Shown here: positions 1-32,000 of the stretch, piece after piece | Numbering within the stretch: position 1 is the first letter of the stretch | How the letters are laid out: each line of letters begins with the position of its first letter | NCBI RefSeq assembly: GCF_018336915.1 | Contig: NZ_CP064925.1 | Location: forward strand, 210,001-242,000 | Source of the DNA: Acaryochloris marina S15 | GTDB taxonomy: Bacteria > Cyanobacteriota > Cyanobacteriia > Thermosynechococcales > Thermosynechococcaceae | Reading direction: 5' to 3' | Length of the DNA stretch: 32,000 nucleotides | Position numbers and translations under genes: made by a program | Notes under the pieces: generated by a model | Databases searched by the model: none | The model's input: only the letters and a program-made list of their open reading frames with translations | What the model was told of the DNA's origin: nothing

Positions 1-1761
1 CTGGCCAATAATTGGAATGCGGAACCGACCTCCATCTAATGTGGCCTGGTTGGTGAATGTTGAGAGATCGAAAAAGTCTAATGCTTGAGTATAAACAGAT
101 GTTTCTATAGTTTGACTACCTACTCGTGAAATCTGAGGATTGTTCTTAGCGTTATCTCCAGTACCTTTAAATTCAGGATCAGTAACTTCCAGCTTAATAT
201 TAAGTTCAGCTGAAGTTGAATTACGTAATATGCCAGGTGTGATTGTTAAATTAGTTCCTGTCTCTACTTCAACTGGTTCAATTCTCTGTTGAGCTAAAGC
301 AATTGCAAGACCAAGTAATTTAGTCGCAGGAACACCTGAGCTAGCGACTTCTGCAGGGGAAGAGCCTGCTGGCAAAAGAGTGTTGATAGAATTTTGCAGC
401 GTTGATGCTTGTGAAAGTAACTGTTCAGCATCTTGAGACTTTGCAACTTCAAAAACACTTGTTGATGCTGACTGAATTACTGTTTTAACTCCACTTAGTG
501 TCGATATAGTGGTTCTACCAACTTGCGCAAAAGTGACTTTCTTTTCTTTTCGAATTAATTCTTGAATCTTATTTAGTGTTGGTTGAGTAAAGAAATCTTC
601 AATATCTTTCTGCAATGGATCATAAAAATCTTGCAAAGAAGTATTTAAAGAGTCTGCTGTTTGTTGGAGAGCTTCAAAGTCAGAGTCATTAGGATTGATA
701 GAAAAATCAGCGTATTGAAATGCAAACTCTAGTATTTCTTTTTGTCTTCTAATAGCTATTCTTTTAACTTCTCCAGGTTTTCTTTCTTCCCAACCACACT
801 TTCTATTTATTTTTGAGTTGTCTTTATTTGACTGCATATTATTGCAGTAAGAATTAGGTTTAAAACCTCTTGATCTAAAAAAACGTTCAAAAGGTTGTTT
901 GCCGATTTTTCTTATAGAAGTAAAGTAATATTTATAACGATCATCATCTTCTTCTAAATCAGATAGAGATTGGTGTATTTCTAGGTAGAATTTTTTAGGA
1001 TCTTCGACAAAATTTCCTAAGATACCTACATCTAAAATAGATGGCTCATGAGATAAATCACTGATATGTTTATATCCTATATTGTTCAGTAATATTTTAA
1101 GATTATCAGGAATTGGAAACTCTTCCTTTTCCAAAATAATTTCAACAGATTTACTTTTCAGTAACTTAAATGTTCCTCTGACTAACTGCTGAGTAAGATC
1201 TATCTCTTGACGCACTTTAACCATTGCTTTTGCTAGCCTTTTTGGATCATTGCTTGATACTTGGATTCCCCATAGTTGCAACTTAATTCCAGGCAATGGA
1301 AGATCAATAGCAGTTATAAATCTTTGAGCACTCTTAATATAGTCTTTAGTTCCGACTAAAAATATAATATTGCCACCTCCTTGACCAACTCCTACTCCTG
1401 CTTCTAGATTATTTATTGGTAGGTCGGATGCACAGCCAGGATCTTCAAAAGGTAGTTTATTCAGTATCTCGGTAATATTTTTTGATTTTCTATAATAGAA
1501 TAATTCGACTCTTTGAATTTTTAGTTTATTCTCATCTATAATCTGAGTATTATCTTTATCTATAATCTGAATATTATCCTTGCTTTTCTTTTCAAGTTTG
1601 GTCTTGAGTTCACTAAAGCAGTCTGAATCCATTGACTTTGATACCATTTCAGTTCCTGTATCTTTAGATGTCATTTCTTCAGCAGCAAGGGATTGAACAC
1701 TTTTCCCCAAAGAAGAAGTAGCACTCCACATCAAAGTAATAATAAGTAACTTGTAATTCAT
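1..1761 (-). CDS. Secretin-like (GspD/PilQ-superfamily) outer-membrane protein, first 587 codons; 3' end lies beyond the left edge of the window
   Basis: Not in the supplied ORF track because there is no in-window stop. My manual reverse-complement translation from the ATG at 1761 stays open to position 1. N-terminus MNYKLLIITLMWSATSSLGKSVQSLAAEE looks like a signal peptide. RVELFYYRKSKNITEILNKL ... NIIFLVGTKDYIKSAQRFITAIDLPLPGIKLQLWGIQVS fits the secretin N-domain to secretin-domain junction pattern. TGTNLTITPGILRNSTSAELNIKLEVTDPE...ISRVGSQTIETSVYTQ...GGRFRIPIIGQ fits the secretin C-domain pattern. A helical insert of about 250 aa lies between them. The gene is strongly AT-rich relative to the rest of the window. 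Confidence 0.5.
   Translation of the reverse strand, partial: MNYKLLIITLMWSATSSLGKSVQSLAAEEMTSKDTGTEMVSKSMDSDCFSELKTKLEKKSKDNIQIIDKDNTQIIDENKLKIQRVELFYYRKSKNITEILNKLPFEDPGCASDLPINNLEAGVGVGQGGGNIIFLVGTKDYIKSAQRFITAIDLPLPGIKLQLWGIQVSSNDPKRLAKAMVKVRQEIDLTQQLVRGTFKLLKSKSVEIILEKEEFPIPDNLKILLNNIGYKHISDLSHEPSILDVGILGNFVEDPKKFYLEIHQSLSDLEEDDDRYKYYFTSIRKIGKQPFERFFRSRGFKPNSYCNNMQSNKDNSKINRKCGWEERKPGEVKRIAIRRQKEILEFAFQYADFSINPNDSDFEALQQTADSLNTSLQDFYDPLQKDIEDFFTQPTLNKIQELIRKEKKVTFAQVGRTTISTLSGVKTVIQSASTSVFEVAKSQDAEQLLSQASTLQNSINTLLPAGSSPAEVASSGVPATKLLGLAIALAQQRIEPVEVETGTNLTITPGILRNSTSAELNIKLEVTDPEFKGTGDNAKNNPQISRVGSQTIETSVYTQALDFFDLSTFTNQATLDGGRFRIPIIGQ
1535..1582 (-). repeat. Two tandem 24-bp units inside the secretin-like gene (protein repeat KDN[IT]QIID)
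   Basis: TCTATAATCTGAGTATTATCTTTA is followed directly by TCTATAATCTGAATATTATCCTTG. The translation is KDNIQIIDKDNTQIIDE. Confidence 0.7.
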
Positions 1762-2169
1762 ATAGATATTTCCTTCTAAAATTTATCAATAGATTTACTT
1801 TTTTTTAGGGCTTGCTAAAAAATAAATTGAGCTGTTCCGAGGATCAAACCATACCAGAAATGAGAGTAGGTTGCTCCTTGCAAGGGTTGTTATAAAAGGA
1901 GATGGGTGCGGATCTTTTGAAGCGACAAGATTTATATTCCCTCAAAAAAGCCCATAAAGCAGATGGAGAATCTTTTGTAAGATGTTTAGTCAGCAGTTAA
2001 AGTTTTAGGCGAAGAAGAGATTTATAGCTTGAAAACTTTATATATCGTTCTGACAAGCTGCTGCCAAAAACATATCTCCTCATGTTTTGAGATTTTCCAG
2101 CCAAATGGCATTAGAGGCAATACCTGTAAATATCATTTACCGCAAGTAATCCACGTAATTTTATAGATG

Positions 2170-2585
2170 GGAAAGTATCGTCTTAAAAGAGCCGCACTTA
2201 AAAGAGATAAGGTCGTTGCCTTCTGTTGCAATATCGTCTTTCCATTTGTGACTGCTCCTGGTAACCAGAATGAGTCACCTTTGTTTAAAACAGCACTATC
2301 AAAGTGATGAGTACAGCTCGAACAGTAGGCATAGACCTGATCGAGACTATCATCAGCTTGGATGGCGCTTATGACAGTCGTGTCAACCGGAAGGCGATTT
2401 TCAATTGGGGTATGGTGCCTAATATCAACGAAAATCTCCGTGGCAGAAAGGTTCCAAAATGAGGACCCTAAACCCCATCTTCTAGAAGCGGTTTTTTTGC
2501 TATTGAGCGTGTCTTCGCTTGGGAAGATAAATTCAAGCGCTTGTTGCTTCGATTTGAGCGAATCAGTAACTTACATTACGCCTAG
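2170..2585 (+). pseudogene. IS5-family DDE transposase relic (C-terminal half, one frameshift plus in-frame stops)
   Basis: Manual translation gives GKYRLKRAALKRDKVVAFCCNIVFPFVTAPGNQNESPLFKTALSK*. After a frame change it reads TVGIDLIETIISLDGAYDSRVNRKAIFNWGMVPNINENLRGRKVPK*GP*TPSSRSGFFAIERVFAWEDKFKRLLLRFERISNLHYA*. The D-x-(A/G)-Y-D ... N-x-R ... ERxFAW..F(K/R).L..R(F/Y)E layout is typical of IS5-family C-termini. No terminal inverted repeats were identified. Confidence 0.6.
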
Positions 2586-2708
2586 AAAACGGAATTATGG
2601 AAAGAATTTTTAAAGTGGAGCGGTGAAATCCGCTATAGTCATATTAGATATGATGGCCAATATTTTAGATCAGCTAGATAAAAATCCAAACCCAGCTGGT
2701 TGTCAGCA

Positions 2709-5066
2709 CTACTGATCACCAAATTTTTGCCCCCCCTCTGTCCACTGTATGTTATACGGTTTGACAAGCCGATTCATTGGATATGTTGATATGTCTTTAA
2801 TCCTTTGGTTCGCTTGCTGCTTTGGCTTGCAGTTCTTAACAGGATTCGTGCTATCACTGTATTCTTTCCAAGACCACCCTATTCCGACAACGAAGAGACT
2901 ACCCCCATTCTTGACAAATTTCTCGATTGCATCAATCTCGGATTGAGTAAAGTTGCCCCAAGCATTCCCAATAATAAGAATGTTACCTTTATTGAGCTTA
3001 GTTTCGTCAATCGGAGCAGCAATATTCTCTACATCAGCTTCCCAAGCTTCCAATTTTGATTTTGGAGGAGCGTAAGGACTTCCTTTTAAAGAGACTATCT
3101 CGCAATGCCCACTCGAAATCAATATTTTCCTCTTATCTTTTGACGGATTTAGCCAGCCTAAAGATTGTTTCAGGAAGATAAAGCTATCCTTTCTGTTCCT
3201 CAAGACACCGTCATGTGCTGCAGCAAGAACTTTACCATCACCGTAATCCCGACGCGCTGCAACTATTATTTTCTTTTCTTCTAGCACTATTTTTAGCACT
3301 ATTTTCCAGGCATCATCTTTATCCAAAAACTTTATCTCCCCAGGAGTCCCTTGTGTATCAATCATGCTCTCAAGGAATAGATCTGTAAGTATATTTGTAT
3401 AAGCATCGTGCGTTTCCTGTTTGGCTTTTTTTAACTGCAACATAAGGCTAAAGCAAACCACCGCCGACACCAGGGAACCTGCTGCAATACCCCAAGCAGT
3501 TATGATTGTGCGCCGCTGTTGCCGATCTCGCAATTTAACACTGACATCAATAAACTGATTGGCTATATCGCTAAATTCGCCCAATACCTGCTTGAGATCT
3601 TGATTGCTGCGGAGTTCTTGTACTTGCACAAGCTTTACCCCACCCCAAAGATCGCTGTCGGCTTTCTTGTTTTTTTGCCAGATGACTACATCGTCATTGA
3701 GGCGGTTCCGTAAGGCAATAGCTTGACGATGCTCCTCAATCCAATCGTTCAGCTTTCCCCAGCAGGTCAATAAGATTTCATGGGCAATTTCCACTGTAGA
3801 GCCTTGAATCGCGACCGAGTGTTTCTCCTTGTCTTCAACAGGTGCATCGCCCACCAGCAAATTGTCATTAATCAACTGGGTTAGCACTGCCTGTTCCTGC
3901 CCATCCTGAAACTCCGAGCGATTTGCCCGTCGCCTGACGGGCTTCCATTCCGTCCCTGCCGCCTCATCGCCATTAATCTTCACCAGCTTCAAAAAAATTC
4001 GCTGTGCTGCTAACTTTTGCAGTTCAGGCAAATCTTGATAGATTTGATCGACCCGTTGCTGAAGCGCGCCGCGCACCCCACCCAGTCGGCGGTAAGAACT
4101 TAGATTCAGTGTCCGATCCAGAATGCCACGATCCTGTACTTCCGTCTTCCACAACAGATTGAGCGTATATTGCAACAGCGGCAAGTATCCCGCCTGCCCC
4201 TCTACATCCTTGATAATTTCTTTTACCAACCCCGTTTCAAACACAACGCCATGATGGGCCGCAGGCTGCTCGATCGCCAGCCGCAACTCATCTTGCTGCA
4301 TTTGGGTAATCAATGGGCGATGCTTTTGAGTGAGTCTGGCCAACTGATTCGCCTGAGGCGAATCAAGTCGCCCCAAGAAATCGGCTCGCATGGTTCCCAC
4401 AATCTTGACGAAGGGATCGTTAGCGTATTCTTTGCTCAGACTCACCAACCCCTTAATAAAGCAATCTCGCTTTTCCTTTTTACTGATGGTAAACAATTCC
4501 TCAAACTGGTCAACAAAGATCAGCCAGAACTCCCCCGGTTGCTTCAACGCTTTTACCACCTTGCATAGCGTATTCTTCTGCCCAGCTTTTGCAACCTCTG
4601 CCTGCGCTAGATTATAGCCACAACTGAGCAAACTACCATAGAGCTTCTCAAACGGATCGCGATCAGGGGTTAAAGTCAAACTGACAAACTCTTGCCCCCA
4701 CTTTTCAGATAGCCAGGGTAACAGGCCAGCCTTCACCACTGAAGACTTACCGCTACCCGATGCCCCCATCAATAGGACCAAATTGGTCTGCTCCATTTCA
4801 TTAGCTAACCCGAGTATGAATTGATCCCGACCAAAGAAGTTGAGGTGATCTTGCCGCTCAAATGCATCCAACCCTTTGTAGGGGGATGTCTGAATCAACT
4901 CGCGAGTCTTAATTTCATCCACCGAAATCTGAATAATCTTGGTTTGGCTTAGGGTGACAACCTGCCCCTGAATCACATTGAAGATATTGTCATCTCCCTG
5001 CACCTGTACATCCCCCAGCGCTTGTTGCTGGTTCGAGAGCCGCTGACCAAAATTATCGTTATTCAT
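2709..5066 (-). CDS. STAND-type P-loop NTPase (nSTAND1-like) with a C-terminal transmembrane helix and a GATase1/DUF4350-like domain
   Basis: 785-aa ORF. SPYKGLDAFERQDHLNFFGRD precedes Walker A LLMGASGSGKSSVVKAGLLP (G101-S108, nt 4743-4766). Walker B is WLIFVDQFEELF (D186). VEIAHEILLTCWGKLNDWIEEHRQAIALRNRL is the helical module seen after such NTPase cores. One hydrophobic helix, TIITAWGIAAGSLVSAVVCFSLMLQL, spans about aa 520-545 (nt about 3432-3509). The C-terminal 235 aa carry DGKVLAAAHDGVLRN...FLKQSLGWL and NILIIGNAWGNFTQSEIDAIEKFVKNGGSLFVVG...PMNRLVKPYNIQW. The start overlaps the upstream stop (ATGA, 5063-5066). Confidence 0.85.
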   Translation of the reverse strand: MNNDNFGQRLSNQQQALGDVQVQGDDNIFNVIQGQVVTLSQTKIIQISVDEIKTRELIQTSPYKGLDAFERQDHLNFFGRDQFILGLANEMEQTNLVLLMGASGSGKSSVVKAGLLPWLSEKWGQEFVSLTLTPDRDPFEKLYGSLLSCGYNLAQAEVAKAGQKNTLCKVVKALKQPGEFWLIFVDQFEELFTISKKEKRDCFIKGLVSLSKEYANDPFVKIVGTMRADFLGRLDSPQANQLARLTQKHRPLITQMQQDELRLAIEQPAAHHGVVFETGLVKEIIKDVEGQAGYLPLLQYTLNLLWKTEVQDRGILDRTLNLSSYRRLGGVRGALQQRVDQIYQDLPELQKLAAQRIFLKLVKINGDEAAGTEWKPVRRRANRSEFQDGQEQAVLTQLINDNLLVGDAPVEDKEKHSVAIQGSTVEIAHEILLTCWGKLNDWIEEHRQAIALRNRLNDDVVIWQKNKKADSDLWGGVKLVQVQELRSNQDLKQVLGEFSDIANQFIDVSVKLRDRQQRRTIITAWGIAAGSLVSAVVCFSLMLQLKKAKQETHDAYTNILTDLFLESMIDTQGTPGEIKFLDKDDAWKIVLKIVLEEKKIIVAARRDYGDGKVLAAAHDGVLRNRKDSFIFLKQSLGWLNPSKDKRKILISSGHCEIVSLKGSPYAPPKSKLEAWEADVENIAAPIDETKLNKGNILIIGNAWGNFTQSEIDAIEKFVKNGGSLFVVGIGWSWKEYSDSTNPVKNCKPKQQANQRIKDISTYPMNRLVKPYNIQWTEGGQKFGDQ

Positions 5067-6208
5067 CCTATACCTACCCAGGCTTTTGCCACAAATGTTG
5101 CCACTTGGGTCATGAGTTCTGCTAACGTCAGTACCCCGCTCAAACCTTGCTTTAGAGCCTCTATAACCTCATTGACAAGGCTTTTATCCGGTTGCTGCTT
5201 TTGTAATTCTTCCTGGAGCATCACGATTCTTGCCTCTGTATCTTTCTTTGCGAATGAACTGAGTGCATCTGTTACCGAAACCTCCTGTTTGAGTTTCACC
5301 AGCAGCGATACAGCCGATTCCAAGTCTGGATGACTGCCATGTGACTGAATATTACTTTGACTCAAGTTGACATTGCCCCCCGCTTGGATAGCGTTGAAGG
5401 GGGTGTTACTCCCGCTAATCGTAATATTGCCAAAGGATTGAGGGGAGTTGGGCATGGGGTCTACTAACGGCAAAGGTTCTGGGACTATCTCTGACTGAGT
5501 AGAATCTTGATTGAAACCTGGAACAGAATGACGACCCTTTCGATATTTCAGAACAGGAGTCAAATATTCCGAACTGCCTTCCAAATCGATCGCTCTACAC
5601 CCGAGCTGATAAGCCTCTTCGTAAGAGGTGCCAGCCCCCAAGGCATCATAAAATCCTTGAGAAAACTGAATCGCGGCCCGATCTCCAATGGGCTGATTCA
5701 TGCCAATCACACAATCAACAGACTCGTGAATCGAGGTTGCCTGCACCTCCGAATAACAGGCATTGAGCAAGACACATTCAACGCTCGGAAACGATTTAAA
5801 TAATTCTTTCAATGTTTTGGAGTTGACCAGTTTTGCCCGTCCTTGATCATCTTCAAGGACTAATCCCTCATCCCCCGATGTGGATAGCTCTGGCACAATG
5901 CCGATATCTCTGACAGCATCTTCTGAGAAGGTATGGGTTGTGTTCTGTCGAGAAGATGGTGAAGTTGGGGCTATCCATTTTCCCTCTCCATGTCCAGAAA
6001 AATGAACGATTTGAGGTTGGTGATCCAATAAAGCGCGACTGAAATCCGTCGTCCGAACCGCTAGTTTAGTGATGAGTTCAAAGTGATCTCGATCTTTGGC
6101 TCGTTCCAATCCTTCTTGAATCGAACGAACTTCTTCACTCAGACGTAACTGGGACGTATTCACAGGATTCGCCGTCAAGAGCAGAATCTTAATGTGTTTA
6201 AGGTTCAT
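5063..6208 (-). CDS. CHAT-like caspase-fold protease with a C-terminal helical tail
   Basis: 381-aa ORF. KILLLTANPVNTSQLRLSEEVRSIQEGLERAKDRDHFEL...IVHFSGHG (His73) and VECVLLNACYSEVQA (Cys151), followed by VIGMNQPIGDRAAIQFSQGFYDALGAG, match the short cyanobacterial CHAT-domain pattern. The tail (aa 258-381) holds a G/N/S-rich motif followed by a predicted helical segment. Confidence 0.8.
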   Translation of the reverse strand: MNLKHIKILLLTANPVNTSQLRLSEEVRSIQEGLERAKDRDHFELITKLAVRTTDFSRALLDHQPQIVHFSGHGEGKWIAPTSPSSRQNTTHTFSEDAVRDIGIVPELSTSGDEGLVLEDDQGRAKLVNSKTLKELFKSFPSVECVLLNACYSEVQATSIHESVDCVIGMNQPIGDRAAIQFSQGFYDALGAGTSYEEAYQLGCRAIDLEGSSEYLTPVLKYRKGRHSVPGFNQDSTQSEIVPEPLPLVDPMPNSPQSFGNITISGSNTPFNAIQAGGNVNLSQSNIQSHGSHPDLESAVSLLVKLKQEVSVTDALSSFAKKDTEARIVMLQEELQKQQPDKSLVNEVIEALKQGLSGVLTLAELMTQVATFVAKAWVGIG

Positions 6209-6269
6209 AAAGCTGTTTACCTCTCTGCCAATGCATAATTTTTGTTGCTAAAGCTAAAAGCCTTTATCC

Positions 6270-9200
6270 CTAGGCGAGCATGCCCGTGTTGCTGATTACT
6301 TTAGAGAGAGCTTGAAGCCCCTCTGAATTTGTAAAGTAGACCAGATGATCACAGCCCACTTCCTGAACTTGGGGTTGAGGAGACCGCCCCTCTGGCACCT
6401 GCGTAATGCTGTAAACCGTGGCCGCAATATCATTGACCTGTCCAAAAAACGGTAATGCCACTGCACTACTCATCACCTTCTGCATCAATCGCTGCAGCAG
6501 ATTAGAGTCTACGGCTGCTGGAGTAATGGAAGTATTACCCGCTAGGATCGTATAAGGAATTTGCGGATCGGGACTCGCAGCCAAAGACTTGAGAAATTCC
6601 GAACCCGGCTGCATCTGATCCAATGTGATATCAATCGTCTCAATCGCCGCAACCAAACTTCCCAAAACCTTTACAGGCCAAGCCACCGTTGATAGGCTAT
6701 TCAATCCAATTGCCAGAGCCGCTGTTCCCCAGGCTTGTACCGTGGGCCAAGGAGACCCCCCATTTGGGGTGCCCAGCATGATCAAATGGCTGACGATCTT
6801 ATTTCCGCCTTCCCGCTCAATAAACCAGCGCGAAACCAACCCGCCCATCGAATGCGCTACGATATGCAGCTCCTTGCCGTGCTTCACATCTAGACCCACA
6901 GCAGCCAGTCGTTGCTTCAATTCCCGCGCATGATTCTCAATCGAGGTATTCAGACTTTCATAGTCAAAAGCAAGAACCAGATCGTACTGATCGCCCAGTG
7001 ATTCTTCTTGTCCATTTACTGTCATTTTGGCAGTTCGAATACTGGGCACCATGCTTTCGGTATCGCCAATAATGCCGTGGATATACAGCACAATCCGCTT
7101 AGCTTTGGCAACTCGATCCTTGACCTGTGCCGCGTCCCTCTCGTAGCTCACTGTTCCATCAGACACCACGTTAACCGCTGCCAGAATCGGGTAATCGAAT
7201 TCTAGTTTTAGCTTTTCACTCACCACCTTTTGGAAGAAAATACGAATCGCCCCAGTGAGGCTACGTTCCCCTGTACTCACTGGGTTGGGCAAACGTTCTA
7301 ACGAAATCTCGGTTTTTCCTGCGGTTGTCTGTCCAAACCCCAAAGGTAGGAAGAATTCGCCATCATGGGCAATTGCCAACACCCGCTCGCCCTCTCCCAA
7401 TAGGGTATCCACAGATAGCTTCAAAGGGTGTTGAGGAGTTACCGTAGCAATTGTGTCTGCATCCACATGATTGAGCTCCAAAGCACTCAACCCAGGATCG
7501 GTACCGCGACTAGTCGTGAATTGAAAGGGCTGAGCCACCGTATCATCCTCTCGTAGTATCGGTGGCAACACCAAACTGCCTAGATCTCGCGTAGATTGCG
7601 TGACGGTGGTTAACCTGACTTGCGCCTTTAAGCCGGGATGAGGTTGGATACTCACTCCAACTCCTAAAGAAGCACTACTGCCTTCATTCGGAACAGGGGT
7701 GGCATCTAAAGGCCGCACAGTTGTAATGCTGACCTGGCTACTAACCCAATCATCGTAGAGTTCTTCTTCATCAGGTACTGCTCCAAGATCACGAGTTTGC
7801 ACCCGTCGCATCAGACGATTTAATGTGCCTTGACCTCTATGAGGCATCCTCACTTCACGGGAAGCGGGTAAGCCTAAATTTTCTTGTTCGAGCAATGTGG
7901 CGTCAAATTCAGCCGTGCTGACCATCAGTTTCAACAGATCTTTCGTTTCAGTGATTCCACACTCCCAAAGTTCTTGCTGTACTGAGGCTGGAATAGGTTT
8001 TCCTTCGTATGCCCACGATTCCTCTCCCTTGTCGAGCCAGATTCCCCCTCCAGGTAGCAAACCCTTAGTACTGACAGAGTAACGATCCGTCAAATCTAGC
8101 AGGGCACAGTAAAGGGGTTCACTGCTGGTATTTCTGAGCTTGACCTTGAAAGAGGGTCGCTTCCATTTACCATTCTCCAATTGATACTCTAGTCGAATCT
8201 GAGACTCTTGCAGTTCTTTCCCATCTTGGCTCAGAGACATCTGCACGGCCCCAGGCTGAATCCGGCTGGTTGCTGGGCTGGAGAGTTCGGCAATATTTGT
8301 CCAACGAGCCATATGCTCCAATTGCTGAATCGCCTTCATGGCAATCGTGGCACTATAACCCTGGATTTCGGCAACCAGTGGGCGATCGTCAGTGGGCCTA
8401 GAAATCACATATTGCCCTTCACGCGCCAATAACTTAAATTCTGCCGTTTCAGCCGTAACCACTTCCTTGACATATAGTGATGGCTGCTGAGCTGAGCCAA
8501 ATTTTTGCAAAGCTGCACGAGCGAATTGAATTCCATCTAAATCCCCAGCCATCAAAATGCCTTTGGGCGGCAAAGGCAAACTGGTGATCACTGCTTTATA
8601 AGTTGTCTCTGGATTTAAGTCCTCAACGCCATTGATTTGAATCGTACTGAGATGTGGCAGGATCTTGATGACTTCGCCAGTCCCGATTTTCTCGGACAAC
8701 TGACGTAATTGTTCAGGTGAACAATCTAAGGGGAACAATGCCAGTAAGGTTGTTTGCCCTCCAGCAGGTTGTGAAATCCCATGCACCGCGCCCCCATCGA
8801 TCGCCCAGCCATGATCTTTGTTATGACTGACGGTGAAGTAGGGCGTAGAGGGTGCGATCGCTCCTCCTAGAAACGGCTGGTCTAAATCCTTTGGATGGGT
8901 AGCTTCAATTTGGGGTGATTGATTCGTTAGCTTCGATCTCACTAACGCATTGGTTCGTTTAAATAAGTCTCGGTAAGTTAAACTCCCATTGGCTTTATGC
9001 AACGTATCCAGCAAGAAGTAAGAGAATGCACCTCTTGATTTCTGATCCCCGTTGTACTCTTTTGCAAGTTCGCTATCTCGGCAGGCAGAGAGGACAATAT
9101 GTTGACCTTTGGGTAAAGTCCAGCCACTCGAATTGGAGTCTGGATGGGCTGTAGAACCCGATAAGTGTTCGATATCTGTTAAGGAGAAGATATAACTATC

Positions 9201-9731
9201 TAGTGGTCGTTTACGGCGATCACAGGGAGCGTTGCGAACGACTGTATCGTCCCATAAATCACCACGAGTCCCCGATCCCGAATGGCAACAGTCCAAAATA
9301 GCCGTGATGTGCGGTTTCTTCTGGTCTACTTCAGCAATCAGTTTCGCGAGTTCTTTATCTGCTAGCCCCCAGCCATCCTCATTTAGACTGTCAAAACAAA
9401 CCAGGGTTTCATCCAGGCGATCCGGTTCAAATTTCCAAAAGGCTTCAGGAGAGTCTTGTTGTCCACCATGTCCAGCGTAGTAGAACAAAGCAACGTCTTC
9501 ATTGCCCGCTTGACACAGGTGTTGACGAAAGTTGTCAATGACGGCTTGACGAGTGGCTTGTTCATTAAGCAGAGTACACAGGTGAAGCTGATAGCCATCC
9601 TTCGCAATTCGTCCTTTCAAATAGTCTTTGAATGCCAGAATATCGTTGACACAACCTTTTAGCGGCTTGCCGGGGCTAACGTAATTATCAATACCAACTA
9701 ACAGAGCATAAAGATTTTGAGCCATAACCAT
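6270..9731 (-). CDS. Orthocaspase (peptidase C14) fused to a C-terminal alpha/beta-hydrolase (lipase/PGAP1-like), with an uncharacterised middle region of about 550 aa
   Basis: 1153-aa ORF. The N-terminal caspase fold shows YALLVGIDNY, His88 in FYYAGHGG (codon 9468-9470) and Cys149 in LDCCHSGSG (codon 9285-9287). The C-terminal hydrolase (about aa 875-1153, nt about 6273-7107) shows the oxyanion HG in VLYIHGIIGD, the nucleophile elbow HIVAHSMGG (Ser961, codon 6849-6851), IMLGTPNGGSPW, and a late GCDH. An SD-like AAGGTGAG sits just before ATGGTTATG, so the true start may be the second ATG at 9725. Confidence 0.85.
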   Translation of the reverse strand: MVMAQNLYALLVGIDNYVSPGKPLKGCVNDILAFKDYLKGRIAKDGYQLHLCTLLNEQATRQAVIDNFRQHLCQAGNEDVALFYYAGHGGQQDSPEAFWKFEPDRLDETLVCFDSLNEDGWGLADKELAKLIAEVDQKKPHITAILDCCHSGSGTRGDLWDDTVVRNAPCDRRKRPLDSYIFSLTDIEHLSGSTAHPDSNSSGWTLPKGQHIVLSACRDSELAKEYNGDQKSRGAFSYFLLDTLHKANGSLTYRDLFKRTNALVRSKLTNQSPQIEATHPKDLDQPFLGGAIAPSTPYFTVSHNKDHGWAIDGGAVHGISQPAGGQTTLLALFPLDCSPEQLRQLSEKIGTGEVIKILPHLSTIQINGVEDLNPETTYKAVITSLPLPPKGILMAGDLDGIQFARAALQKFGSAQQPSLYVKEVVTAETAEFKLLAREGQYVISRPTDDRPLVAEIQGYSATIAMKAIQQLEHMARWTNIAELSSPATSRIQPGAVQMSLSQDGKELQESQIRLEYQLENGKWKRPSFKVKLRNTSSEPLYCALLDLTDRYSVSTKGLLPGGGIWLDKGEESWAYEGKPIPASVQQELWECGITETKDLLKLMVSTAEFDATLLEQENLGLPASREVRMPHRGQGTLNRLMRRVQTRDLGAVPDEEELYDDWVSSQVSITTVRPLDATPVPNEGSSASLGVGVSIQPHPGLKAQVRLTTVTQSTRDLGSLVLPPILREDDTVAQPFQFTTSRGTDPGLSALELNHVDADTIATVTPQHPLKLSVDTLLGEGERVLAIAHDGEFFLPLGFGQTTAGKTEISLERLPNPVSTGERSLTGAIRIFFQKVVSEKLKLEFDYPILAAVNVVSDGTVSYERDAAQVKDRVAKAKRIVLYIHGIIGDTESMVPSIRTAKMTVNGQEESLGDQYDLVLAFDYESLNTSIENHARELKQRLAAVGLDVKHGKELHIVAHSMGGLVSRWFIEREGGNKIVSHLIMLGTPNGGSPWPTVQAWGTAALAIGLNSLSTVAWPVKVLGSLVAAIETIDITLDQMQPGSEFLKSLAASPDPQIPYTILAGNTSITPAAVDSNLLQRLMQKVMSSAVALPFFGQVNDIAATVYSITQVPEGRSPQPQVQEVGCDHLVYFTNSEGLQALSKVISNTGMLA
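8854..8861. repeat. HIP1 octamer GCGATCGC
   Basis: Exact match. The highly iterated palindrome is characteristic of many cyanobacterial genomes. Confidence 0.9.
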
Positions 9732-10574
9732 CTCACCTTAAATATTTGGACTTGGGACATTCTTGATGTTTAGATGCTACTTAAAAGTTAGCCAGGATCC
9801 TTTCAGGGCAAGAGTTATGGTAATTTCGTTGTTTAGACTTTATCTTCCTCGTGGAAAGATGTTCAGTGCACTATTAAAATTGCCCCTTCACGGGAAAAGC
9901 TTGTTTCATACTGGTGATACGTTTTTCTGAACAGTGAAATACCTGTAAGGTCATACATTCGAGTCTTGTTCAGGTTGGCAAGCTGTCATGTAATGCCCTC
10001 AATATTTCAATAAAAATTGCTTTTTCATAAAAAAATGAGATTTTCTTCCTAAAAGTTAGTGAAATCTCTTCTTTCTGTTTATTTATCTAGAATATCGATG
10101 TTTTTTATGCAAACTTCCCTGATCTTGGAAAAGTAGATTTGCAATTTGAGTTGCTATCTGGATTTATAGCGTGACTCAAGAGCGCTCTTTAAGCTGTAAA
10201 GGAGCAAGACTAATTCCTTGCCCAGGCAAGCGTTGGTGGATCTGTTGATCTGAAGCCCAGAGAATCGTACTTCCAGTCCCACAACCTCAGATCAGCAAAT
10301 CTCAAAACTAAATTTCAACTCTTTTGCCGTTCTTAACGCGAGGGTAATCTCTTCGATTATTTGTATAGTGGACCGTATATTTCACATAAAAGCACCAAAA
10401 ACATCACCTACAGCAAATTTCAAGTCAATTTGAAAGTAACGAGAATTGGCACATTTCCAATTTCTCAATCTGGTTGTGATAATGCCTATTTACTCGGGGT
10501 ATGGTGTACACACAAGTCTGAATTAGACTGTAGGGAATCCGTATAGAGCATCCTCGAATCTATCCGCATCCTGA
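9732..10574 (-). promoter_or_regulatory. Long AT-rich non-coding spacer upstream of the caspase operon (presumed promoter and 5' UTR)
   Basis: 843 bp with no convincing ORF on either strand, AT-rich, lying directly 5' of the operon's first gene. No specific -10/-35 assignment is attempted. Confidence 0.3.
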
Positions 10575-11147
10575 CTAGAAAAACACCAACTTCGCAATCG
10601 CCCCCTCAACCTGCTCATCGGTGACTTCCAAGTACCCCGACAGTGCCGCCAGCGTCCGATGTCCTGATATCCGCTGAATATGCTTCGTCGGCACTCCAGC
10701 GTTGTGCATCTGGGTCAGAGCTGTTCGTCTGAAGCTATGAGTGCTAAACCCTTCCAATCCCACCCGACCAAAGGCTTGCCTCAAGATTCGATCTGCTGAA
10801 CTCACCCGCAAGTGAGAACGGCCATGCCGACCGGGGAACAGATAGGTGCGAGTCAGATCAGGTGCATAGGTTACCAAATAGTCATGCAACTGGGGATGCA
10901 TCGGTACTTCTCGCGTATCTCGCTTGCCCTTCGTCTGATGCCACCGGAATAGCACTGCTGATTTTGGGCCACTGGCGTTGATCACGTCACTGGTGAGCAG
11001 CGTACAGGCTTCACCGATCCTGCATCCGGTGTAGAGGCACACACCAAAGAGGGCCAGATCGCGGGGCTTGCTCAGACCATCACTGAAGAGGTGTTGAATT
11101 TGCTCTGGGGAAAGTACCCCAGCCTTACCGAATCGATCTTGTTTCAT
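10575..11147 (-). CDS. Short tyrosine recombinase (phage-integrase catalytic domain only)
   Basis: 190-aa ORF. It has the Arg in YTGCRIGEA, HSFRRT (HxxR), SGHRT and the terminal SGYLEV (catalytic Tyr). There is no N-terminal core-binding domain. Confidence 0.85.
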   Translation of the reverse strand: MKQDRFGKAGVLSPEQIQHLFSDGLSKPRDLALFGVCLYTGCRIGEACTLLTSDVINASGPKSAVLFRWHQTKGKRDTREVPMHPQLHDYLVTYAPDLTRTYLFPGRHGRSHLRVSSADRILRQAFGRVGLEGFSTHSFRRTALTQMHNAGVPTKHIQRISGHRTLAALSGYLEVTDEQVEGAIAKLVFF

Positions 11148-11163
11148 AATCTGGGATCTATTC

Positions 11164-11193
11164 TAGGAGGTCTTTTGTCAAAAAGACCTCCTA
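11164..11193. repeat. Perfect 13-bp inverted repeat with a 4-nt spacer, just upstream of the short recombinase start
   Basis: TAGGAGGTCTTTT-gtca-AAAAGACCTCCTA. Both arms contain an SD-like AGGAGG/CCTCCT. No U-tract follows on either strand. Confidence 0.8.
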
Positions 11194-11425
11194 AAGAGGT
11201 GAAAGTATTGGAAACTCGTGGAATTGAGGTGGAGAGGGGCAGGAAGATCGGGCTTATTGAGAAATTATCGAGTTATTGAGAATGAGATAAAAGTGATTTA
11301 AGGGTACGTCAAGGGTCCTTTCCATACACGTAGCTAATTCGTTCCACTGTTCTAAAGCATCCAAATCTTAATATGAAAACTAGTACCTATAGTGAAATTG
11401 AGCCGCGGTTTTTAGCAATACTGTT

Positions 11426-11824
11426 CTACTCATCATCCGTCAATTGAGCTAAATGAATGTGCTTTCTACCGACCTTGATCTCAAACTCATCGCCAGTTTT
11501 TAAACCCATCTTTTCGGTATAGGCAGACCCGATAACCATCTGCCCATTCTGATGAACTTTGATCCGATAGCTTGCCTCTCGACCCCTACCGTCGCTATTG
11601 GCATCACCATCTAGTGAAATGCCCTTGGCTTCCAAAATGGCATTCATAAAACCACTCATGTTAACTTGCTTGCCAACTACATAACCACACTCTTTCGCTT
11701 TTTCCCGCTTCGAGAGATGAGATAAGTCCTTGAGCTTATTGAGTAGTGTTTTCCCGACTAGGGGTTGAATATCTTTTTTCTTTGTGGCTGCTTTTTTCTT
11801 GGCAACTGCTGTTTTTTTAGCCAT
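11426..11824 (-). CDS. cyAbrB-family (AbrB-like, C-terminal SpoVT/AbrB domain) transcriptional regulator
   Basis: 132-aa ORF. A Lys/Ala-rich N-terminus is followed by LLNKLKDLSHLSKREKAKECGY...MSGFMNAILEAKGISLDG...GRGREASYRIKVHQNGQMVIGSAYTEKMGLKTGDEFEIKVGRKHIHL. This matches my recollection of the cyanobacterial CalA/Sll0359-type cyAbrB layout. Confidence 0.8.
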   Translation of the reverse strand: MAKKTAVAKKKAATKKKDIQPLVGKTLLNKLKDLSHLSKREKAKECGYVVGKQVNMSGFMNAILEAKGISLDGDANSDGRGREASYRIKVHQNGQMVIGSAYTEKMGLKTGDEFEIKVGRKHIHLAQLTDDE

Positions 11825-12113
11825 AAATACTGTATATCCTTAACTGAACTGAATTGCGAACGACTTAGCCTATCACAACTCCTAATTTTCATAAGGTCTG
11901 GCCTTATTGTCAGCTAACATCTGGAGGGACTGTGAGTAAGAGAGAATTGGTTGAGGCTTGGAGCAGATAGTGGAGGAAGAAAATAGTTTGTGGATAGTCA
12001 ACTAGACTTAAATTTGAGGCATTTATACTCCTAACGAACAACAATCTAAAAGACTGTAATCATCTCAGTCAGTACCGATGGGTTGTGATGTAGAGAGAGG
12101 GTTTTAAGCAAGC

Positions 12114-13013
12114 TTACCCATGGAGATAGAACTCAAAACCAGTTGTGAGAAAAGCCCCCATTTCTGAAATTGCAACACGTCCCTCTTCCAACACAGGTGC
12201 AAAGAGGTGGAAGCAGTGAATCATATCTGACCAAACCTTTAGCGTAACCTGGATATCGGCTAATCCGGCCTGACGCGCCAATCGCAAAGCATCATCAAGC
12301 AATACCTCAACAGCTCCGACATGTATCAAGAGTGGGGGTAACCCTGATAAGTCAGCATATAGAGGTGAGAGCAGAGGATTTCGCAAATCTTTTCCTGGAG
12401 CGTACCAATCCGTAATGGTATCTAACAGTGGAGCCGTGACCAGCAGATCTTTCTCTGCATGGCTAACCATCGTTGCGCCAGTTCTCATTTGGTCACAGTA
12501 GGGTGAAATTAAAGACACGCAGGCAGGTTGTGACTCTCCCAGATCTTTGAGAGATAACAGCAAGCCTAGGGCAAGATTGCCTCCTGCTGAATCTCCAGTC
12601 ACGGCGATCTGACTAGGCTGGAATCCACGGGCATTAATTAGCCAATGATAGGCAGTCAGGGCATCCTCTAATCCTGCTGGATAAGGATGTTCAGGAGCTA
12701 GACGATAGTCAATAACTAAAATACTTACGCCTGCTGCTTCTGCTAGATCGCTGGCTAAACGACGATAGGCTTGTAAAGATCCCATGATAAATCCGCCACC
12801 ATGGAGATATAAAATGATGCGATCTGATCGGCTGTTTGGGTGGGTGATTAGTTCTGCCGCAATGCCATCGACATCCACGACATCCACCTGGGCGGTAGGA
12901 TGTCGTGGCATCGACAACCCCATGGTAAAGTTAGCCCTCATCTCAGTGGGAGTGCTGCCCCAAGAAAGGTCTTGAAGCTGAGTGGTGATTTGGTTTAGTT
13001 CTTGTTGACTCAT
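12114..13013 (-). CDS. Alpha/beta-hydrolase fold-3 esterase/lipase (hormone-sensitive-lipase family)
   Basis: 299-aa ORF with the HGGG oxyanion motif (LYLHGGGFIMGS), the GDSAGG nucleophile motif (VTGDSAGGNLA), and a late DMIHCFHLF histidine region. Confidence 0.9.
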   Translation of the reverse strand: MSQQELNQITTQLQDLSWGSTPTEMRANFTMGLSMPRHPTAQVDVVDVDGIAAELITHPNSRSDRIILYLHGGGFIMGSLQAYRRLASDLAEAAGVSILVIDYRLAPEHPYPAGLEDALTAYHWLINARGFQPSQIAVTGDSAGGNLALGLLLSLKDLGESQPACVSLISPYCDQMRTGATMVSHAEKDLLVTAPLLDTITDWYAPGKDLRNPLLSPLYADLSGLPPLLIHVGAVEVLLDDALRLARQAGLADIQVTLKVWSDMIHCFHLFAPVLEEGRVAISEMGAFLTTGFEFYLHG

Positions 13014-13018
13014 AGTAT

Positions 13019-13255
13019 TTACGGTTTGGAATCACCCGACTCCTGCCTGTGCTTTTCCTTTGGTGCCGAGGTGCTCTGAGTGGAATGGTGAGGCACTGGC
13101 TCTCCTTGCACAGAGAGCTGAGCAGTGAAAGCACCCGGTGTCGAATTCCGACGATGATCAGTAACCACCAGCGTTGAAAACTGACTCGTATCTAGCAGAG
13201 AGGTAGGAGGTCGAGATTTTAATTGGCGCTGTCCCAAGCGACAAATTTGGCACAT
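13019..13255 (-). CDS. Hypothetical small protein (gap-filling ORF between the methyltransferase and esterase genes)
   Basis: A 78-aa ORF on the same strand starts 3 nt after the methyltransferase stop and ends 5 nt before the esterase ATG, so it fills the 245-nt gap almost exactly. The sequence is S/T/Q/P-rich, looks disordered and has no recognisable family. Confidence 0.25.
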   Translation of the reverse strand: MCQICRLGQRQLKSRPPTSLLDTSQFSTLVVTDHRRNSTPGAFTAQLSVQGEPVPHHSTQSTSAPKEKHRQESGDSKP

Positions 13256-13258
13256 GAT

Positions 13259-14347
13259 CTAATTCTTTTTGACAATGTAGAAGTTGTTTTGGAAATCATG
13301 CTCAAGCTGCTTGATCTCCACACGCTTAAACCCGGCTTCTTCAATCATCTGTAGCGCTTTCTCTTCGCCCCAGACCGCACCCAAACCCATCCCTCCAGCC
13401 GCTAACGAAACGGTCATGCAGTGCAGACAGGAAATGGTGTAAAGCAACGGCCCAATCGGGTGCTCAAGATTTCCACCCACGTCACTAGAAGCACGGATAT
13501 CTTGCATTAGATAAACGCCATCACTACGCAAGGCACGGTAGATATTTTGCAGAACGACATCCGGTTCAGCTTGGTCATGCACAGCGTCAAAGGTGGTGAT
13601 CAGATCGTATTGCTCAATCAGATCCAGAGCCGCAGCATCCTGAATCTTGAACTGAACGTTCTCTAGTCCCAAAGACTGAGCCTCGATATTGGCGGTTGCA
13701 ATCGCATCTTCCGATAGGTCATAGCCCACAAACTGACTCTGCGGAAATAGAGTTGCCATCTTGTTGATAGCCCGACCACTACCACAACCAAGATCCATCA
13801 CCTGAATCCCACGTTCTAGATCGGCCATTAGACCAGGGACTAATGGAAGGATATGCTCGGTTAATGCCGCCACTACAGTTTGACCACTGTCTTCGGCCAT
13901 TACCTGGTGGAAGCGTTTGTACTCTGAGTAGGGCACCCCGCCACCATGACGAAAGCAGTCTACGATCTGATCTTCAACATTACCTAGCACAGGGATGAAC
14001 TGAGCAATCACAGCGATGTTATCGGGGGCGGCATCACGGGTCAGAAAGGCTGCATGTTCTGGTGGTAAATAATAGGTTTTGTGGGTTGCATCATAATCTA
14101 CATATCGTGCCGTCGCCATAGAACCCAACCATTCGCGCACATATCGCTCTTGCAAGTTTGCAGCATCGGCAATCTTTTGGCTGGTTGCTGGCGGTAGGTC
14201 TTTAAGGGTATCGAATAGGCCAGTTCGATGACCCACAGAGATCATGAGTGAGAGCGCACCACTATTGAGTGTATCTATAAGCCGATTTGCAAAGACTTCG
14301 GCCTTAGTTTCATCAAAAGGTTGAGGAGTTGCGGTAAGGGTGGTCAT
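13259..14347 (-). CDS. Class I SAM-dependent methyltransferase with an N-terminal winged-helix-like dimerisation domain (small-molecule MTase type, Rv2258c-like)
   Basis: 362-aa ORF. Motif I is VMDLGCGSGRA. An acidic post-I residue lies in VGYDLSE, followed by TFDAVHD and a C-terminal GF..V region. The N-terminal 150 aa or so are helical (LMISVGHRTGLFDTL...). Confidence 0.85.
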   Translation of the reverse strand: MTTLTATPQPFDETKAEVFANRLIDTLNSGALSLMISVGHRTGLFDTLKDLPPATSQKIADAANLQERYVREWLGSMATARYVDYDATHKTYYLPPEHAAFLTRDAAPDNIAVIAQFIPVLGNVEDQIVDCFRHGGGVPYSEYKRFHQVMAEDSGQTVVAALTEHILPLVPGLMADLERGIQVMDLGCGSGRAINKMATLFPQSQFVGYDLSEDAIATANIEAQSLGLENVQFKIQDAAALDLIEQYDLITTFDAVHDQAEPDVVLQNIYRALRSDGVYLMQDIRASSDVGGNLEHPIGPLLYTISCLHCMTVSLAAGGMGLGAVWGEEKALQMIEEAGFKRVEIKQLEHDFQNNFYIVKKN

Positions 14348-14401
14348 GGTGTCCTCCTGATGAGCAAAAGGTTAGATTGAGTTCAAATGATAAACACTAA
14401 G

Positions 14402-14434
14402 GCCAAACATGATGATTCTTAGATCATGTTTGGC
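14402..14434 (-). terminator. Possible intrinsic terminator or stem-loop between the XerC/D-like recombinase and the methyltransferase genes
   Basis: A perfect 12-bp stem, GCCAAACATGAT / ATCATGTTTGGC, closes a 9-nt loop. On the minus strand it is followed by TTAGTGTTTATCATTT, which is only moderately U-rich. Confidence 0.35.
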
Positions 14435-14599
14435 TCTCTGCCTGTCATTAGTGATAGCTTAAGTTTCCAGGACTCTTTACCATGCTGCAGTGATCCCGAA
14501 AGGTTGAATCTGTGATTCCTGTCAGACTGGCCAACATACAGCCATTGAACCATTTTTCAAATACAATCTATCGAGTCATGTTCGACAGGTAACATCTTC

Positions 14600-15574
14600 C
14601 TATTCCACTCCATCTCCCAACAACTCCGACAACATCCCCGTCACCTCGCCCTGAAGATCCTTGCGGTTATCGTCGTAGCGCATCACAGTTTCGGGCTTGG
14701 CATGGCGAGAAAGTTGCTGTACGGCCCGGACATTTCCACCCGTGGCATCCAACGCCGCAGTAATTGAGGAATGCCTGACCCGGTGCGGTGACATCATCTT
14801 ACTGATGCCCGCTTCCGTGGCAATCTTCCTGACCACTTTATAGATAGAAGTCGTTGAAAGCCGCTCACCCCAATGAACATGATCCAAGGCCACGATCAGC
14901 GGATCCTCATCCTCCAAATGCTTGCGAGTTGCTAGCCACTCTGTCAGCGAGATCGCACTCACGCTACCAACCGTAATCCTCTCCTTCTGGGTGCCTCGAC
15001 CCTTCCCCTGAATCCAAAGAGCTTTCTCCTCGGGTTCCCAATCCCCAACATTGCACCCATTCAGTTCCCCTCGCCGCAAAGCTGTTTCCCAGAGCAAAGC
15101 CAAGATTGCATAATCCCGCTTCCCGAGCTGCGTCTTCCGATCCGGTATCGCCAGCATCTTCTGAAAATTCTCCAGATCCACCCCCGAGGTATCCCGGTAG
15201 GCGATCACTTTCTCGCCCTTAATATCCTCCAGGCCCCAATCACACTGACCTGCACGACGGGCATAGGACACCAAACTTCTCAGGACCGATAATCTCCGGT
15301 TGACTGTGGCTTCTGCCAGTTCCAGCTCAACCAAAATTCCTTTGTACCGGGCCACCAGCTGTAACGCCTCATGCCGATCCATCCCCAGAAACAGGCCCAC
15401 CATTTCAGGGGTAGGATCTGCTGTAAACATTTTGCGGAAAAAATCAGTCAGGTCTTTCCGGTAGGCTCGTCGGGTGCTGGGAGAGCGTTTATCCCTCAGT
15501 AAATCGCTGAGAACGTCGTTCTGAGGAATTTTTAGGGCCGAAGCTGGAAGGGCAGGTATTGCGTCGAGTTCCAT
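14600..15574 (-). CDS. Tyrosine recombinase, XerC/XerD-like phage integrase family (full length)
   Basis: 324-aa ORF. The N-terminal SAM-like domain shows RRAYRKDLTDFF. The catalytic domain shows ETALRRGEL, HRVRHSSIT (HxxR), LSRHAKPETVMRYD (His/Tyr). Confidence 0.9.
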   Translation of the reverse strand: MELDAIPALPASALKIPQNDVLSDLLRDKRSPSTRRAYRKDLTDFFRKMFTADPTPEMVGLFLGMDRHEALQLVARYKGILVELELAEATVNRRLSVLRSLVSYARRAGQCDWGLEDIKGEKVIAYRDTSGVDLENFQKMLAIPDRKTQLGKRDYAILALLWETALRRGELNGCNVGDWEPEEKALWIQGKGRGTQKERITVGSVSAISLTEWLATRKHLEDEDPLIVALDHVHWGERLSTTSIYKVVRKIATEAGISKMMSPHRVRHSSITAALDATGGNVRAVQQLSRHAKPETVMRYDDNRKDLQGEVTGMLSELLGDGVE

Positions 15575-15715
15575 ATGTCGTTTTGGTTACGATAATGGCC
15601 GTTTCCTCTCCTAAGCTTACAAGTCTTGAAGCCCTTTCAGGTAAAGCGATTTAGCCAATCAATATTGTATTTTGAGTCTTCTGAAACCCTAACTTCGGTT
15701 CCAGTTCTAAATTCA

Positions 15716-16039
15716 TCAAGAAGAAGAAACTGCATGAACTTGAATATCCACATTTAGCTTCTTTCGCAGAGCAGTAAAGATTGCGTTCAAACTATCCATT
15801 GTTGGATTCCCTTTCGCAGATAGCATTCGATGGAGACTCTTACTGGGCTTATTCGCTTCAACAGCAAGTTGTTCAAAGCCAACCGTCGCGTTTACTAAAT
15901 CCCTCAATATTAATCGGGCGGTTTCCGGCTCACCATTAAGCATGAGGTACGCCGCTTCATCCAATAAAGCAGTTGCAAACTCAGGGTCCGATTGAACACG
16001 GGAGTGGATAGTCTCTTTGAAATCTCTCGTTAATGCCAT
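15716..16039 (-). CDS. HigA-like addiction-module antidote protein (HTH antitoxin)
   Basis: 107-aa ORF. DFKETIHSRVQSDPEFATALLDEAAYLMLNGEPETARLILRDLVNATVGFEQLA...SLHRMLSAKGNPTMDSLNAIFTAL matches the 'addiction module antidote protein' family pattern. It sits 5 nt downstream of the cognate killer gene. Confidence 0.8.
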   Translation of the reverse strand: MALTRDFKETIHSRVQSDPEFATALLDEAAYLMLNGEPETARLILRDLVNATVGFEQLAVEANKPSKSLHRMLSAKGNPTMDSLNAIFTALRKKLNVDIQVHAVSSS

Positions 16040-16044
16040 GATGA

Positions 16045-16412
16045 TTACTTCTTTTTTCGCTTGCGCTGTTGTTTCTTCTTTTGAGGATCTGTACTTTCTT
16101 GCTTCTTCCGATTTTTATATTCTTGAGAAAGCTCCTTAGCCTGGGTGATATCCGACTGTTGATCCTTCTTCGTTCCTCCTCCCAATAAAACAATCAATTC
16201 CTTGCCATCTTGGATCAGGTAGATACGGTATCCTGGCCCCCAGTTGATCCGGTATTCACCAATTCCATCGAACCACTTCACATTTGAGGTGTTACTTAAT
16301 TCCAAGCGAGAGACGGCAATGGTAACCTTTGCTGCTGCTGAAGCATCTAATCGGTTGAACCATTTTGGTAGGGACTGGAGCCATCCTCTTTGATGTACTC
16401 TTGCAGTTTCAT
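16045..16412 (-). pseudogene. HigB/RelE-like addiction-module killer protein, frameshifted in an A4 run
   Basis: The ATG at 16412 gives MKLQEYIKEDGSSPYQNGSTD*. Shifting frame at the AAAA run (TTTT at 16363-16366 on the plus strand) gives KWFNRLDASAAAKVTIAVSRLELSNTSNVKWFDGIGEYRINWGPGYRIYLIQDGKELIVLLGGGTKKDQQSDITQAKEL. One extra A would restore a contiguous family-typical protein. The track ORF 16045..16305 is only the distal part and starts from TTG. Confidence 0.75.
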
Positions 16413-16415
16413 AGT

Positions 16416-16449
16416 AGGACTATGGTAACATAAAAGTTACTATAGTCCT
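16416..16449. promoter_or_regulatory. Imperfect palindrome (candidate TA operator) abutting the higB-like start
   Basis: AGGACTATGGTAAC-ataaaa-GTTACTATAGTCCT, with 13 of 14 arm positions complementary, ends 4 nt upstream of the ATG at 16412. Confidence 0.5.
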
Positions 16450-16616
16450 AAAAATACCTAGATTGAAATAGCGATGGGAAACGGACCTCTACAAGCGACT
16501 GATTATGACAATGGTCATTTCCGTAAACATACACGCAAATTCGTGGATTTTAGCAAGTCATTATGACTCTAGTGAAACTCTAACGAACAGTTGGTCTTAT
16601 ATTGAAGAGTATTCTA

Positions 16617-16642
16617 TAATAGTATCAATAGTGATACTATTA
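16617..16642. promoter_or_regulatory. Perfect 11-bp inverted repeat overlapping a TATAAT box (candidate hicAB promoter and operator)
   Basis: TAATAGTATCA-atag-TGATACTATTA. TATAAT lies at 16615-16620, 28 nt upstream of the hicA ATG (16648). Confidence 0.5.
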
Positions 16643-16647
16643 ACTAC

Positions 16648-16893
16648 ATGGCCAGTATCGACAAAATTGTTGCCAAAATGGGGAATAATCCCGCTGGGAT
16701 TAAGTTCTCAGATTTGTGCAAGGTTTGCGATCACTACTTCGGGGAAGCTCGTCAGACTTCTGGAAGCCATCGGGTTTACAAGACTCCCTGGCAGGGTGAT
16801 CCTTTCGTCAATATCCAATCCAAGAAAGGGATGGGCAAACCCTACCAGGTCAAACAAGTGTTAGCCGCGATCCAAAAGCTGGAGTCAATGTGA
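16648..16893 (+). CDS. hicA: HicA-family toxin (mRNA interferase)
   Basis: 81-aa ORF. FSDLCKVCDHYFGEARQTSGSHRVYKTPWQGDPFVNIQSKKGMGKPYQVKQVLAAI shows the GSH...P...Q.......YQVKQV HicA-like pattern. Its stop overlaps the hicB start (ATGA). Confidence 0.75.
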   Translation: MASIDKIVAKMGNNPAGIKFSDLCKVCDHYFGEARQTSGSHRVYKTPWQGDPFVNIQSKKGMGKPYQVKQVLAAIQKLESM

Positions 16894-17222
16894 TGGATGC
16901 CAAATACTATACCTACCGGGTCATCTGGTCCCAAGAAGATGAGGAGTTTGTGGGCTTGTGCGCCGAATTTCCAAGTTTGAGCTGGCTGGATGAAGATCAA
17001 CAGTCTGCTTTCGCTGGCATTGTGGAATTGGTCAAAGATTGTATTGAGGATTTAGTGGCACAGGATGAGCCTATCCCTACCCCTCTGTCTAAAAAACAAT
17101 ACAGTGGGAAATTTATGGTGAGAATTCCACCTGAGCAGCATCGTCAATTGGCTATCCAAGCAGCAGAGCAAGGGATTAGCCTCAACCGCCTAGCTAGTAG
17201 CAAATTGGTATCTGGGGGTTAG
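16890..17222 (+). CDS. hicB: HicB-family antitoxin (N-terminal HicB fold plus C-terminal RHH-type DNA-binding tail)
   Basis: 110-aa ORF. YTYRVIWSQEDEEFVGLCAEFPSLSWLDEDQQSAFAGIVELVKDCIEDLVAQDEPIPTP is followed by YSGKFMVRIPPEQHRQLAIQAAEQGISLNRLASSKL. Confidence 0.85.
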   Translation: MMDAKYYTYRVIWSQEDEEFVGLCAEFPSLSWLDEDQQSAFAGIVELVKDCIEDLVAQDEPIPTPLSKKQYSGKFMVRIPPEQHRQLAIQAAEQGISLNRLASSKLVSGG

Positions 17223-17231
17223 ATGAAGTAC
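17223..17231. repeat. Left copy of the 9-bp target-site duplication ATGAAGTAC of the IS4/Tn5-like element
   Basis: An identical 9-mer occurs at 20120-20128. Each copy directly abuts a terminal inverted repeat. Confidence 0.9.
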
Positions 17232-17400
17232 CTGACTTTTCCTGCTAAGTCTTCCAGTGCTTAGTGGGTGGTATTTGTAGCCCTTAGTCTCAGCCTTGGT
17301 TAAAGTAAGTGCAGTGATACCCAGGGAGCATCTAATGAGTCCAGAGCGTTATGAGCAAAATTTTGGAACCTGTGAGTTGGGTGATCAACGATTGAATCAC

Positions 17401-17409
17401 CGTGCATTC
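17401..17409. repeat. Left copy of the 9-bp target-site duplication CGTGCATTC of the IS256-family element
   Basis: An identical 9-mer occurs at 18784-18792. Joining the flanks restores the IS4 transposase reading frame (..RLNHRAF|SIGRS..). Confidence 0.85.
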
Positions 17410-18783
17410 CGTAGTGTCCCGATTTATTCGCCATGAGTTGAAATTCCTGAAATGCTGTATTAATAGTGACTTCAGAGCATTTCTTGATGAACATTGCCCA
17501 GCGCGAACAACAGATTATCCGCATCCAATCCCAAAGCTCCTATGCCTCTATTAACGAAGCCCTGGAAGCAACCCTACGCCTGGAAGCAAGCCAAGTCACC
17601 CAGAAAATAATAGAGGCAGCACTAGACGAAGAAGTGCAAGCCTATCTATCCCAACTTCAAGGGACTCGACCTCGGCGCTCAGGTTATTATCAACGGGTTC
17701 TAGATACGCAGTATGGCAGGATCCCTCAACTGTCTGTCCCTAAACTACGTAAAGGGAACGCAGACCGAGAGTGGCAGATTTTAGAACGTTACCAACGTGC
17801 CCTTGGCAGTCTCCTCGATTTTTGCCTCGGCCTGTATGTCATGGGTTTATCGCTTCGGGACTTGCAAGAAGCTCTCTATGAGATTCTAGGAGCAGTCTTA
17901 TCCGTTAATGCCATTAACCGAATTACGCTAAAAGCTCAGAAGCAAATGTTCCAAAGGCGTCAGACTCGTCTTGAGGAAACCCCTCCTATTCTGATTGTCG
18001 ATGGTGTTTGGGCTAGTGTTCAGTGTTCCTCAGAAGACTTTTGGGAAGACCAAGCTGGGCATATCCGGAAACTACGCCATGCAGAAGACCGAGTCATTCT
18101 AGTCGCTATGGCAGTGTGGCCCGATGGCACCCAAACGGTGCTTCATTATGAAATGGCGACGCAAGAATCGGAGGCAGCTTGGTCACTATTCTTTGCGCAT
18201 CTGTGGCAACGGGGATTGCAACCCTATTCGGTGAAGTTGATTGTGAGTGATGGTACGACTGGGTTGCCTAAGGTGATTCGTGCTCTGTTTCCCCTCGCAC
18301 AACATCAACGCTGCATTACCCACAAGGTTCGAGCCATGCTGCGGCATTTAGGCTATGGGCAATTGTCGTACCTGGATGCGCAAGGACAAGAGCTTTCACT
18401 TCCTGAAGCTAAGAAACAGCGGTATGCACAAATTCAACATGATGCCTACGCCATCTATAAAGCGCCCACCTGGGAAGGGGCAGTTATTTCATTTCTGGTG
18501 TTTGAGAAAAAGTGGACAGACATCGAACCTGACGCCGTCAGAACCTTTATCAACGATTGTGCCCTGACTTTGAACTTCTATGATTTTGATGCATCTCTTC
18601 ACTCACTCATTCGAACCTCAAATGCACTCGAGCGGTTGTTCCGGGAATTCCGAACCAAGGCCGATGAAATTGGTGCGTTCCCTAATGAAGAGAGCTGTTT
18701 AGCAATTCTCTTCCTCGTTTTTCGTAGGGATCATGCCAAGCATGATCGGCTCAAAAACCGTGGCGAATAAATCGGGACACTAA
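17410..18783 (+). mobile_element. IS256-family insertion sequence, apparently intact, nested in the IS4 transposase gene
   Basis: 1374 bp. The terminal inverted repeats share TAGTGTCCCGATTTATTCGCCA: the left end is cgTAGTGTCCCGATTTATTCGCCA, and the right end TGGCGAATAAATCGGGACACTAa is its reverse complement. The 9-bp duplication CGTGCATTC flanks it, and it contains a single uninterrupted transposase ORF. Confidence 0.9.
17466..18770 (+). CDS. IS256-family (mutator-type) transposase
   Basis: 434-aa ORF from the GTG at 17466; the ATG at 17487 (MNIAQREQQ...) is the more likely start. Family hallmarks are RPRRSGYYQRVLDTQYGRI..L.VPKLR, ILIVDGVW (D), LIVSDGTTGL (D), QRCITHKVRAML, and IRTSNALERLFREFRTKADEIGAFPNEES (E). 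Confidence 0.9.
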   Translation: MTSEHFLMNIAQREQQIIRIQSQSSYASINEALEATLRLEASQVTQKIIEAALDEEVQAYLSQLQGTRPRRSGYYQRVLDTQYGRIPQLSVPKLRKGNADREWQILERYQRALGSLLDFCLGLYVMGLSLRDLQEALYEILGAVLSVNAINRITLKAQKQMFQRRQTRLEETPPILIVDGVWASVQCSSEDFWEDQAGHIRKLRHAEDRVILVAMAVWPDGTQTVLHYEMATQESEAAWSLFFAHLWQRGLQPYSVKLIVSDGTTGLPKVIRALFPLAQHQRCITHKVRAMLRHLGYGQLSYLDAQGQELSLPEAKKQRYAQIQHDAYAIYKAPTWEGAVISFLVFEKKWTDIEPDAVRTFINDCALTLNFYDFDASLHSLIRTSNALERLFREFRTKADEIGAFPNEESCLAILFLVFRRDHAKHDRLKNRGE

Positions 18784-18792
18784 CGTGCATTC
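18784..18792. repeat. Right copy of the IS256 target-site duplication CGTGCATTC
   Basis: See 17401-17409. Confidence 0.85.
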
Positions 18793-20119
18793 AGTATCGG
18801 TCGTTCTCTGAGCGAGAAATTTGGTCAAGCCTTATCGACCGTATTTGAGACTGGGAAAGCCCTCAAACGGTCTTACGAGTTTTCGCAAATGTGAAAACCA
18901 GCTTCGCTAAGATTATTTCTCCTCATTGTTCTATGACCGCTTGTAGCGTATCGTCGCAAGAGATGACCTTGAGTGTTGGCGACACCACCTTCCTCGACTA
19001 TGAAGGTATCAAGCAGAAGCGCCAAGGCTATGGTCCCAAGGCAGAGGGGGAATGGATTATTACTCCATAGTGCCTTAGCCGTTGACCCTGAGCAGGGCCA
19101 ACCCTTGGGTTTGTTATGGCAAAAAGTGTGGAATCGTCAGCATCGTCCCAAGCCCCCGAAGAATGAAACGTCCCGACAAAAGAAGAAACGTCAGACCAAA
19201 GCGCGTAAAACTGCTCGGGAGCGTCTATTTGAGGAAAAAGAATCCTATCGTTGGGTGGAAGCACTGCACGCAGTGGAGAAAGCTGTGGGTCCTTCAACTC
19301 GTATCATTCATGTCTTTGACCGAGAAGGAGACATTGCTGAAGTCTTTGAACGACTCAATACCCTAGACAATACGGGACTCGTGGTTAGAGCCTCTCATAA
19401 TCGTTGTCTAGAACACGATCCTAATCGCCTGTGGGAAAAGCTGGAAGCCCAGAGTGTTCAGTTCGAGTATGAGATTGACTTACCTAAAACGAAAGGCCGG
19501 AGTGCGCGCACGGCTAAGTTAGCTGTGAGATGTTGTCTTGTTGAACTTCAAAGACCAGCCCGACTAGCTGCCAGTCAACCCCTTCAGGTTTACGCTGTCT
19601 ATGCAACAGAAGTAGCCCCACCTGAAGGGGAAGAACCAGTGTCATGGATGTTGCTCACTAGTGAAGTCGTGACAACAGTAGAAATGGCCCAAACCATTTT
19701 GCGTTGGTACACCTACCGTTGGCGAGTTGAGGAGTATCACAAAGTTCTAAAATCGGGCACTCAGGTGGAGCGATATCGGTTGGCATCTGAGGGAATGAAA
19801 ACCTTATTGGGATTCCTGTGTGTCACTGCTGTAGAGCTGTTGCGTGTGACTTATTTAGAACGAACACAACCTCAATTACCTGCACAAGATGTCCTCACGC
19901 CTTTACAGATCAAAGTTCTCATTGCCAAGACCCCGAAGGTACCTAAAACATTAACGGTGGCATGGGCTGTTCAAGCAGTTGCACGACTCGGGGGATATCT
20001 GGAGCATCGTCGAAACACACCGATTGGAATTCAAGTCCTGTGGAAAGGGTGGGCGAAGCTCAATGACCTGATTGAAGGCTGGCTGTTAGCTACCCAGGAG
20101 ACTTAGCAGGAAAAGTCAG

Positions 20120-20128
20120 ATGAAGTAC
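20120..20128. repeat. Right copy of the IS4 target-site duplication ATGAAGTAC (doubles as the start of the second hicB-like gene)
   Basis: See 17223-17231. Confidence 0.9.
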
Positions 20129-20320
20129 AAGGGCTATGAATCTGTGGTTGAGTTCGATGCTAATGATCAGATCTTCTTTGGTCGCGTCTTGGGGATTCGC
20201 GATGTCATTGCATTTGATGGTCAGACGGCGGATGAGTTAAAGCAATCTTTTCATAACGTCATTGATGATTATTTAGCCGACTGTCAGCAAGTGGGTAAAG
20301 ATCCTTCTCAATCAAAATAG
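20120..20320 (+). CDS. Second HicB-like antitoxin, N-terminal domain only (C-terminal DNA-binding tail missing)
   Basis: 66-aa ORF. MKYKGYESVVEFDANDQIFFGRVLGIRDVIAFDGQTADELKQSFHNVIDDYLADCQQVGKDP is the classic HicB-like N-terminal domain. The family normally continues with ..FSGKF..R.....H plus an RHH tail, but here a stop follows KDPSQSK and the 3' end overlaps the convergent gene. Confidence 0.7.
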   Translation: MKYKGYESVVEFDANDQIFFGRVLGIRDVIAFDGQTADELKQSFHNVIDDYLADCQQVGKDPSQSK

Positions 20321-20850
20321 CTCATTGTTTCAACCTCAAGCTCCTTCAAGGCTTGATTCACCTCCTCCAGGTCAAACGCTTTCGGGTCAAACTCACTCCC
20401 AACCCATTCCATTCTTTCCTCATACTGTGAATGTCGGGGATTCTTCAGTACCCTCAGCAGATGTGCATACCCCCAGTCGCCACCACAGTCTTCCGGTGGA
20501 CAAGCCCGCTTCCCTGCCAGACATACTGGATAGGTTTGTTCAGGCTCCCTCACTAACTTTTTCTCCACCTTGATTTCGTGCTGCCACATATACCCGAAGT
20601 CATAGAGGTAGCCGAATGAGAATAAATCATCTTCAATCAGCTCTGCTAACGTCATGGCTTCGTCTTCGCTATCCGAGAACTCATGGAGATGGTAGCCTTC
20701 CCAACCCATCACAACTTGCAACACGGAATGGAGCTGCGCCAGTGTCATCGTCTCTGGGACTTGAATCCGTCTCCAGACTTGGGGGCGGACACCCAACAGC
20801 GTGATCTTCAATTGATAGACGCTGGTTACTGCATTCGATGGTGCCTCCAC
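20308..20850 (-). CDS. Plasmid pRiA4b ORF-3-like (PRiA4_ORF3 family) protein, possibly N-terminally truncated
   Basis: 180-aa ORF from a GTG start. YQLKITLLGVRPQVWRRIQVPETMTLAQLHSVLQVVMGWEGYHLHEF ... YLYDFGYMWQHEIKVEK ... CLAGKRACPPEDCGG.WGY is the family signature. The frame stays open upstream (YPEPLFATLPDEVPWQIGQQAIATEV) without an ATG. Confidence 0.85.
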   Translation of the reverse strand: MEAPSNAVTSVYQLKITLLGVRPQVWRRIQVPETMTLAQLHSVLQVVMGWEGYHLHEFSDSEDEAMTLAELIEDDLFSFGYLYDFGYMWQHEIKVEKKLVREPEQTYPVCLAGKRACPPEDCGGDWGYAHLLRVLKNPRHSQYEERMEWVGSEFDPKAFDLEEVNQALKELEVETMSYFD

Positions 20851-20890
20851 CTCAGTAGCAATAGCCTGCTGTCCGATCTGCCAAGGAACT

Positions 20891-21073
20891 TCATCCGGTA
20901 GTGTCGCAAATAGTGGTTCCGGGTACTAAAATCTCCTGAATTTCATCCAGGACTATGCAGCCAATCCGAAGATTTTGTTGATGAAAGAGATCCCAGGCCA
21001 AAACTTTGAGGCACGAATAATCGCCACTGATATTAAAAACCTCGGTGATCTCCATCTCTTGGGCGAACAACAT
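20891..21073 (-). pseudogene. Possible XisI-like (fdxN-element excision factor family) relic
   Basis: MEITEVFNISGDYSCLKVLAWDLFHQQNLRIGCIVLDEIQE..PGTT loosely follows my recollection of the XisI core (E.Q.IFDTE.DHYQL...GW....RIYGC..H.DI.DGKIWIQ.DGTE). It has an apparent internal deletion and lacks proper N- and C-termini. Confidence 0.3.
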
Positions 21074-21215
21074 GAAGCCTTCGGAGACACCTTAAGAGAG
21101 GAGTGATTTTAGATAGGCTACCAATCTCCCTCACTTCCCACCTAAAAACAACTTCATACCTAAAAACACCCCTGGCCTATTCGCTGGGGGTTCCTTTTAT
21201 CTGGAGAAAAATTAT

Positions 21216-21764
21216 ATGCCCGTTTCTATCCCACCCCAAACCCTGAAACCCCAAAGTAATGTCACGAGCTACAGCACAAATCCCACCGATCGCCCCACCC
21301 TCGAAAGACTCTCAAGCCTTACTCCTAGGTTGACCCAAGATGATCTTGTCGCCCTTGGCATTGCTGCACTCTTTGAAGGCTATGAACCTAGGGATGTGAC
21401 CGTGGATTTTGGCCGTGGCTCCTATACTTTCAACCAATGCATCGACTTGATCCAAGACCTCTCCCAAGCTGGCAAGGTTGCCCTGGTGCGGAGTATCTCT
21501 GAGCTGTTGGCGGCATCGCACATCTCGCCTGATATAGCTCTGCCAGTCCTGCCCCCTGTGCCAGATCCCCATCTGGAGAATGTCTGGTACGTGATGTCGA
21601 TTGAACAAGCGATCGCATTTGCCAAGATTGGAAGGCTTGATCCAGCGATCCTAACCCTGTTCTGCTCCGGTCAGTCGCTCAAGGTGATTCCCCCTGATCT
21701 GCTAGCTGCTGCTCGTGAGAATCTACCTGGATTGATGGAAGCTTTGAAAGGAGAGGACCAATGA
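21216..21764 (+). CDS. Hypothetical protein
   Basis: 182-aa ORF with no family recognised. Its stop overlaps the ATG of the next small ORF (ATGA at 21761-21764), which suggests a real, translationally coupled gene. Confidence 0.5.
   Translation: MPVSIPPQTLKPQSNVTSYSTNPTDRPTLERLSSLTPRLTQDDLVALGIAALFEGYEPRDVTVDFGRGSYTFNQCIDLIQDLSQAGKVALVRSISELLAASHISPDIALPVLPPVPDPHLENVWYVMSIEQAIAFAKIGRLDPAILTLFCSGQSLKVIPPDLLAAARENLPGLMEALKGEDQ
21609..21616. repeat. HIP1 octamer GCGATCGC
   Basis: Exact match. Confidence 0.9.
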
Positions 21765-21871
21765 CCCAGGTGCTAACAGCCCAAGTCCTTTTCCCTGCGA
21801 AGGAATGGGACACCCAGTATGACGGCACAACCCCTATCAGCAACAACAAAAGTTGGAGGGTTAGATACTGA
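21761..21871 (+). pseudogene. 5' stump of a gene translationally coupled to 21216..21764, cut off by IS debris
   Basis: MTQVLTAQVLFPAKEWDTQYDGTTPISNNKSWRVRY*. From about 21838 the sequence is the reverse complement of a transposase N-terminus, so the native ORF is truncated after about 26 codons. Confidence 0.4.
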
Positions 21872-21921
21872 CTTTCACTCAGATGAGCACGGAGAGTAGT
21901 TTGGTAAGATGCAGGGAACAT
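21838..21921 (-). pseudogene. N-terminal fragment of about 28 codons from a cyanobacterial IS4-family transposase
   Basis: MFPASYQTTLRAHLSESQYLTLQLLLLL matches the conserved N-terminus recalled for cyanobacterial IS4-type transposases (M.P..YQ..L...L...QYL.L..L...LQ). Similarity is lost after about aa 28. The rest of track ORF 21679..21921 is read-through into unrelated DNA. Confidence 0.45.
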
Positions 21922-22086
21922 TTTTTGAGATGGGAGTACAATCTACTCCCTATTCTTTTACCCTACTATTTTCTCAATCTCCTGCCATCGTATAGCCTAG
22001 GGCGACCTTGTTCCCCGTTAAGATTCATATTAGGTTTAACAGCCAATATTTCAGGTCAACTGGATAAAAACACGAAATGAGTTGCT

Positions 22087-22102
22087 AAATAGGGACACTA
22101 AC
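22087..22102. repeat. Solo IS256-like terminal repeat remnant
   Basis: AAATAGGGACACTAAC matches AAATCGGGACACTAAC at the right end of the intact IS256 copy (18769-18784) at 15 of 16 positions. It lies 17 nt downstream of the Rhs stop. Confidence 0.4.
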
Positions 22103-22119
22103 CAACTAGGCCTATCTGG

Positions 22120-25100
22120 TCATCCTAAGCTAATGTCAAAGGTACCTGGTACTGGTATTGAATAACCTGTAAGATAATCGGCTCCAATATCTATCCCAGA
22201 GAAAAATCCAGAAAAATTACCAGTTCCGAAACCGATTCTCCCAAAAGTCAATGATACCCCTCCAAGTTCGGAACCAGCACTTATAGCTGCATTGAAAAAT
22301 GTAGCTCCACCAGTCAATGCAAGTTGACTTATACCTAAGAAACCTGGTGTTCTAATATCCCCTTCAGTAGATGCATATCCAATAGGTATTGGGCTTAATG
22401 ATAAACCCAGCAAAGGAAGAGCCCAAACCCCTCTAGCCTGTTCTATAACCCCCGGTGATGTTTCGTATGGCTCTGATTCAGCAAATATGAAAGCTCCTCC
22501 ACCTGCTGGTACAGGAAATGGTAATGCGACGCTTGAGCCTGTGGCGATTACCAAATCTGCTTTCCAGTCGACATCTTCCCTGAACCCCCCCGCCAAACTG
22601 CCAACGGATTGACCTATAGAGATTATCTGAGATAGAAGAGTCGCCCCCAGTACAGCCTGCAAAACAGAGACATTCCCACTAGGATCAACGAAGTTTGTTG
22701 GATTACCATTGGCATAAATGTATCGATTAAGAGTAATGGGTCTTTGAAAAAATCCTTCAAATTTATCACGGCTTGAAAATCTAGCATTAGCAACATCCAG
22801 ATATCTTGCTCTCAAATAATCTAAATCTAGATTTCCATCCTTCTGCTCACCAGCAAACAAGTATGAGTTCTCTGTATTCCCACTTTGAGAAAGAACTTGA
22901 CCGAATGCATCATAAAGGTAGGAATCAGAGACATCTCCACTTTCAGAACTCAAAGCCCGTGTACTCCCTAGGCCATCAACGTGATAGAACGATCGCTCTC
23001 CCTGCCGATCCTGTGAAATTAAGTCATTCCCGTGAACATAGGAAACCTTGATAACACCGCCAGGCGTATATTCTTCTAGAACTTGGGCATAGGGACGATT
23101 CTTATCAATCAGGAAGCGAGTCTCTTCCCCATTGGCCGTTTGTGCCACCCGAATACCATCCGAATCATACTGATTGGTGACATCATTGACCCCATCCCCA
23201 TCGGTATCCGCTGCAATCAGACGATTCTCAACATCCCAATCATAGGCAACCGACTCCGTACTATTGCTCTTGCCTAATGTATTGCCGTTGTCATCATAGG
23301 TATAGGTTGTCACCTCACCATCGGTCGTTTCAGCTATCAATCGATCATTCACATCGTAGATATAGGTCGTTACACCATCTATCGAATCATCACGAGTCTC
23401 TCGGTTGCCGACTGCATCATAGGTATAGGAGATAGTGCGGCTGGGGTCAGTCGTACCAGGGTCAAAGATAGTCTCTTGTGTCAGTCGATCCAGATCATCA
23501 TAGGTATATTCAACCCGGCGTCCGTCTTGTTCTTCCACGGCGATACGGTTGCCTGTCAAATCCAAGGTATAGCGGAAACTGTTGATGATGCCGCTAGGAC
23601 CACTGTTCTCCAGATAGACCAATCGATTCAACTCATCAAACTCACGGATTTCAACCGTGCCATTCGGAAATTCCGTTCTCTCTAGGTTGCCAACGGCATT
23701 GTAGAAATAGGTCGTTACTCCTGCATCTGGATCCGTTACCGTCTTCAGACGATTTTGAGCATCAAAGGTATAAGAGGTTTGTCCAGAGGGAATGGTGACG
23801 GAGGTGCGGTTTCCGGCAATATCGTAGGTGTAGCCAATCTCCCGCCCATCCGGGTCGATCCGCTTCGTGAGACGATTCTGCTCATCGTACTCATAGGTCG
23901 TCGTTCCCCGAGCATCCGTTACACTTTCACGCTGACCAATGAGGGTGTAAGCATAGGTCGTACTGGCAGAGCCTGGGAAGTCTTTAGTGATTAGCCGATC
24001 GCGCTCATCATACTCATAGACAATCGTCTCGCCATTAAAGTCCGTGGTGCTAATAACATTGCCGACTTTGTCATAGTCAGAACTAGAGCGTTGCCCTAAG
24101 GCCAGCACCGTGGCCGTCCGCCGACCGAGACCATCATATTCAAAGGTAGTGACATGATCGTTGGCATCTGTTTGGGTAATCAAATTACCCAGCTCGTCAT
24201 AGGTATATTCAGTCCGCTGATTCAGGGCATCCACAACAGCCGTTAATCGACCCACGGCATCATATTCAAACTGTGTTGTCTTGCCTTCCTGGTCTGTACG
24301 ACCCACCAATCGGCCTGTCTCATCAAACTCAGAAGAGACCGTCGTACCATCGGCAAACTCCTGACGAAGGGGGCGGCCGAAATCGTCATAGAAGAATGTA
24401 GTGGTATTCCCCAAGGGATCGGTCTGGGTTTGTTGCCGACCGGCATCATCATAGGTAGTGGTAACTGTGGGGTTATCACTGTCATCTGCGGGGGTCTCAT
24501 CCGGTAAGAGAGTGGAGACTAATCGTCCCAACTTGTCATAGACAAATTTGGTCTGATTGCCCCGTTGATCAATCTCAGCGATCACCCGACCCGCGAGGTC
24601 ATACTCCGTTCTAGTTCGGGGGTTATCTGCATCATCCGGTGTGGCATCGGGCAGAATCGTTTCTATCAGACGACCCACCTTGTCATAGACAAATTGGGTT
24701 TGCCGACCCAGTTCATCAATTTCCGTAATCACTCGGCCTACAGCATCATATTCCGTGCGGCGGCGAGCATTATCAGTATCATCATTCGGCGTCGCATCGG
24801 GCAGAATTGTCTCCGTGAGCTGCCCCCGATCATCGTAGATAAACTTCGTTACCCGTCCTTCGGCATCAATTACCTGCACCCGATTGCCCACAGCGTCGTA
24901 TCGGGTCTCAGTGATTCCGCCTTCTGGGTCCGTCACCTTGACCAATCGGCCTTCGGCATCATATTCCGAAATTGTGACTAAAGACCGCTCTCCCGTTGGT
25001 GTGGTTTGGTTGCGAGTTTCAGTCAGCTGATTGCCGTTGTCATCGTAGGTAAAGGTGGTGACATTCCCCGCTGCATCCACTTGGGTAAGGACATTGCCAG

Positions 25101-28100
25101 AGCCATCATAGGTAAAGATATTAGATCCAGTTGCATCTCCAAAGCTGGCCAGGTTGCCCCTCGCGTCATAGTTCAGGGTCGTGGTGCCATTGCCTTGACC
25201 TGCAATCTGAGTCAAGTTGCCCCGCAGGTCATAGGTATTCGTGGTGGTGTTCCCCAAGGCATCGGTAGAGGCTGCCAGCACACTAAAGGGAAGGCTGCTC
25301 TGACCCGTAATCTTAGCGACTAATGACGTGCCAAAGTCAATCCGGTCATAGGTATTAAAGGTGACGTTCCCCAGAGCATCCGTCACCGTCAGGCTATTGC
25401 CAAAGGCATCGTAGGTAAAAGTAGTGGTGCTGCCTTCAAGGTCTATGCCATCAAAGACCGTTTCCGTGAGCATGTAGTTATTGGCATCATAGGTCCGCTC
25501 AATGACGCCACCTTCTGCATCCACTTCCCTAACCACATTGCCCCGCTGATCGTATTCAAAGACGGTGGGGTTAACCAATTGATCCCGAATCGTTTCCGTG
25601 AAGTTATCGGGATTATGGACCAGTTCAATAAATTCGCCACTGGCATCAATGAGTTTCACTAACCGACCCAGATCATCATATTCACTTCTCACCCCCGAAC
25701 GATTGAGGGGATCAATCACCTCCGTCAAGAAGTGATCTCGCTGGGGTTCGTCATACTCATACTGAGTGACGTTGTCCTCCCGATCCGTGAAGCTGACTAA
25801 ATCTCCAGTCGCGTTGTAGGCATATTCGATCCGCTCCCCTAAGGGGTCAATCACCGCGACAATTCGACCTTGGGCATCTCGTTCAAATGTGACGCTCTTA
25901 CCGTTTGAGCTGACAATGCCGTTGTCTGTGAAGGTGAGGGTATTGTCATTGTTGTCTGCAACCTGGCGCAGGTCCCCAGTGGTGCCATTGATTTCATAGG
26001 CCAGACCATCCTGGGTGGTGAGTATAAAGCGATTGCCAAAGACGGGAGAGAGGGGGTTATAGGCTAATCCCGTTGAGTAATCAAACAGTTCACCCGCTGC
26101 ATTCACAGATAGATCCGCATTGTCCACGGAGAGCTGACTGGTCACCCCAGAATCTGAGACAAAGGTGGGCTTGAAGATTCCCAAGAAGGACCCTTGTAAT
26201 CCAGGGGCAAGAGTGGGCTGGAAGGTGAAGCCTTCTCGCTGGCCACCCGGCAGGGTGACATAGACCCTAGCTCCACTAAAGAAGGGGTTGTAGATCAGGT
26301 CCGCTTCAAAGCCTGATTCAGCCACGTTGGTTCTCAGGTCCGTATCGCTCAGTTCTAAGCGCCAACCATATCCCAGTTCATCGGTGGTATTGGCATTGAG
26401 GCTGTCATAGGTGCGAGCGACGGTGATCGGGATGCCGGAGACGGGAATGACAAGGTCTGTGAAGGACAGCTGGAAGTTCCCCAGTTTCAAATCACCTGCA
26501 ACACTGACCTCTTGCTCAACGGTAGCTTCATTACCGCCCGTATCCGTAGCAAATAGTCGCAATGTATAGGCGTCATTGGCCAAAATCGAGGGGTCGAATT
26601 CACCCAGCAGGCCATCGGTGATCGGATTTGTGCCTTCTGCTAGAGTGACAAAGTTATCCGTGCCTGATAGAGCATAGGACAGGGTGTAGGACAGCAGATT
26701 GGTATCTGTTACTGTCCCTAATATATCGGTAGCAGTCGTGAAGATATCACCCGGCGTGAGTGATGTGAAGGCCACAACTGGGGCATCGACATCATTGGGG
26801 TCAATGCCAGTGAGGGTGACAGTATCAGTGCCGATATTACCAGCAGCGTCAGTAGCCGTGGCTACAGCATCGATTGCCCCCAGAGCTTCGACAGTGACGG
26901 TGGCTCGACCCGTGGCATCCAAGGCAATTGGGGTGCCATCAATGCTCAGGCTCAACTGCTCAACGCCGACATTATCAGATGCTTGGACAACCAAGGTGAC
27001 GGTATCTCCCAAATCAACCTGCCCACTTTGAGATTGGAATAGGCTGACTAAGGGAGCTTCCTGATCGACCGTGACTACCAAGTTATAAGTCTGGGTAAAT
27101 GAAGCTCCAAAGGGATCTGAAACCCTAATTTCAATAGATTCAGTCCCTAAATCAGTAGTGGTGGGTGACCATCTGACTCGCCCAAAATTATCTACAGTCA
27201 TCCCATTGGGTGCCTGGATAAGTTCGATGCTCAGGGGATCATTATTGGGATCTATTGAACGGACATTATATTCATAGGTGGCCCCTACTGCAGCTGAAAC
27301 AATCGGAGCTGAGATAATTTCCGGGGCGGCATTATCCCGAACAGCCAAGTTGTATCTTTGAGTACTGCTTAATCCCGATGAATCGCTTGCCACAACTGTG
27401 ATCTCAAATTGCCCATTTGAAGGGGGCACCCACTCTAATAATCCAGAGTTTGAGTCAATCGTCATTCCAGGTAAAGCATTAACTAAGGAAAATTGGATTG
27501 AATCACCATCTGGATCAGTAGCCCCGACGTCATATTGATACAGTGCACCTGCTGAAGCTGCGAACGTAGGTGTTGAATCAATCCTAGGGGCTTGATTGGG
27601 TGCAGTAGCTAGCACCACGACTGAGTAACCGATTCCCGCTATATTCCCTTGATCATCAGTCACCAGAACATCAACTAACTGTTCACCGATTTGGGATGTA
27701 GTAGGAGTCCACTGAATCTGCCCCGTTGCAGTGTCAATAGTCATATTGCTGGGGGCATTCACAAAAGAGTAAGTCAGGAGGTCATTATCTATATCGGTCG
27801 CGATAATTTGATCGGTATAGGGTGTGTCAGCAGCACCAACGGTTAAGGGTGCAGAAGTGATGATGGGAGGTGTATTTAATCCCCGAACATTAAGGGTAAA
27901 ACTTTGAGTGTCGGCTCCCCCTTGGGCATCCAACACCTCGATCACAATGTCATAACTGCCCACCTGATCTAGTGTGGGTTGCCATAGAACCGTTCCCTGA
28001 CGTTCGTCAATGGACATGCCCGTGGGTGCATTCAAAAAACGCCAGATCAGTGGATCACCATCAGGATCAAAGGCTTGCGCGTCATAAGCATATTGTTGAT

Positions 28101-31100
28101 TAGCGTTAGCTATAACATTGGGTGTTGATTCAATGACAGGTGACTCGTTTATTGATTGAGAGGTAACCTCAATCTCAAAATTTTGTTGAACCAGTCCACC
28201 CCGACCATCATCAACGATCAGTTGTACTGTATTCAGCCCAATCTGATTCCCGGTGGGATTCCAAGTAATGACATTCGAATCATTCAGACTCATCCCAGTA
28301 GGGGCAGCATTCAACGTAACTGCGAGTGGATCACCATTCGGATCTGAAGCAATTAATTGATAAAGATAGGTCCCACCTAAATGGATCATTTCCCGAGGCG
28401 TGGACTGAATGACCGGTAACTGATTAGTCGAGTTGGCAACAACATCAATCGTAAAAGTTTGCTGAGTCTCTAAGCCAACAGGAATCCTGGCAGAAATAGT
28501 AATCTCATTTGGCCCTATCTGATTGACATTTGGAGTCCAAGATACCAGTCCTGTATCAGAGTTGATCTGGACTCCGATGGGTGCATCAATCAATTCAAAC
28601 GTAAGGTCAGTATTGCGAGCATCTTGAGCCACAATCTGGTATTGGTAAGGTAGCTCAACACTGGCTGGTCCTGGCGGAGTTGAGGTGATGAGAGGTGCAG
28701 TAAAGGCTGAAGGGACATTAAGGCTGATATCTTGTATGGCGACACCCCCTTTACCGTCGTTGACCTCTAATAAGGCTGTACTAATCCCCTCCTGAGCAAT
28801 CCAAACAATCGTTCCAGTTCTGGGATCGACTGTCATTCCTGGTGGGGCTGCCAATAACTCAAAAGTTAGGGGGTCGCCATCAGGATCTGAAGCCACTGCA
28901 TCGTAACGGAATAGTTCACCTGCGGTGATATCAGTCGGTGGAGCACTGGTAAAAGTGGGTTTAGAGTTTATCCCCTGGGATTCAACATTGCCAAAATCAA
29001 TATCGCCAATGGTTTCAGAACCTTGAATAGTGATTTCAAAGGTATTATCTCCGGGGGCTGTTTGAGTCCAGCCAGGTTGCAATTCTTCGGCAATGACATA
29101 AGTACCAGGAGCCAAATTATCAAAGAAATAGTTACCTTGAACATCAGTGGTAGTAAATCGTTCGCTCGAATCACGAATTCCATTGAGATTCTGATCAATG
29201 TAAATGATCCAGCCTTCAAGTCCTGGTTCGGGTATAGGATCAATACCAGCTCCTGGAATAGTACTGGTAATTAAGTGATTAACGTTAGCAAATTCAACAC
29301 CGTTAAAAGTGTCATTAGGCAAAGGAGGACTCCCAAATCCACGTAATGGAACACTGGGTGAACCAAACACTGATGTTGATAAAAATCTACCGTTAGGTTG
29401 CTCTCCATTAGGAATCTCTGAGTAAGTGGTGGTGGATGAGCGTAACTCAGTTGTGATGACTGGATTCGGACTATTAAAGAGAGTTCCTCCCTGCTTTAAA
29501 TCAATATTCTGTGTCGAATAAATCCCTTCAAACGTTTCAAATCCAAAGAAGGTTGCAACTTCATTAACATGTTGGACGATCAGGGAACTACTGGAGTCGT
29601 CTGTACCCAGGACAATTCCGCCACCATTGTCAAACAAGTTTACGGCTTGATTAATGGTTAAGTTCTCTTCATCCTGTGTAGAATGAATTCGCCATGCTAA
29701 TCCATCAAAGATGAAGTTGGGATGTTCTGAGCTGAATTCCTGTAAAGCATTTAAATCTTCATCCGTAAAGCTGAAAGCTGGATTTGCAGAGGTTATGCCA
29801 AATCCATCATTCCAAATCCAAACCTGATTGATATCGTCATTTGTAGCAAGGGTATTTGCAATGGTGCCAGGATTTAGTAAGGATCCAACAATTACTTCAT
29901 AACCCAAATTCTCTAAAACAGGCAAAACCGTCCCATTTTCTACATTAACAGCGACATCGCCTCTTAAAAGGAGGATTGTGTCTTCATTTGGATCACTTGG
30001 TTTATTAGTTCCTCCTTCTTGGAATCCACGTTCTCCATCACGATCAAGATCATGGAATTTAGTTCCTTGAATGACACCACTTGAGGTAAGGTCAACCACC
30101 TCTAGAATGAATTGCTGGGTCTCAACCCCTCCTCGATTATCCTCAACCTGAATTTCAACTGTTTGTATGCCAATATCTTGAGTCGTGACATCCCAAGAGA
30201 TCTGACCAGTGTCTGAGTTGATCACCAAACCCAAAGGTGCTGTCAATAGTGAGTAACTGATTACATCTCCATCAGGATCGAGTGCATCAATATCTGTCAA
30301 GTATGATGTACCCGCAAAAGCTTTTAAGTCAGGAGAACTAATAATAATGGGTGCATTATTTCCTGCTTCAGCTTGAACAAAAATCCCATAGGCTTGTTCA
30401 GCAGTTCCACCCTGACTATCATCAACAAGAACGACAACTTCATTAAAACCTAACTGGGTATTATCCGGTCTCCAACTGATAAGCCCTGTGTTTGAATCAA
30501 TAGACATATTTTGGGGACCACTCACTATTGAAAATGTGAGTGAGTCTCCATCAGCATCTTCTGCAGATAACTGATATTGGTAATCTGCTGAGACATTTGC
30601 ATCAACGATAGGGATTGACTTAAAGCTAGGAGGCCGATTTGGAGGTGCCTCAATTACTCCAAGGGTATAGTCTTGCGAGGTGATACCACCCCGACTATCA
30701 CTGACTTGTACCGTGATGTCATGATTAGCAATATCAGCTACAGTGGTGTCCCAACTGATCACACCCGTCGTTGGTTCAATGGTCATGCCATCGGGGGCAA
30801 TCAGGAGTTCATAGGTGAGGGTATCTCCGTTTGGATCAGCTGCATTAACGTCGTAGGTGTAGGGCAACCCAGCAATCGCTTCTAGTCTGGGGGTTGATTC
30901 AATGACTGGATTGGAATTTAATTCCGACAGCACAACGAAATCATAAGAAAATTGCACACCCTCTGGGTTTCTAAAGCTAATGGTTCTTGGTCCAGTCAGG
31001 TCATCAGGATTAAACTTGCCTGCGGTGACTAAACTTGTGAAATCAAAGTAAGGGCGTCCATCTGCGGTCAGACCGTCCGCATCAACAACCCGCACAGTGG

Positions 31101-32000
31101 GGTTACTCAGATTTGTCACCGCTACCAGGAGGGGACCATCTAAACCAATGGTGCTAATGTTGCGTAGGGTCACCTCAGTAGTCAGGATCTGGCTTTTCTC
31201 ATTGAAGGAAGTTTGTTGATACTCAACTTCGGTACTGAAAGTAACATCCGACAGTAGTGAAAAGTCGATGGGGTCTACTCCCGTAACAAGGGGAGTATCT
31301 GGAATCGCGGTAACAGGATCACTACCAGTGCTATCCTGAACCTCAATATCATTAATCTGAACGCTGGTCGTGACATCACTGTCATCATTGACTAACCGAA
31401 AGACCAAGGTTGCTTCAGTCCCTGGTGCAAGACCTGCCAAATTCACGATAACGGTCTGTCCCTCCAGACGCACTCCTGGAGCTAACTCAGCGGGGAACCC
31501 CTCCGTCATATTTAAGAAGGCATCTTGGTTAGAACCAATGGTGTGAATCAAAGAGTTGCCATTCCCATCCACAAGAGCAACTTCAAACGCATCGTTGATA
31601 AAATCTGGATCGCTGGTATCAAAGATGAGATCACTGTAGGTAAAGCGCAGCTCAGCAGTATTACTGGGAATCGTAATGGCTTGTTCCGCTGTCGTTGTAA
31701 AGTTCGTTCCTTCCTGTAGAACAATCAGGGAGGAAATATTAAAGGAGATGGTTTGGGAATCAGTCCCACCTTGGCCATCACTGACGGTATAGCTAAAGGC
31801 ACCTGCGGCACCTGAGGTCCCTGGTTGAGGGAGAAACTCTAAACTCTCCAACTCATTGAGACTCAGAGTTTGCCCTAAGGTTAAAGTCGTTCCATCAGCC
31901 AACCTTACAATCCCTTGATCTGCCAAGGGTAGCTGGGCAACTGTGATTGTAAGAACATCCCCATCAACATCAGTAGGGGCAGTGATATCTAGAGGAGCCA
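22120..32000 (-). CDS. Giant Rhs/YD-repeat polymorphic-toxin protein with He_PIG/cadherin-like repeat arrays; the N-terminus lies beyond the right edge
   Basis: The track ORF (3268 aa) starts at a TTG, but the frame stays open to position 32000 (..APLDITAPTDVDGDVLTITVAQLPLADQGIV..). It contains ten Ig/cadherin-like repeats of about 92 aa, an SdrD-B-like domain, Ig-like domains, about 1,270 aa of YD repeats (e.g. YDxxGRL, YxYDxxGN), the Rhs core end ...LDYLRARYLDVANARFSSRDKF...LNRYIYANGNPTNFVDPSGN, and a 183-aa tip. Confidence 0.95.
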   Translation of the reverse strand, partial: APLDITAPTDVDGDVLTITVAQLPLADQGIVRLADGTTLTLGQTLSLNELESLEFLPQPGTSGAAGAFSYTVSDGQGGTDSQTISFNISSLIVLQEGTNFTTTAEQAITIPSNTAELRFTYSDLIFDTSDPDFINDAFEVALVDGNGNSLIHTIGSNQDAFLNMTEGFPAELAPGVRLEGQTVIVNLAGLAPGTEATLVFRLVNDDSDVTTSVQINDIEVQDSTGSDPVTAIPDTPLVTGVDPIDFSLLSDVTFSTEVEYQQTSFNEKSQILTTEVTLRNISTIGLDGPLLVAVTNLSNPTVRVVDADGLTADGRPYFDFTSLVTAGKFNPDDLTGPRTISFRNPEGVQFSYDFVVLSELNSNPVIESTPRLEAIAGLPYTYDVNAADPNGDTLTYELLIAPDGMTIEPTTGVISWDTTVADIANHDITVQVSDSRGGITSQDYTLGVIEAPPNRPPSFKSIPIVDANVSADYQYQLSAEDADGDSLTFSIVSGPQNMSIDSNTGLISWRPDNTQLGFNEVVVLVDDSQGGTAEQAYGIFVQAEAGNNAPIIISSPDLKAFAGTSYLTDIDALDPDGDVISYSLLTAPLGLVINSDTGQISWDVTTQDIGIQTVEIQVEDNRGGVETQQFILEVVDLTSSGVIQGTKFHDLDRDGERGFQEGGTNKPSDPNEDTILLLRGDVAVNVENGTVLPVLENLGYEVIVGSLLNPGTIANTLATNDDINQVWIWNDGFGITSANPAFSFTDEDLNALQEFSSEHPNFIFDGLAWRIHSTQDEENLTINQAVNLFDNGGGIVLGTDDSSSSLIVQHVNEVATFFGFETFEGIYSTQNIDLKQGGTLFNSPNPVITTELRSSTTTYSEIPNGEQPNGRFLSTSVFGSPSVPLRGFGSPPLPNDTFNGVEFANVNHLITSTIPGAGIDPIPEPGLEGWIIYIDQNLNGIRDSSERFTTTDVQGNYFFDNLAPGTYVIAEELQPGWTQTAPGDNTFEITIQGSETIGDIDFGNVESQGINSKPTFTSAPPTDITAGELFRYDAVASDPDGDPLTFELLAAPPGMTVDPRTGTIVWIAQEGISTALLEVNDGKGGVAIQDISLNVPSAFTAPLITSTPPGPASVELPYQYQIVAQDARNTDLTFELIDAPIGVQINSDTGLVSWTPNVNQIGPNEITISARIPVGLETQQTFTIDVVANSTNQLPVIQSTPREMIHLGGTYLYQLIASDPNGDPLAVTLNAAPTGMSLNDSNVITWNPTGNQIGLNTVQLIVDDGRGGLVQQNFEIEVTSQSINESPVIESTPNVIANANQQYAYDAQAFDPDGDPLIWRFLNAPTGMSIDERQGTVLWQPTLDQVGSYDIVIEVLDAQGGADTQSFTLNVRGLNTPPIITSAPLTVGAADTPYTDQIIATDIDNDLLTYSFVNAPSNMTIDTATGQIQWTPTTSQIGEQLVDVLVTDDQGNIAGIGYSVVVLATAPNQAPRIDSTPTFAASAGALYQYDVGATDPDGDSIQFSLVNALPGMTIDSNSGLLEWVPPSNGQFEITVVASDSSGLSSTQRYNLAVRDNAAPEIISAPIVSAAVGATYEYNVRSIDPNNDPLSIELIQAPNGMTVDNFGRVRWSPTTTDLGTESIEIRVSDPFGASFTQTYNLVVTVDQEAPLVSLFQSQSGQVDLGDTVTLVVQASDNVGVEQLSLSIDGTPIALDATGRATVTVEALGAIDAVATATDAAGNIGTDTVTLTGIDPNDVDAPVVAFTSLTPGDIFTTATDILGTVTDTNLLSYTLSYALSGTDNFVTLAEGTNPITDGLLGEFDPSILANDAYTLRLFATDTGGNEATVEQEVSVAGDLKLGNFQLSFTDLVIPVSGIPITVARTYDSLNANTTDELGYGWRLELSDTDLRTNVAESGFEADLIYNPFFSGARVYVTLPGGQREGFTFQPTLAPGLQGSFLGIFKPTFVSDSGVTSQLSVDNADLSVNAAGELFDYSTGLAYNPLSPVFGNRFILTTQDGLAYEINGTTGDLRQVADNNDNTLTFTDNGIVSSNGKSVTFERDAQGRIVAVIDPLGERIEYAYNATGDLVSFTDREDNVTQYEYDEPQRDHFLTEVIDPLNRSGVRSEYDDLGRLVKLIDASGEFIELVHNPDNFTETIRDQLVNPTVFEYDQRGNVVREVDAEGGVIERTYDANNYMLTETVFDGIDLEGSTTTFTYDAFGNSLTVTDALGNVTFNTYDRIDFGTSLVAKITGQSSLPFSVLAASTDALGNTTTNTYDLRGNLTQIAGQGNGTTTLNYDARGNLASFGDATGSNIFTYDGSGNVLTQVDAAGNVTTFTYDDNGNQLTETRNQTTPTGERSLVTISEYDAEGRLVKVTDPEGGITETRYDAVGNRVQVIDAEGRVTKFIYDDRGQLTETILPDATPNDDTDNARRRTEYDAVGRVITEIDELGRQTQFVYDKVGRLIETILPDATPDDADNPRTRTEYDLAGRVIAEIDQRGNQTKFVYDKLGRLVSTLLPDETPADDSDNPTVTTTYDDAGRQQTQTDPLGNTTTFFYDDFGRPLRQEFADGTTVSSEFDETGRLVGRTDQEGKTTQFEYDAVGRLTAVVDALNQRTEYTYDELGNLITQTDANDHVTTFEYDGLGRRTATVLALGQRSSSDYDKVGNVISTTDFNGETIVYEYDERDRLITKDFPGSASTTYAYTLIGQRESVTDARGTTTYEYDEQNRLTKRIDPDGREIGYTYDIAGNRTSVTIPSGQTSYTFDAQNRLKTVTDPDAGVTTYFYNAVGNLERTEFPNGTVEIREFDELNRLVYLENSGPSGIINSFRYTLDLTGNRIAVEEQDGRRVEYTYDDLDRLTQETIFDPGTTDPSRTISYTYDAVGNRETRDDSIDGVTTYIYDVNDRLIAETTDGEVTTYTYDDNGNTLGKSNSTESVAYDWDVENRLIAADTDGDGVNDVTNQYDSDGIRVAQTANGEETRFLIDKNRPYAQVLEEYTPGGVIKVSYVHGNDLISQDRQGERSFYHVDGLGSTRALSSESGDVSDSYLYDAFGQVLSQSGNTENSYLFAGEQKDGNLDLDYLRARYLDVANARFSSRDKFEGFFQRPITLNRYIYANGNPTNFVDPSGNVSVLQAVLGATLLSQIISIGQSVGSLAGGFREDVDWKADLVIATGSSVALPFPVPAGGGAFIFAESEPYETSPGVIEQARGVWALPLLGLSLSPIPIGYASTEGDIRTPGFLGISQLALTGGATFFNAAISAGSELGGVSLTFGRIGFGTGNFSGFFSGIDIGADYLTGYSIPVPGTFDISLG
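22123..22671 (-). other. Rhs C-terminal variable (toxin) domain: 183 aa, glycine-rich and hydrophobic, no His or Cys, unrecognised family
   Basis: It starts immediately after the DPSGN boundary (codons 22672-22686): VSVLQAVLGATLLSQIISIGQSVGSLAGGF...GGATFFNAAISAGSELGGVSLTFGRIGFGTGNFSGFFSGIDIGADYLTGYSIPVPGTFDISLG. By my count it has about 33 Gly, 0 His, 0 Cys and 1 Lys. The DNA is visibly more AT-rich than the Rhs core. Confidence 0.8.
22672..26500 (-). other. Rhs/YD-repeat shell plus Rhs-associated core (approximate bounds)
   Basis: It begins near LKLGNFQLSFTDLVIPVSGIPITVARTYDSLN...GYGWRLE and ends at FVDPSGN. YD motifs are dense throughout. Confidence 0.85.
27065..28975 (-). repeat. Array of seven He_PIG/dystroglycan-type cadherin-like repeats (protein level, about 92 aa each; approximate bounds)
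   Basis: The recurring unit is xPxIxSxP...xxYxYxxxAxDPDGDxLTFxLxxAPxGMTIDxxTGxIxWxPxxxQxGxxxVxxxVxDxxGGxxxQxFxLxV. Confidence 0.8.
28985..29235 (-). other. SdrD B-like / Cna-B-type beta-sandwich domain (approximate bounds)
   Basis: GLEGWIIYIDQNLNGIRDSSERFTTTDVQGNYFFDNLAPGTYVIAEELQPGWTQTAPGDNTFEITI. Confidence 0.7.
29236..30084 (-). other. Inserted domain of about 280 aa between the repeat arrays, GATase1/DUF4350-like by motif (approximate bounds)
   Basis: DTILLLRGDVAVNVENGTVLPVLENLGYEVIVG...FSFTDEDLNALQEFSSEHPNFIFDGLAW...AVNLFDNGGGIVLGTDD...HVNEVATFFGFETFEG. Confidence 0.4.
30085..30920 (-). repeat. Array of three He_PIG/cadherin-like repeats (approximate bounds)
   Basis: NSNPVIESTPRLEAIAGLPYTYDVNAADPNGDTLTYELLIAPDGMTIEPTTGVISWD... 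plus two further units of the same pattern. Confidence 0.8.

What the first reader, a model, noticed from the sequence alone, without database searches (positions are those of the whole stretch)
2709..9731. Candidate novel conflict or cell-death system: orthocaspase-lipase fusion, CHAT protease and membrane-anchored STAND NTPase in one operon
Seen: three co-directional genes with a 61-nt gap and then a 4-nt ATGA overlap.
- Gene 1 carries an intact caspase His/Cys dyad (YYAGHGG, DCCHSG) and an intact hydrolase nucleophile elbow (AHSMGG).
- Gene 2 carries a CHAT-type dyad (HFSGHG, LNACYS).
- Gene 3 carries Walker A (GASGSGKS) and Walker B (FVDQFEE) in an nSTAND-like core.
- Gene 3 lacks the WD40, TPR or other repeat sensor usual for such NTPases. 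It ends instead in one TM helix and a 235-aa domain.

Established: STAND NTPases (Apaf-1/CED-4, bacterial Avs and bNACHT proteins) are ligand-triggered oligomerising switches. Caspase-fold and CHAT proteases are recurrent effectors or activators in prokaryotic conflict systems, for example the caspase-like proteases that activate bacterial gasdermins. Comparative-genomic surveys have described NTPase plus caspase/CHAT gene neighbourhoods in multicellular bacteria.

Inference: this is an apoptosome-like module. A membrane-embedded NTPase senses an envelope or extracytoplasmic cue and licenses two caspase-fold proteases. A lipase-type domain would be the terminal membrane-damaging effector, possibly released by proteolysis of the long linker. 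The location fits a defence-island setting: an IS relic lies on one side and recombinases, TA modules and IS elements on the other. I do not recognise this exact three-gene architecture as a named system.
Basis: partly seen in the sequence, partly recalled or inferred. Interest (0 to 1): 0.9.

Follow-up and report, generated by a model that had tools for sequence, protein, structure and literature searches.

The report
Membrane STAND switch with caspase-lipase effector
Three adjacent genes encode a membrane-anchored ATP-driven switch, a protease that shares a short docking motif with it, and a caspase fused to a lipase-like enzyme. Relatives of these genes sit together in many cyanobacterial genomes, so this is a real but untested cell-suicide or defence module of a kind that comparative genomics has already outlined.

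Summary
There are three co-directional minus-strand genes: a caspase fused to a lipase-like hydrolase (g1), a CHAT protease (g2) and an nSTAND1 NTPase (g3). The catalytic motifs, the 61-nt gap and the ATGA overlap are all as described.

The genes are linked elsewhere.
- g1 is a full-length-conserved family with relatives in 472 species genomes.
- In 59 of 71 usable loci, an nSTAND1 gene follows g1 on the same strand. Usually that gene carries its own fused caspase domain.
- The g2+g3 pair, with the same 4-nt overlap, is a widespread two-gene module. It occurs both with and without g1.

New points:
- g2 and g3 share a 35-residue Q/N/G-rich motif. It resembles an amyloid-signalling or adaptor motif.
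- The transmembrane helix after the NTPase is typical of this subfamily.
- The g3 C-terminal domain is a GIFT/IMPa-N-like fold. It also follows TIR, CHAT and caspase modules and occurs in surface proteins.

Best reading: an outside-facing sensor drives NTPase assembly, which recruits CHAT, which in turn cleaves and activates the caspase-lipase executioner.

Published surveys already describe caspase plus α/β-hydrolase modules, nSTAND1 systems and adaptor-coupled effectors. I therefore class this as a new variant of a known kind, not a new system type. No function was tested.

The parts
6270..9731 (-). g1: caspase / Ig-like middle region / lipase-like alpha/beta-hydrolase protein, 1153 aa; proposed executioner zymogen
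   Evidence: ORF. Pfam Peptidase_C14 and DUF7379. At least 120 full-length homologue clusters at 55-83% identity. Relatives in 472 species genomes.
8889..9710 (-). g1 caspase (orthocaspase/metacaspase-type) domain, aa 8-281; H88 at 9468-9470, C149 at 9285-9287
   Evidence: Pfam E 5e-24. Closest solved relatives are metacaspases. The dyad is conserved in 117-118 of 118 homologues.
7107..8879 (-). g1 middle region, aa 285-875: beta-sandwich (Ig-like) domains with flexible, conserved loops
   Evidence: AlphaFold model with mean pLDDT 66.5, mostly strands. Only generic PapD/transglutaminase-barrel matches. No Pfam family.
7752..7877 (-). g1 aa 619-660: low-confidence loop holding the conserved TLNRLM..R...RD motif; candidate processing or docking site
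   Evidence: pLDDT below 50. R639, R643 and R647 conserved at 92% or more.
7503..7508 (-). g1 R742-G743 in the conserved SRGxDPG loop; candidate cleavage site
   Evidence: R in 99% and G in 91% of 118 homologues, in a low-pLDDT loop. An R|G motif is cleaved in LcHydrolase (10.1101/2025.11.14.688446). The link is inference only.
6273..7106 (-). g1 lipase-like alpha/beta-hydrolase domain, aa 876-1153; S961 at 6849-6851; D1101 and H1129 are the likely triad partners
   Evidence: DUF7379 and LCAT above cut-off. The IVAHSMGG block is identical to B. subtilis lipase A. S961 in 113/118, D1101 in 118/118, H1129 in 116/118.
5063..6208 (-). g2: CHAT protease with adaptor motif and helical tail, 381 aa
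   Evidence: ORF. Pfam CHAT. 120 homologue clusters at 47-64% identity, nearly all full length.
5570..6190 (-). g2 CHAT domain, aa 7-213; H73 at 5990-5992, C151 at 5756-5758
   Evidence: Pfam and PADLOC 'chat'. Matches PDB 8tl0 (deposited as 'CHAT domain-containing protein') at E 7e-11. H73 and C151 invariant in 119 sequences.
5348..5455 (-). g2 aa 252-287: Q/N/G-rich motif (SFGNITISGSNTPFNAIQAGGNVNLSQ) shared with the g3 N-terminus
   Evidence: Smith-Waterman score 61 against shuffles of 29.8 +/- 4.8, 0 of 500 reaching it. Conserved in 119/120 g2 homologues. The motif HMM hits only CHAT/nSTAND1 pairs, two per locus in 9 of 89 sequences.
5066..5332 (-). g2 aa 293-381: helical tail after the motif, function unknown
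   Evidence: Always 87 or more residues after the motif. PADLOC PDC-M14B covers aa 261-373 at E 5e-9. No Pfam family at E up to 10.
2709..5066 (-). g3: membrane-anchored nSTAND1 NTPase with an outside-facing GIFT-like domain, 785 aa
   Evidence: ORF. Pfam. Identical to an NCBI Acaryochloris marina protein.
4935..5039 (-). g3 aa 10-44: N-terminal copy of the shared motif (ALGDVQVQGDDNIFNVIQGQVVTLSQTKI)
   Evidence: Present at the N-terminus of 89 of 120 closest homologues.
3657..4883 (-). g3 nSTAND1 NTPase module, aa 62-470; Walker A at 4743-4766, Walker B at 4497-4517
   Evidence: Pfam nSTAND1 E 1e-105. Motifs read directly from the sequence.
3432..3506 (-). g3 transmembrane helix, aa 521-545, predicted N-in/C-out
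   Evidence: Hydropathy. Five K/R just before it, no net charge after it. Same position in 102/117 close homologues and 46/53 g1-linked nSTAND1 proteins.
2712..3428 (-). g3 C-terminal domain, aa 547-785: GIFT/TCAF_N/IMPa-N-like alpha/beta fold; proposed extracytoplasmic sensor
   Evidence: Model pLDDT 86.6, pTM 0.88. Best fold match is the IMPa N-terminal domain, TM 0.54, probability 1.0, then IFT52 GIFT. 410 homologous representatives, in conflict-system and surface-protein contexts.

Best explanation
This is a three-tier, NTPase-gated protease/hydrolase module of the 'bacterial apoptosis-like conflict system' kind.

Shown:
- g3 is an nSTAND1 NTPase with intact Walker motifs. It is anchored by one helix that places a GIFT/IMPa-N-like domain outside the cytoplasm.
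- g2 is a CHAT protease with an intact dyad.
- g1 carries an intact metacaspase-type dyad and a lipase-A-like Ser/Asp/His hydrolase.
- g2 and g3 share a conserved 35-residue Q/N/G-rich motif.
- The gene families are linked across genomes.

Inferred, step by step:
1. A ligand or damage signal in the periplasm or envelope binds the outer domain.
2. The cytoplasmic NTPase modules bind NTP and oligomerise. This clusters their N-terminal motifs.
3. The clustered motifs recruit the matching motif of the CHAT protein. This could be amyloid-like templating or simple beta-strand pairing. Proximity then activates CHAT.
4. CHAT cleaves g1 in its conserved flexible loops. Candidates are R742|G743 and the 619-660 loop. 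This unleashes the caspase and/or the lipase-like domain.
5. Proteolysis and membrane-lipid hydrolysis kill or arrest the cell. The role would be defence or regulated death in a cell community.

In most genomes steps 2-3 are short-circuited, because a caspase domain is fused directly to the NTPase.
For: - Domains and motifs.
- Conservation of both g1 active sites and of the CHAT dyad.
- g1 to nSTAND1 linkage: 59 of 71 genome loci have a co-directional nSTAND1 within 6 kb downstream. In 52 of them the NTPase protein starts with a Peptidase_C14 domain, 52/52 by Pfam.
- On plasmids of Anabaena, Rhizobium and Deinococcus, the g1 neighbour is again a second caspase-fold protease: TPR-CHAT, CHAT or caspase.
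- The same three-gene order with diverged proteins occurs in L082. Another g1 + CHAT + nSTAND1 arrangement occurs in L068.
- The g2+g3 pair with its 4-nt overlap is conserved. About 20 pairs can be inferred from shared contig lengths.
- Shared motif: significant in the window, conserved on both sides, found strictly in pairs. Its composition is rich in Q, N, G, I and V and poor in K and P, as described for BASS motifs (10.1101/2020.01.06.895854).
- Sensor swapping at the TM boundary: WD40, CHASE2, TPR, DUF4751 or GIFT-like domains on a 60-68% identical core.
- The GIFT-like domain follows TIR-nSTAND1, caspase-nSTAND1, CHAT and TIR modules, and occurs in cadherin/PKD proteins.
- Precedents: a caspase cleaves an alpha/beta-hydrolase zymogen to kill the cell (10.1101/2025.11.14.688446); SAVED-CHAT cleaves and activates a second caspase (10.1101/2023.06.23.546230); the adaptor principle (PMC7159879, PMC8195603).
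Against: - Nothing functional was tested.
- The CHAT+nSTAND1 pair occurs without g1 in several contexts. CHAT may therefore be an effector in its own right, or may act on a target encoded elsewhere.
- The nearest relatives of this g1 (76-79% identical in genome loci L002-L004) sit next to caspase-nSTAND1 fusions, not CHAT pairs. The window's combination is thus a recombinant whose compatibility is assumed.
- g1 lacks the shared motif (0 of 120), so nothing shows how it is recruited.
- The motif lies inside g2, followed by a tail of about 90 aa. It is not at the C-terminus as in described BASS effectors.
- Cognate motif pairs are only slightly more alike than non-cognate ones (51.2 against 49.3, permutation p = 0.013).
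- Two other split pairs (L068, L043) share no motif.
- g1 is unusually conserved for an arms-race gene.
- The substrate of the hydrolase is unknown. The lipase resemblance is weak by E-value (4e-4).
- Topology is predicted only.
Confidence: 0.55

Rival explanations
1. Two independent modules lie side by side. g2+g3 would be a self-sufficient sensor-protease pair with CHAT as the terminal effector. g1 would be a separate caspase-hydrolase cassette that lost or exchanged its own caspase-nSTAND1 partner in a region rich in mobile elements.
For: - g2+g3-type pairs occur without g1 in L083-L089 and L093.
- The closest g1 relatives pair with caspase-nSTAND1 fusions.
- The flanks are full of integrases and transposases.
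- g1 lacks the adaptor motif.
Against: - g1 homologues are almost always followed by an nSTAND1-linked or other sensor-linked caspase-fold protease.
- The order g1, CHAT, nSTAND1 recurs in L082 and L068 with diverged sequences.
- In the window the genes share a strand, with a 61-nt gap.
Confidence: 0.17
2. The machinery is the same but the biological role differs. It would not be anti-phage defence. It would be a regulated-death, differentiation or envelope-stress pathway of colonial and filamentous cyanobacteria, triggered by a periplasmic signal such as damage or a kin-derived cue.
For: - g1 is 55-83% identical across cyanobacterial orders, and many copies are chromosomal. This is atypical of fast-evolving defence genes.
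- The sensors face outwards, whereas most characterised antiviral STANDs sense cytoplasmic phage proteins (from my own knowledge).
- No PADLOC system-level match; only generic 'caspase' and 'chat' profiles and PDC-M14B matched.
Against: - Sensor-domain swapping on a constant core.
- Presence on plasmids in Rhizobium, Deinococcus, Anabaena and Nostoc.
- Shared modules with TIR effectors.
- A mobile-element context.
All four are typical of conflict systems.
Confidence: 0.2
3. The shared g2/g3 motif is not a templating or amyloid-like element. It would be an ordinary small beta adaptor, a remnant of a duplication, or a CHAT recognition or cleavage site on the NTPase. Coupling would then depend mainly on the helical tail of g2.
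For: - The motif is internal in g2 and is always followed by a conserved tail.
- Other CHAT+nSTAND1 pairs couple without any shared motif and have long helical regions instead.
- Co-variation between cognate motifs is weak.
- No Pfam adaptor family matches.
Against: - Position at the N-terminus of the NTPase plus the adjacent effector, length, composition and taxonomic setting all match published amyloid-signalling pairs. Those include CHAT partners (10.1101/2020.01.06.895854).
Confidence: 0.35

Closest known systems
Caspase + alpha/beta-hydrolase protease-effector modules (Kaur et al. 2020, PMC7159879; Evans et al. 2025, 10.1101/2025.11.14.688446: LcCaspase/LcHydrolase)
   Same: A caspase-fold protease is obligatorily associated with an alpha/beta-hydrolase. 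The modules attach to varied sensors, including STAND NTPases and beta-propellers. The hydrolase is a proposed or shown death effector activated by cleavage, and an R|G cleavage motif is reported.
   Different: - Here caspase and hydrolase are one 1153-aa polypeptide, separated by about 590 aa of beta-sandwich domains. A second protease (CHAT or a fused caspase) sits on the sensor.
- I did not test whether DUF7379 is homologous to the LcHydrolase family.
- The conserved R-G lies outside the hydrolase fold.
- The characterised examples come from Actinobacteria and Proteobacteria.
nSTAND1 NTPase conflict systems and the effector-associated-domain (EAD) principle (Kaur et al. 2021, PMC8195603; Dore et al., 10.1101/2023.09.22.558884)
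   Same: An nSTAND1 core with a variable C-terminal sensor. The N-terminus carries either an effector (caspase, TIR) or a small adaptor that is repeated on an effector encoded by the adjacent gene. The systems are enriched in multicellular cyanobacteria.
   Different: - The adaptor here matches no Pfam EAD family. It is a short Q/N/G-rich beta-type motif, not a helical domain.
- The sensor is a GIFT-like domain behind a TM helix, not FGS/CLec.
- No diversity-generating retroelement (DGR) is nearby.
Bacterial amyloid signalling sequences (BASS) in NLR/effector gene pairs (Dyrka et al. 2020, 10.1101/2020.01.06.895854)
   Same: A motif of about 25-35 aa sits at the N-terminus of the NLR-like NTPase and on the adjacent effector. 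It is enriched in G/N/Q/V/I and depleted in K/P. Genes overlap or are closely spaced, and the hosts are cyanobacteria. CHAT and alpha/beta-hydrolase are listed as alternative effector domains.
   Different: - The BASS families were defined on NB-ARC/NACHT proteins with Bell-domain partners. This NTPase is nSTAND1.
- The motif is internal in the effector, with a 90-aa tail after it.
- Identity with BASS1-10 could not be checked, because the logos are figures.
- Amyloid formation is untested.
SAVED-CHAT to PCaspase cascade of a type III-B CRISPR/CBASS hybrid (Steens et al., 10.1101/2023.06.23.546230)
   Same: An oligomerisation-activated CHAT protease cleaves and activates a second, caspase-type protease, which executes abortive infection. 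The g2 CHAT domain matches PDB entry 8tl0, deposited as 'CHAT domain-containing protein', at E 7e-11. I take 8tl0 to be this SAVED-CHAT protein from memory only; PADLOC's SAVED_CHAT profile also matches g2 weakly (E 1e-4).
   Different: The trigger there is cA3 binding to a SAVED domain and filament formation. Here it would be an NTPase switch with a membrane sensor. The second protease here is fused to a hydrolase.
Apaf-1/CED-4 apoptosome; bacterial Avs and bNACHT antiviral STANDs
   Same: A ligand-triggered STAND NTPase oligomerises and activates a caspase or other effector through proximity and homotypic adaptors.
   Different: Those are soluble cytoplasmic sensors with WD40, TPR or LRR arms and CARD-type helical adaptors or fused effectors. 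This one is membrane-anchored, with its sensor predicted to lie outside the cytoplasm.

Membership tests
Peptidase C14 (orthocaspase/metacaspase) | Profile match above the curated threshold | tested here: met
   PF00656 at 85.6 bits against a cut-off of 21.4. Metacaspases are the best PDB sequence hits.
Peptidase C14 (orthocaspase/metacaspase) | His/Cys catalytic dyad | tested here: met
   H88 and C149 are present. They are conserved in 117/118 and 118/118 homologues.
Peptidase C14 (orthocaspase/metacaspase) | Arg/Lys-specific proteolytic activity | not testable with these tools
   Needs enzyme assays.
Lipase-like alpha/beta-hydrolase (DUF7379 / LCAT / lipase A-like) | Profile match above threshold and a nucleophile elbow | tested here: met
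   DUF7379 at 56.9 bits (cut-off 33) and LCAT at 26.2 bits (cut-off 21). IVAHSMGG is identical to B. subtilis LipA.
Lipase-like alpha/beta-hydrolase (DUF7379 / LCAT / lipase A-like) | Complete Ser-Asp-His triad | tested here: inconclusive
   D1101 (118/118) and H1129 (116/118) are conserved candidates. They were assigned by conservation and order only; the hydrolase domain was not modelled.
Lipase-like alpha/beta-hydrolase (DUF7379 / LCAT / lipase A-like) | Lipolytic activity on membrane lipids | not testable with these tools
   The substrate is unknown. The substrate of the characterised LcHydrolase is also unknown (10.1101/2025.11.14.688446).
CHAT protease | Profile match and His/Cys dyad | tested here: met
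   PF12770 at 45.2 bits against a cut-off of 24. H73 and C151 invariant in 119 sequences.
nSTAND1 STAND NTPase | Profile match over the whole module, with Walker A and Walker B intact | tested here: met
   PF20703 at 354.8 bits, covering profile positions 1-378 of 379. GASGSGKS and FVDQFEE are present.
nSTAND1 STAND NTPase | Ligand-dependent oligomerisation | not testable with these tools
   Needs biochemistry or cryo-EM.
BASS-type amyloid signalling pair | The same short motif at the N-terminus of the NTPase and on the adjacent effector | tested here: met
BASS-type amyloid signalling pair | Motif at the C-terminal end of the effector | tested here: not met
   The motif is at aa 252-287 of 381. 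At least 87 residues follow it in all 119 homologues.
BASS-type amyloid signalling pair | G/N/Q/V/I-rich and K/P-poor composition | tested here: met
   Q 12.7%, I 12.6%, N 12.5%, V 9.6%, G 9.1%; K 2.0%, P 1.4%.
BASS-type amyloid signalling pair | Fibril formation and cross-seeding; identity with one of BASS1-10 | not testable with these tools
   The logos are only in figures. No amyloid predictor or experiment was available.
Named effector-associated domains (EAD1-12, bDLD) | Match to a described EAD profile | tested here: not met
   No Pfam family at E up to 10 for the motif regions or the g2 tail, apart from a chance PilP hit.
Protease/alpha-beta-hydrolase zymogen module (Evans et al. 2025) | Caspase-like protease genetically coupled to an alpha/beta-hydrolase and to a sensor | tested here: met
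   The two are fused in g1. nSTAND1 or other sensor-protease neighbours occur in most loci.
Protease/alpha-beta-hydrolase zymogen module (Evans et al. 2025) | Hydrolase homologous to LcHydrolase, with two R|G cleavage sites inside the hydrolase | not tested
The only conserved R-G (742-743) lies upstream of the hydrolase fold.
Known named defence systems (PADLOC models) | Hits to all components of a named system | tested here: not met
   Only the generic 'caspase', 'chat' and SAVED_CHAT profiles (the last weak) and PDC-M14B (g2 tail) matched. g3 has only marginal hits. PADLOC's system-level rules were not run.
Bacterial gasdermin + protease system | A gasdermin gene next to the protease | tested here: not met
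   No gasdermin family among the Pfam hits of flanking ORFs of 78 aa or more. Nothing is annotated in L001 either.

The most novel reading that the evidence does not exclude
The nSTAND1 proteins of this group would be transmembrane NLR-like 'death receptors'. An outside-facing sensor (GIFT-like here; WD40, CHASE2 or TPR in paralogues) would transmit across the membrane to a cytoplasmic STAND oligomer. A prion-like Q/N-rich motif would template the CHAT protease. CHAT would then cleave a conserved caspase-lipase executioner. That would be a complete extrinsic-pathway-like cascade in bacteria: receptor, then adaptor, then initiator protease, then executioner. It would use amyloid signalling between an nSTAND1 NTPase and a protease, a combination not described experimentally.
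Probability: 0.25. Interest if true: 0.85.

Novelty: new variant of a known kind. Interest (0 to 1): 0.6.

Why it matters
If the cascade works as inferred, it would be a bacterial counterpart of the extrinsic apoptosis pathway: a membrane receptor with an NTPase switch, an adaptor-recruited initiator protease and a conserved executioner.

- The executioner family has relatives in 472 species-representative genomes. It also occurs on plasmids of Rhizobium and Deinococcus. None of its members has been studied.
- The system offers a clean, mutable test bed with single-residue mutants for each step.
- It gives a defined peptide pair for testing amyloid-type signalling to a protease.
- It raises a concrete question: what do periplasm-facing STAND sensors detect in cyanobacteria? 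Their periplasm is thought to be continuous along filaments.

If the cascade is not confirmed, the locus still documents how sensor, protease and effector cassettes are shuffled at fixed junctions.

Tried and rejected
- The genome scan with g3 alone as query found no relatives. It was replaced by an alignment-based scan with g1.
- BLASTP of the g2 tail against the g3 N-terminus gave no alignment. Unfiltered Smith-Waterman with shuffles did.
- Promoter and terminator scans were not above shuffled expectation, so they say nothing about operon structure.
- Megablast of the locus against PLSDB plasmids gave no match, so plasmid or chromosomal origin is unresolved.
- A literature search for PDC-M14 found nothing.
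- I looked for a shared motif in the other split pairs, L068 and L043. There is none: scores were within shuffles.
- The metagenome scan with the g2 alignment mostly returned CHAT-domain-only relatives with other C-termini and no adjacent nSTAND1. It gave little on how often g1 accompanies the pair.
- The fold search of the g1 middle region returned only generic Ig-like and transglutaminase-barrel matches at TM about 0.14, so no function can be assigned.
- Pfam on the isolated motif and tail found nothing.
- I considered a gasdermin-type system and found no gasdermin gene.
- I considered that g3's conserved 'GHCE' might mark an enzyme active site. The Cys is not among the invariant columns of the domain alignment, so I treat the domain as a binding module.

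Full report
**1. Observation.**

The window carries three long minus-strand ORFs: 9731..6270 (g1, 1153 aa), 6208..5063 (g2, 381 aa) and 5066..2709 (g3, 785 aa). The g1-g2 gap is 61 nt, and g2 and g3 overlap by 4 nt in ATGA.

Profile searches confirm the domains above Pfam's curated thresholds:
- g1: Peptidase_C14 at aa 8-281, E 5e-24.
- g1: DUF7379 at aa 881-1004, E 3e-15.
- g1: LCAT at 26.2 bits against a cut-off of 21. Below-threshold matches to PGAP1, DUF676 and Palm_thioest back this up.
- g2: CHAT, E 1e-11.
- g3: nSTAND1 at aa 62-470, E 1e-105.

PADLOC gives only generic 'caspase' and 'chat' profiles, a weak SAVED_CHAT match, and a match of g2 aa 261-373 to the uncharacterised candidate PDC-M14B. 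NCBIfam adds nothing decisive.

g3 has one hydrophobic helix at aa 521-545. Five Lys/Arg lie just before it and there is no net charge after it, which predicts N-in/C-out.

The three proteins are identical to NCBI entries from Acaryochloris marina on a 298-kb contig. There g3 is named 'DUF4350 domain-containing protein', and g1 is annotated two codons shorter.

**2. The executioner-like gene g1.**

g1 belongs to a large family that is conserved over its full length. At least 120 clusters are 55-83% identical at about 99% coverage, from Nostoc, Moorena, Scytonema, Planktothrix, Microcoleus, Pleurocapsa and others. A scan of one genome per species found relatives in 472 genomes.

Across 118 full-length homologues, conservation is as follows:
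- H88 in 117 and C149 in 118.
- S961 in 113 (Gly in 4, Ala in 1).
- D1101 in 118 and H1129 in 116.

The caspase domain is closest to metacaspases among solved structures. Around its nucleophile, the hydrolase shares the block IVAHSMGG...GGNK with Bacillus subtilis lipase A.

The 590 residues between the two domains are not a linker. They model as a series of beta-sandwich domains (mean pLDDT 66.5), and only generic Ig-like fold matches turn up. Within this region, several low-confidence loops are strongly conserved and hold invariant basic residues. They include TLNRLM.R...RD (aa 635-648), SRG.DPG (R742-G743) and R823. Metacaspase-type enzymes are known to cut after Arg/Lys, and the one characterised caspase-activated hydrolase is cut at R|G (10.1101/2025.11.14.688446). 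These loops are therefore candidate processing sites. That is inference only.

Some homologues add a C-terminal TM tail. Surveys of cyanobacterial orthocaspases have listed an 'Abhydrolase' accessory domain without assigning a function (PMC7475262).

**3. Linkage of g1 to NTPase-borne proteases.**

I examined the 80 best genome loci.
- Of the 71 with at least 3 kb downstream, 59 have a co-directional nSTAND1 domain starting within 6 kb. The median distance is 1.3 kb.
- In 52 loci the downstream protein (850-2470 aa) begins with a domain of about 290 aa. All 52 match Peptidase_C14. nSTAND1 follows, and then mostly WD40 repeats.
- L068 (a Spirulina MAG) and L043 have a separate CHAT gene that overlaps an nSTAND1 gene, as in the window.
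- In two Moorena loci (L009, L061) the caspase-nSTAND1 protein ends in a relative of the g3 C-terminal domain.

On plasmids, the neighbour of g1 is again a second caspase-fold protease:
- Anabaena sp. 90: a TPR-CHAT protein.
- Rhizobium ruizarguesonis: a CHAT gene overlapping an unknown 767-aa gene, divergently oriented.
- Deinococcus aetherius: a 783-aa caspase.

The common denominator is one conserved caspase-hydrolase cassette plus one sensor-linked caspase-fold protease.

**4. The g2+g3 pair.**

g2 has at least 120 homologue clusters of 340-390 aa, with H73 and C151 invariant. g3's first 540 residues or so are 60-68% identical to many cyanobacterial proteins. Their C-termini are WD40, CHASE2, TPR, DUF4751 or unknown. 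Only one hit (P0002) shares the full architecture.

Look-ups show CHAT followed by nSTAND1 with the same 4-nt overlap in unrelated contexts (L083-L088). One ENA contig (L082) repeats the whole order: a g1-like protein of 1175 aa, a CHAT of 378 aa and an nSTAND1-WD40 of 1237 aa. These are 59%, 52% and 64% identical to the window proteins.

So the pair is a module in its own right, and g1 is a facultative third part. The nearest g1 relatives in genome loci (76-79% identical, L002-L004) sit next to caspase-nSTAND1 fusions. The window's combination therefore arose by cassette exchange.

**5. A shared motif.**

g2 aa 252-287 (SFGNITISGSNTPFNAIQAGGNVNLSQ) aligns with g3 aa 10-44 (ALGDVQVQGDDNIFNVIQGQVVTLSQ). 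The Smith-Waterman score is 61, against 29.8 +/- 4.8 for shuffles, and none of 500 shuffles reached it.

- Both copies are conserved: 119 of 120 g2 homologues and 89 of 120 g3 homologues, always at the N-terminus.
- An HMM of the motif hits exactly two proteins per locus, in nine of the 89 sequences scanned (88 loci plus the window). Those proteins are always the CHAT and the adjacent nSTAND1. It hits nothing in the 80 loci with caspase-nSTAND1 fusions, and nothing in g1.
- The composition matches the published description of bacterial amyloid signalling sequences: Q, I, N, S, V, G and T make up 77%, and K and P are rare. That paper also lists CHAT among the effector domains found with such motifs next to NLR-like genes in multicellular bacteria (10.1101/2020.01.06.895854).
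- The arrangement also fits the effector-associated-domain principle (PMC7159879, PMC8195603).

Departures from those models:
- The motif is internal in g2 and is followed by a conserved helical tail of about 90 aa.
- No Pfam adaptor family matches.
- Cognate pairs are only marginally more similar than non-cognate ones (p = 0.013).
- The other split pairs, L068 and L043, share no motif.

**6. Membrane anchoring and the sensor.**

A TM-like segment directly after the NTPase module occurs in 102 of 117 close g3 homologues. It also occurs in 46 of 53 nSTAND1 proteins next to g1 homologues, including those with WD40 repeats. The anchor is therefore a subfamily trait and not a peculiarity of this gene.

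The g3 C-terminal domain models with high confidence (pLDDT 86.6, pTM 0.88). Its best fold match is the N-terminal domain of the Pseudomonas protease IMPa (TM 0.54, probability 1.0). The IFT52 GIFT domain and peptidase E-like folds come next. This agrees with the weak GIFT, DUF4350, ABC_transp_aux and TCAF_N profile hits.

An exhaustive profile-free search found 410 representatives. A sample shows the domain in these positions:
- after nSTAND1, caspase-nSTAND1 and TIR-nSTAND1;
- directly after CHAT or TIR;
- in large cadherin/PKD/FG-GAP proteins.

It is thus a mobile module that conflict systems use repeatedly and that also occurs in surface proteins. This supports an extracytoplasmic binding role. 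The ligand is unknown. A carbohydrate is a guess, based on published ideas about GIFT domains (from my own knowledge).

**7. Mechanism.**

The best-supported model has five steps:
1. An outer sensor detects a signal.
2. The NTPase oligomerises.
3. The shared motif recruits CHAT, and proximity activates it.
4. CHAT cleaves g1.
5. The released caspase and lipase-like activities kill the cell.

Published precedents for individual steps:
- A caspase cleaves an alpha/beta-hydrolase zymogen and kills the cell (10.1101/2025.11.14.688446).
- An oligomerised CHAT protease activates a second caspase (10.1101/2023.06.23.546230).
- Homotypic adaptors couple effectors to NTPases (PMC7159879, PMC8195603, 10.1101/2020.01.06.895854).

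Gene linkage, intact active sites and the shared motif are shown here. Every mechanistic step is inferred.

Main weaknesses:
- g1 has no identifiable docking element.
- The pair exists without g1.
- The role (defence or regulated death) is open.

**8. Surroundings.**

The flanks are rich in mobile elements:
- two integrase genes, one of them truncated;
- an AbrB-like regulator;
- an esterase;
- a methyltransferase;
- HicB;
- Mutator and Tn5-type transposases;
- PRiA4_ORF3;
- a 3268-aa RHS-repeat ORF.

Positions 1-2300 are 33-35% GC and have no ORFs of 70 aa or more. I found no recognised defence system next to the locus.

**9. Verdict.**

This is a new variant of a known kind: the STAND-controlled caspase/hydrolase conflict systems of multicellular bacteria.

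Its particular features are a split CHAT/nSTAND1 pair coupled by a Q/N-rich motif, a GIFT-like sensor behind a transmembrane helix, and a fused caspase-lipase cassette. Interest is moderate to high, because the parts are widespread, unstudied and directly testable.

Noticed in passing
window 22120-31926 (-): A single ORF of 3268 aa with 16 RHS repeats and many He_PIG, Big_9 and cadherin-like Ig domains. It is a candidate giant RHS-type polymorphic toxin. Its C-terminal toxin tip and any immunity gene were not examined.
   Followed up: no
window 10575-21764: A stretch rich in mobile elements. It holds a truncated integrase (10575-11147), an AbrB-like regulator, an Abhydrolase_3 esterase (12114-13013), an HTH_65-methyltransferase (13259-14347), an integrase (14600-15574), HicB (16890-17222), a Mutator-family transposase (17466-18770), a Tn5-like transposase (18973-20106) and PRiA4_ORF3 (20308-20850).
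   Followed up: partly
window 1-2300: A stretch at 33-35% GC, against 45-50% elsewhere, with no ORF of 70 aa or more. ORF 2304-2462 resembles a transposase fragment. This is probably decayed mobile DNA.
   Followed up: no
L002-L081 and proteins P0001-P0120: nSTAND1 proteins with WD40 C-termini almost always have a TM-like helix between the NTPase and the repeats (46 of 53 and 102 of 117). Their beta-propellers are therefore predicted to lie outside the cytoplasm, which is unusual for NLR-like proteins.
   Followed up: partly
L168 (Rhizobium ruizarguesonis pRlX4), L169 (Deinococcus aetherius pDAETH-2), L170 (Anabaena sp. 90 pANA01): The caspase-hydrolase family also occurs on plasmids outside cyanobacteria. 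Each time it lies next to another caspase-fold protease: CHAT with an unknown 767-aa protein, a 783-aa caspase, or TPR-CHAT without any NTPase.
   Followed up: partly
g1 homologues P0145, P0205 and others (alignment A1): Five of 118 family members have Gly or Ala in place of the hydrolase nucleophile Ser, and two lack His1129, while the caspase dyad is kept. They may be inactive-hydrolase variants. Several homologues also carry a C-terminal TM tail that the window protein lacks.
   Followed up: no
g2 aa 261-373 (window 5090-5428): PADLOC's uncharacterised candidate component PDC-M14B matches only the motif-plus-tail part of g2 (E 5e-9). This adaptor module may sit on a different effector in another candidate system. 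No literature on PDC-M14 was found.
   Followed up: partly
L083/L084 1-4823: Next to one CHAT+nSTAND1 pair lie a guanylate cyclase-NB-ARC-WD40 protein and a second nSTAND1-WD40 protein, followed by polysaccharide deacetylase, CAP and chitinase-like genes. This is a cluster of NLR-like genes on what looks like a plasmid, since ParA/ParB and a resolvase are nearby.
   Followed up: no

Follow-up and report, generated by a model that had tools for sequence, protein, structure and literature searches.

Analysis of the window, a 32,000-nucleotide stretch of contig NZ_CP064925.1 of Acaryochloris marina S15, revealed the end of a giant Rhs gene on the minus strand. The open reading frame (ORF) is intact and runs beyond the window; its full-length product (P0001) comprises 4780 aa, and its stop codon lies at positions 22120-22122. 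Apart from its last part, the gene encodes an Ig-repeat/Rhs carrier with He_PIG repeats and a YD shell (22672..32000, minus strand, extending past the window). RHS/YD repeats were detected in this carrier by PF05593 (E=1.9e-69, 13 stretches) and TIGR01643 (E=1.4e-56), and TEN_YD-shell was matched on the full-length protein. The Rhs-associated core domain, which is the C-terminal plug with the protease motif, is located at 22672..22911 (minus strand) and was identified by the NCBIfam model Rhs_assc_core (TIGR03696) with E=1.1e-16 over residues 530 to 609 of a 793-aa fragment. Behind it, a C-terminal tip of 183 aa (22123..22671, minus strand) represents a candidate toxin domain of an unnamed family, as judged from the translation and from the position of its relatives behind the Rhs core. 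No PAAR domain was detected in the examined part of the 4780-aa carrier, and we know of no T6SS in this cyanobacterium.

The initial annotation had placed a 183-aa tip behind DPSGN. This boundary and the sequences quoted for it were found to be correct by translation, by the end of the Rhs_assc_core match, which stops 1 to 2 residues short of the tip, and by the end of tblastn alignments. In the tblastn search with the last 600 aa, the alignments of the best matches listed, most of which are Rhs homologues from cyanobacteria, end at query residues 416 to 427, and the tip starts at residue 418. The core end reads ...SSRDKFEGFFQRPITLNRYIYANGNPTNFVDPSGN in the translation of the minus strand, and the tip is preceded by NFVDPSGN. 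The reference autoprotease motif is DPxG-x18/19-DPxG and is cut after the second element. DPSGN (22672..22686, minus strand), read from the sequence, corresponds to the second half of this aspartyl autoprotease motif. The first Asp is found in DKFEG, 27 residues before DPSG, compared with a spacing of 23 residues in the comparison with PMC10684867. In DKFEG the Asp is kept and the Pro is replaced; relatives have DPFxG. Autocleavage of the Pseudomonas aeruginosa toxin Tse5 occurs at DPxG-L1168|I1169 (PMC10684867), and a Nostoc homologue of the carrier has the same DPSGN|V at the end of its core. The cut is predicted to fall after the Asn, at DPSGN|V.

Comparison of related loci revealed that similar cores carry different tips. 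The Nostoc homologue of the core bears a colicin E3-type tip, and the one in Acaryochloris 'Moss Beach' bears another unrelated tip, which is followed by an SMI1/KNR4 immunity protein. Relatives of the tip either follow other Rhs cores or belong to orphan cassettes, and family members occur in typical toxin-immunity arrays, next to ADP-ribosyltransferase-type and other Rhs cassettes. The metagenome contigs L010 and L011 are 99.7-99.9% identical apart from an insertion of approximately 1 kb, which comprises another family tip and a 110-aa ORF with two transmembrane (TM) segments and is accompanied by duplication of a 188-nt piece of the core end. This pair shows that one family cassette was displaced by another. 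The homologues with other tips and the L010/L011 exchange support the proposal that the tip can be swapped as a C-terminal module located after the boundary of Rhs autoproteolysis. The finding also identifies the giant Ig-repeat Rhs proteins of cyanobacteria as genuine polymorphic toxins whose cassettes are exchanged. Polymorphic toxins, Rhs proteins among them, are a main source of new antibacterial activities, and unannotated Rhs tips are common. The Rhs delivery system is already well known, and the novelty lies in the candidate toxin module.

Searching 1.84 billion representative proteins exhaustively revealed six genuine relatives of the tip (P0002, P0004, P0005, P0007, P0008, and P0010; E values of 2e-11 to 4e-4). 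A seventh relative, the eighth member overall, was found in the fetched locus L010. All relatives are positioned directly behind an Rhs core, after DPxG. Pairwise identity among the members is 18-40%, and the GC content of the contigs that bear them ranges from 37% to 60%. Two further hits, P0003 and P0009, were discarded as repeat-driven, with many weak matches to repeated Gly/Thr-rich units; P0006 was likewise rejected as repeat-driven, solely on its 12 matched stretches. The tip had no match in Pfam, NCBIfam, or PDB, and a Pfam scan of seven family members gave no significant family and no Gly-zipper family. Neither phmmer with the tip nor hmmsearch with the family profile identified a related chain at E<=10 among all PDB chain sequences. 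A word-seeded homology search gave no match with the tip alone or with a trimmed 8-sequence alignment; with the 7-sequence alignment it returned just two already known members, Gly-rich words swamping the candidate list. Scans of genome contigs and of metagenome contigs and a tblastn search of 72,556 plasmids with the tip were also without a match. Judged by distribution, identity of the family with one of the toxin domains PT1-PT9 from a systematic screen (10.1101/2021.10.19.465003) is unlikely: PT1-PT9 are widespread in sequenced genomes, and the tip family was not found in GTDB representatives or plasmids. By sequence comparison, the tip is a member of a very rare, undescribed, and unnamed family of putative toxin domains. 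The initial annotation had described it as unrecognised and perhaps of a new family, and this description held: the Pfam and other searches gave no known toxin family, and a small family of its own was found. It had also named a confident match to an enzymatic toxin family as evidence against its reading; no such match was obtained in the Pfam, NCBIfam, PDB, and Foldseek searches.

The tip contains 31 Gly (not approximately 33, as first counted), no Met, and, as first noted, no His, no Cys, and a single Lys among its 183 residues. Gly is enriched (P=0.001; 17.4 residues would be expected at the frequency found elsewhere in the protein), and Asn and Asp are depleted. No other 183-aa window of the protein reaches the GRAVY value of +0.586 (mean of these windows, -0.20; maximum, +0.50), and the charged fraction of 0.104 equals the protein-wide minimum. 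The lack of typical catalytic residues such as His and Cys had been taken as an argument against an enzyme. This argument fails. The other 4597 aa of the carrier contain no Cys, 0.6% His, and 1.0% Lys, and the scarcity of His and Lys in the tip relative to the rest of the protein is not beyond chance (P=0.31 and 0.45, respectively). The scarcity of His, Cys, and Lys in the tip is no evidence, because the rest of the carrier is also nearly without them; moreover, relatives do have His and Cys. GRAVY values of the family members range from +0.22 to +0.59, with 9-15% charged residues, compared with -0.54 to -0.09 and 16-20% for five other Rhs tips from comparable loci. Conserved positions include W36, S66, G57, G89, P109, G121, G147, G149, G151, G159, D161, G163, G169, S171, and P173, and the tip in the window retains 16 of the 18. 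No His, Cys, Lys, or Arg is conserved, nor is G155. Two Cys residues are both present in five members and both absent in three. This joint presence or absence suggests a disulfide bond and hence a site of action outside the cytoplasm.

Analysis of the genes downstream of the related tips revealed small membrane proteins in several loci. In L004, family tips are immediately followed by membrane proteins of 79 aa and 85 aa with two TM segments each, and in L010/L011 they are followed by membrane proteins of 110 aa (two TM segments) and 173 aa (three TM segments). The tip from Argonema precedes a kinase with two moderately hydrophobic segments, which score below the usual threshold. A gene for a membrane protein with two or three segments lies downstream of the tip in four to five relatives. 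The ORFs next to three non-family cassettes in the same arrays have zero or one hydrophobic segment. No downstream membrane ORF was found for the high-GC relatives L001/L002 and L003. No homology of the relatives' membrane proteins to each other or to anything in the window was found beyond one weak 28-aa match. The cognate immunity protein would be expected to be a small membrane protein with two or three segments encoded just downstream, as in these relatives.

A membrane-directed and probably non-enzymatic action is suggested by several observations: the family is hydrophobic and poor in charge compared with other Rhs tips, no His, Cys, Lys, or Arg is conserved, and membrane-protein genes follow the tips of relatives. 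To this extent the initial proposal of a membrane toxin was supported. The membrane immunity proteins would also fit an enzyme of a new beta-rich fold that attacks a substrate in the membrane or the periplasm, such as a lipid, lipid II, or a membrane protein, through S66, D161, and S171, with E67 and D165; they would then mark the place of action and not a pore. Conservation of S66, D161, S171, and W36 despite 18-40% identity could be of catalytic origin, and the structural model described below has a defined fold with pLDDT values of 80-93. Such an enzyme is nevertheless unlikely. Neither profile nor fold searches gave an enzyme match, and His, Lys, Arg, and Cys are all unconserved. The presence of Gly or Pro at 12 of the 18 conserved positions argues for structural conservation, and a composition with a GRAVY of up to +0.59 and approximately 10% charged residues resembles neither soluble enzyme domains nor the other Rhs tips in the comparison.

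A structural model of the tip was generated with AlphaFold2 from the family alignment, which holds only 7 sequences. The model (pLDDT, 78; pTM, 0.72) shows a helix at residues 2-27 and approximately 10 strands of 9 to 18 residues; prediction from the single sequence gave a pLDDT of 39 and no usable model. The first part of the tip (residues 1-28; 22588..22671, minus strand) is a hydrophobic small-residue helix directly after the cleavage motif, with a Kyte-Doolittle hydropathy of 1.81 over residues 1-19 and low pLDDT values of 46-56 in the helix 2-27. The initial annotation had pointed out this stretch; it is not diagnostic, as unrelated Rhs tips, for example the colicin E3-type tip of Nostoc, likewise open with a helix right behind DPSGN. 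Residues 1-28 probably constitute a generic post-cleavage helix outside the toxin fold. The Gly-rich, charge-poor part (residues 31-183; 22123..22581, minus strand) is predicted to form the approximately 10 long beta strands, which extend over residues 34-182 with pLDDT values mostly of 80-93. In many segments of this part, including the run G147-G163, the period-2 hydrophobic moment exceeds the helical moment.

These predictions bear on the glycine-zipper toxin proposed initially. As a classical alpha-helical pore former or ionophore, it would resemble CdiA-CT(EC93)-type helix bundles, Tse4, or Tse5-CT. The hydrophobic tip contains GxxxGxxxG at G20-G28 within the predicted helix and a mildly unusual run of five Gly at i,i+4 spacing (G147-G163; shuffle P=0.016), and a helical structure has been predicted or proposed for the known membrane toxins of Rhs and CDI systems (PMC9637101, PMC11630599). 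Yet the model places the run G147-G163 in strands, and the seven GxxxG motifs of the tip are no enrichment (shuffle P=0.21). G155 within the run is unconserved, and the N-terminal GxxxGxxxG is out of register in the relatives and lies in a helix common to unrelated tips. Furthermore, there was no Gly-zipper Pfam match in any member and no match to a PDB chain. A helical zipper is therefore highly improbable, and this part of the initial proposal was not supported. In established helical glycine-zipper toxins (Pfam Gly-zipper families, CdzC/D, and Tse4-like proteins), (G/A/S)xxxGxxxG lies in TM helices, whereas the main Gly run of the tip lies in predicted strands.

Comparison of the model with PDB and BFVD by Foldseek revealed no significant neighbor (all E>0.1). 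The list of nonsignificant hits is headed by VapB of Rhodococcus equi, Ail, OmpX, and OmpW, which resemble the model in being all-beta with long antiparallel strands. The best TM-scores were 0.38 when normalized to the 109-residue VapB target and <=0.29 when normalized to the model; with E >=0.17 for these proteins and no beta-signal in the tip, this is a resemblance of class only. Barrels of the OmpX/Ail/OmpW type are closed, with 8 to 12 strands and a C-terminal aromatic signal, whereas the tip gave Foldseek E>0.2 against them, and the family C-termini are variable and non-aromatic, with no terminal aromatic beta-signal.

Among characterized toxins, Tse5 (PA2684/RhsP1) of P. aeruginosa combines an Rhs shell, the pore-forming Tse5-CT, and the two-TM immunity protein Tsi5 (PMC9637101, PMC10684867). 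It shares with the tip the Rhs carrier with a DPxG...DPxG-type boundary (with DKFEG as the first element in the window), the hydrophobic tip of 150-180 aa with no enzymatic signature, and a separate N-terminal segment of approximately 27 tip residues; within the Tse5 shell, order is confined to the first 27 residues of the tip (PMC10684867). Small membrane immunity proteins with two predicted TM segments are a further likeness, in this case found in the relatives of the tip. Tse5-CT (residues 1169-1317) showed no sequence homology to the tip in the PDB chain searches, provided that the CT is part of the full-length Tse5 chains deposited there, and it is predicted to be helical, whereas the tip is predicted to be beta-rich. 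Moreover, Tse5 is a PAAR/T6SS effector, whereas the tip belongs to a 4780-aa Ig-repeat cyanobacterial carrier with no adjoining immunity gene. The CDI ionophores (CdiA-CT EC93 groups 1-6) are, like the tip, polymorphic hydrophobic C-terminal toxins. Their CdiI immunity proteins of 72-100 aa are two-helix hairpins that diverge strongly between cognate pairs (PMC11630599), which parallels the lack of clear mutual similarity among the 79-, 85-, and 110-aa ORFs of the tip relatives. The ionophores differ from the tip in having a CdiA carrier with a VENN boundary instead of an Rhs carrier with DPxG, and a predicted five-helix bundle behind an entry domain instead of one helix and approximately 10 strands; the two have no known sequence relationship. 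The catalogue of polymorphic toxins by Zhang et al. 2012 lists a single pore-forming domain, Tox-WTIP, described as a pair of membrane-spanning helices, the first containing RxxR and the second Wx[ST]IP (PMC3482391). Like the tip, this hydrophobic domain occurs on RHS proteins and is regarded as noncatalytic. The G-x-S-[IV]-P of the tip family superficially recalls W-x-[ST]-I-P, although Gly, not Trp, precedes x-S-[IV]-P, and the family has neither the two-helix layout nor a conserved RxxR nor a Pfam match.

Inspection of the window revealed no immunity candidate beside the Rhs gene: neither an ORF with two TM segments nor a homologue of the relatives' downstream proteins was found there. Instead, repeat and transposase matches identified IS debris (21835..22102) that starts 18 nt past the stop codon. 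A 17-mer resembling an IS256-type inverted repeat (IR) occupies 22086-22102, a 62-nt Acaryochloris repeat lies at 22023-22084, and positions 21835-22022 correspond to the 5' end of an IS4-family transposase gene. The debris sits where the immunity gene would be expected; the window thus has IS fragments in place of that gene. The contig of an independent assembly of the locus ends 206 nt past the stop codon. Two ORFs were rejected as immunity genes. An 80-aa ORF downstream of the tip (21679..21921, minus strand) is a chimera of an IS4 transposase N-terminus and an unrelated fragment, with a single hydrophobic segment; its residues 1-19 match one Acaryochloris plasmid at 100% identity, whereas residues 35-80 match others at approximately 60%, and its DNA has 92.6% identity to the start of the IS4 transposase gene. 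The sole two-TM ORF in the window (28968-29243) lies out of frame inside the Rhs gene. Many IS elements were observed in the region around the Rhs gene.

The tip might be inactive here, either as a decaying or silenced cassette or as a non-toxic beta domain, for example a membrane anchor, with the immunity gene lost to IS activity. The absence of an adjoining immunity candidate, the IS fragments 18 nt past the stop codon in an IS-rich region, and the two high-GC relatives that also have no downstream membrane ORF would agree with this. Inactivity is nonetheless improbable: the 4780-aa ORF is intact, 16 of the 18 conserved positions are retained, and the family is kept across contigs of 37-60% GC in typical toxin-immunity arrays. 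In addition, the TM-scores to outer-membrane barrels are <0.3, and a terminal aromatic beta-signal is absent.

The preferred explanation, with a probability of roughly 0.55, is that the tip is a non-enzymatic, membrane-acting toxin cassette of a polymorphic Rhs toxin, belonging to a new and rare family and being beta-rich rather than a helical glycine zipper. The Rhs aspartyl autoprotease would cut the tip free at DPSGN|V, and the YD shell would hold it in a largely unfolded state, which would keep this very hydrophobic protein soluble and the producer unharmed. After delivery into a neighboring cell, the tip would insert into the membrane from the periplasmic or outer side and collapse the ion gradient or permeabilize the membrane with no enzymatic chemistry. 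The active part would be the predicted Gly-rich beta-meander of residues ~31-183. Most characterized polymorphic-toxin tips are nucleases, deaminases, NADases, and ADP-ribosyltransferases, and the few known membrane-acting ones are predicted or thought to be helical. To our knowledge, this applies to all characterized Rhs, CDI, T6SS, and T7SS membrane toxins. It is conceivable, if rather doubtful, that the tip family represents the first membrane toxin of a beta type in any polymorphic toxin cassette, in which a Gly-rich domain of approximately 150 aa would fold in or on the target membrane to a small beta-barrel-like ion conductor, stabilized by a disulfide in most members and blocked by membrane proteins of two or three helices. 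If true, a beta-rich, Gly-rich module with membrane immunity would widen the ways in which contact-dependent toxins damage membranes. The practical importance of the tip is modest, and it would offer a compact module of approximately 150 aa for studying how an Rhs shell stores and releases a very hydrophobic protein.

The initial annotation had also described an AT-rich break at DPSGN. The tip is indeed low in GC3 (0.283, compared with 0.441 for the core; 3.5% of core windows are as low), but its total GC is unremarkable (0.451 compared with 0.476; 23% of core windows are lower), and the GC3 drop does not coincide with the boundary. It starts about 100 codons upstream, at 120 to 60 codons before DPSGN, where 60-codon windows that begin at -120, -90, and -60 codons have values of 0.37, 0.25, and 0.20, respectively. 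Over the first 60 tip codons GC3 recovers to 0.42, before a second fall to 0.18-0.23 over the last 90. The low-GC3 stretch of the core end ahead of the tip (22672..23030, minus strand; 60-codon windows) may be part of the exchanged cassette, and the orphan cassettes of the tip relatives include 60-90 codons of core end.

Analysis of the minus strand revealed a very long Rhs open reading frame (ORF), which is open up to the window end and whose translation terminates at the stop codon at 22120-22122. The complete protein (P0001) has 4780 aa. Its tip comprises the last 183 codons (22671-22123, minus; residues 4598-4780) and follows directly after the DPSGN motif (22686-22672, minus). P0001 was found to contain Laminin_G_3, DUF4114 and Big_9 domains, many He_PIG repeats and a YD shell. 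The last 793 aa carry RHS repeats (PF05593, E=1.9e-69; TIGR01643, E=1.4e-56) and the Rhs-associated core domain TIGR03696 (E=1.1e-16), whose end lies 1 to 2 residues short of the tip. Within the Rhs autoprotease motif (22672-22770, minus), DKFEG takes the place of the usual DPxG as the first half, at a distance of 27 residues instead of 23 from the second Asp; relatives carry DPFxG. The DNA flanking the Rhs gene resembles Acaryochloris plasmids, which makes an Acaryochloris-like cyanobacterium the most probable source.

The tip is best explained as the toxin cassette of a new and rare family, and it can be taken with high confidence to be a polymorphic toxin module. A tblastn search of plasmids with the last 600 aa yielded many Rhs homologues, the best of which were mostly cyanobacterial (45-56% identity). 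Their alignments ended at query residues 416-427, and the tip starts at residue 418. The homologue from Nostoc UHCC 0870 has the identical DPSGN|V core end, followed by a colicin E3/pyocin S6-type tip, and that from Acaryochloris 'Moss Beach' has a different tip again, followed by an SMI1/KNR4 protein. SMI1/KNR4 is a classic immunity family. Exchange of tips was also visible in two metagenome contigs of relatives, L010 and L011, which are 99.7-99.9% identical apart from approximately 1 kb extra in L010 (L010:6266-9321 vs L011:3156-4998). The extra segment encodes a second family tip, which is divergent, and a 110-aa ORF with two transmembrane (TM) segments, and a 188-nt core-end segment is present in duplicate in L010; the older P0007-type tip and its 173-aa neighbor are therefore now a downstream orphan. 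This pair of contigs captures in nature how displacement of an Rhs tip produces an orphan cassette, the textbook mechanism for Rhs tips. In locus L004 (1264-4107; also in L005 and L006), two orphan family cassettes, each followed by a small two-TM ORF, lie directly after a tyrosine recombinase gene, and the cassette of the cyanobacterium Argonema antarcticum (L009) shares its array with further Rhs cassettes, one of them of the ADP-ribosyltransferase type.

The Rhs system as a whole is already known, and the toxin domain is what is new within it. Unannotated Rhs tips are common. Neither the tip alone nor the family profile matched any entry in Pfam, NCBIfam or the PDB sequences. An exhaustive phmmer search over 1.84 billion representative proteins gave ten matches: the protein itself, three matches set aside as repeat artefacts and six real relatives (P0002, P0004, P0005, P0007, P0008 and P0010). 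P0003 and P0009 proved to be repeat artefacts on checking, and P0006 was set aside as such on its 12 matched stretches. In the five relatives that retain core sequence, the match starts directly after the DPxG of the Rhs core; P0008 is an orphan truncated at the N-terminus. An eighth family member was located within L010. Members share 18-40% pairwise identity and come from contigs with 37-60% GC, one of them from A. antarcticum. Searches of GTDB representative genomes and of 72,556 plasmids, and a pattern scan of the JGI metagenome collection, recovered no member.

The window tip retains 16 of the 18 family-conserved positions. The majority of conserved positions are Gly or Pro (G57, G74, G89, P109, G121, G147, G149, G151, G159, G163, G169 and P173), and W36, S66, D161 and S171 are also conserved; the family alignment contains no conserved His, Cys, Lys or Arg. 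Five members have a Cys after S66-E67 (SEC or SDC; window tip residue 68) together with a Cys in the C-terminal tail (PC), and three members, including the window tip, have neither. The Cys-free state is therefore a trait of the lineage of the window tip and not of the family. The paired presence or absence of the two residues suggests a disulfide, and thus folding outside the cytoplasm; judged from the alignment, this bond may have been lost by some cyanobacterial members.

The sequences quoted in the initial annotation were correct, as were its counts of no His, no Cys and one Lys, but the tip has 31 Gly and not about 33; Met is also absent. The lack of His, Cys and Lys, which had been used as an argument against an enzyme, is uninformative because the carrier (the remaining 4597 aa) itself contains no Cys, 0.6% His and 1.0% Lys. 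Compared to the carrier, the tip is enriched in Gly (31 vs 17.4 expected, P=0.001) and depleted in Asn and Asp. What truly distinguishes it is its hydrophobicity and low charge: its GRAVY of +0.586 exceeds that of every 183-aa carrier window (mean -0.20, maximum +0.50), and its charged fraction of 0.104 equals the protein-wide minimum. GxxxG motifs are not enriched in the tip (7 motifs, shuffle P=0.21); five Gly spaced i,i+4 in one run, G147-G163, are mildly unusual (P=0.016). An AT-rich break had been placed at DPSGN, which holds in part. A drop in GC3 was confirmed (0.283 in the tip vs 0.441 in the core, with 3.5% of core windows equally low), but it starts 120-60 codons upstream of DPSGN. 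GC3 is back up to 0.42 over the first 60 tip codons and falls to 0.18-0.23 at the tip end. Total GC is 0.451 in the tip vs 0.476 in the core, with 23% of core windows below the tip value. The GC3 pattern would be compatible with exchange of the tip together with about 100 codons of the core end, and the orphan cassettes of the relatives include a comparable piece of core end.

AlphaFold2 modeling of the single tip sequence reached a pLDDT of 39; with a seq alignment of 7 sequences, pLDDT was 78 and pTM 0.72. The resulting model predicts a beta-rich architecture, in which a helix (residues 2-27, low confidence of 46-56) is followed by about 10 strands of 9-18 residues each, with confidence mostly 80-93. 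Family-averaged hydropathy shows period-2 above helical periodicity across most of residues 30-183. Neither PDB nor BFVD yielded a significant Foldseek neighbor of the model; the best of the weak hits were small beta barrels (VapB, Ail, OmpX, OmpW and GFP-like proteins), whose TM-scores were at most 0.29 when normalised to the model and 0.38 when normalised to VapB. The helical glycine-zipper form is absent from this model. The hydrophobic N-terminal stretch, also put forward as an argument for membrane insertion, is not family specific: unrelated tips, too, open with a hydrophobic or amphipathic helix immediately behind DPxG[LN], for example, the Nostoc colicin E3-type tip, the Acaryochloris 'Moss Beach' tip, a 574-aa protein of L010 and the L009 ADP-ribosyltransferase cassette. 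In Tse5, an Rhs toxin of Pseudomonas aeruginosa, the first 27 tip residues are the sole ordered part within the shell (PMC10684867).

In every family member, with or without the helix, GRAVY lies between +0.22 and +0.59 and 9-15% of residues are charged; the values are -0.54 to -0.09 and 16-20% in five other Rhs tips taken from comparable loci. Membrane proteins are encoded directly downstream of family tips in L004 (79 and 85 aa, two segments each), in L010 (the 110-aa protein, two segments) and in L010/L011 (the 173-aa protein, three segments), with no detectable relatedness among them. The Argonema tip is directly followed by a 461-aa Ser/Thr protein kinase domain protein (L009:2182-3567) with two moderately hydrophobic C-terminal segments (Kyte-Doolittle 1.58 and 1.46), an unusual candidate immunity protein, if it is one at all. 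For three non-family cassettes in the same arrays, the next ORFs have 0-1 hydrophobic segment. The Rhs-borne pore former Tse5-CT is neutralised by the two-TM protein Tsi5 (PMC9637101), and ionophores of contact-dependent inhibition are neutralised by CdiI, two-helix proteins of 72-100 aa (PMC11630599). We conclude with moderate confidence that the tip acts on a membrane without enzymatic chemistry. Taken together with the cassette nature and the predicted beta-rich fold, this supports in part the general idea of a membrane-type toxin tip, though not its helical glycine-zipper form. The significance of the tip would rise if a beta-type membrane mechanism were true.

The main weakness of a toxin-immunity reading for the window locus is the absent immunity gene. 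A series of IS fragments starts 18 nt past the Rhs stop codon: a 17-mer resembling an IS256-type inverted repeat (22086-22102), a 62-nt repeat known from several Acaryochloris plasmids (22023-22084) and, at 92.6% identity, the opening ~190 nt of an IS4-family element, which cover the transposase start (21835-22022). In an independent assembly, the sequence breaks off 206 nt past the Rhs stop. Outside the Rhs gene, the window lacks any small membrane ORF with several segments, and it contains no homologues of the relatives' downstream proteins; the membrane-protein neighbor is also absent in the two high-GC relatives. An 80-aa ORF (21679-21921) was rejected as the immunity gene since it is a chimera.

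Between the Rhs gene and a nest of IS elements (17232-20119) lies a gene for a full-length PRiA4_ORF3-like protein (20308-20850, minus; Pfam E=7e-60), a plasmid-associated family. In the nest, an outer IS stretch with perfect 21-nt inverted repeats (17232-17252 and 20099-20119) contains a DDE_Tnp_1/Tn5-type transposase gene (18973-20106) and encloses an IS256/Mutator-type element (transposase 17466-18770; perfect 22-nt inverted repeats 17412-17433 and 18761-18782). A HicB-family gene (16890-17222, plus; Pfam E=1.1e-15), whose start is overlapped by a small ORF (16648-16893), probably forms with it a HicA/HicB toxin-antitoxin pair. By eye only, a short ORF at 20120-20320 (plus) resembles the N-terminal part of HicB-like antitoxins. 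Two tyrosine recombinase genes are present on the minus strand (10575-11147 and 14600-15574). Three adjoining genes (2709-9731, minus) encode an nSTAND1 NTPase (785 aa), a CHAT-domain protein (381 aa) and a 1153-aa protein in which a caspase-like Peptidase_C14 is fused to an alpha/beta hydrolase region; this trio resembles a gene cluster of the conflict or cell-death type.
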